DNA of 32,000 nucleotides from Cylindrospermopsis raciborskii Cr2010 (GTDB lineage: Bacteria > Cyanobacteriota > Cyanobacteriia > Cyanobacteriales > Nostocaceae). Positions 1 to 32,000 of this stretch are shown one piece after another. The notes under the pieces are model-generated. The model had not been told where the DNA came from and ran no database searches. It saw only the letters and a program-made list of their open reading frames with translations. The stretch spans positions 990,001 through 1,022,000 of the forward strand of contig NZ_CP065936.1 in assembly GCF_003367075.2 (NCBI RefSeq), written 5' to 3'. How positions within the stretch are numbered: position 1 is the stretch's first letter; each line of letters begins with the position of its first letter. The position numbers were made by a program, and so were the translations under genes.

Positions 1-162
1 GATCCCTAGATGATAATTTTTGTTCTGTCCCGTTCATGGCCTGATTATAGGAGTAGTTGCGGTAGTCGGAAGTCCCTGATGGGGTGAAAACTGTTATGGT
101 ATCACAGTTATATCCGCTCAACCACTTAAACTACCAGAAATTTGCAGAAAATTCATCAATTC

Positions 163-1050
163 TTAGCACTTCATGGCTTTTACCAGCAACTGGGGAATTT
201 GCTGAGGATATTGGGCAACAGGTATTTGGGCATTACTAAAGGTGCTTAACTTAGTAGAAACACTGCCAAAATCAGGATCACGTTTGACCACAGTGGCAAA
301 GTTGCCTGATTGGTGCCAGGATTTAGAAGGTGGTGCATGTCTACCAGCAATATAAGCAACAACTGGCTTATCAATAGCTGTGGATATGTATTTGGCAGCT
401 ACCTCCTCACTTTCACCTCCCGGTTGACCAACTAAAACTATTGCTTCCGTATTTTCATCCTCATCTAGAATTTGTAACCATTGAGAAAAGGAAGAACCTA
501 CAATTGCATCACTACCAATACTCACGCTAATAGACTGACCCAAACCAGCTTTAGTTAGTTCCCAAGCTACCTCGTAGGTAAGGGTACTGCTGCGACTGAC
601 AATACCTACATTGCCAGGAGTATAAAATTCACTAGGCTGAGTACCCAGGAGAATCTTCCCTGGCACAATAATCCCCGGACTATTAGGCCCCACAATTAGG
701 ATTTCGTGGTTTTCTGTTTTCCTCAGCAATGTCACCATATCCAGAGGTGGCACCCCCGGGGAGATAATAATGATCTGGGAAATGTTAGCAGCGATCGCCT
801 CTAGTGCAGCATCTAACACTTGATAGGGATGTACACTAATAATTGTTGTATCAATTGTCCCGAAACTTGATACCACCTCTTCCACTAAATCAAAAACTGG
901 CAAATTGTGTGCCATTATGCCACCATGACCGGGATCAACGCCAGCGACCAAATTAGTGCCATAGTATGATTTCATTTGGTCAATATGGGTTGTGGATATC
1001 AACTCCGAAAAACCTTGAATTAAAACTTTACTATCTGGCTTTAAGTTCAT
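163..1050 (-). CDS. sucD: Succinate--CoA ligase alpha-subunit-like protein (CoA-binding/ligase-CoA domains)
   Basis: The 295-aa ORF has SucD-like blocks (VLIQGF, GTNLVAGVDPGHGG, GPNSPGII, GIVSRSSTLTYE, KPVVAYIAG). It sits directly downstream of a sucC-like ORF on the same strand. The phosphohistidine loop is divergent (SWHQSG instead of MGHAGA). Confidence 0.7.
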   Translation of the reverse strand: MNLKPDSKVLIQGFSELISTTHIDQMKSYYGTNLVAGVDPGHGGIMAHNLPVFDLVEEVVSSFGTIDTTIISVHPYQVLDAALEAIAANISQIIIISPGVPPLDMVTLLRKTENHEILIVGPNSPGIIVPGKILLGTQPSEFYTPGNVGIVSRSSTLTYEVAWELTKAGLGQSISVSIGSDAIVGSSFSQWLQILDEDENTEAIVLVGQPGGESEEVAAKYISTAIDKPVVAYIAGRHAPPSKSWHQSGNFATVVKRDPDFGSVSTKLSTFSNAQIPVAQYPQQIPQLLVKAMKC

Positions 1051-1098
1051 AAACTCCTTATTAAACTTAGAAAATTTCTTTAAAGAAAGTTAGTACAG

Positions 1099-2313
1099 CT
1101 ATTTTCTATACACTTGTGATTTGGTTAAACTTACTGCTTCCTTAACAGCTACATCCAAATTTTCAACCAAGATGAAATTTTCGCTTTGAACTTGTAGGAT
1201 GGACAGTAATGACTTCCTGGCCACTTGAAAATCATTACCAGCTAGGCGCATGACTATTTTGGGTAAGCGCTGGGGGAGGGTTTTCTGAGGAGTATTTAAA
1301 AAGCATCTAAGTTCTTCCAATTGTAATGCCATAAAATCAGTCATCACTCTTGGTACTTCCGAGAGTTCAGGAATAGTACCCAGCAAATTAATGAGAATCA
1401 CCTGAATATTGCGATCAGCAGCCAAAACCCTTAGTCCAGTTTCCATGCGTTGACTAAATTTTGTCGGTTCTGTGTGGTTCAACCAAGAATGTCGTAAATT
1501 TAAGGAGACAGCAGGTTTACCTCCTGCAGCTACCACTGCATCCCAAGTGGTTAAAGCGGAACCAGTACCGTTGGCTAATATGCCAATTTCCCCTTGGTTA
1601 TTCCTACCCAGCATATCAACCAACATGCCATTTATTCTTTTGCTCCCGGGATCCCGTGCTATTTTACTTGCTATGTCAGCTATGTCTGGATGACGATTAA
1701 TAGCCCTTTCATTAACTCTAATTTTGCCATTAAGTGTCATTACTTGACAAGACGAACTTACGCCAAGAGGATTAATTTCCACTAAATCTAAGTCTTTGTG
1801 CAAAAACAAATGATACATTTTTGTCACAATGTCGCTGACGGACTGCATTAGTCCGCCCCTCAAACCCATGAGATATGCTAGTCTTCTGGCATAAAATGGG
1901 GAAAACTCTTGTTCCACAACCACGTATTGCATGTTCTCTCCGGGAGACTGCCAATCTATGTATCTACAGCCTAAAAGTACAGGACGACTAATAACTGTAT
2001 CTAAAACTACTGCTAGGTAGAATTCTTCTTGAGCATTATACTTGCTCTCCGCTAATAAAACTTTTGGTAGTTCTCCACCAATGGGCAAGCTAAATATACT
2101 TTGAGCAGCTGCAATGGCATCAATGGTCGTTTCTACAATTTTGACTCCGCCAACCTGTGAGCGATCGTTGGCATACACCTGGGATTTCAGCACAATTGGG
2201 TAGGGGATTTTTAACTTTTTTAAATCTGTGGGGTGGTCAATTCTTTGAGATGGTAATACGGGAATTCCTATCTTGTTAAACCACTCCTTAACTTGATACT
2301 CGAGTAAGTCCAT
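1099..2313 (-). CDS. sucC: Succinate--CoA ligase beta-subunit-like ATP-grasp protein
   Basis: The N-terminus MDLLEYQVKEWF...IPVLPSQ...LKSQV is typical of cyanobacterial SucC. It also has ATP-grasp-like LVEINPL and a later NGTGSA block. It is paired with the sucD-like gene. Several glycine-rich motifs are eroded. Confidence 0.7.
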   Translation of the reverse strand: MDLLEYQVKEWFNKIGIPVLPSQRIDHPTDLKKLKIPYPIVLKSQVYANDRSQVGGVKIVETTIDAIAAAQSIFSLPIGGELPKVLLAESKYNAQEEFYLAVVLDTVISRPVLLGCRYIDWQSPGENMQYVVVEQEFSPFYARRLAYLMGLRGGLMQSVSDIVTKMYHLFLHKDLDLVEINPLGVSSSCQVMTLNGKIRVNERAINRHPDIADIASKIARDPGSKRINGMLVDMLGRNNQGEIGILANGTGSALTTWDAVVAAGGKPAVSLNLRHSWLNHTEPTKFSQRMETGLRVLAADRNIQVILINLLGTIPELSEVPRVMTDFMALQLEELRCFLNTPQKTLPQRLPKIVMRLAGNDFQVARKSLLSILQVQSENFILVENLDVAVKEAVSLTKSQVYRK

Positions 2314-2473
2314 TATATATACCTTTTTGCGTTAAAAATTAATTTTATTTGATTAACGGATATAGATGTTTTTCCGAGTTCTACCATTCTAGGAGAAATA
2401 CTACAAAGGTTTCAACTACTGGGTAAGAGTAAAATTATTTACCACGTATTCGATTAGCTGTTCTAAGCTTTCC
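2083..2473. repeat. Copy A of a ~390-bp direct repeat (sucC 5' end + sucC-cysC spacer + cysC 3' end); copy B is at 21196-21585
   Basis: By manual alignment the two copies differ by 10 substitutions and one 1-nt indel. Confidence 0.9.
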
Positions 2474-3015
2474 TCGACAGAAAGTTGAGAAGTTTCTACC
2501 CGTAAATCTGGCGCTTTGGGTGGTTCGTAGGGGGCGCTGATTCCCGTAAAGGACTCAATTTCTCCACAGCGTGCTTTTGCATAGAGTCCCTTGGGGTCAC
2601 GTTGTTCACAAATTTCCAGTGGAGTTGCAATATATACTTCATGAAATAGATCTCCGGACAGAATCCGGATTTGCTCCCGGTCTTTCCTGTAAGGTGAAAT
2701 GAAAGCAGTAATGACTAGACAACCTGACTCCGCAAAGAGTTTGGCCACCTGGCCAACGCGACGCATGTTTTCTGCGCGATCAGCAGCAGAAAATCCTAGG
2801 TCAGCACATAATCCATGACGCATATTGTCACCATCAAGGACAAAAGTATACCAGCCCTTTTGGAACAAAATCCGCTCTAATTCGAAAGCTAGAGTTGTTT
2901 TACCTGATCCTGATAGTCCAGTAAACCATAGAATCCCATTTCGGTGACCATTCTTTAAACAACGATCAAATGGGGACACAAGATGTTCTGTATGTTGAAT
3001 ATTCGTTGATTTCAT
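2416..3015 (-). CDS. cysC: Adenylyl-sulfate (APS) kinase
   Basis: The 199-aa ORF has the P-loop GLSGSGKTT, DGDNMRHGL, the FISPY motif and PYEPP. This is the classic CysC layout. Confidence 0.9.
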   Translation of the reverse strand: MKSTNIQHTEHLVSPFDRCLKNGHRNGILWFTGLSGSGKTTLAFELERILFQKGWYTFVLDGDNMRHGLCADLGFSAADRAENMRRVGQVAKLFAESGCLVITAFISPYRKDREQIRILSGDLFHEVYIATPLEICEQRDPKGLYAKARCGEIESFTGISAPYEPPKAPDLRVETSQLSVEESLEQLIEYVVNNFTLTQ

Positions 3016-3213
3016 AATCCATGATAAATATGAGTGAAACAGAACTGCTTAATAGCTTTTTCCATAACCGTTATGATAGGATTGATGGGCAAAAGTGACG
3101 GGTGAGTAGGCGTTTTGGGGCTATATCTGGCTCCGCGAGCTCATTTTATTCCATTTTTGCACCTGTTTTATGGAGAACTAATTTTAAAGAAATGTAAACT
3201 AACCGCGATCATA

Positions 3214-3366
3214 GCTTGACTTACTCAACAAAGTTTGATAAATTATTTGTGTACCATGTAAGTAACTGTAACGTAACACATATAACATAATAAAGTCAAC
3301 AATGATGTACTGAGCTTTGACGGTCTACATAATCTCAGTTCGTACAAACCAGACCCGCCTACCCAA
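3214..3366 (+). repeat. Left copy of a promoter/5'-leader module; the right copy (22743-22846) precedes the UPF0175 gene
   Basis: It shares GCTTGACTTACTCAACAAAGTT.GATAAATTA and a second block ...CTGAGC.TTGA...CAGTTCGTA.AAACCAGAC.CGCC.ACC with the right copy. The left copy carries an extra ~55-nt insert (3247-3301). No UPF0175 ORF follows it. Confidence 0.8.
3216..3244 (+). promoter_or_regulatory. Sigma70-like promoter candidate (TTGACT-17 nt-TAAATT)
   Basis: The -35 TTGACT is at 3216-3221. A 17-nt spacer follows, then the -10 TAAATT at 3239-3244. Identical geometry occurs at 22745-22773. Confidence 0.4.
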
Positions 3367-3504
3367 GGTAGCTACAAGGGTCGAATGGTGAGGATTTCTC
3401 TGTCTCAATTTCAGGGTTTCAAACGCCAACTCATTCCCCAAATATAGAACCCCAGGCATTGCTGAATTATGGGATGATTTACCCAAATTTTCAACCATTT
3501 TTTA

Positions 3505-4449
3505 ATGGTTTCGGACACTATTTTATCCCGCAAATATGCAACGCCAATTTTTGCGTTCAAAAAAAAATATATGCTAAGCTTTTCCATTGTTATTCCTACC
3601 TATAATCGTCATGAAAAATTAAAAAATTGTTTGGACTCCCTAGCTGGTCTGCACTACCCAAATCATCAATTTGAAGTTATTATTGTTGACGACGGAAGTT
3701 ACAACTCTTTAGATAGTTTTGTTCAAACCTATCAAGCTCAACTAAATCTTACCCTAATTTGTCAACAAAACTCAGGACCTGCTAAAGCTAGGAATACGGG
3801 TGCTAATGTAGCAAAAGGTCAATACTTAGCATTTACTGATGATGACTGTACTCCCGATCCTAATTGGCTCTATACCCTAGAAAACGCCTTCTCTCAGTTC
3901 CCGATTGCCCTTTTAGGGGGAAAAACAATCAACGGCTTGCCAAAAAATTCTTATTCTACAGCTAGTCAATTACTTATTGATTATATTTATGAGTATTACA
4001 ATATAGATTCTGCGCAACCTAAATTTTTCGCTTCTAATAATTTTGCTGTTGCTAGGGACTTATTTAACCAACTGGGTCAATTTGATATTACTTTTCCTTC
4101 AGCAGCTGGAGAAGACAGGGAATTTTGCGATCGCTGGCTATTTCATGGATATTCTTTACATTATGTTCCTCAGGCAATGGTCTACCATTTCCATGATCTA
4201 AATTTACCGAAATTTTGGCGACAACATTTTAATTATGGCTGTGGTGCATTTTATTATCATCAAATTCGGTCTCAGCGTAATCAAGTATCCATAAAGGTTG
4301 AGCCATTGCACTTTTACTGGCGGTTATTACTTTATCCATTCGGGAAAAAATATCATTACCTGTCCAAAATATTTCTTTCTGGTTTATTATTTATCTCACA
4401 ATTAGCTAACATTTGCGGGTTTTTTAAAACCAAATTGGAAAATATTTAG
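3505..4449 (+). CDS. Family 2 glycosyltransferase (GT-A fold)
   Basis: Motifs are FSIVIPTYNR, VIIVDDGS, GPAKARNTG and FTDDDC (DxD). The true start is probably the internal ATG at 3571 (MLSFSIVIPTYN). Confidence 0.8.
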   Translation: MVSDTILSRKYATPIFAFKKKYMLSFSIVIPTYNRHEKLKNCLDSLAGLHYPNHQFEVIIVDDGSYNSLDSFVQTYQAQLNLTLICQQNSGPAKARNTGANVAKGQYLAFTDDDCTPDPNWLYTLENAFSQFPIALLGGKTINGLPKNSYSTASQLLIDYIYEYYNIDSAQPKFFASNNFAVARDLFNQLGQFDITFPSAAGEDREFCDRWLFHGYSLHYVPQAMVYHFHDLNLPKFWRQHFNYGCGAFYYHQIRSQRNQVSIKVEPLHFYWRLLLYPFGKKYHYLSKIFLSGLLFISQLANICGFFKTKLENI

Positions 4450-4559
4450 TTTACCATCACTAAAAAAAATTTTATGAAAATAGAGCGAAGAGAATTTTTA
4501 CAAAGCGTAGGGTTGGCATTAGAATTTTTTACTAAAAACGATTTTCTGTCGGTGAATTC

Positions 4560-5744
4560 ATGAAAATTTTGCTAATTACTGATTATGCCACACCAACAGG
4601 GGGGGCAGAAATATTGACCATCGCACTAAGAGATGGATTGCGATCGCGCGGTCACGATGCCCGTCTACTTGCTAGTTCTGCTCGTCCTCTGAATGCCCAA
4701 AGCCAAGCAGATTACCATTGTTTTGGCACAACATCTAGTTTTCGTACCTTATTGCAAACAGCTAACTTTTGGGCTTTTAGGAAGTTAAAACAAATCCTGG
4801 CTGAATTTCAGCCTGATGTGGTTCACGTAACACTATTTTTAACTCAACTTTCACCGTTAATACTACCTTTACTCCAAAATATCCCCAGTCTTTACTATGC
4901 AGTTTGGTATCGGTCTATTTGTCCCACTGGTACTAAAATCCTACCTAATGGAACAGCTTGCCAAGTAAAAATGGGTATGGCTTGTTATCAGAATCATTGC
5001 TTACCTTTATGGGATTGGTTGCCATTAATGCTTCAAATGAAATTGTGGCAACGTTGGTGTAATGCCTTCGACTTATTTATAGCCCCTAGTCAAGCTGTAA
5101 AAGAACATTTAATGAAGGCAGGAATTAAATCCGTTGAGATAGTTTGGCATGGCACACCAATTCAACCCCAACGTCCCCCCCTGAGATCACCACCAACAGT
5201 AGCATTTGCCGGACGACTAGTCAAAGAAAAGGGTGCAGAGGTATTGTTAAAAGCTTTTGCTTTGGTAGTGCATCAAATACCAGAAGCAAAGTTATTGCTG
5301 GTGGGAGATGGATCTGAAAGAGAAGCTTTAAAACAAAAAATCAATGACTTAAATATTACCGCTAATGTTTTTATGCCTGGATTAGTGTCACGACTGGAAA
5401 CAGAGAAATTATTCTCTACCGCGTGGGTACAGGTAGTTCCATCTCTGTGGCCGGAACCCTTTGGTACAGTTGTGATTGAAGCTATGATGCGTGGAACCGC
5501 AGTAGTAGTCAGTGCATCTGGTGGTCTGCCTGAGATTGTTAAAAATAATGATACTGGCTTAGTAGTACCATCTAAAAACTATAAAGCATTAGCTGCTGCG
5601 TTGTTGCAGATACTACACAATCGGGAATGGGCAGAACGGATGGGTAAAAGAGCAAGAGAAGTCGCTAAAACTCAGTATAGTCATGATATTTACGTAGATA
5701 GATTTTTAGAAAAATACCAAAAGATATGTTGTATGCGATACTGA
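4560..5744 (+). CDS. Family 4 (GT-B, retaining) glycosyltransferase
   Basis: N-terminus is MKILLITDY...GGAE. The C-terminal EX7E region reads PSLWPEPFGTVVIEAMMRGTAVVVSASGGLPEIV. Confidence 0.85.
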   Translation: MKILLITDYATPTGGAEILTIALRDGLRSRGHDARLLASSARPLNAQSQADYHCFGTTSSFRTLLQTANFWAFRKLKQILAEFQPDVVHVTLFLTQLSPLILPLLQNIPSLYYAVWYRSICPTGTKILPNGTACQVKMGMACYQNHCLPLWDWLPLMLQMKLWQRWCNAFDLFIAPSQAVKEHLMKAGIKSVEIVWHGTPIQPQRPPLRSPPTVAFAGRLVKEKGAEVLLKAFALVVHQIPEAKLLLVGDGSEREALKQKINDLNITANVFMPGLVSRLETEKLFSTAWVQVVPSLWPEPFGTVVIEAMMRGTAVVVSASGGLPEIVKNNDTGLVVPSKNYKALAAALLQILHNREWAERMGKRAREVAKTQYSHDIYVDRFLEKYQKICCMRY

Positions 5745-5772
5745 AATTTTCTATATATATAAATATAAAAAC

Positions 5773-6780
5773 ATGAATTTGTTCACAGAGCTATCAATTT
5801 CGGTGATCATTCCTGTTCACAATGGTGGTGACAGTTTCCGCCAGTGTTTGTCAAGTATTAGCATATCCCAAATTCGTCCCAGAGAAGTTATTGTAGTGGC
5901 TGATGGCGATGCAGATAATTCTTGGCAAGTAGCAACAGACTGGGGTGCTAAAGTTATGAGAGTCAAGGAAAAGAGTGGACCTGCACAAGCGAGAAATTTA
6001 GGGGCAAATGCAGCTCAAGGAGATATCCTGTTTTTTGTGGATGCTGATGTAGCCATAGCTCCAGACACAATCAATCGGGTCAAATTTACCTTTGAAGAAG
6101 ATGTAAATCTAGCAGCATTGATTGGTTCCTATGATGATGCTCCAGGAGCAAGTAATTTTCTTTCTCAATACAAAAACCTTTTTCACCACTATACCCATCA
6201 AAATGCCAATGAGGATGCTTTCACTTTTTGGGGAGCTTGCGGTGCGATTCGCCGTGATGTCTTTTTGGCTATAGGTGGTTTTGATGAAGGTTATCGTCGT
6301 CCTTGTGTGGAAGATATTGAGTTAGGTTATCGTTTAAAAGCAGCAGGGTACAAAATTAAACTAGTTAAGTCATTGCAAGTAAAACACTTGAAACGGTGGG
6401 AAATTATATCTTTAATTAAAGCGGATGTGTGCGATCGCGCTTTACCCTGGACTCAATTGATACTCCGCCAGGGGAAAATGCCTTCCGATCTGAATCTTGG
6501 TTGGTCAAGTCGGCTAAGTGTAGTTCTAGTTTACTTGTTTCTATTGAGTTTAGTTGCTTGTTGGTGGCAGTGGGAACTATTTATTTTTGCTGCCGTTATA
6601 TGTATAGTACTAGTAAGTGTTAATGCGGCAGCTTACCGCTTTTTCGTTGAAAAGCGAGGTGTTTTATTTACGTTTGGCGTGTTATTTTGGCATTGGTTGT
6701 ACTATTTTTACAGTGGTTTAGCCTTTGTAGTGGGTATATTTTTGTTAAAATTCTCCAAAAATACTGGATGGAAAACTTGA
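5773..6780 (+). CDS. Family 2 glycosyltransferase with a C-terminal multi-helix membrane anchor
   Basis: Motifs are ISVIIPVHNGG, VADGDADNS, GPAQARNLG, FVDADV (DxD), VEDIELGYRL and HLKRW (Q/RxxRW-like). The hydrophobic tail is LSVVLVYLFLLSLVACWW...VVGIFLL. Confidence 0.8.
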   Translation: MNLFTELSISVIIPVHNGGDSFRQCLSSISISQIRPREVIVVADGDADNSWQVATDWGAKVMRVKEKSGPAQARNLGANAAQGDILFFVDADVAIAPDTINRVKFTFEEDVNLAALIGSYDDAPGASNFLSQYKNLFHHYTHQNANEDAFTFWGACGAIRRDVFLAIGGFDEGYRRPCVEDIELGYRLKAAGYKIKLVKSLQVKHLKRWEIISLIKADVCDRALPWTQLILRQGKMPSDLNLGWSSRLSVVLVYLFLLSLVACWWQWELFIFAAVICIVLVSVNAAAYRFFVEKRGVLFTFGVLFWHWLYYFYSGLAFVVGIFLLKFSKNTGWKT

Positions 6781-6923
6781 ATTGTCACGGGACAAAAGCT
6801 GTTCGTCATCTAAATTTCTCATATAGTCTACACCTGTAAACGATTACAGCCACTAAAAAGTGCAGTTTAAATGCACGACAGCTTACTCAACAAATTTATA
6901 AAAGTTACGGAGAAGAATTTGTT

Positions 6924-8375
6924 TTGCTACAAGCTAATCAAAAGAAGGTGTTAATTATCGGTGCTGGACCTGCTGGATTAACAACAGCTTACCATCTGGT
7001 TCATCAGGGGGTTTATCCAATTATACTGGAACAAACTAATAAAGTTGGGGGTATTTCCCGTACGGAAACATATAAGGGATATCACATTGATATTGGCGGT
7101 CATAGGTTCTACACTAAAGTTGAAGAAATTCAGCAAATTTGGGTAGAGATATTGGGTAACAACTTTCAAAAAGTTGATAGACTATCGCGCATTTACTACA
7201 ATGGCAAATTCTTTAACTATCCCTTAGAAGTAACTGACGCTTTATCAAACCTAGGATTCATTAAAAGTTTCCTAGTATTACTTAGTTACTTACAAGCTAA
7301 AATCAAACCTGATCCGGTAGAAGAAAATTTTGAACAGTGGGTGTGTAACCGCTTTGGTAAAAGGTTATATGAAACTTTTTTTAAAAGTTATACTGAAAAA
7401 GTTTGGGGTATTCCCTGTACAAAAATTAGAGCAGATTGGGCGGCACAAAGGATTCAAGGAATGTCATTAACAACAACAATTATTAATAGTTTGAAAAAAA
7501 CACAACAAATTAAATCCTTAATTAAGGAATTTTACTATCCAGAATTAGGACCGGGGATGATGTGGGAAAAATGCCAAGAAATAATCTCCAATAAAGGGGG
7601 AACGACTTATTTTTCTACGGTAGTACATCAGGTTTACCACCGAGATCATCGGATTAAAAAAATTACTGTACAACAGGAAAATAAAACTTTTGATTTAGAA
7701 GCTGACCAGTTTGTTTCTAGTATGCCACTAACTGGTTTAATATTAGCGTTAGATCCACCAGCACCAAAAGCAGTTTTGCAAGCAGCAGGCAATTTGAAGT
7801 ATCGAGATTTTTTGATTGTGGCTTTAATAATTAATGAGGTTGATTTATTTCCTGATAACTGGATTTATGTTCATAGTCCAGCGTTTTGTGTAGGAAGGAT
7901 ACAAAATTTCAAAAATTGGAGTCTGGCGATGGTTCCAGATAGAAGTAAAACCTGTGTAGGGATGGAATATTTTTGTAATCAAGGCGATCAACTTTGGTCA
8001 ATGTCAGATAGTGAATTAATTGATTTTGCCAGTAGAGAAATTGTAGGTTTATCTCTATTACAAAATATAAATAAAATCGAAGATGGGACGGTAATTAGAC
8101 AATTAAAAGCCTATCCTGTTTACGATGAGGAATATAGACACAATTTACAGGTCATTCAAGACTATTTAAAAACTTTTAATAATCTCCAAAGTATTGGACG
8201 TAATGGGATGCACCGTTATAATAATCAAGACCATTCCATGTTAACAGGACTATTAGCCGCGAAAAATATTTTAGGAGAGAATCACGACTTATGGGATGTG
8301 AACACAGAACGTTCCTATTATGAGGATATGAAGAGTTCACAAAAAACTAGACCCTGGACTAATCTCAACTCCTGA
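6924..8375 (+). CDS. NAD(P)/FAD-dependent oxidoreductase (amine-oxidase / UDP-galactopyranose-mutase-like Rossmann fold)
   Basis: It has a TTG start with a GGAGAAG RBS 9-15 nt upstream. The dinucleotide fingerprint is VLIIGAGPAGLTTAYHL...LEQTNKVGG. The C-terminal block is GRNGMHRYNNQDHSM. Confidence 0.7.
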   Translation: MLQANQKKVLIIGAGPAGLTTAYHLVHQGVYPIILEQTNKVGGISRTETYKGYHIDIGGHRFYTKVEEIQQIWVEILGNNFQKVDRLSRIYYNGKFFNYPLEVTDALSNLGFIKSFLVLLSYLQAKIKPDPVEENFEQWVCNRFGKRLYETFFKSYTEKVWGIPCTKIRADWAAQRIQGMSLTTTIINSLKKTQQIKSLIKEFYYPELGPGMMWEKCQEIISNKGGTTYFSTVVHQVYHRDHRIKKITVQQENKTFDLEADQFVSSMPLTGLILALDPPAPKAVLQAAGNLKYRDFLIVALIINEVDLFPDNWIYVHSPAFCVGRIQNFKNWSLAMVPDRSKTCVGMEYFCNQGDQLWSMSDSELIDFASREIVGLSLLQNINKIEDGTVIRQLKAYPVYDEEYRHNLQVIQDYLKTFNNLQSIGRNGMHRYNNQDHSMLTGLLAAKNILGENHDLWDVNTERSYYEDMKSSQKTRPWTNLNS

Positions 8376-8448
8376 TTGAACACAGCCTTAACCTGGTGCG
8401 TCAGTTATGTGATATTATTACTGCTCTGTTTGGTAGGTAACCTAGTAT

Positions 8449-9228
8449 ATGAAGTATGAAAAAATCAGTATCACGTTTCGTCTGAGCTGGGAACTTTTTG
8501 TTCGTAATATGGTGGCTCGCCACCGCAATAGTCAATTGGGCTATCTATGGTTGATTTTGTCGCCTCTGGTATTAGCTGGTACATGGATTTTCTTGAAACG
8601 TAGCGGGAATTTCCACATTCCAGAGACCAATATTCCCTACGGGCCCTATGTAGTCACAGGGGTGTTTCTCTGGCAGGGGTTTTCCCGACAACTTAATAGC
8701 TCCCTATCCCATCTTTCTGCCTTTCGGCACCTATTTAGTAAATATCACTTCCCATGGGAGGCAATCGTCCTGGCGGGTTGGGCTGAAGCCGTCGTTGAGT
8801 TTGCCCTCAGCATGGGTGTTCTCTTGGTGGTGCTGAGGCTGATTGGTTTTGGCACCCTCTCGACCATCCTATTCTCGCTACCTCTGATGGCAAGCCTACT
8901 GTTGTTAGGTGGTGGGGTGGGCCTACTACTAGCCCCCATCGGATTACTTTATGAGGATATTGGACAAGGCACCAATTTATGCCTGCAACTGATGTTTTTC
9001 CTAATTCCCATTGTTTATCCCATGCCCACGGAGGGAATAGGCAAGCTAGTGGTGGAGTGGAACCCTGTGGCTGTGTTACTGGTTGCTGCCCGCGAGACTC
9101 TTTTGATAGGCCGGGTTTCCATGTCCTTCCAGACCATCCTGGCCAGTTTGATATCTACGGGGGTGGCCATTCTGGCTTTAGTCTTTTTGAGGCTGGCCCG
9201 TCCCCATCTCGCCGTGAGGGCTGGCTGA
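8449..9228 (+). CDS. ABC-2 type polysaccharide/glycolipid exporter permease (Wzm/TagG-like)
   Basis: The 259-aa ORF has six predicted hydrophobic helices. The N-terminus (RHRNSQLGYLWLILSPL) is typical of ABC-2 permeases. Its stop overlaps the start of the ATPase (cTGATGg at 9226-9230). Confidence 0.8.
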   Translation: MKYEKISITFRLSWELFVRNMVARHRNSQLGYLWLILSPLVLAGTWIFLKRSGNFHIPETNIPYGPYVVTGVFLWQGFSRQLNSSLSHLSAFRHLFSKYHFPWEAIVLAGWAEAVVEFALSMGVLLVVLRLIGFGTLSTILFSLPLMASLLLLGGGVGLLLAPIGLLYEDIGQGTNLCLQLMFFLIPIVYPMPTEGIGKLVVEWNPVAVLLVAARETLLIGRVSMSFQTILASLISTGVAILALVFLRLARPHLAVRAG

Positions 9229-10538
9229 TGGGTGAGCGCAGTATACTAGAGATTAAGGGCGTTAGCCAGCGGTTTTCCCGCAGCATGCGCCATGCTTTGC
9301 GGTATGGGGTCTATGACATCTTCCAGCAACTCATGCCATCCCAGGGTGATCGGGCCGGACAGCTAAGACCTGGGGAGTTTTGGGCCCTACGTGATGTTAG
9401 TTTTTCCCTCAAGGCCGGGGAGTCATTGGGGATTTTAGGCAATAACGGCGCTGGCAAAAGCACCCTACTGAAGTTAATTGCTGGAATTTATCGGCCCACA
9501 GTCGGACACGTTCGAGTGAGGGGACGCATTGGTGCGATCATCGAGTTGGGCTCAGCTTTTGCCCCCAATCTATCGGGTCGGGAAAATATCCGTCTCCAGG
9601 CCCTGCTCCATGGCTACAGCCCAGGGTTATTACGTCGTCAAATGGAGGATATCCTGGCTTTTGCCGATCTAGGCGACTTTATTGATAGCCCGGTTCAGCA
9701 CTACAGCACCGGCATGCGGGCTCGGCTGGGGTTTGCGGTAGCGGTGCACGGTAACCCCGACCTCTTACTGGTGGATGAGGTACTGGCCGTAGGCGATTTG
9801 TCCTTCCAAAATAAGTGCCTGCGACTGGTAGAAAGGTTTCGCCAACAGGGCGGGGCTGTAGTGTTCGTTGGCCATAATCCTTATCAAATGCAGGCGGCTT
9901 GTGAGCGTGGCATTATCCTCAACCAGGGTTGCATTCACTTCGATGGTTCGATTGTAAATGCCATCGATCTGGTGCTAGATGGCGCTGAATCAGCTTCACA
10001 CCAAGACCCTACTTTGTCTACTGCGGGTCAGTTCCCAATCCAGGCGGCTAGTGATGCCAGCGCTTGCCTCCTCTTTGAGGTAGAAAGTACGGCCATTGCC
10101 TATCAACCACCGATCCCTAAGGCAAGGCACGGATCAGCTACAATAGATTTCACCTTGGTTGTCCACCGATCCCCAATCAGGCTGAACGGGCTAGCTGCCA
10201 TTTTCCCTCAGCAGGGTTCCCATGCGATCGCAGTATCTATCAGCGATGCGGTGGTTTTATCCCCGGGTTTACAAAAACTGACGATGGCAATCCCATCTTT
10301 GCCCCTGATACCTGGCAGTTACCTGGTAAAACTCTGTTTGATCGATGAAAGTACTTCCTTTTCGCTATGGAACCAGGGTTGGTCAGATAGGCCGCTAGAT
10401 TTCCACATCCCTGGAGAAGGATGTTCCCACGGAAATATCGCAAAGTCCCTGTCCTCAAAGATTTTTCTTGCCAGCCAGATTGATGTAGAAACCTCCTTAC
10501 CGGGTGACAAGCGGGTTGAAGATGAGATGTGGCAATAA
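9228..10538 (+). CDS. ABC exporter ATP-binding protein (Wzt/TagH-like) with a ~190-aa C-terminal extra domain
   Basis: Walker A is GNNGAGKST, the signature is YSTGMRARLGFA and Walker B is LLLVDEVLAVGD. The start is set at ATG 9228 (MGERSILEIKGV). The ORF-track start at 8979 lies inside the permease gene. The C-terminal region contains LPLIPGSYLVKLCLID, which resembles Wzt_C. Confidence 0.85.
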   Translation: MGERSILEIKGVSQRFSRSMRHALRYGVYDIFQQLMPSQGDRAGQLRPGEFWALRDVSFSLKAGESLGILGNNGAGKSTLLKLIAGIYRPTVGHVRVRGRIGAIIELGSAFAPNLSGRENIRLQALLHGYSPGLLRRQMEDILAFADLGDFIDSPVQHYSTGMRARLGFAVAVHGNPDLLLVDEVLAVGDLSFQNKCLRLVERFRQQGGAVVFVGHNPYQMQAACERGIILNQGCIHFDGSIVNAIDLVLDGAESASHQDPTLSTAGQFPIQAASDASACLLFEVESTAIAYQPPIPKARHGSATIDFTLVVHRSPIRLNGLAAIFPQQGSHAIAVSISDAVVLSPGLQKLTMAIPSLPLIPGSYLVKLCLIDESTSFSLWNQGWSDRPLDFHIPGEGCSHGNIAKSLSSKIFLASQIDVETSLPGDKRVEDEMWQ

Positions 10539-10604
10539 TTTGAGAAAATAAGGGTGTAAAAAAATAGGGGCAAGGAAGCCCCAAAACAACAAAAGGAGCA
10601 GTCA

Positions 10605-11531
10605 GTGAATCGTTTATTTGCAGACCTGGAATTACAAAAACAGTTCTTGTCTACTGGATATATCCAGGCCCCCATACTCTCTAACCTGGAAGTAAACTAC
10701 CTACTAGGTGAAATTAATAAGCTATGCCCCCATGATAGCTTTAATCCCCACCTGGACAAAAAGTACTATATTACCTACCATTGCACGTCCCTTGATAAAA
10801 ACTTGGATTATAGAAAGAAGGCTTTCGATCTGATAAAAGATATCTTTGAGCCCTATTTAAAGGGTTTCATGCCCGATTTTGAAATCCTGTCCTGTAACTT
10901 TTTTATCAAGCCTCCCTACACAGGGATGTTGAGAATTCACCAGAACTGGCCAGTTCTAGATTTAGATGATACCAGCGTTACACTGTGGTGCCCTTTACAG
11001 GATGTGGATGCCCATAACGGTACCCTGCATCTCGTTCCTGGTAGCCATAAAATTCTTCCCCATGTAGAAAGTATAGAAGCGGCCGTTGGTTTCCCCTACT
11101 TCAAAGACTTCGAAAACGCCCTGGTAGAAAAGTATCTTCAGCCTATGATATTGAAGGCTGGGGAAGGTCTGATCTTTGATGAGTCCTTAATTCATTGGAC
11201 GCCAGCCAATAACTCGAGTAGGCCCCGCATCGCTGTCCAGATTACGGCTTTCCCAAAGAACAAGACTCCCGTTCTATACCTACGTGACAAGCAGCATCCA
11301 GAACGATTTGAGAAATTCGAAATCTCTCCAGAATTCTATCTGACGGAGGAGCTAAACGAGCATGCTGTGCGCCAACATCCGCGCAGGAGTCTGGGATTTG
11401 TAGAGAACAAAAATCGCTCCATATCCGAAGCAGAGTTCATTCAATTACTCAAACAAGGGAATGAGATTCGTCATCAGATCTACGCCAGAAAACAACTTTT
11501 TAACTCCGAGGAAATTCCATGCGAAATATAA
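10605..11531 (+). CDS. PhyH-fold (phytanoyl-CoA dioxygenase family) Fe/2OG-oxygenase-like protein, paralogue 1
   Basis: It has a GTG start with an AAAGGAG RBS. Family blocks are VTLWCPLQDVDAHNGTLHLVPGSHK and FDESLIHWTPANNSSRPR. The HxD position reads H112-Q-N114. Confidence 0.7.
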   Translation: MNRLFADLELQKQFLSTGYIQAPILSNLEVNYLLGEINKLCPHDSFNPHLDKKYYITYHCTSLDKNLDYRKKAFDLIKDIFEPYLKGFMPDFEILSCNFFIKPPYTGMLRIHQNWPVLDLDDTSVTLWCPLQDVDAHNGTLHLVPGSHKILPHVESIEAAVGFPYFKDFENALVEKYLQPMILKAGEGLIFDESLIHWTPANNSSRPRIAVQITAFPKNKTPVLYLRDKQHPERFEKFEISPEFYLTEELNEHAVRQHPRRSLGFVENKNRSISEAEFIQLLKQGNEIRHQIYARKQLFNSEEIPCEI

Positions 11532-12391
11532 TCTCGAATCAGAGTCAAAACTCCCATCTGATTGAGAAGGGCTATGTTCAGCATCAGCTTTTATCAGCAT
11601 CGGAAATTCAGTATTTATTGGGTGAGGTTCGTAAGCTTTATCCCGAAAGTATGTTTCTACCCAAAGCAGATGAATCTTCTGATCCTGACATTACGACGAG
11701 CTATCTGGCTAGTGATATAGCCCTGCGGGAACAGGTATCTCAAATTATCCGGGAAACCCTGTCCCCCCACCTAGACACCCTGCTGGAGAATTACCGTATT
11801 CTTGCCTGTGGATTATTTGTTAAGGCCCCAAAGGGTGGATGGTTTGATCTGCATTATCACCCAACTGCTGTTGAAGATCTAAAACACTGGGTTATTGATA
11901 TCTGGTGTCCTTTACAGGAAACCGATTTTTCCAACGGTACATTTTGTGCTGTTCCCGGAAGTCATAAAATCTTTCCCAGGATTATTGACTGCTCTCCCCA
12001 AGATCCTCCTTTTTACCAAGGCTATGCTGAGGAGATTCGTCATCAGTATTCGGTGGCGATACCGGCAAAAGCCGGAGAAGCTATTCTGTTTGAAGACAGT
12101 TTGCTCCACTGGTCTCCACAAAATTTGACAGATTCACCCCGCTATGCGATTCACTGTACCTGTATTCCCAGGGAAGCAACAGCCGTTTATATTTATCTTA
12201 ATCCAGGGGATTCTAAATTTGAAATCTATGAAGTCACCGATCAGTTTTTTATTGAACGCACACCTTCAACCGAGCATGATAACCTGAAACTGCTGGCAAT
12301 TTTGCCTAATAAAAATCCTTCCTACACCTTTGAGGAGTTTAAAGAGAGAATGGAAAATTGTAATACAATTAGGAAATCGATGTTTTGTTGA
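11519..12391 (+). CDS. PhyH-fold oxygenase-like protein, paralogue 2
   Basis: It overlaps the upstream gene by 13 nt. Family blocks are IDIWCPLQETDFSNGTFCAVPGSHK and FEDSLLHWSPQNLTDSPR. The HxD position reads H112-Y-H114. Confidence 0.7.
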   Translation: MRNIISNQSQNSHLIEKGYVQHQLLSASEIQYLLGEVRKLYPESMFLPKADESSDPDITTSYLASDIALREQVSQIIRETLSPHLDTLLENYRILACGLFVKAPKGGWFDLHYHPTAVEDLKHWVIDIWCPLQETDFSNGTFCAVPGSHKIFPRIIDCSPQDPPFYQGYAEEIRHQYSVAIPAKAGEAILFEDSLLHWSPQNLTDSPRYAIHCTCIPREATAVYIYLNPGDSKFEIYEVTDQFFIERTPSTEHDNLKLLAILPNKNPSYTFEEFKERMENCNTIRKSMFC

Positions 12392-12459
12392 ATTTCAAAC
12401 CTAGCTAACCTTACCCATAAATTTGATTAGGTATAAACTAATACTTTCGGGAAATAGAT

Positions 12460-14397
12460 ATGCGTCAAGTTATTCGAGACAAGGACCTAAACCACCTGCT
12501 CCTCAAGAGAGGGTATATTCAGCAACCACTGCTACTAGACTCGGAAGTTAGTTATTTGCTAGAGGAGACTCAGAAAGCCTATCCTGAAAGTAGGTTTTCT
12601 CCCGATAAAGCCAATATTTCCCAGTCCTATGTCGCCAACAGTTACACAGATCAATCGGAGGAAGTCCGTGCGATTGGTCCTAAGATTATACAGAATATTT
12701 TATCGCCCCATATCGAGGATCTACTGGATGACTACCGGATTCTCTACTGCGGGCTATTCGTTAAAGCTCCAAGGGGTGGCTGGCTGGATATTCATTATCA
12801 TCCAACCGTAGTGGAGGATTTAAAGCACTGGATCATCGATATCTGGTGTCCATTGCTGGATACAGACCTATCTAATGGCACCCTCTGTGTTGTTCCGGAG
12901 AGCCATAAAATCTTCCCAGAGGTTATTGACTATCCTTCCGAGACGGCTCTTTTTTGTCGAGACTATAAGCGAAATATTCGTGAAAAGTATTCCATTGCCC
13001 TGCCATCAAAAGCTGGGCATGGGGTGATTTTTGAAGATAGTTTACTCCATTGGTCACCCCAGAATTTGACAAATTCTGCCCGTTACGCGGTTCATTGCAC
13101 CTGTATTCCTAGAGAAGCAATTGCTGTTCATATTCATTTTGACTCCAGGTCTCCTCAACAGTTTGAAATCTATGAAGGGACAGATAAATTTTTTGAAGAA
13201 GAATTTGGTAGACCCGTACCACGACCTGGGGATCTAAAGCTACTTAAAATTATTCCTAATCAGAATCGTCCCTACGGGTTTGAAGAGTTTCAAGAGCGCA
13301 TGGGGAATGCAGCCCAACTGCGCCAAGAACTTTATCCAGATAGTTACTATGTTTCTCCGGTAGAATTTGCTAACCTGCTTCAGAAAGAGCAGGAAATGTA
13401 CCGGGAAGTTCACTATCCTATCCCGATCTCTGAGGAATTAGCTGCAGAGCCTATCCTCATGGATGCGGCTACGCGGTTATTAAATGGTCCACCGCAGGAG
13501 GTACAACCCCAAACAGCCAAGATACCACCCTTACTGAGCCGCATCACTGCCACTGTCAAGCGGTTACTTAGGGCGCAGTCTCGGTCAACGCGGAACATTT
13601 CCCAGCCGTCCGAGGTGGTTCGGGATGTACGTTCCCCTGTTAACCAACATACCGTTGCCGATGTTAAACGCTACTACGAAAAATGGACCCGTAGCTATAT
13701 CGAAGGTTTTGGAGAGGTTTTTCAGGGATCAAGACCCACCTCTACGGACGAATTGCTTGAGTATTTGATTCAATCCGCCAGGTTAGAAGATGGGATTAGG
13801 GTCTTAGACGCGGGTTGTGGAGTGTGTGGACCAGCCATTAGATTTGCTGAACAGTTTAACTTAAATATTGAAGCCCTCACCCTTGCCCAGGTGCAGGTTG
13901 AGGAATCTCAAAAACGCATTAAAGCTAAGGGATTGGAACACCAGATTAATGTCAGGCAGGGCGATTTTCATCACCTGGCTCAGTTGTATCCGGCTAACAG
14001 TTTTGACCGAGTCCTATTTCTGGAATCCTTATGCCATGCTGAAGATTATCGTCGAGCTTTAGAACAGGCTAAAAAGGTCCTTAAACCGGGTGGCTTTCTC
14101 TATATCAAGGATTTTTACGCCGTTGATCACCGTTCTTGCCCTGAGTTACTGGAGTTACATGCTAAAGATCTACGGGAGTTAAACCGAATCTACTGCCTGG
14201 TAATGCCAGATCTTCCAGGTATGGTAGATATAATCAGCGAGTTAGGATTTGACATCTATTACATGCGTAAGCCTATGTATGCCTATTCTCCGGCGGCATG
14301 GAAAAACTTTATGCGGCATACCAATACCTTTTGGGTTAGAGAGTCAGGAAAGGCGATCGAAGACATTGAATTTCTGGCCTATAAGCCCTTGAATTGA
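12460..14397 (+). CDS. Fusion protein: N-terminal PhyH-fold domain (paralogue 3) + linker + C-terminal class I SAM-dependent methyltransferase
   Basis: The first ~290 aa closely parallel paralogue 2 (IDIWCPLLDTDLSNGTLCVVPESHK; FEDSLLHWSPQNLTNSAR). The C-terminus has SAM motif I VLDAGCGVCGP, the acidic loop and KPGGFLYIKDF. Confidence 0.75.
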   Translation: MRQVIRDKDLNHLLLKRGYIQQPLLLDSEVSYLLEETQKAYPESRFSPDKANISQSYVANSYTDQSEEVRAIGPKIIQNILSPHIEDLLDDYRILYCGLFVKAPRGGWLDIHYHPTVVEDLKHWIIDIWCPLLDTDLSNGTLCVVPESHKIFPEVIDYPSETALFCRDYKRNIREKYSIALPSKAGHGVIFEDSLLHWSPQNLTNSARYAVHCTCIPREAIAVHIHFDSRSPQQFEIYEGTDKFFEEEFGRPVPRPGDLKLLKIIPNQNRPYGFEEFQERMGNAAQLRQELYPDSYYVSPVEFANLLQKEQEMYREVHYPIPISEELAAEPILMDAATRLLNGPPQEVQPQTAKIPPLLSRITATVKRLLRAQSRSTRNISQPSEVVRDVRSPVNQHTVADVKRYYEKWTRSYIEGFGEVFQGSRPTSTDELLEYLIQSARLEDGIRVLDAGCGVCGPAIRFAEQFNLNIEALTLAQVQVEESQKRIKAKGLEHQINVRQGDFHHLAQLYPANSFDRVLFLESLCHAEDYRRALEQAKKVLKPGGFLYIKDFYAVDHRSCPELLELHAKDLRELNRIYCLVMPDLPGMVDIISELGFDIYYMRKPMYAYSPAAWKNFMRHTNTFWVRESGKAIEDIEFLAYKPLN

Positions 14398-14479
14398 TTA
14401 TTCGTGTTGCTTCCAGGAGTTAGCTTAAATCCCTGGTGTCAGATTTTAAAGAGATAGAGAGTGCAGCCGTTTCACCACT

Positions 14480-14496
14480 AAAGGCTTTGCCTTTTT
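14480..14496 (+). terminator. Weak intrinsic terminator candidate after the fusion gene
   Basis: AAAGGC-TTT-GCCTTT hairpin followed by TT. The stem is short and AT-rich. Confidence 0.25.
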
Positions 14497-14703
14497 AAAG
14501 AAAAGAATTAGCTACGTTAGTGGATTTTGTCAACCGGTTAGTATCTCCTTCCTTAGACAATGGGAATCACAAGAAAATCGCCGGCACGGAAGCCACTTGG
14601 CTTTAGACAGGAAGTGCCAACCGCGAATTTATTCGCCTTGATATTTAACCGTGATGCGGATCTTCAATATTCCAGTGTTGTCTTCATGTTGTTTCGTGGC
14701 TGC

Positions 14704-14733
14704 TATTGACAAGTAAATCATATCTCAACTATA
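14704..14733 (+). promoter_or_regulatory. Promoter candidate of the TnpB relic (TTGACA-18 nt-TATACT)
   Basis: There are near-consensus -35 and -10 hexamers ~35 nt upstream of the MYGCQQ start. Confidence 0.45.
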
Positions 14734-14736
14734 CTT

Positions 14737-15342
14737 TTGAAATCAACAAACATTGAGGGTCGAACAATGTACGGATGCCAACAAGTTCTTATCAAGTCCG
14801 ATAAATCAATAACAGCGATATTGGAGTACGTCTGCACAGAAGCTAAAAAGCTGACAAATTGTGGCGTTTACTATTCTAGGCAGATGTACTTTATTGAAAA
14901 TAAGATTGGTGCTATTGTTTTTGGATGGAATAAAGGACAAAAAGATAGTATTGATTTAGGGTCTAAAAACAATCAGAAGTTTGTGCAAATTCCCACAGCA
15001 AGATTAAAAGACCGTATTGCTCAATTATGTAAACAATACGGAATAGATTTTATTGAAACAGAAGAATCATACACTTCTCAATCATCGTTTTTTGATTGCG
15101 ACAATATACCTAAATTCGGTGAAAAACCCGAAGGGTGGGAAGCAAGCGGGAAACGAGTTAGTCGTGGAGTATATCAAACTTCTGATGGGTTCAAAATTAA
15201 TGCGGACTGTAATGGTGCTGCTAATATTTTGAAAAAAGTAGCGGTGATGCTAGGAATTGATCTTAGCGGAATCAGTAGAGGCTGTTTAAGCCAGCCTCAG
15301 AAAGTTCGTTTATGGACTCTTCAGAAATCTCCGTGTCTTTAG
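14737..15342 (+). pseudogene. tnpB: IS200/IS605-family TnpB (OrfB) relic with a large in-frame internal deletion
   Basis: The N-terminus MYGCQQVLIKSDK...YYSRQMYF (likely true start ATG 14767) is joined directly to the C-terminal RuvC-II/III region. That region reads GWNKGQKD...NQKFVQIPTARLKDRI...ETEESYTSQ...NADCNGAANILKKV. The ORF is ~200 aa against ~400 aa for intact homologues. No tnpA is present. Confidence 0.75.
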
Positions 15343-15400
15343 ACCGGAGAAGCTTAATGATTTTTATAACCTGACCCTCAAAAACCAAAGTATTGGATAG

Positions 15401-16441
15401 ATGCCCATGTATAAATACTTGAAGATTAACCAATGGTGGGGCAACAAGATCAGTCCCCTAATGGCCTATGCCTTTCTGGGTGTATCTCATGATTCGACTC
15501 AACCGTCTGCCCTCTCCCTGACGGTGCAGTTACTGCTGTTTTTGCTGGCCTGTTTTGGCATTGCTGGTTTCGGTCATCTCTTTCTTGATGCCTTTGATCA
15601 GCGGGAGGATCGCCTGAACGGTAAGTCCAATGGCTGGCTGAGCCTAGGTAAGGTCAAGGCTAGCCTGGTACTTTCTTTACTGTTTATAACGGCCTGGCTG
15701 CCACTCTACTTTCTCCCCCATTGGGCCACGGTACGGTGGCTGGTGGCCGGAGAGTTTATCCTATTTATAATCTATGCCGTGCCACCTTTGCGGTTTAAGG
15801 AACGGGGCATGCCAGGCATTATTGTTGATGGCCTCTATGGCTATGTAATGCCTGCCCTTGTAGCTTGGACGATATTTGCTCCTGAACCTCAAGGATTATC
15901 AGCTTTTACCTATCCGGTATGCCTGCTGCTCTGGCTGCTTCCCAAGGGTATACGCCATATACTGCGTCATCAGTACTATGATTTTGATGGCGATTGTGGG
16001 GCCGGAGTTAGCACCTTTGCCGTGCGCCATGGTCGCACCGCCACCCTAAAGGTGATTCAAAACTATCTGCTGCCCATTGAGCTGCCGGCTATGGTGCTGG
16101 CGCTGACGGTGCTTTCCTGGCCAATGATTTTACCTATGATTGGCTTCATGGCCTTTTCCGGTTGGGAATGGAGAGTGCTGCGTCAACAGTGGCTGCAGCC
16201 CGTACCCCCGCCCCGTCTCTGGAAACCGATTGAATGGTCAGAATGGCTGGGTATGCGGTTCCTGTCTACCTTCACCGAACTCCTGCTACCCCTGCTTTCT
16301 CTATGGGTTATGTTACTGCGCCATCCATCCCTATGGCCCCTGTCATTGGTTTACCTCCTGATTGCCGGTTGGCCCTTAAAGCTCTGGTGGGGTGAAGTGA
16401 GTCCCCTGGTATTGAAACGATTCGATGGAGCCCAGCGATGA
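15401..16441 (+). CDS. UbiA-superfamily prenyltransferase-like integral membrane protein
   Basis: The protein is multi-pass. The first Asp-rich motif is LDAFDQREDRLNGK (DxxDxxxD). YAVPPLRFKERG follows. The second motif is YDFDGDCGAGVSTFAVRHG. Confidence 0.7.
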   Translation: MPMYKYLKINQWWGNKISPLMAYAFLGVSHDSTQPSALSLTVQLLLFLLACFGIAGFGHLFLDAFDQREDRLNGKSNGWLSLGKVKASLVLSLLFITAWLPLYFLPHWATVRWLVAGEFILFIIYAVPPLRFKERGMPGIIVDGLYGYVMPALVAWTIFAPEPQGLSAFTYPVCLLLWLLPKGIRHILRHQYYDFDGDCGAGVSTFAVRHGRTATLKVIQNYLLPIELPAMVLALTVLSWPMILPMIGFMAFSGWEWRVLRQQWLQPVPPPRLWKPIEWSEWLGMRFLSTFTELLLPLLSLWVMLLRHPSLWPLSLVYLLIAGWPLKLWWGEVSPLVLKRFDGAQR

Positions 16442-16569
16442 CTTCCCAGGTCTTACTTCACCCCGTTATCAAGGTTCCGGCAGATGTCCTGGAGCGGTTT
16501 CGAGGTAAGGCATCGCTTCTAGCGACCGATCCTGTATACGCCCCCTATAGGGCTGAATACCTAAACTAA
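16438..16569 (+). CDS. Hypothetical 43-aa small ORF, translationally coupled (ATGA overlap) to the UbiA-like gene
   Basis: ATG 16438 overlaps the TGA at 16439-16441. The ORF (MTSQVLLHPVIKVPADVLERFRGKASLLATDPVYAPYRAEYLN) fills almost all of the spacer before the GT4 gene. It is below the ORF-track length cutoff and I recognise no homology. Confidence 0.25.
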   Translation: MTSQVLLHPVIKVPADVLERFRGKASLLATDPVYAPYRAEYLN

Positions 16570-16578
16570 GGAGACGAT

Positions 16579-19095
16579 ATGACCCGACGCATCATTGTTA
16601 GTCTACCGGAGTGGAGTCTGGGAGGCGCTCACATCTGTGCTGCCAACTTGGTTCGGGGTCTACGGGCCAGAGGAGAAGATGCCCGTCTGTTGTTAACCGA
16701 GGAACACACCCCCCTGGTCAATCATCCCCGCTATATTCCACCGCTACCTGCTGATTTACCCATTGAACTGATTCGCCTTACCTCCCATGACCATTGGAGC
16801 GATGCCTGGATGGCGATTGAAAGGTTCCTGGAGGAACAGGCTCCCTGCATCTATGTTCCCGTTGTTGATTTTCGTTCTACTTGCATTACAGCCCGCCTCT
16901 CCTCCCGGGTCGTGGTTGTGGCAACCATGATGACGGACTATCGATTAGAGTACGAACATGTGGAGCGATTGGTTCGCCACTGGGATGCGGTAGTGGCTGT
17001 GAACTCAGCCATTCAGCGGCGGGCGGCCCTCTGGGTGCCCTGGCTGGCGGCTAACCTGGTCACGATTCCCATCTGTGTACCCATGCCCGGTGATGTACCC
17101 ATCCGCTCAGCCCAGGGCAAACTCCGGTTGGTATACCATGGTAGGTTATGCCAGTACCAAAAGCGCAGCCTCGACTTCATCGATCTGCTTGAGCAACTTG
17201 AAGTCCGTAGTGTAAATTTTTGTCTTACCCTAATCGGCGATGGTGAGTGCCGTCCAGCCCTTGAAAAGGCAGCGACCCGGTTTATCTCCGATGGACGCTT
17301 GGTACTATCAGGTACCCTTCCCTACGAGCAAACCCTGGAGGCCCTCAGGCATCAGGACGTTTATATCCTGCCTTCAGAATTTGAAGGCACTCCCAATGCC
17401 CTGCTAGAGGCAATGGCCTATGGTTGTGTACCCGTGGTTTCCGACATCGAAACCCTAACGGATATCGTAGCCGAGGGTAAGACAGGATTTCGCTGTGCGA
17501 TCGGAGATATGCAGGCCTTTGCTGCGGCTGTGGCTCGACTAGCCGCTGACCCGGTGGAACGAGTCGCCATGGCTGAGCGGGCCGCGACCAGTGTACGTCA
17601 GCTTGGCTACGACCTGGAAACCATGATTGATCGGTGGCAAGCCCTATTTGATCGCCTGGAGACCCGTACCAGACATGCCCGATATCGTCCCCGTGGCTTT
17701 ATGACTGCCCCCCCCGCTACCTTTGGTGGAGTTTCAATCCTGCCAGGTGAGTACAGTTCCTTCGCACGACTGGTGAATCAGGTTCCCCTCTGGCCTGAAC
17801 CCCGGACCGCCACTCGGGTAAGCCAGCACCACCGCCCCCATATCGCGCCCCTCAGTGAGCATCGCATCATTCTAGCCACCACAAAAGGTCGCATTAGTGG
17901 TGTTGATGTTTTTGCGATAAACCTAGTTCAGGCACTTCTGTCTCGCGGTCTAAAGGCGGAGATTTTAGTTACCCGTCCCGATGAAAAGGTTCCAGATCCA
18001 ATGCCCTTTCCAGATCATATACCCGTACGTACCCTTGCTGTTGAACCAGGGAGCAGTTGGCAAAAACGATGGGCGCTGCTACGCCGTACCCTCATAGAAC
18101 ATAGTCCCTGCATCTACATTCCCAACTATGACTGGTACCATTCTGGCATCTGCGGTACTCTACCAGCAACTGTAAAGGTGATTGGTATTGCCCACAGCGA
18201 TGACCCCGCTCACTATGCCCACTGTTTGAAGCTCGGGTCTACCTGGAACGGGATAGTAGCTGTTAGTAAGGTAGTTGCCAATCATATTAGGGATCTGGCC
18301 CCTGAGTTGGCAGACAGATTATACACTATTCCCTATGGTGTGGGTCTGCCTTCCTCTCCCATAAGTACCGTGCGATCACCCCATGCGCCCCTGCGATTAC
18401 TCTATGCTGGTCGGTTAATCCGTTATCAGAAGCGGGTGTTTGACCTACTGTGTATCCTTGATGCTTTAGCAACCCGTAATGTGTCTGTGGAACTCACTGT
18501 TGTGGGCAGTGGTCCGGAGGAGCGGGAATTTCTCCAGTCCTCGGCCCAGTCCCTAGTCAGTGGCAGGATGCGCTTCATGGGGGGTATGGCGAACCACCAC
18601 GTGCAAACGCTGATGGTACAGGCAGATATTTTTCTGTTACCATCGGCCTTTGAGGGGTTGCCTGTGAGCCTTTTGGAGGCTATGGCCCACGGTACTATAC
18701 CCGTGGTAACCCACTCTCGTAGTGGGGTAGATGAGGTCATACGCCACGGTGAAAATGGTTTTTTAGTAGCCGTGGGTGATATAGATGCCTTTGCTAACTA
18801 CATTACCCATCTGTCCGAAAACCCTCAACAGATGGCGCAGATGGCACAGGCAGCCCGCCAGACTATTGAAACCGGGGGATTTACCATTCATGCCATGACG
18901 GAGTCTTATCTGCACCTAATGGAGCAGATAGTGTCACAGCCCTTCTCCCGTCCAGTCACAGGCATACTTCCCCCAGAGGATATACGAGGCTGGCGTTCGT
19001 GGCTACCACCGGAGCTTCCTAGTCCAACTGTTGCTGTTCAAAGTCTGAGAAAACGGGTCGAACTAATATTAAAGGGGCTAGGATCCTATTTCTAG
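16579..19095 (+). CDS. Bi-domain family 4 glycosyltransferase (two complete GT-B/GT4 modules in one 838-aa protein)
   Basis: There are two EX7E regions: PSEFEGTPNALLEAMAYGCVPVVSD and PSAFEGLPVSLLEAMAHGTIPVVTH. Each is preceded by its own Rossmann-like N-domain. A GGAGA RBS lies upstream. Confidence 0.85.
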   Translation: MTRRIIVSLPEWSLGGAHICAANLVRGLRARGEDARLLLTEEHTPLVNHPRYIPPLPADLPIELIRLTSHDHWSDAWMAIERFLEEQAPCIYVPVVDFRSTCITARLSSRVVVVATMMTDYRLEYEHVERLVRHWDAVVAVNSAIQRRAALWVPWLAANLVTIPICVPMPGDVPIRSAQGKLRLVYHGRLCQYQKRSLDFIDLLEQLEVRSVNFCLTLIGDGECRPALEKAATRFISDGRLVLSGTLPYEQTLEALRHQDVYILPSEFEGTPNALLEAMAYGCVPVVSDIETLTDIVAEGKTGFRCAIGDMQAFAAAVARLAADPVERVAMAERAATSVRQLGYDLETMIDRWQALFDRLETRTRHARYRPRGFMTAPPATFGGVSILPGEYSSFARLVNQVPLWPEPRTATRVSQHHRPHIAPLSEHRIILATTKGRISGVDVFAINLVQALLSRGLKAEILVTRPDEKVPDPMPFPDHIPVRTLAVEPGSSWQKRWALLRRTLIEHSPCIYIPNYDWYHSGICGTLPATVKVIGIAHSDDPAHYAHCLKLGSTWNGIVAVSKVVANHIRDLAPELADRLYTIPYGVGLPSSPISTVRSPHAPLRLLYAGRLIRYQKRVFDLLCILDALATRNVSVELTVVGSGPEEREFLQSSAQSLVSGRMRFMGGMANHHVQTLMVQADIFLLPSAFEGLPVSLLEAMAHGTIPVVTHSRSGVDEVIRHGENGFLVAVGDIDAFANYITHLSENPQQMAQMAQAARQTIETGGFTIHAMTESYLHLMEQIVSQPFSRPVTGILPPEDIRGWRSWLPPELPSPTVAVQSLRKRVELILKGLGSYF

Positions 19096-19154
19096 GGCTT
19101 TAAGGAAAATTACCTGCTAATACAGTTCATTAACCATAGCTAATTTCCATTACC

Positions 19155-19931
19155 ATGGCCATATCAAAACGTCGCACCTTCAAAGATTCGGTTCTTCAGG
19201 CAGCCTTCCGAACCCAGGGCTATGTGGTAGTAAATTTGGATGAATCGGAGAAAATGAATCGCTTAGCTGAGGCTTATCGAAGTCTCTATCCATACAATCA
19301 GGAAGGTTGTGTATTTTCCTGTCATGATACGGATTGCAATCGCCGGTTCAAGGCACAAAACTTCGTGCGTCAAGTGATTGGGGAAAAAGCATCGGTTTTT
19401 TTGGATAATTACAAATTTGTCAATAGTTCCTTTGTTGCCAAATACCCTGGTGAAAATGGTGCAATCCCCCCACATACTGACTTCACCCTTGTAGACGATA
19501 GGTACTACTCTGCCGTGTCCATCTGGGTCCCTTTGACGGAAACCACTGCTGCTGCAGGACGCTTGCATGTATTACCAGGATCCCATCGTTATACACCCCT
19601 ATGTGGGTCAAATCTTTTCAGAAAGTATACAGACATCAAACTCTCCAGCATGACAGAGATTGAGCTGGAGATTGGACAGGCTGTCTGTTACGACCCGCGA
19701 ACCATTCACGCCTCCCCTGCCAACACATCATCGAGTCCCCGGATTGCCGGAAATTGTGTGCTGATCCCAGAGGAAGCTGACCTCTGGCATGTAACTTGTC
19801 AAGATCAGGACATTCTGATCTATGCCGTTGACGATGGCTTCTACAGTGGCCTAGGCCTCACAATTACTCACAAGCTATTGAGCAATTACAGAGTCATTCA
19901 TGCGGAACACTTTGAAAGATTCGTCCTTTAA
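19155..19931 (+). CDS. PhyH-fold Fe(II)/2OG dioxygenase, paralogue 4 (canonical triad)
   Basis: The triad is H107-T-D109 (PPHTDF) with the distal His in DPRTIHASPANTSSSPR. Other family blocks are SIWVPLTE and RLHVLPGSHR. Confidence 0.7.
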   Translation: MAISKRRTFKDSVLQAAFRTQGYVVVNLDESEKMNRLAEAYRSLYPYNQEGCVFSCHDTDCNRRFKAQNFVRQVIGEKASVFLDNYKFVNSSFVAKYPGENGAIPPHTDFTLVDDRYYSAVSIWVPLTETTAAAGRLHVLPGSHRYTPLCGSNLFRKYTDIKLSSMTEIELEIGQAVCYDPRTIHASPANTSSSPRIAGNCVLIPEEADLWHVTCQDQDILIYAVDDGFYSGLGLTITHKLLSNYRVIHAEHFERFVL

Positions 19932-21106
19932 GTTACCTTAAAGTCTTTCTGACAAATGACAATGTAGCTTAAAGAAGTACACCAAACTATACTTTGTATT
20001 ATTTGGGCATGAATTGAATAGGTAATAAAGGTAGGAATCAATAGAGTTAAGCAAAGCAAGATTAATACTAAGAGGTTAAATCTATTTGGTCTTTTAAAAT
20101 TTAGCTCGATTATTGCTAATAACAGGAAAACTAACATCACATTATCATAAATTAGATGATAGGTCCATAGTCGACCTATTCCAGAAGCAATAGCAAAGAG
20201 AAAGAGCAAAGAGCAATCCTTAAATAAATAAAATAACCACACAGTAACAACAGTAGCAACTATAGCTAATAAAATTGTTGCTAAGAGTGGGTTAATTCCA
20301 AACTTGAGCAGAACATTGATTCCCGAATATCCTCTATCAACATAATATTGGGAAACCTTAACAACTTTCTCAATCATATAAATAGGAGAAACTTTTACAA
20401 TTAATCCTATTATTGAACTAGAAACCACAATATATAAACAGCAAGCTATGACCGCATTAATTCTTTTCTTGATGATGGGAATAAAAAAGTAAAGGGCAGA
20501 AATATTTGGTTTGAGTAAAGCCAACCCTAAAATTAACCCAGCTGATATGTTAGCATTGCCCTGCAATAGCCAAAACATTAGTACTAATAAAGCATTGATA
20601 ATAATGCCATATTGTCCAATACCCAGAGTAGTGGTATGAGTACCAAGTGACAAACAAGTAACTATTGTAAACCAGGCTTTTAATTTTCCATAGGGTTTGC
20701 CGATTTGATAAGCAAAAATGGCTAAAATAACTAGAGAGATGGCATTTAAAAGAACATGATACCACAGGGTTAATTCAAAAGGAATGGGTGGGAAAAATAT
20801 GAAACCTGAGAAAAAAGCCCAAGCTGGATATCCCCCAGATGTTACAGCACCCAGTTGAGGATCTATCAAAGGTGAACCGTTGGTAATATCATAGGGATAT
20901 AAACCATAATAAATATACCTTTGTTCTTTCCAACGAGTATATAAATCTGTAGATTGTGCATTTATTATCAATTTATAAAAACCTATGATAAGGTAAAGAA
21001 AACAGAGTATGCTTAAAGCTGCGGATAGGCCAAAGATAATTTTTGAGGGGGTAAGCTTTTTAAAAAACAGTAGTTTATTCATTCTCTTGCTTAAAACTGA
21101 CTTCAT
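19928..21106 (-). CDS. Polytopic membrane protein, GT-C-like (DUF2029/GT87-like polyprenyl-phosphate-sugar-dependent glycosyltransferase candidate)
   Basis: It has ~11-12 hydrophobic helices. The first-loop motif is STDLYTRWKEQRYIYYGLYPYD (D..Y......G..pY pattern). The gene is very AT-rich. An alternative start is at 21082. Confidence 0.45.
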   Translation of the reverse strand: MKSVLSKRMNKLLFFKKLTPSKIIFGLSAALSILCFLYLIIGFYKLIINAQSTDLYTRWKEQRYIYYGLYPYDITNGSPLIDPQLGAVTSGGYPAWAFFSGFIFFPPIPFELTLWYHVLLNAISLVILAIFAYQIGKPYGKLKAWFTIVTCLSLGTHTTTLGIGQYGIIINALLVLMFWLLQGNANISAGLILGLALLKPNISALYFFIPIIKKRINAVIACCLYIVVSSSIIGLIVKVSPIYMIEKVVKVSQYYVDRGYSGINVLLKFGINPLLATILLAIVATVVTVWLFYLFKDCSLLFLFAIASGIGRLWTYHLIYDNVMLVFLLLAIIELNFKRPNRFNLLVLILLCLTLLIPTFITYSIHAQIIQSIVWCTSLSYIVICQKDFKVT

Positions 21107-21121
21107 GAGTAAAGATTATTA

Positions 21122-21195
21122 TAGCCAACTTACTTAAAGCTGCTGCGCCTTTTTCCAGTAGCATTTCCAGTCTATCCAGTGCCATCGCACCCTTT
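21122..21195 (-). pseudogene. Diverged fragment of an aroE-like 3' end
   Basis: It aligns to aroE at 23382-23455, with ~85% identity over the best 61 nt by hand. Its translation GAMALDRLEMLLEKGAAALSKL compares with aroE GAIALDGLEMLVQQGAAALKLW. Confidence 0.6.
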
Positions 21196-21426
21196 GGGTA
21201 AGCTAAATATACTTTGAGCAGCTGCAATGGCATCAATAGTCGTTTCTGCAATTTTGACTCCGCCAACTTGTGAGCGGTCTTTGGCATACACCTGGGATTT
21301 CAGCACAATTGGGTAGGGGATTTTTAACCTTTTTAAATCTGTGGGGTGGTCAATTCTTTGAGATGGTAATACGGGAATTCCTATCTTGTTAAACCACTCC
21401 TTAACTTGATACTCGAGTAAGTCCAT
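21196..21426 (-). pseudogene. Duplicated sucC 5' fragment (first ~77 codons only)
   Basis: It encodes MDLLEYQVKEWFNKIGIPVLPSQRIDHPTDLKRLKIPYPIVLKSQVYAKDRSQVGGVKIAETTIDAIAAAQSIFSLP, near-identical to the N-terminus of the 1099..2313 product. Homology stops abruptly at 21196. Confidence 0.9.
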
Positions 21427-21527
21427 TATATATACCTTTTTGCGTTAAAAATTAATTTTATTTGATTAACGGAATAGATGTTTTTCCGAGTTCTACCATT
21501 CTAGGAGAAATACTACAAAGGTTTCAA

Positions 21528-21585
21528 CTACTGGATAACAGTAAAATTATTTACTACGTATTCGATTAGCTGTTCTAAGCTTTCC
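21528..21585 (-). pseudogene. Duplicated cysC 3' fragment (last ~19 codons)
   Basis: It matches 2416-2473 and ends abruptly at 21585. Confidence 0.85.
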
Positions 21586-21587
21586 GG

Positions 21588-21623
21588 TCAACCTACTCGA
21601 GGGTGCCTTCTCCGCTCTCCGCA
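21588..21623 (+). pseudogene. Fragment of the UPF0175 gene 5' region
   Basis: A 36-nt match (2 mismatches) to 22863-22898, which encodes ..LNLPEGAFSALR. Confidence 0.75.
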
Positions 21624-21635
21624 AGAAAGGGAAAG

Positions 21636-21661
21636 TTTTTAAAAACCCCTCTCCCAGGGGT
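21636..21661 (-). terminator. Intrinsic terminator candidate downstream of the Uma2 gene
   Basis: On the minus strand it reads ACCCCT-GGGAG-AGGGGT followed by TTTT. Confidence 0.45.
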
Positions 21662-21681
21662 ATTTCGGTCCAGGTAATAGT

Positions 21682-22569
21682 TTATTCGAGTGTAGTAATA
21701 TCAATACCCTTAGCTTTTAATTGTGCTAGTAAGGTTTGATACTTTTGTTGTTCCTGCTCTTTAAGAAATCTTTCTTGTTCTTTAAGCAGTTTTTCCCGTT
21801 CTGCACGCTGAGTTTCCTGTTCTTTAAGCAGTTTTTCCCGTTCTGCACGCTGAGTTTCCTGTTCTTTAAGCATTTTTTCCCGTTCTGCACGTTGATTTGC
21901 TTGTTCTCGAAGAAATTTTTCCTGTTCTGCATAATTGCTCAACTCTACAGGACTAAGAAACCTACCACCGTCTGGATAATAGATGACTAATTCATCTCCC
22001 GTCATATCAAACCGTACATCCAATCTTGGACTAGTCCAAACACTAAAATCCTTAATCTCTTTAAATAAATTATTTTCTCTAATAGATACTTCTAGACTAA
22101 TCCTATCTGGGTCATACACATAATACTCTTCTACTCCATGTTTCAGATAAAACAGCTTTTTTTTGTCCATTTCATCTTGAGTATTCCCGGGAGATAAAAT
22201 TTCAAAAACCACCTGGGGAGGAATATTATCCTCCTCCCACTGTCGATAAGACCCCCGGTGTGCCTTGGGTCTCCCAAACACCACCATGGTATCGGGAGCT
22301 AGTTTAATTTTGTTGCTCCCCTCTATTGGATACCAAAATAAGTCCCCAGCTACAAACACATGTGGATTAGACTTAAATAGTATTTCCAGATTCTCTTTGA
22401 TTTTGACAATCCATGTGAATTGTTTAGTGTTATCCGCCATGGGTTCACCATCACTTTCTGGGTAGACAATTTCAGGGACGATTGTCTCTCCAAGCTGATT
22501 TTTATTAGATTTTATCACCCCTAGTTGAGTTTTTGGTGGAACTTGCCTCACCATATCTATACCTCCCAT
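21682..22569 (-). CDS. Uma2-family (DUF820) PD-(D/E)xK endonuclease-like protein with a repetitive coiled-coil tail
   Basis: Motifs are PESDGEPMADNT, VFVAGDLFWYP, APDTMVVFG, VVFEILSPGNT and HGVEEYYVYDP. The tail is made of EQETQRAEREKLLK repeats. Confidence 0.85.
   Translation of the reverse strand: MGGIDMVRQVPPKTQLGVIKSNKNQLGETIVPEIVYPESDGEPMADNTKQFTWIVKIKENLEILFKSNPHVFVAGDLFWYPIEGSNKIKLAPDTMVVFGRPKAHRGSYRQWEEDNIPPQVVFEILSPGNTQDEMDKKKLFYLKHGVEEYYVYDPDRISLEVSIRENNLFKEIKDFSVWTSPRLDVRFDMTGDELVIYYPDGGRFLSPVELSNYAEQEKFLREQANQRAEREKMLKEQETQRAEREKLLKEQETQRAEREKLLKEQERFLKEQEQQKYQTLLAQLKAKGIDITTLE
21780..21905. repeat. Three tandem 42-bp (14-codon) repeats inside the Uma2 gene tail
   Basis: The units are 21780-21821, 21822-21863 and 21864-21905. 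The first two are identical. Degenerate partial units flank them. Confidence 0.9.
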
Positions 22570-22742
22570 TGACTTTGGTACTGACTCAATCGGTTTAACT
22601 TACTATAACATGGCTTCTGTAGAAATGTGTTTCGTACCCCCACTTAAAATTAATTGAGTTGATTAAATCTAATATCTTTACTCATGCTTGAGAGCGATCG
22701 CCTCCTGAATTATGCCAAAAAAACCATCTATCTAAATATCAC

Positions 22743-22846
22743 GCTTGACTTACTCAACAAAGTTAGATAAATTAGGGTTATAATCATGTGCTGAGCCTTG
22801 ATTGTCTTCATGATCCCAGTTCGTATAAACCAGACTCGCCCACCTA
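22743..22846 (+). repeat. Right copy of the promoter/5'-leader module (see 3214-3366)
   Basis: See the left copy. This copy ends at the UPF0175 start codon. Confidence 0.8.
22745..22773 (+). promoter_or_regulatory. Sigma70-like promoter candidate of the UPF0175 gene (TTGACT-17 nt-TAAATT)
   Basis: The hexamers and spacing are identical to those at 3216-3244. Confidence 0.45.
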
Positions 22847-23098
22847 ATGATTCAAATTCAACTCAACCTACCCGAGGGTGCCTTCTCTGCTCTCCGCAGC
22901 ACCCCAGAGGAGTTCGCTCAAGAATTGCTTATCGCTGGCGTAGTTAAGTGGTATGAAATTGGCATGATCTCCCAATCCAAAGCTGTCGAAATTGCTGGCA
23001 TCAGTCGTCAGTCTTTTTTACAGGCCCTTGAGCGATTTGGAGTTTCCCCATTTCAGACTACCTTAGAAGAACTCACGGAGGAAATTAACCGTGGTTAA
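22847..23098 (+). CDS. UPF0175-family small protein (antitoxin-like partner of DUF3368 PIN-like proteins)
   Basis: The 83-aa ORF has IQLNLPE...ELLIAGVVKWYEIGMISQSKAVEIAGISRQSFLQALERFGVSPF, typical of UPF0175. A DUF3368-like reading frame follows it. Confidence 0.7.
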   Translation: MIQIQLNLPEGAFSALRSTPEEFAQELLIAGVVKWYEIGMISQSKAVEIAGISRQSFLQALERFGVSPFQTTLEELTEEINRG

Positions 23099-23255
23099 GC
23101 GTTGGGTAGTCAATGCCTCCCCGATTATCAGCCTAGTCAAAATTAATCGCATACATTATTTACTCAGTGAACTGTGTTTAGAAAAGCTGATACAAGTTGG
23201 TTTACGCATTAGTCCGACTATCCTTGCTCATGCGATCGCTCTGGCAAAAGAGTAG
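23091..23255 (+). pseudogene. Truncated DUF3368 (PIN-like toxin) remnant, 54 codons
   Basis: A GTG start overlaps the UPF0175 stop. The N-terminus VVNASPIISLVKINRIHYL resembles the DUF3368 start (..D.SPLI.LAKI..L.LL). The frame then reaches a C-terminus-like GLRISPTILAHAIALAKE. Intact family members are ~150 aa. Confidence 0.5.
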
Positions 23256-23301
23256 TAATAAGCTGTCGTGCAGCTAGAACGTATAAAATGAGCGGTAAAA
23301 T

Positions 23302-24228
23302 TTAACTTGCAGTTTGGACCCCGAGTGTGAGAACCTGCTGCATTTTGACAATGGGGATCTCCACATTGACATTTTCTTGTTGTAGCCAAAGTTTTAAAGC
23401 TGCTGCACCTTGTTGCACCAGCATTTCCAATCCATCCAGTGCGATCGCACCCTGTGCTTGTGCTAATTGTAAAAATCGGGTTGGTTTGGGAGTGTAGATT
23501 AGGTCATACGCGATCGCATGGCTAGGTAATTTATGTAGTTGGTCTTGAGTCACAGGTGATTCATCTGTGTTTGGGTACATACCAATGGGTGTAGTATTGA
23601 CTAATAAGTTACTTTGAGGGATAAGCTGTGGTAATTGCTCCCAAGTATGGGTCTTTAGTTTATTAGTAAATTCATGAGCCAAGGGAGAATCTATCCAACT
23701 TTGCTCAAGTTGTTTTAATTTTTCCATATTCCTACCTACTAGGTGAATTTCTGCCATTCCCAGTTGAATACAACCAGCAACCACTGCTCTTGCTGCACCA
23801 CCGTTGCCTATAACTACCGCTTTCTTTTCATGCCAGTTTTGATTGTATGTAGTTTGTAGTGGTGCTATAAATCCTGCCACATCCGTATTTGTTCCTATCC
23901 ACCTCTCCCCTACACGAATTACCGTATTAACTGCACCTATAGCTTGAGCAACAGGAGATATTTCATGTAATAAAGGTATAATTGCCTGTTTATGGGGAAT
24001 TGTGACATTAAAACCAACCACACCAATGGAAGCAAAACCAGCGATCGCCTGTTGTAAATTATCCGGTGCAATGGGAAAAGGCAAATACACGTAGTCTAAT
24101 CCTAAGTGGTGCAAAGCTGAATTGTGCATCAAGGGTGATAGGGAATGCTCCACAGGATAGCCAATCACTCCCATAATTTTAGTTTTTCCAGTAATTCTTG
24201 GACAATGATCATATTCTTGGTCATTCAT
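23302..24228 (-). CDS. aroE: Shikimate 5-dehydrogenase
   Basis: Motifs are GVIGYPVEHSLSPLMHN, NVTIPHK, GTNTD, GNGGAARAV and TPIGM. Confidence 0.9.
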   Translation of the reverse strand: MNDQEYDHCPRITGKTKIMGVIGYPVEHSLSPLMHNSALHHLGLDYVYLPFPIAPDNLQQAIAGFASIGVVGFNVTIPHKQAIIPLLHEISPVAQAIGAVNTVIRVGERWIGTNTDVAGFIAPLQTTYNQNWHEKKAVVIGNGGAARAVVAGCIQLGMAEIHLVGRNMEKLKQLEQSWIDSPLAHEFTNKLKTHTWEQLPQLIPQSNLLVNTTPIGMYPNTDESPVTQDQLHKLPSHAIAYDLIYTPKPTRFLQLAQAQGAIALDGLEMLVQQGAAALKLWLQQENVNVEIPIVKMQQVLTLGVQTAS

Positions 24229-24308
24229 ACAATTAGGACGCTGACATTTTTAAAAACTTGAGGTAATTATACTAGTTTAGAAGACAAGTAGGAAAAATAC
24301 AAAGTAAG

Positions 24309-24341
24309 ATCCCCCTAGGTTCTGATGGAACCTGGGGGGAT
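24309..24341 (-). terminator. Strong GC-rich hairpin downstream of the Hsp20 gene
   Basis: ATCCCCCTAGGTTC-TGATG-GAACCTGGGGGGAT forms a 14-bp stem with one G-U. T-rich sequence flanks it on both strands. Confidence 0.55.
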
Positions 24342-24363
24342 TTTAACTAAGAACTAGGAAGAA

Positions 24364-24813
24364 CTAGGAATTGCTGCCTAAACTAACTTTCACCACTTTG
24401 CTTTTTTCTTCTACCAATTTGGGTAAGGTCAGATGCAAAATACCATCTTTGTAATCAGCAGTAACATTGGTGTTTTGAACAGGTACGGGAAGGGAAATCA
24501 CTCGGTGGAACTGACCATAATAAAACTCTGTCTTGGTTTTGTTTTTTCCCTCAACAGTAGTTTGAGACTTCCTTTCTCCGGTAATAGAAACTGAATCCTC
24601 TGTAACTTGAATATCCAGGTCTTTAGCTTCCATGCCAGGAATCTCTAGCTTGAGAACAATTGTGTCCTCAGTTTCAGTCATTTCTGCTGCTGGAACCCTA
24701 GCCACAGTATTTAAATCCTTTAAGCTAGTAGGTACAAAATCACCCAACAATTGGTTCAAATTACGTTCTAGGGTTTCTATTTCTTTCCAAGGACTGTAAC
24801 GAATTAGTGCCAT
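24364..24813 (-). CDS. Small heat-shock protein (Hsp20/alpha-crystallin family)
   Basis: The start is set at MALIRYSPW, the conserved cyanobacterial sHSP N-terminus; the ORF track extends to 24831. The alpha-crystallin core runs from LKLEIPGMEAKDLDIQV to GILHLTLPK. A GAGGAA RBS lies upstream. Confidence 0.9.
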   Translation of the reverse strand: MALIRYSPWKEIETLERNLNQLLGDFVPTSLKDLNTVARVPAAEMTETEDTIVLKLEIPGMEAKDLDIQVTEDSVSITGERKSQTTVEGKNKTKTEFYYGQFHRVISLPVPVQNTNVTADYKDGILHLTLPKLVEEKSKVVKVSLGSNS

Positions 24814-25256
24814 AACCGATTCCTCTGTCAATTTATTAGTAGTTTGTTTAGTGATTGCAAGAGTTTTATCAACCCTTTGACTATTATGTTATTCCTAGTT
24901 AAAAAAGATGTAAATTCGGCTCTCTCACTTATTTAATGATGATTACCGTACTTATAGTTTCCTAATATAAACGTATTCAAGCAAAAATGATTTTTGATAC
25001 TCAACGGGATCACTATCAACTAGTATATGTTGGATAGCCAGCATTTATTATTGCTCTTCAAAACCCTCATATTAGTGCTTATACAAAAAAACATTGATAT
25101 TTCCAATGAATTTCCGATCGCAAAAACCATATTCGTGACAATTGAGTTAGAATTATTAAAGGTTTGTTACAGAGCTGGCAAAAGACCCCCATTTCTGATA
25201 TGCAAGCCCTATCTAGTTCTCAAATATAAAAACTCAAAAACTCACAAAGGCTCTCT

Positions 25257-27050
25257 ATGACGCTCCCAATTCGTAACGTCGCCATTATCGCCCACGTTGA
25301 CCACGGCAAAACTACCCTGGTTGATGCTCTCCTGAAACAGTCCGGCATTTTCCGCGAAGGCGAAGACGTTCCGGATTGTGTCATGGACTCCAATGATCTA
25401 GAGAGAGAGCGAGGCATTACTATTCTTTCCAAGAACACTGCGGTTAAGTATAAAGATACCCTAATCAATATTGTGGATACTCCCGGTCACGCTGACTTTG
25501 GTGGAGAGGTGGAACGGGTTCTGGGCATGGTTGATGGCTGTATACTAATTGTTGATGCCAATGAAGGACCAATGCCTCAAACCAGGTTTGTGTTGAAAAA
25601 GGCTTTGGAAAAGGGCTTACGTCCCATTGTGGTAATTAACAAAATCGACCGCGCTAAGGCTGATCCCCATGTGGCTGTTGATAAGGTTTTAGACCTGTTC
25701 CTGGAATTGGGTGCAGATGATGATCAGTGTGATTTTCCCTATCTATTCGCATCGGGAATGGCTGGTTATGCTAAAGAAACCCTGGAAGCAGAATCCGTAG
25801 ACATGAAACCCTTGTTTGAGGCAATCTTACGCCACGTTCCCGCACCGGTGGGTGACCCCCTCAAACCACTCCAACTACAAGTTACCACCCTGGACTATTC
25901 GGAATATCTGGGACGGATTGTAATTGGTAGAATCCATAATGGTACTATTCGCGCTGGACAACAGGCAGCTTTAGTAACAGAAACTGGCAATATTGTCAAG
26001 TCCAAAATTTCTAAACTGATGGGATTTGAAGGCTTAAAGCGAGTAGAACTAGAAGAAGCTTCTGCTGGCTATATTGTGGCAGTAGCTGGTTTCGCAGATG
26101 CTTATATTGGAGAAACTATTACAGACCCCAATGAACCCCAGGCATTACCACTCATTAAAGTGGATGAACCAACCTTACAGATGACCTTCTGGGTAAATGA
26201 TTCACCCTTTGCTGGACAGGAAGGTAAACTGGTCACATCTCGTCAAGTGCGCGATCGCCTGTTCCGCGAACTAGAAACCAACGTAGCTTTAAGGGTGGAA
26301 GAAACCGATTCACCTGATAAGTTCCACGTATCTGGTCGAGGTGAACTGCACTTGGGGATCTTGATTGAAACCATGCGTCGGGAAGGATATGAGTTCCAGG
26401 TTTCCCAACCTCAAGTAATCTACCGAGAAGTTAACGGTCAACCTTGTGAACCCTACGAACTGTTAGTATTAGACGTTCCCGCTGATGCTGTTGGTAGCTG
26501 TATAGAACGTTTGGGTCAACGTCGAGGAGAAATGCAAGATATGCAACCAAGAGCAGGCGATCGCACCCAATTAGAATTTGTGATTCCTGCTCGTGGTTTA
26601 ATTGGGTTCCGGGGGGAATTTATGCGCATGACCCGTGGTGAAGGTATTATGAACCACAGTTTCCTGGACTATCGCCCCCTTTCTGGAGAAATTGAAGCCC
26701 GCAACAAAGGTGTGTTAATTGCCTTTGAAGAAGGTGTTTCCACATTTTACGCCATGAAAAACGCGGAAGACCGTGGTGTATTCTTTATTCATCCTGGAAC
26801 CAAAGTCTACAAGGGTATGATTGTAGGTGAGCATAATCGTCCTCAAGACTTAGAACTGAATGTTTGTAAAACTAAGCAGTTAACTAACCACCGGGCATCG
26901 GGTGGGGACGAACTTGTGCAGTTACAAACACCAGTAGAAATGAGTTTAGAAAGGGCGTTAGAGTACATTGCTTCAGATGAGCTAGTAGAAGTAACACCCC
27001 AGTCCATACGTTTACGTAAGATGGTGAAGAAGCTGGCAAAACAAAGGTAA
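25257..27050 (+). CDS. typA: Translational GTPase TypA/BipA
   Basis: G1 is [10 protein letters not shown]3 is [12 protein letters not shown] and G4 is NKIDR. The protein is 597 aa and has a BipA-type C-terminal domain. Confidence 0.95.
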
Positions 27051-27069
27051 AATAATTGTGCCTCCCTAC

Positions 27070-28536
27070 CTAAATCTGTAAAATACGGGCAAAGAAGTCA
27101 GGAATGGGGAGGACAATTAGTAATAATAAAGCTATTGCCATCAACCCTAAAAAATCTCTTTTGTTGTCTAATTCTGTAATATCATTGAGAGCTGGTTCAT
27201 CAACTAGAGGAATAAACAATAACATAATTGCCCAGAATAAAAACTCTTGTCTAATAAAAGAAAGAATCAACAGAAGAAACCGAGCAAGTTGCCCGATTAA
27301 CATGGCAGTTCTCTGACCAAACATGGCATGAACAATATGACCACCATCCAATTGACCCACGGGCATTAAATTTAAGGCTGTGACTATTAGACCTAAAAGT
27401 CCCGCTACGGCTACAGGATGCAAATCTAGGGCTGAGTTAGCTGTTAATTGACCACCCAATACCAATTTAGATAGTAGGGCTAATAATATTGAATAACGAG
27501 GATTCAATGCGTCAGGATTTAAAATTCCTGCCTGTTGACTAATAGTCACGATTTCTGAATTGGCTAAACCCCACAATAGTAAGGGTAAAGTTGCCAAAAA
27601 ACCAGCCAATGGACCTGCTATACCCACGTCAAATAGAGCTTTTCGGTTGGGGATGGGACTTTTAATTTGAATAAATGCTCCAAATGTCCCCAAGAAAAAA
27701 GGTACGGGAATAAAATAGGGGAGGGTGGAATTGATTCTATACAATTTAGCAGTAAAATAGTGCCCCAGTTCATGAATACCCAAAATTGTCATTAACCCCA
27801 AAGCATAGGGTAAACCATAAATCATCAAAGACCAGTCAGCTTGTAATCTTCCTGCTTGAATTCCGGCAATTTGTACACCTATCCCAGTGGTGGTCACTAG
27901 GGTGAGTATTAATAGTGTTAATGCTGTGAACCCTTGGCGTAAATTGTCTTTTTCTCTCTCTTGTCTATTGCCCTGTTTGTTGGGAATTAGAACAAAGAAT
28001 GGTTTGCCATCTGCTCCTTCTTGAAAAATGACCAAAAAGCGATCCGCAAATTCTCTTTCAATATTGGTCTTAATCTGCTGATAGGTTTCCTGGGGATTGC
28101 CTCGTAAATGTCCACGACATATTACTGCTTGAGGTCTATACTCAATACTATGAATATAATATAAGGACCAAGGAAAACAATTTCTCAGATTTGTCTCTTC
28201 TCCTATTTCAATTGGTCTCACTGGTGACTGCTGTGGTTCGCTATTACTTATTGATGTTGATTCCCTATTCTCAGTTTCTCTATTTCTTTGTCCCCTGTTT
28301 CCAGAAATAAACAAAATCCAACATAAGAACACACTTAAAAATACACACGCAACAATGAATACTAATGGCGGTGATTGGGTTGAACCATAGATAATTGTCC
28401 AAAGTTCCCAAATAATTGCTGGGGCCATTAATATCAACCATAATAACCAGACAGGAACGCGGGTTATATGGGAAAGGACGTTTCTCACTATAACATAGAT
28501 AAACAGTCCTAATAACACTAGAAACCAAGATGTCAT
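27070..28536 (-). CDS. Site-2 protease family (M50) membrane metalloprotease
   Basis: The HExxH motif is in a helix (GIHELGHYFTAKL). The protein is polytopic and has the later NLMPVGQLDGGH motif. Confidence 0.8.
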   Translation of the reverse strand: MTSWFLVLLGLFIYVIVRNVLSHITRVPVWLLWLILMAPAIIWELWTIIYGSTQSPPLVFIVACVFLSVFLCWILFISGNRGQRNRETENRESTSISNSEPQQSPVRPIEIGEETNLRNCFPWSLYYIHSIEYRPQAVICRGHLRGNPQETYQQIKTNIEREFADRFLVIFQEGADGKPFFVLIPNKQGNRQEREKDNLRQGFTALTLLILTLVTTTGIGVQIAGIQAGRLQADWSLMIYGLPYALGLMTILGIHELGHYFTAKLYRINSTLPYFIPVPFFLGTFGAFIQIKSPIPNRKALFDVGIAGPLAGFLATLPLLLWGLANSEIVTISQQAGILNPDALNPRYSILLALLSKLVLGGQLTANSALDLHPVAVAGLLGLIVTALNLMPVGQLDGGHIVHAMFGQRTAMLIGQLARFLLLILSFIRQEFLFWAIMLLFIPLVDEPALNDITELDNKRDFLGLMAIALLLLIVLPIPDFFARILQI

Positions 28537-28681
28537 ATTTTTTCAGATTTTTTCAGAGTTTGGGAGGTTCAGGATTTATCAGAAATATTGGACCCCAAAT
28601 GATCTATATTTGAAATTGATTAATGAACACGATTAATCCAGTATAATTGCTCTTAATTATTTTTCGAATCGTTATCAACTT

Positions 28682-29422
28682 ATGTCCTTAGCACCTCCAA
28701 CATCTAGTAATACAATAAAACCTCCACAAATTATACTATCTCAAGATCCGGAGGAGGAAGCAACAGTATCACCAGATACAAAATTTACCAATTCCCAAAA
28801 GTCAACCAAAATTTTAGCCTTTCCCCCAAATCGGGAAACTTTGGGTGGAACCTCCTATTTGATTGTCAGGAATGGGGGTAATATCCTCATTGATTGTCCC
28901 GCTTGGGAACAAATAGCTGGGAATCAGACCTACCTGCAAAAGGGTGCGGTACGTTGGTTGTTTATTAGTCATCGCGGTGCTATGGGTAAGGTTGCCCAAA
29001 TTCAACAAGCTCTTGACTGTGAAATTCTCATCCAAGAGCAGGAAGCCTATTTATTACCAGGTTTAACTCTCACCACTTTTAGTCAAGAACTGTCTGTTGA
29101 TCACACCACACAATTAATCTGGACTCCAGGTCATTCCCCAGGATCCTCTTGTCTATACTATCGCGAATTTGGAGGAATTTTATTTTCCGGAAGACATTTA
29201 GTCCCTAATCCCCAAGCTCAACTAGCACCATTTCGCACTGCAACAACTTTCCATTGGCCTAGACAACTCAAAAGTCTTGCTAAACTATGCGATCGCTTTT
29301 CTCCTGATACATTACAATACATCTGTCCAGGTGCTCATATTGGCTTTCTCCGGGGAAGATCTATTCTGGACCAAGGATATGAGCTATTGATGAATGGATA
29401 CCTTAATGCGCATCAAATATAG
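28682..29422 (+). CDS. MBL-fold (metallo-beta-lactamase superfamily) protein with a degenerate first metal motif
   Basis: Motifs are ILIDCP, LFISHRGAMG (in place of HxHxDH) and WTPGHSPGS. Confidence 0.5.
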   Translation: MSLAPPTSSNTIKPPQIILSQDPEEEATVSPDTKFTNSQKSTKILAFPPNRETLGGTSYLIVRNGGNILIDCPAWEQIAGNQTYLQKGAVRWLFISHRGAMGKVAQIQQALDCEILIQEQEAYLLPGLTLTTFSQELSVDHTTQLIWTPGHSPGSSCLYYREFGGILFSGRHLVPNPQAQLAPFRTATTFHWPRQLKSLAKLCDRFSPDTLQYICPGAHIGFLRGRSILDQGYELLMNGYLNAHQI

Positions 29423-29439
29423 CTTATACTCTATAATCG

Positions 29440-31182
29440 ATGGTTAATAATAGATTACTAATTATTGTATCAGTTGTAGGTGTGACCTTATCGGGATTAG
29501 CCACACTTATGATCAGTCATTGGGAAAAATCCAATCAGCAATTACGGTTCCAGCGACAAACTGAAAATCTAACCACAGCCTTACAACGTAGTTTAAATCG
29601 CTACATTGATATTATAGGATTTTTAGGAGACTATTACACCACAGATTATATACAAAAAGACAAAAAGCCAATTGATCGTTCATCCTTCAATAAATTTACC
29701 CATCGTTCAATCCAAATCTATTCTGGGATACAAGCTTTAGAATGGGCGCCTCTGATTTCCCACCAAGAGCGTTTTTCCTATGAAAAACAAATACAACTTG
29801 AAGGATACACAAATTTTCGCATTAGGGAATTAAACCAGCAAAATCAACTGGTAGTGGCTCAAAAACGTCCCTATTATTTTCCCGTAACTTATGTAGCGCC
29901 CTTCCAAGGTAATGAGTCTGCTTTCGGGTATGATCTTAATTCCCATCCTACTCGTAAAATAGCTATTAGTCAAGCTATTAAAACCAAACAGATAACCACT
30001 ACTGGGAGAATTCGTTTGGTACAAGAAAGACGGGATCAATTTGGATTTTTAGTTTTTTTACCAGTGGATGATCCACAGTCTAAAGAGAAGATGACATTGC
30101 CAATTAGGGGAGTTTTAATAGGTGTGTTTCGGTTGTCAGACGTAGTTGAAGAGTCCCTGAAAAACTTGCGATATAGCATTAACTTTATCATCCAAGATCA
30201 GGATGCAAAGTCAGGAGAAAAATTTCTGGGTCAGTATGACGCCACCCGTAAAACAGTTGTCAACCAATCCATACCAGTCACCAGAAATATCTATCACTAT
30301 TTTTTATGTTCCGATCCTCAAGTGTGTCAGAAAACTCTCAAAATGGGGCAACGAAAATGGAGGATTGAATTTTATCCATCACCAGATTATCCTGTAGAAC
30401 AACCCTACACCACTTTTGCCACTCTTATTATAGGATGTTTAATAACCAGTAGCCTGGTATTTTTCTTATATATTTTAAATCGAGATTTAGAAAAAACTAT
30501 AACTTTAAGTGAATTGAGATTTCGTTTTTTTTCCATGGCTTCCCATGAATTAAGAACTCCCTTGAGCACCATTTTATTATCTAGTGAAAGCCTGCAAATT
30601 AACTATGATCACCTGACAGAAACACAAAAACAATTTAATATTCAGCGTATTAACCTAACTGCTCGACAAATGAGCAGGCACATTAATGATTTATTACTTT
30701 TAAACAGATCCGAATTTCAAGAGTTAGAATTTCAACCTGAGATATTTAATTTAAAAGATTTTTGTCAGAAAATCATAGCAGAAATCCAGTTAACTACCGA
30801 TCACCCTATTGAGTTAGAATTTTCTCCTAAATTAACCCAAGTATTCTTAGATAAAAAATTGCTTCGTTCTATTCTAATTAATCTTCTAGATAATGCCATT
30901 AAATATTCCCCAAGTGCAATTCCAGTCCAACTGAGAATTACCCGAGAGGAAAAAAAAATTATTTGGCAAATTCAAGACTCTGGTATTGGCATTTCTCCCG
31001 ATGATAAACCTCATATCTATAACCCATTTTATCGAGGTAGTAATGTGGGAGAAATTGGGGGTACTGGATTGGGTCTAGCTATTGTCAGAGCTTGTATACA
31101 AAGACATAAGGGTGAATGGAAAATTGAAAGTGAACTAGGTCAAGGAACAGTGGTTATAGTGAAATTACCAATTTTTGAGTAG
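29440..31182 (+). CDS. CHASE-domain sensor histidine kinase
   Basis: There is an N-terminal TM helix, then a periplasmic CHASE-like region (YFPVTYVAPFQGNESAFGYDLNSHP...TTGRIRLVQ) and a second TM helix. The H-box is SHELRTPL, the N box is LDNAIKYS and the G box is GTGLGLAIV. Confidence 0.85.
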   Translation: MVNNRLLIIVSVVGVTLSGLATLMISHWEKSNQQLRFQRQTENLTTALQRSLNRYIDIIGFLGDYYTTDYIQKDKKPIDRSSFNKFTHRSIQIYSGIQALEWAPLISHQERFSYEKQIQLEGYTNFRIRELNQQNQLVVAQKRPYYFPVTYVAPFQGNESAFGYDLNSHPTRKIAISQAIKTKQITTTGRIRLVQERRDQFGFLVFLPVDDPQSKEKMTLPIRGVLIGVFRLSDVVEESLKNLRYSINFIIQDQDAKSGEKFLGQYDATRKTVVNQSIPVTRNIYHYFLCSDPQVCQKTLKMGQRKWRIEFYPSPDYPVEQPYTTFATLIIGCLITSSLVFFLYILNRDLEKTITLSELRFRFFSMASHELRTPLSTILLSSESLQINYDHLTETQKQFNIQRINLTARQMSRHINDLLLLNRSEFQELEFQPEIFNLKDFCQKIIAEIQLTTDHPIELEFSPKLTQVFLDKKLLRSILINLLDNAIKYSPSAIPVQLRITREEKKIIWQIQDSGIGISPDDKPHIYNPFYRGSNVGEIGGTGLGLAIVRACIQRHKGEWKIESELGQGTVVIVKLPIFE

Positions 31183-31187
31183 ATCAC

Positions 31188-31580
31188 TTATTGATGACAT
31201 AATTGATCATACTTTCGCCATCCACCATAAATAGTAATTTCTTTTTGTCCTGCTACTAAAAAAGGCTCTGCTAACACTCCTAAAACTACTTTTTTATCAT
31301 CCAACTCAATTTTACCCACACACAACCCTGGTGGTTCTTGTATTAAAATATCAGCAATTCCCCCTAAAGGAACTTGCCAAATCTCCACACTAATAGATTT
31401 ACCTCCTTCCACATCACGAAGCATTCCCGGATATTGATCCTTAATTGACCATAGACGATAGCAGGGTGCTGTGAAAGATTCTCGGTCAAAAACCGCACCC
31501 ACGTTCAGCAAATTATTATTTAATTTTAGTCCCCTCATTAGAGTACCATTTACAGCAAATTCAATCATATTACTTACCAC
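31188..31580 (-). CDS. Small protein resembling the allophanate-hydrolase C-terminal / gamma-glutamylcyclotransferase-like fold
   Basis: Motifs are FAVNGTLMRG...YRLWSI.D.YPGM...ISVEIW.VP. The resemblance is from memory only. Confidence 0.35.
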   Translation of the reverse strand: MVSNMIEFAVNGTLMRGLKLNNNLLNVGAVFDRESFTAPCYRLWSIKDQYPGMLRDVEGGKSISVEIWQVPLGGIADILIQEPPGLCVGKIELDDKKVVLGVLAEPFLVAGQKEITIYGGWRKYDQLCHQ

Positions 31581-32000
31581 TCCAGTGTATCAGACGCTTT
31601 TCTAGTCCTAAAAATAGCATGTTCAGCAGGTAGCCTAAACTCCCTGTAATTAAAATTGATGCGTACATGTCCCGAACATTTAAAATCTGTTGAGCATCAA
31701 TAATGCGCTTTCCTAATCCTTGTTGACTACCAATAAACATCTCAGAAACAATCACAATCACAAGAGCAATACTAATTCCACTGCGCAGACCAATAAAAGT
31801 TTGTGGTAAACTCTCCAACAATAATACATCCTTGAAAATTTGCCAACGATTTGCTCCCATAACCCTAGCAGCTAAAATTCGAGATTGTTTGGCATGAATT
31901 ACTCCGTAAGCACTATTGAAAACAATTAATAAAAAAGCACTAAATCCAGCAATTACCACCTTAGAAAAATCACTAATGCCAAAAAAGAGAATAAACAAGG
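31570..32000 (-). CDS. ABC transporter permease (NitT/TauT-like binding-protein-dependent family), 5' end outside the window
   Basis: The C-terminal 142 aa have an EAA-like loop context (ARVMGANRWQIFKDVLLLESLP) and several helices. The ORF runs off the window edge. Confidence 0.65.
   Translation of the reverse strand, partial: LFILFFGISDFSKVVIAGFSAFLLIVFNSAYGVIHAKQSRILAARVMGANRWQIFKDVLLLESLPQTFIGLRSGISIALVIVIVSEMFIGSQQGLGKRIIDAQQILNVRDMYASILITGSLGYLLNMLFLGLEKRLIHWSGK

Follow-up and report, generated by a model that had tools for sequence, protein, structure and literature searches.

We report that positions 8449–19931 of the window, the whole 32,000-nt stretch of the Cylindrospermopsis raciborskii Cr2010 chromosome analysed here, carry an 11.5-kb gene block, wzm through phyH4, that came from a Leptolyngbya/Nodosilinea-type cyanobacterium and in which all eight genes are under purifying selection. 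On balance, we favor reading the block as a functional, horizontally acquired cassette that uses an ABC-transporter-dependent pathway to assemble and export a tailored, lipid-linked glycan or glycolipid, probably an isoprenoid-linked one. The block contains the following features:

8449–9228, + strand: wzm, ABC-2 type polysaccharide permease, first gene of the imported block (Pfam ABC2_membrane, 36 bits)
9228–10538, + strand: wzt, ABC ATPase with a C-terminal beta-rich domain (ABC_tran, 86.6 bits)
10605–11531, + strand: PhyH1, PhyH-fold protein with H-Q-N instead of HxD (Pfam PhyH, 57.3 bits)
11519–12391, + strand: PhyH2, PhyH-fold protein with H-Y-H instead of HxD (Pfam PhyH, 46.1 bits)
12460–14397, + strand: PhyH3–methyltransferase fusion, H-Y-H type (Pfam PhyH plus Methyltransf_11/25/31 and CMAS)
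14452–15357, + strand: internally deleted IS200/IS605 TnpB relic, ORF 14737–15342 (Cas12f1-like_TNB, 37 bits; NCBIfam guided_TnpB)
15401–16441, + strand: UbiA-superfamily intramembrane transferase (Pfam UbiA, 62.5 bits; cutoff 34.2)
16438–16569, + strand: 43-aa ORF, remnant of a Sulfotransfer_3 gene (alignment with the intact Nodosilinea gene)
16579–19095, + strand: two-module GT4 glycosyltransferase, candidate polymerase (Glycos_transf_1, 192 bits, two stretches)
19155–19931, + strand: PhyH4, canonical Fe(II)/2-oxoglutarate oxygenase, H-T-D...H, last gene of the imported block (Pfam PhyH, 67.7 bits)

The sequence-only reading had described a co-oriented array of this content, which the ORF listing and Pfam searches bear out; its PhyH and UbiA family calls hold under profile search (Pfam PhyH four times, Pfam UbiA once). 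The junctions it had cited as signs of translational coupling are present as well and could be read directly: TGATG at 9226–9230 between wzm and wzt, ATGA at 16438–16441, and a 13-nt overlap at 11519–11531, where the ATG of PhyH2 at 11519 precedes the PhyH1 stop codon at 11529–11531. Its gene list was incomplete, however, since the TnpB relic in the gap 14398–15400 had been overlooked, and what it took for a "coupled" 43-aa ORF is in fact what a deletion has left of a sulfotransferase gene.

These two features show that the cassette is eroded in Cr2010. Comparison of the translation of the 43-aa ORF, MTSQVLLHPVIKVPADVLERFRGKASLLATDPVYAPYRAEYLN, with the intact 304-aa Nodosilinea gene (L006:11032–11946) showed that about 262 codons were deleted in frame, leaving 7 codons at the start and about 35 at the end. 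In the Leptolyngbya locus L009, the sulfotransferase was lost too, with different breakpoints in the DNA alignment, and the other genes are intact; the ancestral form of the cassette had from one to at least five Sulfotransfer_3 genes. The TnpB relic (GC 0.37) lies between the PhyH3–methyltransferase and UbiA genes, and its match to guided_TnpB covers profile positions 287–389 only. L009 is without this segment, the flanking homologies being 22 bp apart there, and contigs of related assemblies end at the relic.

Leptolyngbya and Nodosilinea genomes carry the block in colinear form, at 83–94% nucleotide identity. Alignment to L009 covers positions 8469–14451, 15358–16432, 16528–19079, and 19097–19915 of the window, so that homology starts within wzm and stops within the PhyH4 gene; L006/L010, L011, and L012 are likewise colinear. 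Across all eight genes, dS versus L009 is 0.12–0.43 and dN/dS 0.14–0.26 (wzm 0.19, PhyH1 0.14, PhyH2 0.15, double GT4 0.17), with amino acid identities to the L009 orthologues of 89% for Wzm and 87% for the double GT4. From this colinearity and these dN/dS values, it follows that the cassette was acquired horizontally and is under purifying selection. An exact protein look-up identified the host as C. raciborskii Cr2010. Identical proteins are found in at least two further C. raciborskii assemblies, and the block is absent from other strains of the species, in agreement with the horizontal acquisition proposed earlier.

The foreign composition suggested by a few 60-nt samples was recomputed (GC 53% at 9241, 60% at 16621, 53% at 13501, 28% at 3661, and 25% at 20221) and extended to whole genes and tetranucleotides, which showed it to be foreign and not uniform. 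Block genes have a GC content of 0.42–0.54 and a GC3 of 0.39–0.56, compared with 0.33–0.46 and 0.28–0.40 in host and flanking genes. The tetranucleotide correlation of the block with the C. raciborskii core is r = 0.72, whereas 30 random 5-kb host chunks average 0.92 and never fall below 0.87, so that chance does not account for the foreign composition. With the Leptolyngbya/Nodosilinea flanks, the correlation is r = 0.88. The intermediate GC content of the PhyH genes does not reflect amelioration, as it is also found in the Leptolyngbya/Nodosilinea loci.

Although the block itself is foreign as proposed, the strain-specific unit is larger: the block is nested in a 19.1-kb glycan island, flanked by 391-bp direct repeats, to which these features belong:

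2082–2473, no strand: left direct-repeat copy, the 5′ 232 nt of sucC plus upstream sequence (repeat search; blastn against island-free strains L057–L059)
2416–3015, − strand: adenylyl-sulfate (APS) kinase, strain-specific, left end of the island (APS_kinase, 216 bits; NCBIfam, 263 bits)
6924–8375, + strand: UDP-galactopyranose-mutase-like (UGM-like) flavoprotein, PRK07208 family, in the low-GC part of the island just upstream of the block (PDB; NCBIfam NF005548, 674 bits)
19928–21106, − strand: GT87-like GT-C membrane glycosyltransferase, convergent with PhyH4, GC 0.33 (Pfam GT87, 32.9 bits; cutoff 25)
21195–21585, no strand: right direct-repeat copy, a truncated sucC 5′ fragment (same searches as for the left copy)

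The left repeat matches 21195–21585 with 97% and 88% identity (two repeat families). In three complete C. raciborskii genomes, Uma2 directly adjoins sucC with a spacer of about 255 bp, as judged from locus coordinates. The APS kinase forms a protein cluster of a single member, present only in Cr2010-type assemblies. The 6924–8375 protein matches Aspergillus fumigatus UGM (E 1e-17) and, over residues 7–451, Trypanosoma cruzi UGM (4dsg, E 3e-15) in the PDB and has a 55% identical homologue in the Leptolyngbya cluster L009. Given this mutase homologue and the APS kinase, the earlier statement that the window holds no sugar-nucleotide genes was wrong; its companion statement stands, as an initiating phosphoglycosyltransferase was found neither in the window nor in L009. 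The GT87-like gene has no counterpart in L009 or L006 and is unconserved in related loci.

The Wzt protein consists of an ATPase (residues about 50–245) with about 190 extra C-terminal residues, and its best PDB matches are TarH and Aquifex aeolicus Wzt (E 1e-50). Wzm and Wzt have NCBIfam matches as well. The beta core of the C-terminal domain spans residues about 283–373 (nt about 10074–10346). Pfam and PDB sequence searches gave no match between this domain and known carbohydrate-binding domains (CBDs), but a Foldseek search with an AF2 model returned the O12 Wzt CBD on top (5hno, E 7e-5), together with the A. aeolicus Wzt CBD (8dl0/7k2t/6o14/8dky), with 2r5o at rank 46. Since the model was built from four sequences only and has a pLDDT of 46.6, the assignment as a carbohydrate-binding-like domain is provisional. 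In the double GT4, both modules contain an ExxxxxxxE region, and GT4 structures are matched in the PDB.

The O9a-like logic proposed from sequence thus finds support in the Wzm/Wzt pair, the low-confidence model of the Wzt C-domain, the two-module GT4, and a methyltransferase domain closest to RebM, a sugar O-methyltransferase. As in E. coli O9a/O8, Klebsiella/Raoultella O12, and A. aeolicus WzmWzt, an extra C-terminal beta-domain on Wzt (with model matches to 5hno, 6o14/8dky, and 2r5o) is combined with a multi-module GT4 polymerase candidate, tightly coupled co-oriented genes, and a methyltransferase that could form a terminal cap. In contrast to O9a-type systems, the window shows neither a WbdD-like kinase nor a coiled-coil ruler, its methyltransferase is joined to a PhyH domain, and the cassette proper includes four PhyH-fold proteins, a UbiA-family enzyme, and, in its ancestral form, a sulfotransferase. 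The synechan (xss) cluster of Synechocystis PCC 6803 is also a cyanobacterial surface-glycan locus with sulfotransferases, but it follows a Wzx/Wzy-type pathway without UbiA or PhyH genes (PMC8205485), whereas the cassette uses Wzm/Wzt for export and has its sulfotransferase deleted in Cr2010.

All four proteins first described as PhyH-fold indeed match Pfam PhyH, but they are not equal, as only PhyH4 has the HxD...H motif. PhyH1–3 carry Asn or His for the carboxylate ligand and could be inactive. In a motif alignment, PhyH1 keeps the distal His and an Arg; its HQN variant recurs in L008, L009, L014, and L028 and is found across phyla, and the non-canonical triads of PhyH1–3 are common to the Leptolyngbya/Nodosilinea loci. 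A phmmer alignment of PhyH2 with human PHYH had a different register. In the PDB, PhyH4 is matched best by EvdO2 (4xab, E 2e-7) and SnoN/SnoK; the E-values are modest (2e-7 to 3e-3), but HxD, the distal His, and an Arg all align. EvdO2, SnoK, and SnoN abstract hydrogen from sugar carbons, leading to orthoester formation, C–C coupling, or epimerisation. Their substrates are antibiotics, whereas that of the cassette would be a lipid-linked glycan or isoprenoid. In the fusion protein, a linker of about 130 residues separates the PhyH domain (residues about 1–290) from a class I SAM methyltransferase (about 430–645), for which RebM is the best PDB match (3bus, E 2e-17), followed by MitM and a D-glucose O-methyltransferase (6uv6). 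The fusion also occurs in L009, L011, and L012; in L008, L014, L018, and L028, the methyltransferase is a separate gene.

The UbiA-family protein has both Asp-rich motifs intact (D63/D66/D70 and D194/D198) and a conserved PPxRFKERG signature. Foldseek with its AF2 model (pLDDT 88.4) ranked AfUbiA (4tq4) and UBIAD1 on top (TM 0.55–0.59) and the Mycobacterium tuberculosis phosphoribosyltransferase Rv3806c (8j8k) at rank 36 (TM 0.46). A family HMM profile detected DGGGP synthase, chlorophyll synthase, and UBIAD1 in the PDB, but no phosphoribosyltransferase (Rv3806c) even at E ≤ 10. By profile and model, the protein thus resembles true prenyltransferases more than Rv3806c. With DGGGP synthase (6m31), chlorophyll synthase (9sau), AfUbiA, and UBIAD1, it shares the nine-helix fold and both Asp-rich Mg/diphosphate motifs; it differs in being only 13–15% identical, in invariant PPxRFKERG and HQ..D...D signatures of its own, in about 50 extra C-terminal residues, and in its glycan-cluster context. 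It belongs to a distinct, uncharacterised clade: with the named NCBIfam UbiA equivalogs it scores at most 41 bits, where the cutoff is 205, and so is an orthologue of none, and the family comprises 856 cluster representatives at E ≤ 1e-30.

The UbiA gene is syntenic in five of five cyanobacterial loci, and in at least five phyla, members of its clade occur in linkage with Wzt, GT4, PhyH, and sulfotransferase genes. Neighbors in 47 related loci include Wzt (13), GT4 (18), PhyH/methyltransferase (11), Sulfotransfer_3 (8), P450 (4), trans-polyprenyl synthase (6), and a class II terpene-cyclase-like gene (9). Among unannotated metagenomic gene calls, the UbiA domain is fused to a window-type double GT4 (P0187, E 3e-100), to PhyH plus a terpene-cyclase-like domain (P0179, P0196), to a methyltransferase (P0130), and to FAD_binding_3 (P0215). 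The idea of a prenyl lipid gains support from these links and fusions and from the likeness to real prenyltransferases. The polyprenyl synthase and terpene-cyclase-like neighbors occur only where the UbiA protein is about 30% identical to that of the window; neither gene was found in the window or in close cyanobacterial loci. As the earlier reading had maintained, no characterised homologue or equivalent gene combination was found in the searchable literature. The recurrence of the combination across several bacterial phyla suggests a lipid-linked surface sugar of an unknown kind.

These homologies suggest a pathway in which the two-module GT4 would build a sugar chain at the cytoplasmic face, to be tailored by the RebM-like O-methyltransferase domain and the oxygenase-like PhyH proteins, PhyH4 presumably as a canonical 2-oxoglutarate enzyme akin to EvdO2 and SnoK/SnoN, which oxidise sugars, and PhyH1–3 being HxN or HxH variants; the ancestral sulfotransferase step would have been lost in Cr2010. 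In the manner of E. coli O9a, Klebsiella O12, and Aquifex, the carbohydrate-binding-like domain of Wzt may read the finished, modified end, and the molecule would then be exported by Wzm/Wzt. The gene neighborhoods seen in other phyla suggest that the UbiA-family protein is a true prenyl-diphosphate-using transferase and no phosphoribosyltransferase. It could make or decorate the isoprenoid lipid part, for instance by O-prenylating an acceptor later extended by the GT4, and the isoprenoid rather than the sugars may be the target of some oxygenases.

It is improbable that the UbiA-family protein is a polyprenyl-phosphate phosphoribosyltransferase (PPPRS/DPPRS type) supplying a lipid-linked pentofuranose donor to the GT87-like GT-C, as part of a "three-component" periplasmic side-chain system on an ordinary O-antigen cassette. 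Such systems with UbiA-family enzymes are known in ABC-transporter-dependent O-antigen loci (Citrobacter youngae O1/O2 ORF15/14/12; compare mycobacterial Rv3806c–DprE1/E2–Emb/Aft; PMC11127046), UbiA, methyltransferase, and PhyH genes lie beside wzm/wzt in Xanthomonas LPS cassettes (bioRxiv 10.1101/2022.03.02.482478), a GT-C gene adjoins the block in Cr2010, and in five distant (Calditrichia-type) loci, the UbiA-family gene is accompanied by genes for a PMT_2 GT-C and an SDR epimerase. However, the window protein is of another clade, its profile and structural neighbors being prenyl-diphosphate enzymes, and the window lacks a MATE/SMR/GtrA flippase, a 5′-phosphatase, and a DprE-like gene or epimerase. 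Moreover, the low-GC GT-C gene lies outside the imported block and is absent from the Leptolyngbya/Nodosilinea clusters, and the trans-polyprenyl synthase and terpene-cyclase-like partners suit prenyl-diphosphate rather than Und-P/PRPP chemistry. Another reading of the product is a small oxidised, methylated, and ancestrally sulfated terpenoid glycoside or glycolipid, meroterpenoid-like and not a polymer, with Wzm/Wzt as a mere lipid exporter and the double GT4 adding two sugars. UbiA, a class II terpene-cyclase-like domain, PhyH-type oxygenases, and a methyltransferase make up a meroterpenoid tool-kit, as in fungal austinol-type pathways; in related loci, these parts are fused or adjacent, and P450s replace PhyH in some. 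We consider this rather unlikely, as the apparent CBD-like domain of Wzt would be typical of polymer-cap recognition, the GT4 shares its two-module architecture with WbdA and other polymerases, the Leptolyngbya cluster and the Cr2010 island have another four to five glycosyltransferases and a UGM-like gene, and the window and close loci lack a terpene cyclase and a polyprenyl synthase.

Alternatively, the UbiA-family protein might stand outside the glycan pathway, as a hitch-hiker or in quinone or pigment metabolism, the cassette being an ordinary O-antigen/EPS variant with all tailoring on sugars. The closest solved relatives of the methyltransferase domain and PhyH4 do work on sugars, and in cyanobacteria several UbiA paralogues serve the quinone, tocopherol, chlorophyll, and haem pathways. 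Yet the gene sits within an operon-like array, its ATGA stop/start overlap shared with the sulfotransferase gene or remnant, and the conserved synteny, the linkage in at least five phyla, the fusions to GT4 and PhyH, and the lack of a fitting NCBIfam equivalog all make this unlikely. That the cassette is a decaying, non-functional relic of the transfer event would fit the sulfotransferase reduced to 43 codons, the inserted TnpB relic, and the three non-canonical PhyH triads, but it is very unlikely: those triads are shared with the Leptolyngbya/Nodosilinea loci, the HQN type even across phyla, L009 retained its remaining genes after its own sulfotransferase loss, and in Cr2010 the eight remaining ORFs are all full length, with low dN/dS and with identical proteins in the further C. 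raciborskii assemblies.

An ORF listing and Pfam/NCBIfam scans of window positions 8449-19931 return the gene list that a sequence-only reading had drawn up for this block, with two corrections: the 43-aa ORF that it had treated as a coupled gene in its own right is the deletion remnant of a Sulfotransfer_3 gene, and it had passed over a TnpB relic in the stretch 14398-15400. The genes are as follows.

8449-9228, forward strand: wzm (Pfam ABC2_membrane)
9228-10538, forward strand: wzt, with ABC_tran at residues 54-185 followed by ~190 additional C-terminal residues
10605-11531, forward strand: PhyH1 (Pfam PhyH)
11519-12391, forward strand: PhyH2 (Pfam PhyH)
12460-14397, forward strand: PhyH3-methyltransferase fusion (Pfam)
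14452-15357, forward strand: TnpB relic of the IS200/IS605 type, internally deleted (Pfam/NCBIfam)
15401-16441, forward strand: UbiA-family protein (Pfam UbiA)
16438-16569, forward strand: 43-codon ORF, sulfotransferase gene remnant
16579-19095, forward strand: two-module GT4 of 838 aa with two Glycos_transf_1 stretches
19155-19931, forward strand: PhyH4 (Pfam PhyH)

The junctions described earlier (TGATG at 9226-9230, a 13-nt overlap at 11519-11531 and ATGA at 16438-16441) are all present in the sequence, and five 60-nt GC samples from the same reading come to 53, 60, 53, 28 and 25% when recomputed. GC3 per gene is 0.39-0.56 in the block versus 0.28-0.40 in host and flank genes. The tetranucleotide usage of the block correlates with that of the host core at r=0.72, versus 0.87-0.92 or more for random 5-kb host chunks, and with that of the DNA flanking the related Leptolyngbya and Nodosilinea loci at r=0.88. 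The foreign composition proposed for the block thus holds well beyond chance. In the Leptolyngbya and Nodosilinea loci, too, the PhyH genes are lower in GC; this is therefore a property of the cassette, and amelioration is ruled out as its cause.

The gene order in three other complete C. raciborskii genomes is aroE-UPF0175-Uma2-sucC-sucD, with a short Uma2-sucC spacer (~255 bp in locus coordinates), and L057-L059 lack the island at this site. In the window (Cr2010 proteins UJL34484-34502), Uma2 and sucC are 19.1 kb apart. A 391-bp direct repeat at 2082-2473 and 21195-21585 (97% and 88% identity) borders this 19.1-kb island, and its right copy contains sucC cut down to a 5' fragment, together with the region upstream; a repeat search of the window gave this island-level repeat only, and none bounding the block itself. 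From this arrangement, the island seems to have integrated through recombination at sucC, not at a tRNA. Neither Rfam at gathering thresholds nor ARAGORN gave RNA genes in the window, so no tRNA integration site explains the island. Clusters of the core proteins are common to many strains; the island proteins are confined to Cr2010-type assemblies.

Within the island, 8469-19915 is colinear with a locus in a Leptolyngbya MAG (L009) at 83-94% nucleotide identity, and the block also matches two Nodosilinea genomes and one further uncultured MAG at 73-90%. Homology to L009 begins 20 nt into wzm and stops 16 nt short of the PhyH4 stop, so the block limits proposed from the sequence match the transferred unit almost exactly. 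All block genes compared with L009 have dS values of 0.12-0.43 and dN/dS values of 0.14-0.26; the transfer must accordingly be recent in comparison with the divergence of these cyanobacterial orders, and purifying selection has continued to act on the genes. The horizontal acquisition that had been proposed is upheld by the absence from L057-L059, the divergent tetranucleotide usage, the high identity to Leptolyngbya and Nodosilinea and the flanking repeats, and we regard it as highly probable; the data show a cassette that was imported and is subject to purifying selection. The remaining island genes, encoding an APS kinase, a GT2, a GT4, a second GT2, a flavoprotein and a GT87-like GT-C, are low in GC and lie outside the imported segment; homologues of the second GT2 and the flavoprotein occur in the Leptolyngbya cluster (54-55% identical).

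Wzm and Wzt, encoded together and coupled through TGATG, resemble O-antigen and teichoic-acid exporters (PDB matches TarH and A. aeolicus Wzt, E 1e-50). The C-terminal domain of Wzt gave no Pfam or PDB sequence match, and its sequence matches are confined to close cyanobacterial relatives: a word-indexed protein search returned four homologous proteins, and tblastn shows conservation of the domain in cyanobacterial loci alone, among them the more distant L008 at 35%. The AF2 model of this domain, which is beta-rich with ~7 beta-strands, is poor (pLDDT 46.6) and rests on a shallow alignment, because only these four sequences were available. When this low-confidence model was compared with the PDB using Foldseek, the top matches were solved Wzt carbohydrate-binding domains (CBDs), among them the O12 Kdo-cap binder 5hno (E 7e-5, 23% identity) and the A. 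aeolicus CBD (8dl0, 6o14 and the 3-O-methyl-mannose complex 8dky), with the O9a domain 2r5o at rank 46. The predicted fold provisionally supports cap-dependent export.

Both Glycos_transf_1 stretches of the double GT4 contain ExxxxxxxE regions, an architecture like that of the multi-domain polymerase WbdA, which makes this protein the polymerase candidate. No phosphoglycosyltransferase of the WecA type is encoded in the window or in the Leptolyngbya locus, an absence that is uninformative because wecA in E. coli also lies outside the O-antigen locus. The block contains no kinase domain of a WbdD-type chain terminator; the methyltransferase domain fused to PhyH3 is closest in the PDB to the sugar O-methyltransferases RebM and 6uv6, and may itself serve as the terminator. 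Exporter and polymerase would thus work as in the O9a, O12 and Aquifex systems, whereas the cassette differs from these in lacking a WbdD-type terminator and in adding a UbiA enzyme, PhyH paralogues and, ancestrally, sulfotransferases.

With 41-68 bits, all four PhyH proteins exceed the gathering cutoff of Pfam (22 bits). An HxD/E...H iron triad is found in one of the four, PhyH4, whose H-T-D...H residues align with those of EvdO2 and whose closest PDB matches are EvdO2 and SnoN/SnoK, oxygenases of the PhyH type whose targets are C-H bonds of sugars. A family alignment of 30 sequences puts H-Q-N at the triad position of PhyH1 and H-Y-H at that of PhyH2 and PhyH3; for PhyH2, phmmer gives a different register there. 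The distal His and an Arg ~12 residues after it are kept in all four proteins and in the 30 aligned relatives, and the Arg presumably binds the C5 carboxylate of 2-oxoglutarate. The HQN variant is conserved in Chitinophagales and Bacteroidota loci and is therefore a maintained variant rather than decay. A halogenase reading of the variants, prompted by a weak match of PhyH4 to TIGR01762, was ruled out: HxA/G occurs in none of them, and PhyH4 has HxD.

The protein encoded at 15401-16441 scores 62.5 bits against Pfam UbiA (cutoff 34.2) and keeps both Asp-rich motifs (D63/D66/D70 and D194/D198), which are conserved in 25 sequences; its family has invariant signatures of its own, PPxRFKERG and HQ..D...D. 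Its AF2 model is confident (pLDDT 88.4) and matches 4tq4 with a Foldseek probability of 1.00, consistent with the intramembrane transferase fold of the UbiA superfamily. Against PDB sequences, phmmer gave nothing at E<=1, and a family profile was needed; this profile matches DGGGP synthase, chlorophyll synthase and UBIAD1. The mycobacterial phosphoribosyltransferase Rv3806c is absent from the profile matches even at E<=10, and in the Foldseek search of the model, which places AfUbiA and UBIAD1 on top, Rv3806c (8j8k) ranks 36th with an E of 0.59. The NCBIfam matches are confined to generic 'prenyltransferase' models and to chlorophyll synthase models, and all stay under the respective cutoffs. 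The clade is small: in a set of 1.84 billion proteins, 856 cluster representatives reach E<=1e-30.

We analyzed the neighbourhood of the UbiA gene in 47 distinct related loci from species-representative genomes. GT4 is a neighbour in 18 of the 47, Wzt in 13, PhyH/methyltransferase in 11, a family that we call 'unk9' in 9, Sulfotransfer_3 in 8, trans-polyprenyl synthase in 6 and P450 in 4. Up to six PhyH paralogues occur in Chitinophagales loci and four in a Lysobacterales locus; the Lysobacterales PhyH/Wzt locus is among those with a polyprenyl synthase, and the P450-bearing loci also contain sulfotransferases. The 'unk9' family (unannotated, ~340 aa, invariant motif P-x-D-L-D-D-T) is class II terpene-cyclase-like, since its profile matches drimenol synthase (9mhs, E 2e-11) and squalene-hopene cyclase (E 8e-3). 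Fusions among the family representatives, read at the level of predicted proteins, join UbiA to a homologue of the double GT4 in the window (P0187, E 3e-100), to FAD_binding_3 (P0215, FAD_binding_3-UbiA), to an unknown domain and a methyltransferase (P0130, in that order), and to PhyH, terpene-cyclase-like and TPR domains (P0179 and P0196, PhyH-UbiA-terpene-cyclase-like-PhyH-TPR). Neighbourhoods and fusions show that the UbiA enzyme, GT4, PhyH proteins and methyltransferase belong to one predicted pathway. They also point to prenyl-diphosphate chemistry for UbiA; the isoprenoid partners are confined to loci in which UbiA shares ~30% identity with the protein of the window.

Sulfation appears to have been lost from this pathway in Cr2010. 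Directly after ubiA, Nodosilinea and two other loci have an intact 304-aa Sulfotransfer_3 gene whose stop/start overlap is ATGA; the 43-aa ORF in the window consists of the first 7 codons of this gene joined in frame to the last ~35. L009 has also lost the gene, with other breakpoints and only ~37 nt left. Sulfation was therefore probably part of the ancestral pathway and was lost at least twice, and this repeated loss offers a natural experiment on its role. The L008 locus (ENA contig_41189) has at least five Sulfotransfer_3 genes beside its UbiA-like gene; a B12-binding radical SAM enzyme and a separate methyltransferase are also found there. In the TnpB relic, ~50 N-terminal aa run directly into the RuvC/TNB part of the C-terminus; compared with L009, it is inserted between PhyH3-methyltransferase and ubiA. 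Assemblies of related strains break at this relic.

The flavoprotein gene at 6924-8375, directly upstream of wzm, encodes a eukaryote-type UDP-galactopyranose mutase homologue (T. cruzi 4dsg, E 3e-15, full length; NCBIfam PRK07208, 674 bits), of which the Leptolyngbya cluster has a 55% identical copy. The claim that the window holds no sugar-nucleotide genes is therefore incorrect, and the match hints at galactofuranose in the glycan.

Judged by homology, the double GT4 would extend a lipid-linked glycan at the cytoplasmic face, aided by the GT2 and GT4 enzymes of the flanks, while the mutase-like protein would supply UDP-galactofuranose. Tailoring of this glycan would fall to the PhyH proteins and the RebM-like methyltransferase, after which Wzt would recognize the finished end and Wzm/Wzt would export the product. 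Gene context suggests that the UbiA enzyme would transfer a prenyl group, creating or modifying the lipid moiety of the same molecule, and some of the oxygenases may act on that isoprenoid. That the block is a cassette for an ABC-dependent glycoconjugate is quite probable; prenyl transfer as the role of UbiA stands at about an even chance. We lean slightly towards the statement as a whole, namely an imported cassette for an ABC-dependent tailored glycan in which UbiA prenylates the lipid part of the same molecule.

The most concrete known alternative, a three-component pentofuranose system (PMC11127046) with UbiA as phosphoribosyltransferase of the Rv3806c/C. youngae ORF15 type, draws on the GT-C gene that abuts the block. 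However, the profile and structure searches gave the UbiA protein no specific relationship to DPPRS/PPPRS, the island ORFs include no flippase (MATE/SMR/GtrA), phosphatase or epimerase, and the GT87-like GT-C adjoins the block in Cr2010 only, being absent from L006 (Nodosilinea) and L009; such a system is decidedly improbable. A small terpenoid glycoside would fit the distant loci but is at odds with the CBD-like Wzt domain and the number of glycosyltransferases here, which leaves it an unlikely product in place of a polymer. Synteny and fusions contradict an ordinary O-antigen locus with an unrelated UbiA gene, to which we give a poor chance, and the dN/dS values and intact ORFs make a dead relic very unlikely.

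Beyond the tailored, exported and prenylated glycan that we favour, the cassette might represent an unrecognized class of surface glycoconjugate, a possibility that we hold tentatively and consider rather doubtful. Here a UbiA prenyltransferase would supply the membrane anchor instead of, or besides, a phosphoglycosyltransferase/undecaprenyl-diphosphate primer, working in some phyla with polyprenyl synthase and class II terpene cyclase. PhyH or P450 would hydroxylate the isoprenoid or the sugars, creating hydroxyls for methylation or sulfation; GT4 modules would lengthen the glycan, and its export would be handled by an O-antigen-type Wzm/Wzt equipped with a cap-reading domain. The HxN and HxH variants of PhyH would be catalytically active, with a metal site that has no carboxylate ligand.

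What is understood of ABC-transporter-dependent glycan assembly comes from a few enterobacterial, Aquifex and mycobacterial models, and to our knowledge the assembly line of none of these includes a prenyltransferase, several proteins resembling 2-oxoglutarate oxygenases, or sulfotransferases. Cylindrospermopsis is a bloom-forming toxic cyanobacterium, and an imported, strain-specific locus for a surface glycan could plausibly help to determine its susceptibility to phages and grazers; studies of CrV-type cyanophages are reported to use Cr2010 itself. The lack of a characterized equivalent, already asserted from the sequence, agrees with a full-text literature search, which found no characterized cluster combining PhyH, UbiA, sulfotransferase and Wzm/Wzt. 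Nearest is a Xanthomonas LPS cassette with wzm/wzt, UbiA, methyltransferase, PhyH, DprE-like and GtrA genes, whose account is descriptive only (bioRxiv 10.1101/2022.03.02.482478); apart from this preprint, the search gave only the paper on three-component pentofuranose systems. The combination is conserved across Cyanobacteria, Bacteroidota, Gamma- and Alphaproteobacteria and Acidobacteriota and is physically fused in some organisms. On these grounds it may stand for a new mode of anchoring or capping glycans for export, and for a new substrate class for PhyH-type enzymes, including variants without the carboxylate ligand.

Several minor observations concern related loci and the surroundings of the block. 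The 'unk9' gene is adjacent or fused to the UbiA-like gene in loci L015, L017, L024, L031, L035, L037, L040, L042 and L048 and in representatives P0179, P0191 and P0196. In Flavobacteriales-type proteins, the UbiA-like domain is followed by a fused domain of ~300 aa, 'c15' (L013, L015, L017; P0093, P0128, P0130, P0132, P0148, P0231). Pfam gave no match for 'c15', and both 'unk9' and 'c15' were ruled out as hidden sulfotransferases (hhalign probability <1%). The cassette of Nodosilinea sp. LVE1205-7 (L006/L010, CP089923) is without PhyH1 and has Wzt, PhyH3-methyltransferase and the double GT4 each in 2-3 ORFs, which indicates either sequencing frameshifts or pseudogenization. In Cr2010, the strain-specific APS kinase gene (2416-3015, reverse strand) is retained in the island despite the deletion of the only sulfotransferase of the cassette; the window showed no other. 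At ~27050 the window lacks ~138 bp that other C. raciborskii strains have between their genes for the BipA-like protein and the M50 protease (L057 7037-7175). Just inside the right end of the island, a 78-nt fragment (21134-21211) is 81% identical to an internal part of aroE (23394-23471) and looks like debris of a past rearrangement. The Uma2-family ORF at 21682-22569 (reverse strand) contains six tandem 21-nt units at 21747-21935 (62-86% identical), where comparison of the window with other strains gives self-offset matches; the number of these repeats may vary between strains.

Follow-up and report, generated by a model that had tools for sequence, protein, structure and literature searches.

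PhyH-type proteins of a cyanobacterial glycan-export cluster with Asn or His at the metal-binding Asp position and a co-varying acid near the distal His

We find that three adjacent genes (W1-W3) in a cyanobacterial cluster for sugar-polymer export code for proteins resembling PhyH-type oxygenases in which the metal-binding Asp is replaced by Asn or His (residue 114), and that near-perfect covariation ties this residue to residue 193, four positions ahead of the distal His, where W1-W3 carry an acid. This covariation is new here. Because the design is conserved and widespread, with the acid back at a tightly co-varying second position, the sequences look like those of functional proteins whose metal site has been rewired, not of decayed copies. 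All coordinates (Table 1) refer to the window, a 32,000-nt stretch of Cylindrospermopsis raciborskii Cr2010 (NZ_CP065936.1, 990,001-1,022,000, forward strand).

Table 1 Coordinates of the PhyH-type genes, selected codons and neighbouring genes in the window
Feature	Position	Strand	Details	Basis
GT2, GT4, GT2 and FAD oxidoreductase	3505..8375	+	upstream of wzm; oxidoreductase of PRK07208/UDP-galactopyranose-mutase-like group	
Wzm-type ABC-2 permease	8449..9228	+		
Wzt-type ABC ATPase	9231..10538	+	C-terminal extension of ~185 aa	
W1	10605..11531	+	308 aa, PhyH-fold, 'IHQNWP' (HxN) class	ORF translation, Pfam, AF2
W1 key residues	within 10605..11531	+	K102, H112, N114, W128, D192, E193, H197, T199, R208, Q212	
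W1 codons H112-Q113-N114	10938..10946	+	Asn where metal-binding Asp normally sits	translation, profile alignment
W1 codon E193	11181..11183	+	co-varying acid, distal His (H197) minus 4	translation, covariation
W1 codon H197	11193-11195	+		translation
W1 codon Q212	11238-11240	+		translation
W2	11519..12391	+	290 aa, PhyH-fold, 'D[LI]HYH' (HxH) class	ORF translation, Pfam, AF2
W2 key residues	H114 11858-11860; D193 12095-12097	+	D110, H112, H114, D193, H197, S199, R208, H212	
W3	12460..14397	+	645-aa fusion of PhyH-fold HxH domain and class I SAM methyltransferase	translation, Pfam
W3 PhyH-fold HxH domain	H112 12793-12795; H114 12799-12801; D193 13036-13038; H212 13093-13095	+	N-terminal, ~aa 1-290	
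W3 class I SAM methyltransferase	~aa 430-560	+	C-terminal	
UbiA-family membrane prenyltransferase-like protein	15401..16441	+		
Double GT4 glycosyltransferase	16579..19095	+	838 aa	
W4	19155..19931	+	canonical paralogue: K96, H107-T-D109, W124, D180-P181, H185, S187, R196	translation, Pfam, MAFFT
GT87-like (GT-C type) membrane glycosyltransferase	19928..21106	-		

PhyH/2OG oxygenases bind Fe(II) through an HxD/E...H triad and 2OG through an Arg ≈11 residues past the distal His. All four proteins exceed the 22-bit gathering score of Pfam PF05721 (PhyH), at 57.3, 46.1, 41.0 and 67.7 bits for W1 to W4, and the AF2 models of W1 and W2 (pLDDT 92.5 and 90.3) are both confident PhyH-type double-stranded beta-helices. 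The top Foldseek matches are PhyH-type 2OG enzymes (SnoK/SnoN, HygX, EvdO2, AviO1, MysH, EctD, AndA and SyrB2), with a probability of 1.00 against SnoK/SnoN, HygX, EctD, MysH and SyrB2, and the family that includes human PhyH, PHYHD1, EctD, MysH and SnoK/SnoN provides the best sequence and structure matches of W1-W3. Common to these proteins and W1-W3 are the fold, the complete 2OG set (K102, W128/129, S/T199 and R208), the proximal and distal His and an HxSxxN motif, with roles for the 2OG-site Ser and Arg as in PhyH and EctD (PMC2871039). What sets W1-W3 apart is the Asn (W1) or His (W2 and W3) in place of the metal Asp, together with an acid at distal His minus 4 and, at Arg plus 4, a Gln or His, both atypical of canonical members. 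W1 starts with GTG, 7 nt downstream of an AAGGAG ribosome-binding site, and its stop overlaps the W2 start by 13 nt; the ~110-aa linker between the two domains of W3 has no Pfam match.

Translation confirms the motifs read in the initial annotation: the triad is present in W4 (HTD) and absent from W1 (HQN) and from W2 and W3 (HYH), with both His kept, followed by H197 and R208 in W1-W3 and by H185 and R196 in W4. The interval from the first His to the WxPL block, given there as 16-17 residues, measures 16, 17, 17 and 17 in W1 to W4. That the change falls at the Asp position is upheld by three lines of evidence. MAFFT places N114 and H114 of the paralogues in the HxD Asp column; profile-to-PDB alignment puts the W1 HQN over the HxD of MysH, SnoK and human PhyH, and HYH over HSD in EctD and HQD in both ThoJ and PHYHD1; and the AlphaFold strand register is identical in W1 and W2, with a strand at 109-112 whose last residue is H112. 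A 2-residue shift that sets W2 D110-L-H-Y onto human PhyH lies at the edge of a local match and disagrees with the other three PDB alignments. The profile-to-PDB alignments contain no solved structure of an HxN or HxH class member, no NCBIfam model specific to either class was found, and we found no paper on HxN/HxH PhyH-type classes.

Conservation and covariation were counted over 253 HxD, 214 HxN and 63 HxH domains. Residue 193 is acidic in 213/214 HxN domains (99.5%) and 43/63 HxH domains (68%), against 5/253 HxD domains (2%), in which it is H/N/S/Q/T. By MI-APC, 114-193 is the 15th of 43,956 pairs and the first outside the gap-rich C-terminus, while 114-212 and 193-212 rank 98th and 196th; residue 212 is Gln where 114 is Asn, and a His there is specific to the cyanobacterial HYH clade. 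Because 18 of 19 HxD relatives with Q212 have a non-acidic Q/H/T/N/S/G at 193, the switch at 193 tracks residue 114 and not merely clade. N-to-H variants in an HxN background (P0062, P0197) keep D193, and the one third of HxH domains that carry Asn or Arg instead of the acid are mainly of the sphingomonad type. Clade history could lie behind part of the covariation, and the rough NJ tree is unreliable for counting independent origins. According to DSSP, the W1 and W2 models have strands at 187-192 and 197-199 joined by a coil at 193-196.

These counts change what can be said of the site. The earlier statement that W1-W3 lack the metal-site carboxylate holds for the HxD Asp itself; an Asp or Glu is nonetheless found at 193 where residue 114 is not Asp and, because the two positions co-vary, the carboxylate has moved, not vanished. 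The plain 3-His arrangement that had been suggested for HYH gives way for the same reason, as the acid at 193 compensates and the site is neither simply 3-His nor 2-His. E119/D120, once raised as a replacement carboxylate, is not a compensation, because column 119 is also acidic in 85% of the canonical HxD class.

Residue 114 proved to be conserved, not variable, in the homologue survey, with HQN in ~105 of 112 W1 homologues (down to 36% identity) and HxH in all 20 W2 homologues. The HxN class extends across six phyla (Cyanobacteria, Bacteroidota, Acidobacteriota, Proteobacteria, Actinomycetota and Planctomycetota) and D[LI]HYH is kept in a small clade annotated as cyanobacteria; the HxN/HxH substitutions are family signatures, in a pattern far beyond chance. 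Both metal His (H112 and H197), as well as K102, W128, S/T199, N202 and R208, are conserved in at least 97% of HxD and HxN domains and at least 90% of HxH domains. Relative to Leptolyngbya orthologues, which are 91-93% identical, dN/dS is 0.14 for W1, 0.15 for W2 and 0.23 for W3, with 0.23 for canonical W4 and 0.22 for Wzt, indicative of purifying selection. W2 and W3, first taken for recent duplicates, are only 54% identical with dS saturated at 2.8, and loci of Aphanizomenon, Pseudanabaena and Leptolyngbya keep the two as distinct genes.

The best explanation, which we judge about evenly poised between right and wrong, is that W1, W2 and the PhyH-fold part of W3 function as Fe(II)/2OG enzymes of the PhyH type, with rewired first and second coordination spheres, and tailor the exported glycan. 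The metal would be held by H112, H197 and a neutral third ligand, the Asn114 carbonyl oxygen in W1 and a His114 ring nitrogen in W2 and W3, and the negative charge of the HxD aspartate would now sit at residue 193. The residue found there in canonical proteins is a hydrogen-bond donor, as would suit a residue paired with the Asp ligand; the variants would have this pair inverted, with the N114 NH2 or H114 NH donating to the D/E193 carboxylate, and with residue 212 shifting in concert. 2OG would be bound as usual by R208, S/T199, K102 and W128. An amide serves as neutral third ligand in methylphosphonate synthase, a 2-His-1-Gln site that makes no use of 2OG. Human AspH is, according to two reports (PMC13168262, PMC10947486), a natural active 2OG hydroxylase with an iron site of two His and no carboxylate, although it differs from W1-W3 in belonging to another 2OG subfamily, in having no replacement side-chain ligand and in acting on a protein substrate. 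Prolyl 4-hydroxylase is inactivated by engineered Asp-to-His, Asp-to-Ala and Asp-to-Gly substitutions (PMC2767507), and activity with a neutral ligand is therefore no certainty.

Genomic context bears on the substrate. HxN/HxH genes recurrently adjoin Wzm/Wzt exporters, a UbiA-family protein and methyltransferases or P450s; Wzm/Wzt, GT2/GT4 and methyltransferase genes form the recurrent context, and in other genomes no neighbour of HxN genes is more constant than the UbiA-family gene. An APS kinase gene is present in the window cluster, and sulfotransferase-like genes occur in related clusters elsewhere. In many loci the HxN gene is the sole PhyH-like gene, and sphingomonad loci hold six paralogues that are each HxH or HxN, so the variants are not obligate partners of a canonical paralogue; elsewhere single chains combine two or three PhyH domains, HxD mixed with HxN. 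From this synteny we infer that W1-W3, canonical W4 and the W3 methyltransferase may together tailor a glycan made by the cluster glycosyltransferases and exported via Wzm/Wzt, at its repeat units, a chain-end cap or a prenyl-linked part.

The covariation is equally expected if the classical triad has been relocated, with D/E193 coordinating the metal alongside H112 and H197 as a 2-His-1-carboxylate site in a new topology and N114/H114 and Q212/H212 acting as second-shell or substrate/oxygen-gating residues. The short turn that holds residue 193 runs straight into the distal-His strand, at the barrel's metal end, and the SyrB2 equivalent of this residue, which we take to be Ser231 (His235 minus 4), borders the chloride pocket beside the iron. 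We consider this reading unlikely: the canonical residues at 193 are hydrogen-bond donors and not ligands, so that a second-shell role fits better, and the nearly invariant N114 and H114 are able to act as ligands in their own right. It is quite doubtful that W1-W3 are non-catalytic, as binding or scaffold subunits in hetero-oligomers with a canonical PhyH protein or a methyltransferase (adaptors for chain length or termination, for instance), even though the W1/W2 overlap suggests translational coupling, an HxH domain is fused to a methyltransferase in W3, mixed multidomain chains exist, the structural matches include the TlxI/TlxJ heterodimers, which have the PhyH fold, and a trypanosome RESC-complex subunit of that fold, and the Asp-to-His prolyl 4-hydroxylase is dead. 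The pure scaffold role once envisaged has against it the retained cofactor-contacting residues, the dN/dS of 0.14-0.15, the near-invariance of the replacement residues N114, D193 and Q212 themselves, and the loci in which HxN stands alone or only HxH/HxN paralogues are found.

Neutral third ligands in a mononuclear non-haem site and a related beta-barrel are also found in 3-His and 3-His-1-Glu cupins (cysteine dioxygenase, Dke1, germin-type), and cupin motif 1 reads G(x)5HxH(x)3-4E. The W2/W3 sequence G106-x5-H-x-H-P-x3-E119 fits this motif, and the fourth His (212) is specific to the HYH clade; above all in that clade, H112, H114, H197 and H212 (with D110 and E119) might bind Mn, Ni, Zn or Cu for non-oxidative sugar isomerisation, epimerisation or lyase chemistry. 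We regard this as improbable, given that canonical HxD relatives share the 119/120 acid to the same extent, that the full 2OG set K102, W129, S199 and R208 is kept whereas cupins do not use 2OG, and that the closest structures are 2OG enzymes and not small cupins. The halogenases SyrB2, CytC3 and CmaB, PhyH-family relatives of W1-W3, are 2OG enzymes that naturally lack the first-shell carboxylate, which raises the idea of a halide, other anion or anionic substrate group (sulfate, carboxylate) held in the site by the N114/Q212 amides; the APS kinase and sulfotransferase-like genes would suit it. This is highly improbable. Halogenases pair Ala/Gly with a halide ligand and take substrates bound to carrier proteins, and neither residue occurs at 114 in W1-W3, as the initial annotation had noted; HxG is found once among ~230 related domains, the pocket is filled by a bulky Asn or His, the nearby compensating acid D193 would disfavour an anion, and the window ORFs scanned contain no carrier, adenylation or condensation domains. 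A bolder form of the functional-enzyme reading, unlikely in our view, is that HxN...D193...Q212 and HxH...D193...H212 are undescribed natural 2OG enzyme classes, with 2-His-1-Asn and 3-His iron centres and a second-shell carboxylate, whose altered ligand field leads to chemistry beyond simple hydroxylation on the exported glycan or its prenyl-linked end. Candidate chemistries would then be desaturation, epimerisation, C-C or C-O coupling and anion transfer, and the product could be a terminal cap recognised by a Wzt carbohydrate-binding domain.

The top structural matches include PhyH-type oxygenases that tailor sugars in oligosaccharide and anthracycline antibiotics, namely EvdO1/O2, AviO1, HygX, SnoK/SnoN and EvdMO1. 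These enzymes are canonical HxD proteins of secondary-metabolite clusters, whereas W1-W3 lie in a Wzm/Wzt glycan-export cluster; EvdMO1 (6ec3, among the PDB matches) combines a methyltransferase and a PhyH-type domain as in W3, but in the opposite order. Loci of WbdD-type chain terminators of ABC-transporter-dependent O-antigen synthesis (PMC3482155) share with the window a methyltransferase directly beside wzm/wzt and a Wzt with a C-terminal extension. No kinase or coiled-coil ruler domain is recognised, in contrast to WbdD, the methyltransferase (W3) is fused to a PhyH-fold domain, and any terminator role is putative; the Wzt extension in the window matches no Pfam family, whereas a Wzt_C domain is found in the related loci of Aphanizomenon and Sphingorhabdus.

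Each of the four paralogues W1 to W4 exceeds the Pfam PhyH gathering score, and W3 has, besides its PhyH domain, a class I SAM methyltransferase at its C-terminus. Every motif residue listed in the initial annotation is borne out by translation: W1 has H112-Q-N114, H197 and R208, W2 and W3 have H112-Y-H114, H197 and R208, and W4 has the canonical H107-T-D109, H185 and R196 (numbering below is that of W1-W3, with the distal His at 197 and the 2OG Arg at 208). In profile-to-PDB alignments, HxD in MysH, SnoK and human PhyH is the counterpart of the HQN of W1, and HSD in EctD and HQD in ThoJ and PHYHD1 correspond to the W2-type HYH. AlphaFold models (pLDDT 92.5 and 90.3) have the same strand register, with strand 109-112 closing at H112, and the top structural matches of both (Foldseek) are PhyH-type 2OG enzymes. 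One contrary alignment (phmmer, hmmsearch) sets D110-L-H-Y of W2 on D177-L-H-Y of human PhyH, at the margin of a local alignment. D110 as the carboxylate is ruled out by the EctD, ThoJ and PHYHD1 alignments, MAFFT and the AF2 register, all of which identify H112 as the proximal His; D110 is particular to this clade, with P, T or N at that position in other HxH lineages.

The initial annotation had allowed that the motif position might be simply variable among homologues. We find it conserved as family signatures: the 112 W1 homologues, some with as little as 36% identity, share IHQNWP apart from a few with HQH or HRN and a single HQD, and D[LI]H-x-H is present in 20/20 W2 homologues. PhyH-like ORFs in 74 loci of GTDB species representatives (196 in all) include 90 HxD, 70 HxN and 28 HxH, named by the residue at the metal-binding Asp position 114. 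An exhaustive profile search returned 3,063 representatives at E<=1e-3, of which 290 reached E<=1e-30; the best 150 representatives contain 229 domains (165 HxD, 48 HxN, 15 HxH and 1 HxG). Conservation among homologues, loci and domains thus rules out simple variability. K102, W128, H197, S/T199, N202 and R208 are conserved at >=97% in HxD and HxN proteins and at >=90% in HxH; the Ser and Arg bind the 2OG C5-carboxylate in PhyH and EctD (PMC2871039). Relative to the Leptolyngbya orthologues, dN/dS is 0.14 for W1, 0.15 for W2 and 0.23 for W3, compared with 0.23 for canonical W4 and 0.22 for Wzt, which rules out pseudogenes or relaxed selection. Judged from sequence, W1-W3 are constrained, functional proteins.

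We contrasted the three classes column by column with no prior assumptions, and find that the best class-separating column is residue 193 (distal His minus 4), followed by residue 212 (2OG Arg plus 4). Residue 193 is Asp/Glu in 213 of 214 HxN domains and in 43 of 63 HxH domains (Asn in 11), and is acidic in only 5 of 253 HxD domains, where H (71), N (41), S (31), Q (28) and T (22) prevail. At residue 212, 209/214 HxN domains have Gln, the cyanobacterial HYH clade has His, and HxD domains have a small or hydrophobic side chain. Scored by APC-corrected mutual information, the 114-193 pair comes 15th among 43,956, and the pairs above it all lie within the gap-rich C-terminal extension. In the HxD proteins that already have Q212 (n = 19), residue 193 is Q/H/T/N/S/G with one exception, so that the switch at 193 tracks residue 114 and not merely clade; N-to-H variants within an HxN background still carry D193. 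The claim that W1-W3 lack the metal-binding carboxylate therefore holds for Asp at 114, which is absent, but not for the site as a whole, as an acid reappears at co-varying residue 193, and we infer that in HxN and HxH proteins the carboxylate has moved, not vanished. E119/D120 ('VEDL'), put forward earlier as a substitute, does not compensate, because the same column is acidic in 85% of the canonical HxD class. A Fitch parsimony count of independent origins was attempted on an NJ tree, but the tree was too crude and its distances too saturated for any counts to be relied on.

Covariation, a position in the turn running into the distal-His strand (AF2 models), and the case of SyrB2, in which the equivalent residue Ser231 lines the chloride pocket, together suggest that residue 193 lies near the metal site. 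Engineered Asp-to-His, -Ala or -Gly replacements usually abolish activity; the known natural exceptions are halogenases (Ala/Gly plus halide) and AspH (two His). In prolyl hydroxylase, engineered Asp-to-His/Ala/Gly variants are inactive (PMC2767507), which argues that a substitution on its own would be deleterious and lends meaning to the paired change; AspH establishes that natural 2OG hydroxylases can function without a carboxylate ligand (PMC13168262). In canonical members, residue 193 is a hydrogen-bond donor, as would suit a partner of the Asp ligand in the second shell. The variants would have this donor-acceptor pair inverted, with Asn114 or His114 a neutral first-shell ligand whose N-H hydrogen bond is accepted by D/E193, preserving net site charge; Q212 or H212 would make up the rest of the remodelled pocket, and 2OG would bind as in canonical members. 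The fold and cofactor site are PhyH-like, with a conserved, compensated arrangement in place of the HxD triad.

The same covariation might be read as a relocated classical triad in which D193 itself ligates the metal, which we consider rather unlikely. It is unlikely, and a little more so, that the variants are non-catalytic subunits of hetero-oligomers. The W1 and W2 genes do overlap by 13 nt, other organisms join two or three PhyH-like domains of mixed type in one chain, and the Foldseek neighbours of W1/W2 include the TlxI/TlxJ heterodimer (7vbq) and, from the trypanosome RNA-editing complex RESC, a subunit with the PhyH fold (8fni_14 / 8fnc_14), which are precedents for heteromeric or non-catalytic PhyH-fold proteins; however, every cofactor residue is kept, and HxN is the sole PhyH-like gene in many loci. 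The fused homologues (P0134, P0136-P0138, P0140, P0147 and others) are 550-1,470 aa long with tandem HxD and HxN domains, e.g., HAD, HTD, HQN. Sphingomonad loci hold six PhyH-like paralogues, all HxH or HxN, and loci of this kind or with HxN alone rule out obligate partnership with a canonical paralogue as a general rule. In L034 and L035 (Sphingorhabdus soli) and L041 (Blastomonas marina), the six surround Wzm/Wzt(Wzt_C) and none is canonical; several have Asn or Arg, not an acid, at 193, and two are without the 2OG Arg.

For the HYH clade, a G-x5-HxH-x4-E motif and the additional H212 are reminiscent of cupins, yet the 2OG site is kept and cupin-like, non-iron chemistry strikes us as improbable. 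Halogenase-like anion ligation is scarcely credible in proteins that lack Ala/Gly, place a bulky side chain at 114 with an acid adjacent, and come without a carrier protein. The inverted 114-193 pair is our preferred reading. The variants form a large, phylogenetically broad and strongly constrained natural set in which Asp gives way to Asn or His with an acid at a specific second position, a natural experiment in redistributing charge and ligand field at a non-haem iron site. Residues 114, 193 and 212 offer a precise, testable design rule that could serve enzyme engineering and annotation. A profile-to-PDB search found no solved structure of HxN/HxH PhyH proteins or of the 114-193 coupling, NCBIfam has no specific model for W1, and a literature search returned no paper describing HxN/HxH (3-His) PhyH proteins or the coupling, and nothing specific on the SyrB2 Ser231 pocket. 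Source annotations all read 'phytanoyl-CoA dioxygenase family protein' or 'hypothetical'.

The region is part of a glycan-biosynthesis cluster, and the closest genome is a Leptolyngbya MAG (91% identity at W1). W2 and W3, previously called recent duplicates, are indeed closest mutual paralogues but not recent (54% identity, dS saturated at 2.8); Aphanizomenon, Pseudanabaena and Leptolyngbya keep both copies.

Cluster genes in order, with residues at positions 114, 193 and 212 (or equivalents) for the PhyH-like paralogues
Feature	Coordinates	Strand	Remarks
APS kinase	2416-3015	-	cluster edge
GT2, GT4, GT2 glycosyltransferases			
FAD oxidoreductase			UDP-galactopyranose-mutase-like group
Wzm ABC-2 permease	8449-9228		
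Wzt ATPase	9231-10538		C-terminal extension of ~185 aa, without assignment
W1	10605-11531		N114, E193, Q212
W2	11519-12391		H114, D193, H212
W3	12460-14397		H114, D193, H212
TnpB remnant	14737-15342	+	201-aa ORF, Cas12f1-like TNB domain (TnpB / IS605 OrfB)
UbiA-family membrane protein	15401-16441	+	
Double GT4			
W4	19155-19931		D109, P181, N200
GT87-like GT-C glycosyltransferase	19928-21106	-	

In related loci, the HxN gene repeatedly adjoins Wzm/Wzt and a UbiA-family gene, a pattern found in Cyanobacteria, Bacteroidota, Acidobacteriota, Alpha- and Gammaproteobacteria, Actinomycetota and one Kuenenia MAG; further neighbours, by lineage, are a CMAS-like or class I methyltransferase, P450, SDR, polyprenyl synthase, GT2 and GT4. 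Related Wzt proteins bear the Wzt_C carbohydrate-binding domain. On the simplest reading, W1-W4-type proteins would be tailoring enzymes for an ABC-transporter-exported glycan, and the PhyH-like proteins, alongside the methyltransferase, may make a chain-end cap. A prenyl-linked moiety is a possible substrate, given the constant UbiA and the occasional polyprenyl synthase. PhyH-family genes of unexplained role have been reported in Xanthomonas LPS cassettes, beyond which a literature search returned nothing specific on PhyH genes in Wzm/Wzt clusters. These loci flag an uncharacterised tailoring module in which PhyH-like paralogues are joined by a UbiA-family protein and by either a methyltransferase or a P450; it recurs, in at least six phyla, in glycan clusters that depend on an ABC transporter.

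A sequence search finds no relative of the UbiA-like protein in the PDB, and its matches to prenyltransferases are no better than weak and generic. The protein recurs with the GT87-like GT-C in cyanobacterial relatives (L008, L009), a pairing that recalls polyprenyl-phosphopentose synthase and GT-C in periplasmic pentofuranose addition (PMC11127046). In locus L004, a fusion gene (12234-14138) joins a canonical PhyH domain of HQD type to ~330 C-terminal residues that by eye resemble a prenyltransferase or terpene-cyclase alpha-alpha repeat; adjoining it are a P450, a polyprenyl synthase and a UbiA-CBM fusion. The cluster is edged by an APS kinase in the window and in three related loci (L008, L014, L029), and weak Sulfotransfer_3-like genes adjoin Wzt in three others (L004, L005, L024). 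The exported product may be sulfated, although the window yielded no recognisable sulfotransferase domain.

The longest Wzt ORF begins at 8979 (8979-10538, +) and overlaps wzm by 250 nt; the start at 9231 (MGERSILEIKGV...) agrees with the ABC domain and homologues. The TnpB remnant occupies the ~1 kb gap between W3 and the UbiA gene; the same gap in Leptolyngbya locus L010 (91% identical) is just ~130 bp long, which marks the remnant as what is left of a recent insertion into the cluster. Wzt and the double GT4 (9001-10000, 16001-19000) have 52-56% GC versus 35-45% elsewhere in the window, a contrast that suggests a mosaic origin of the cluster.
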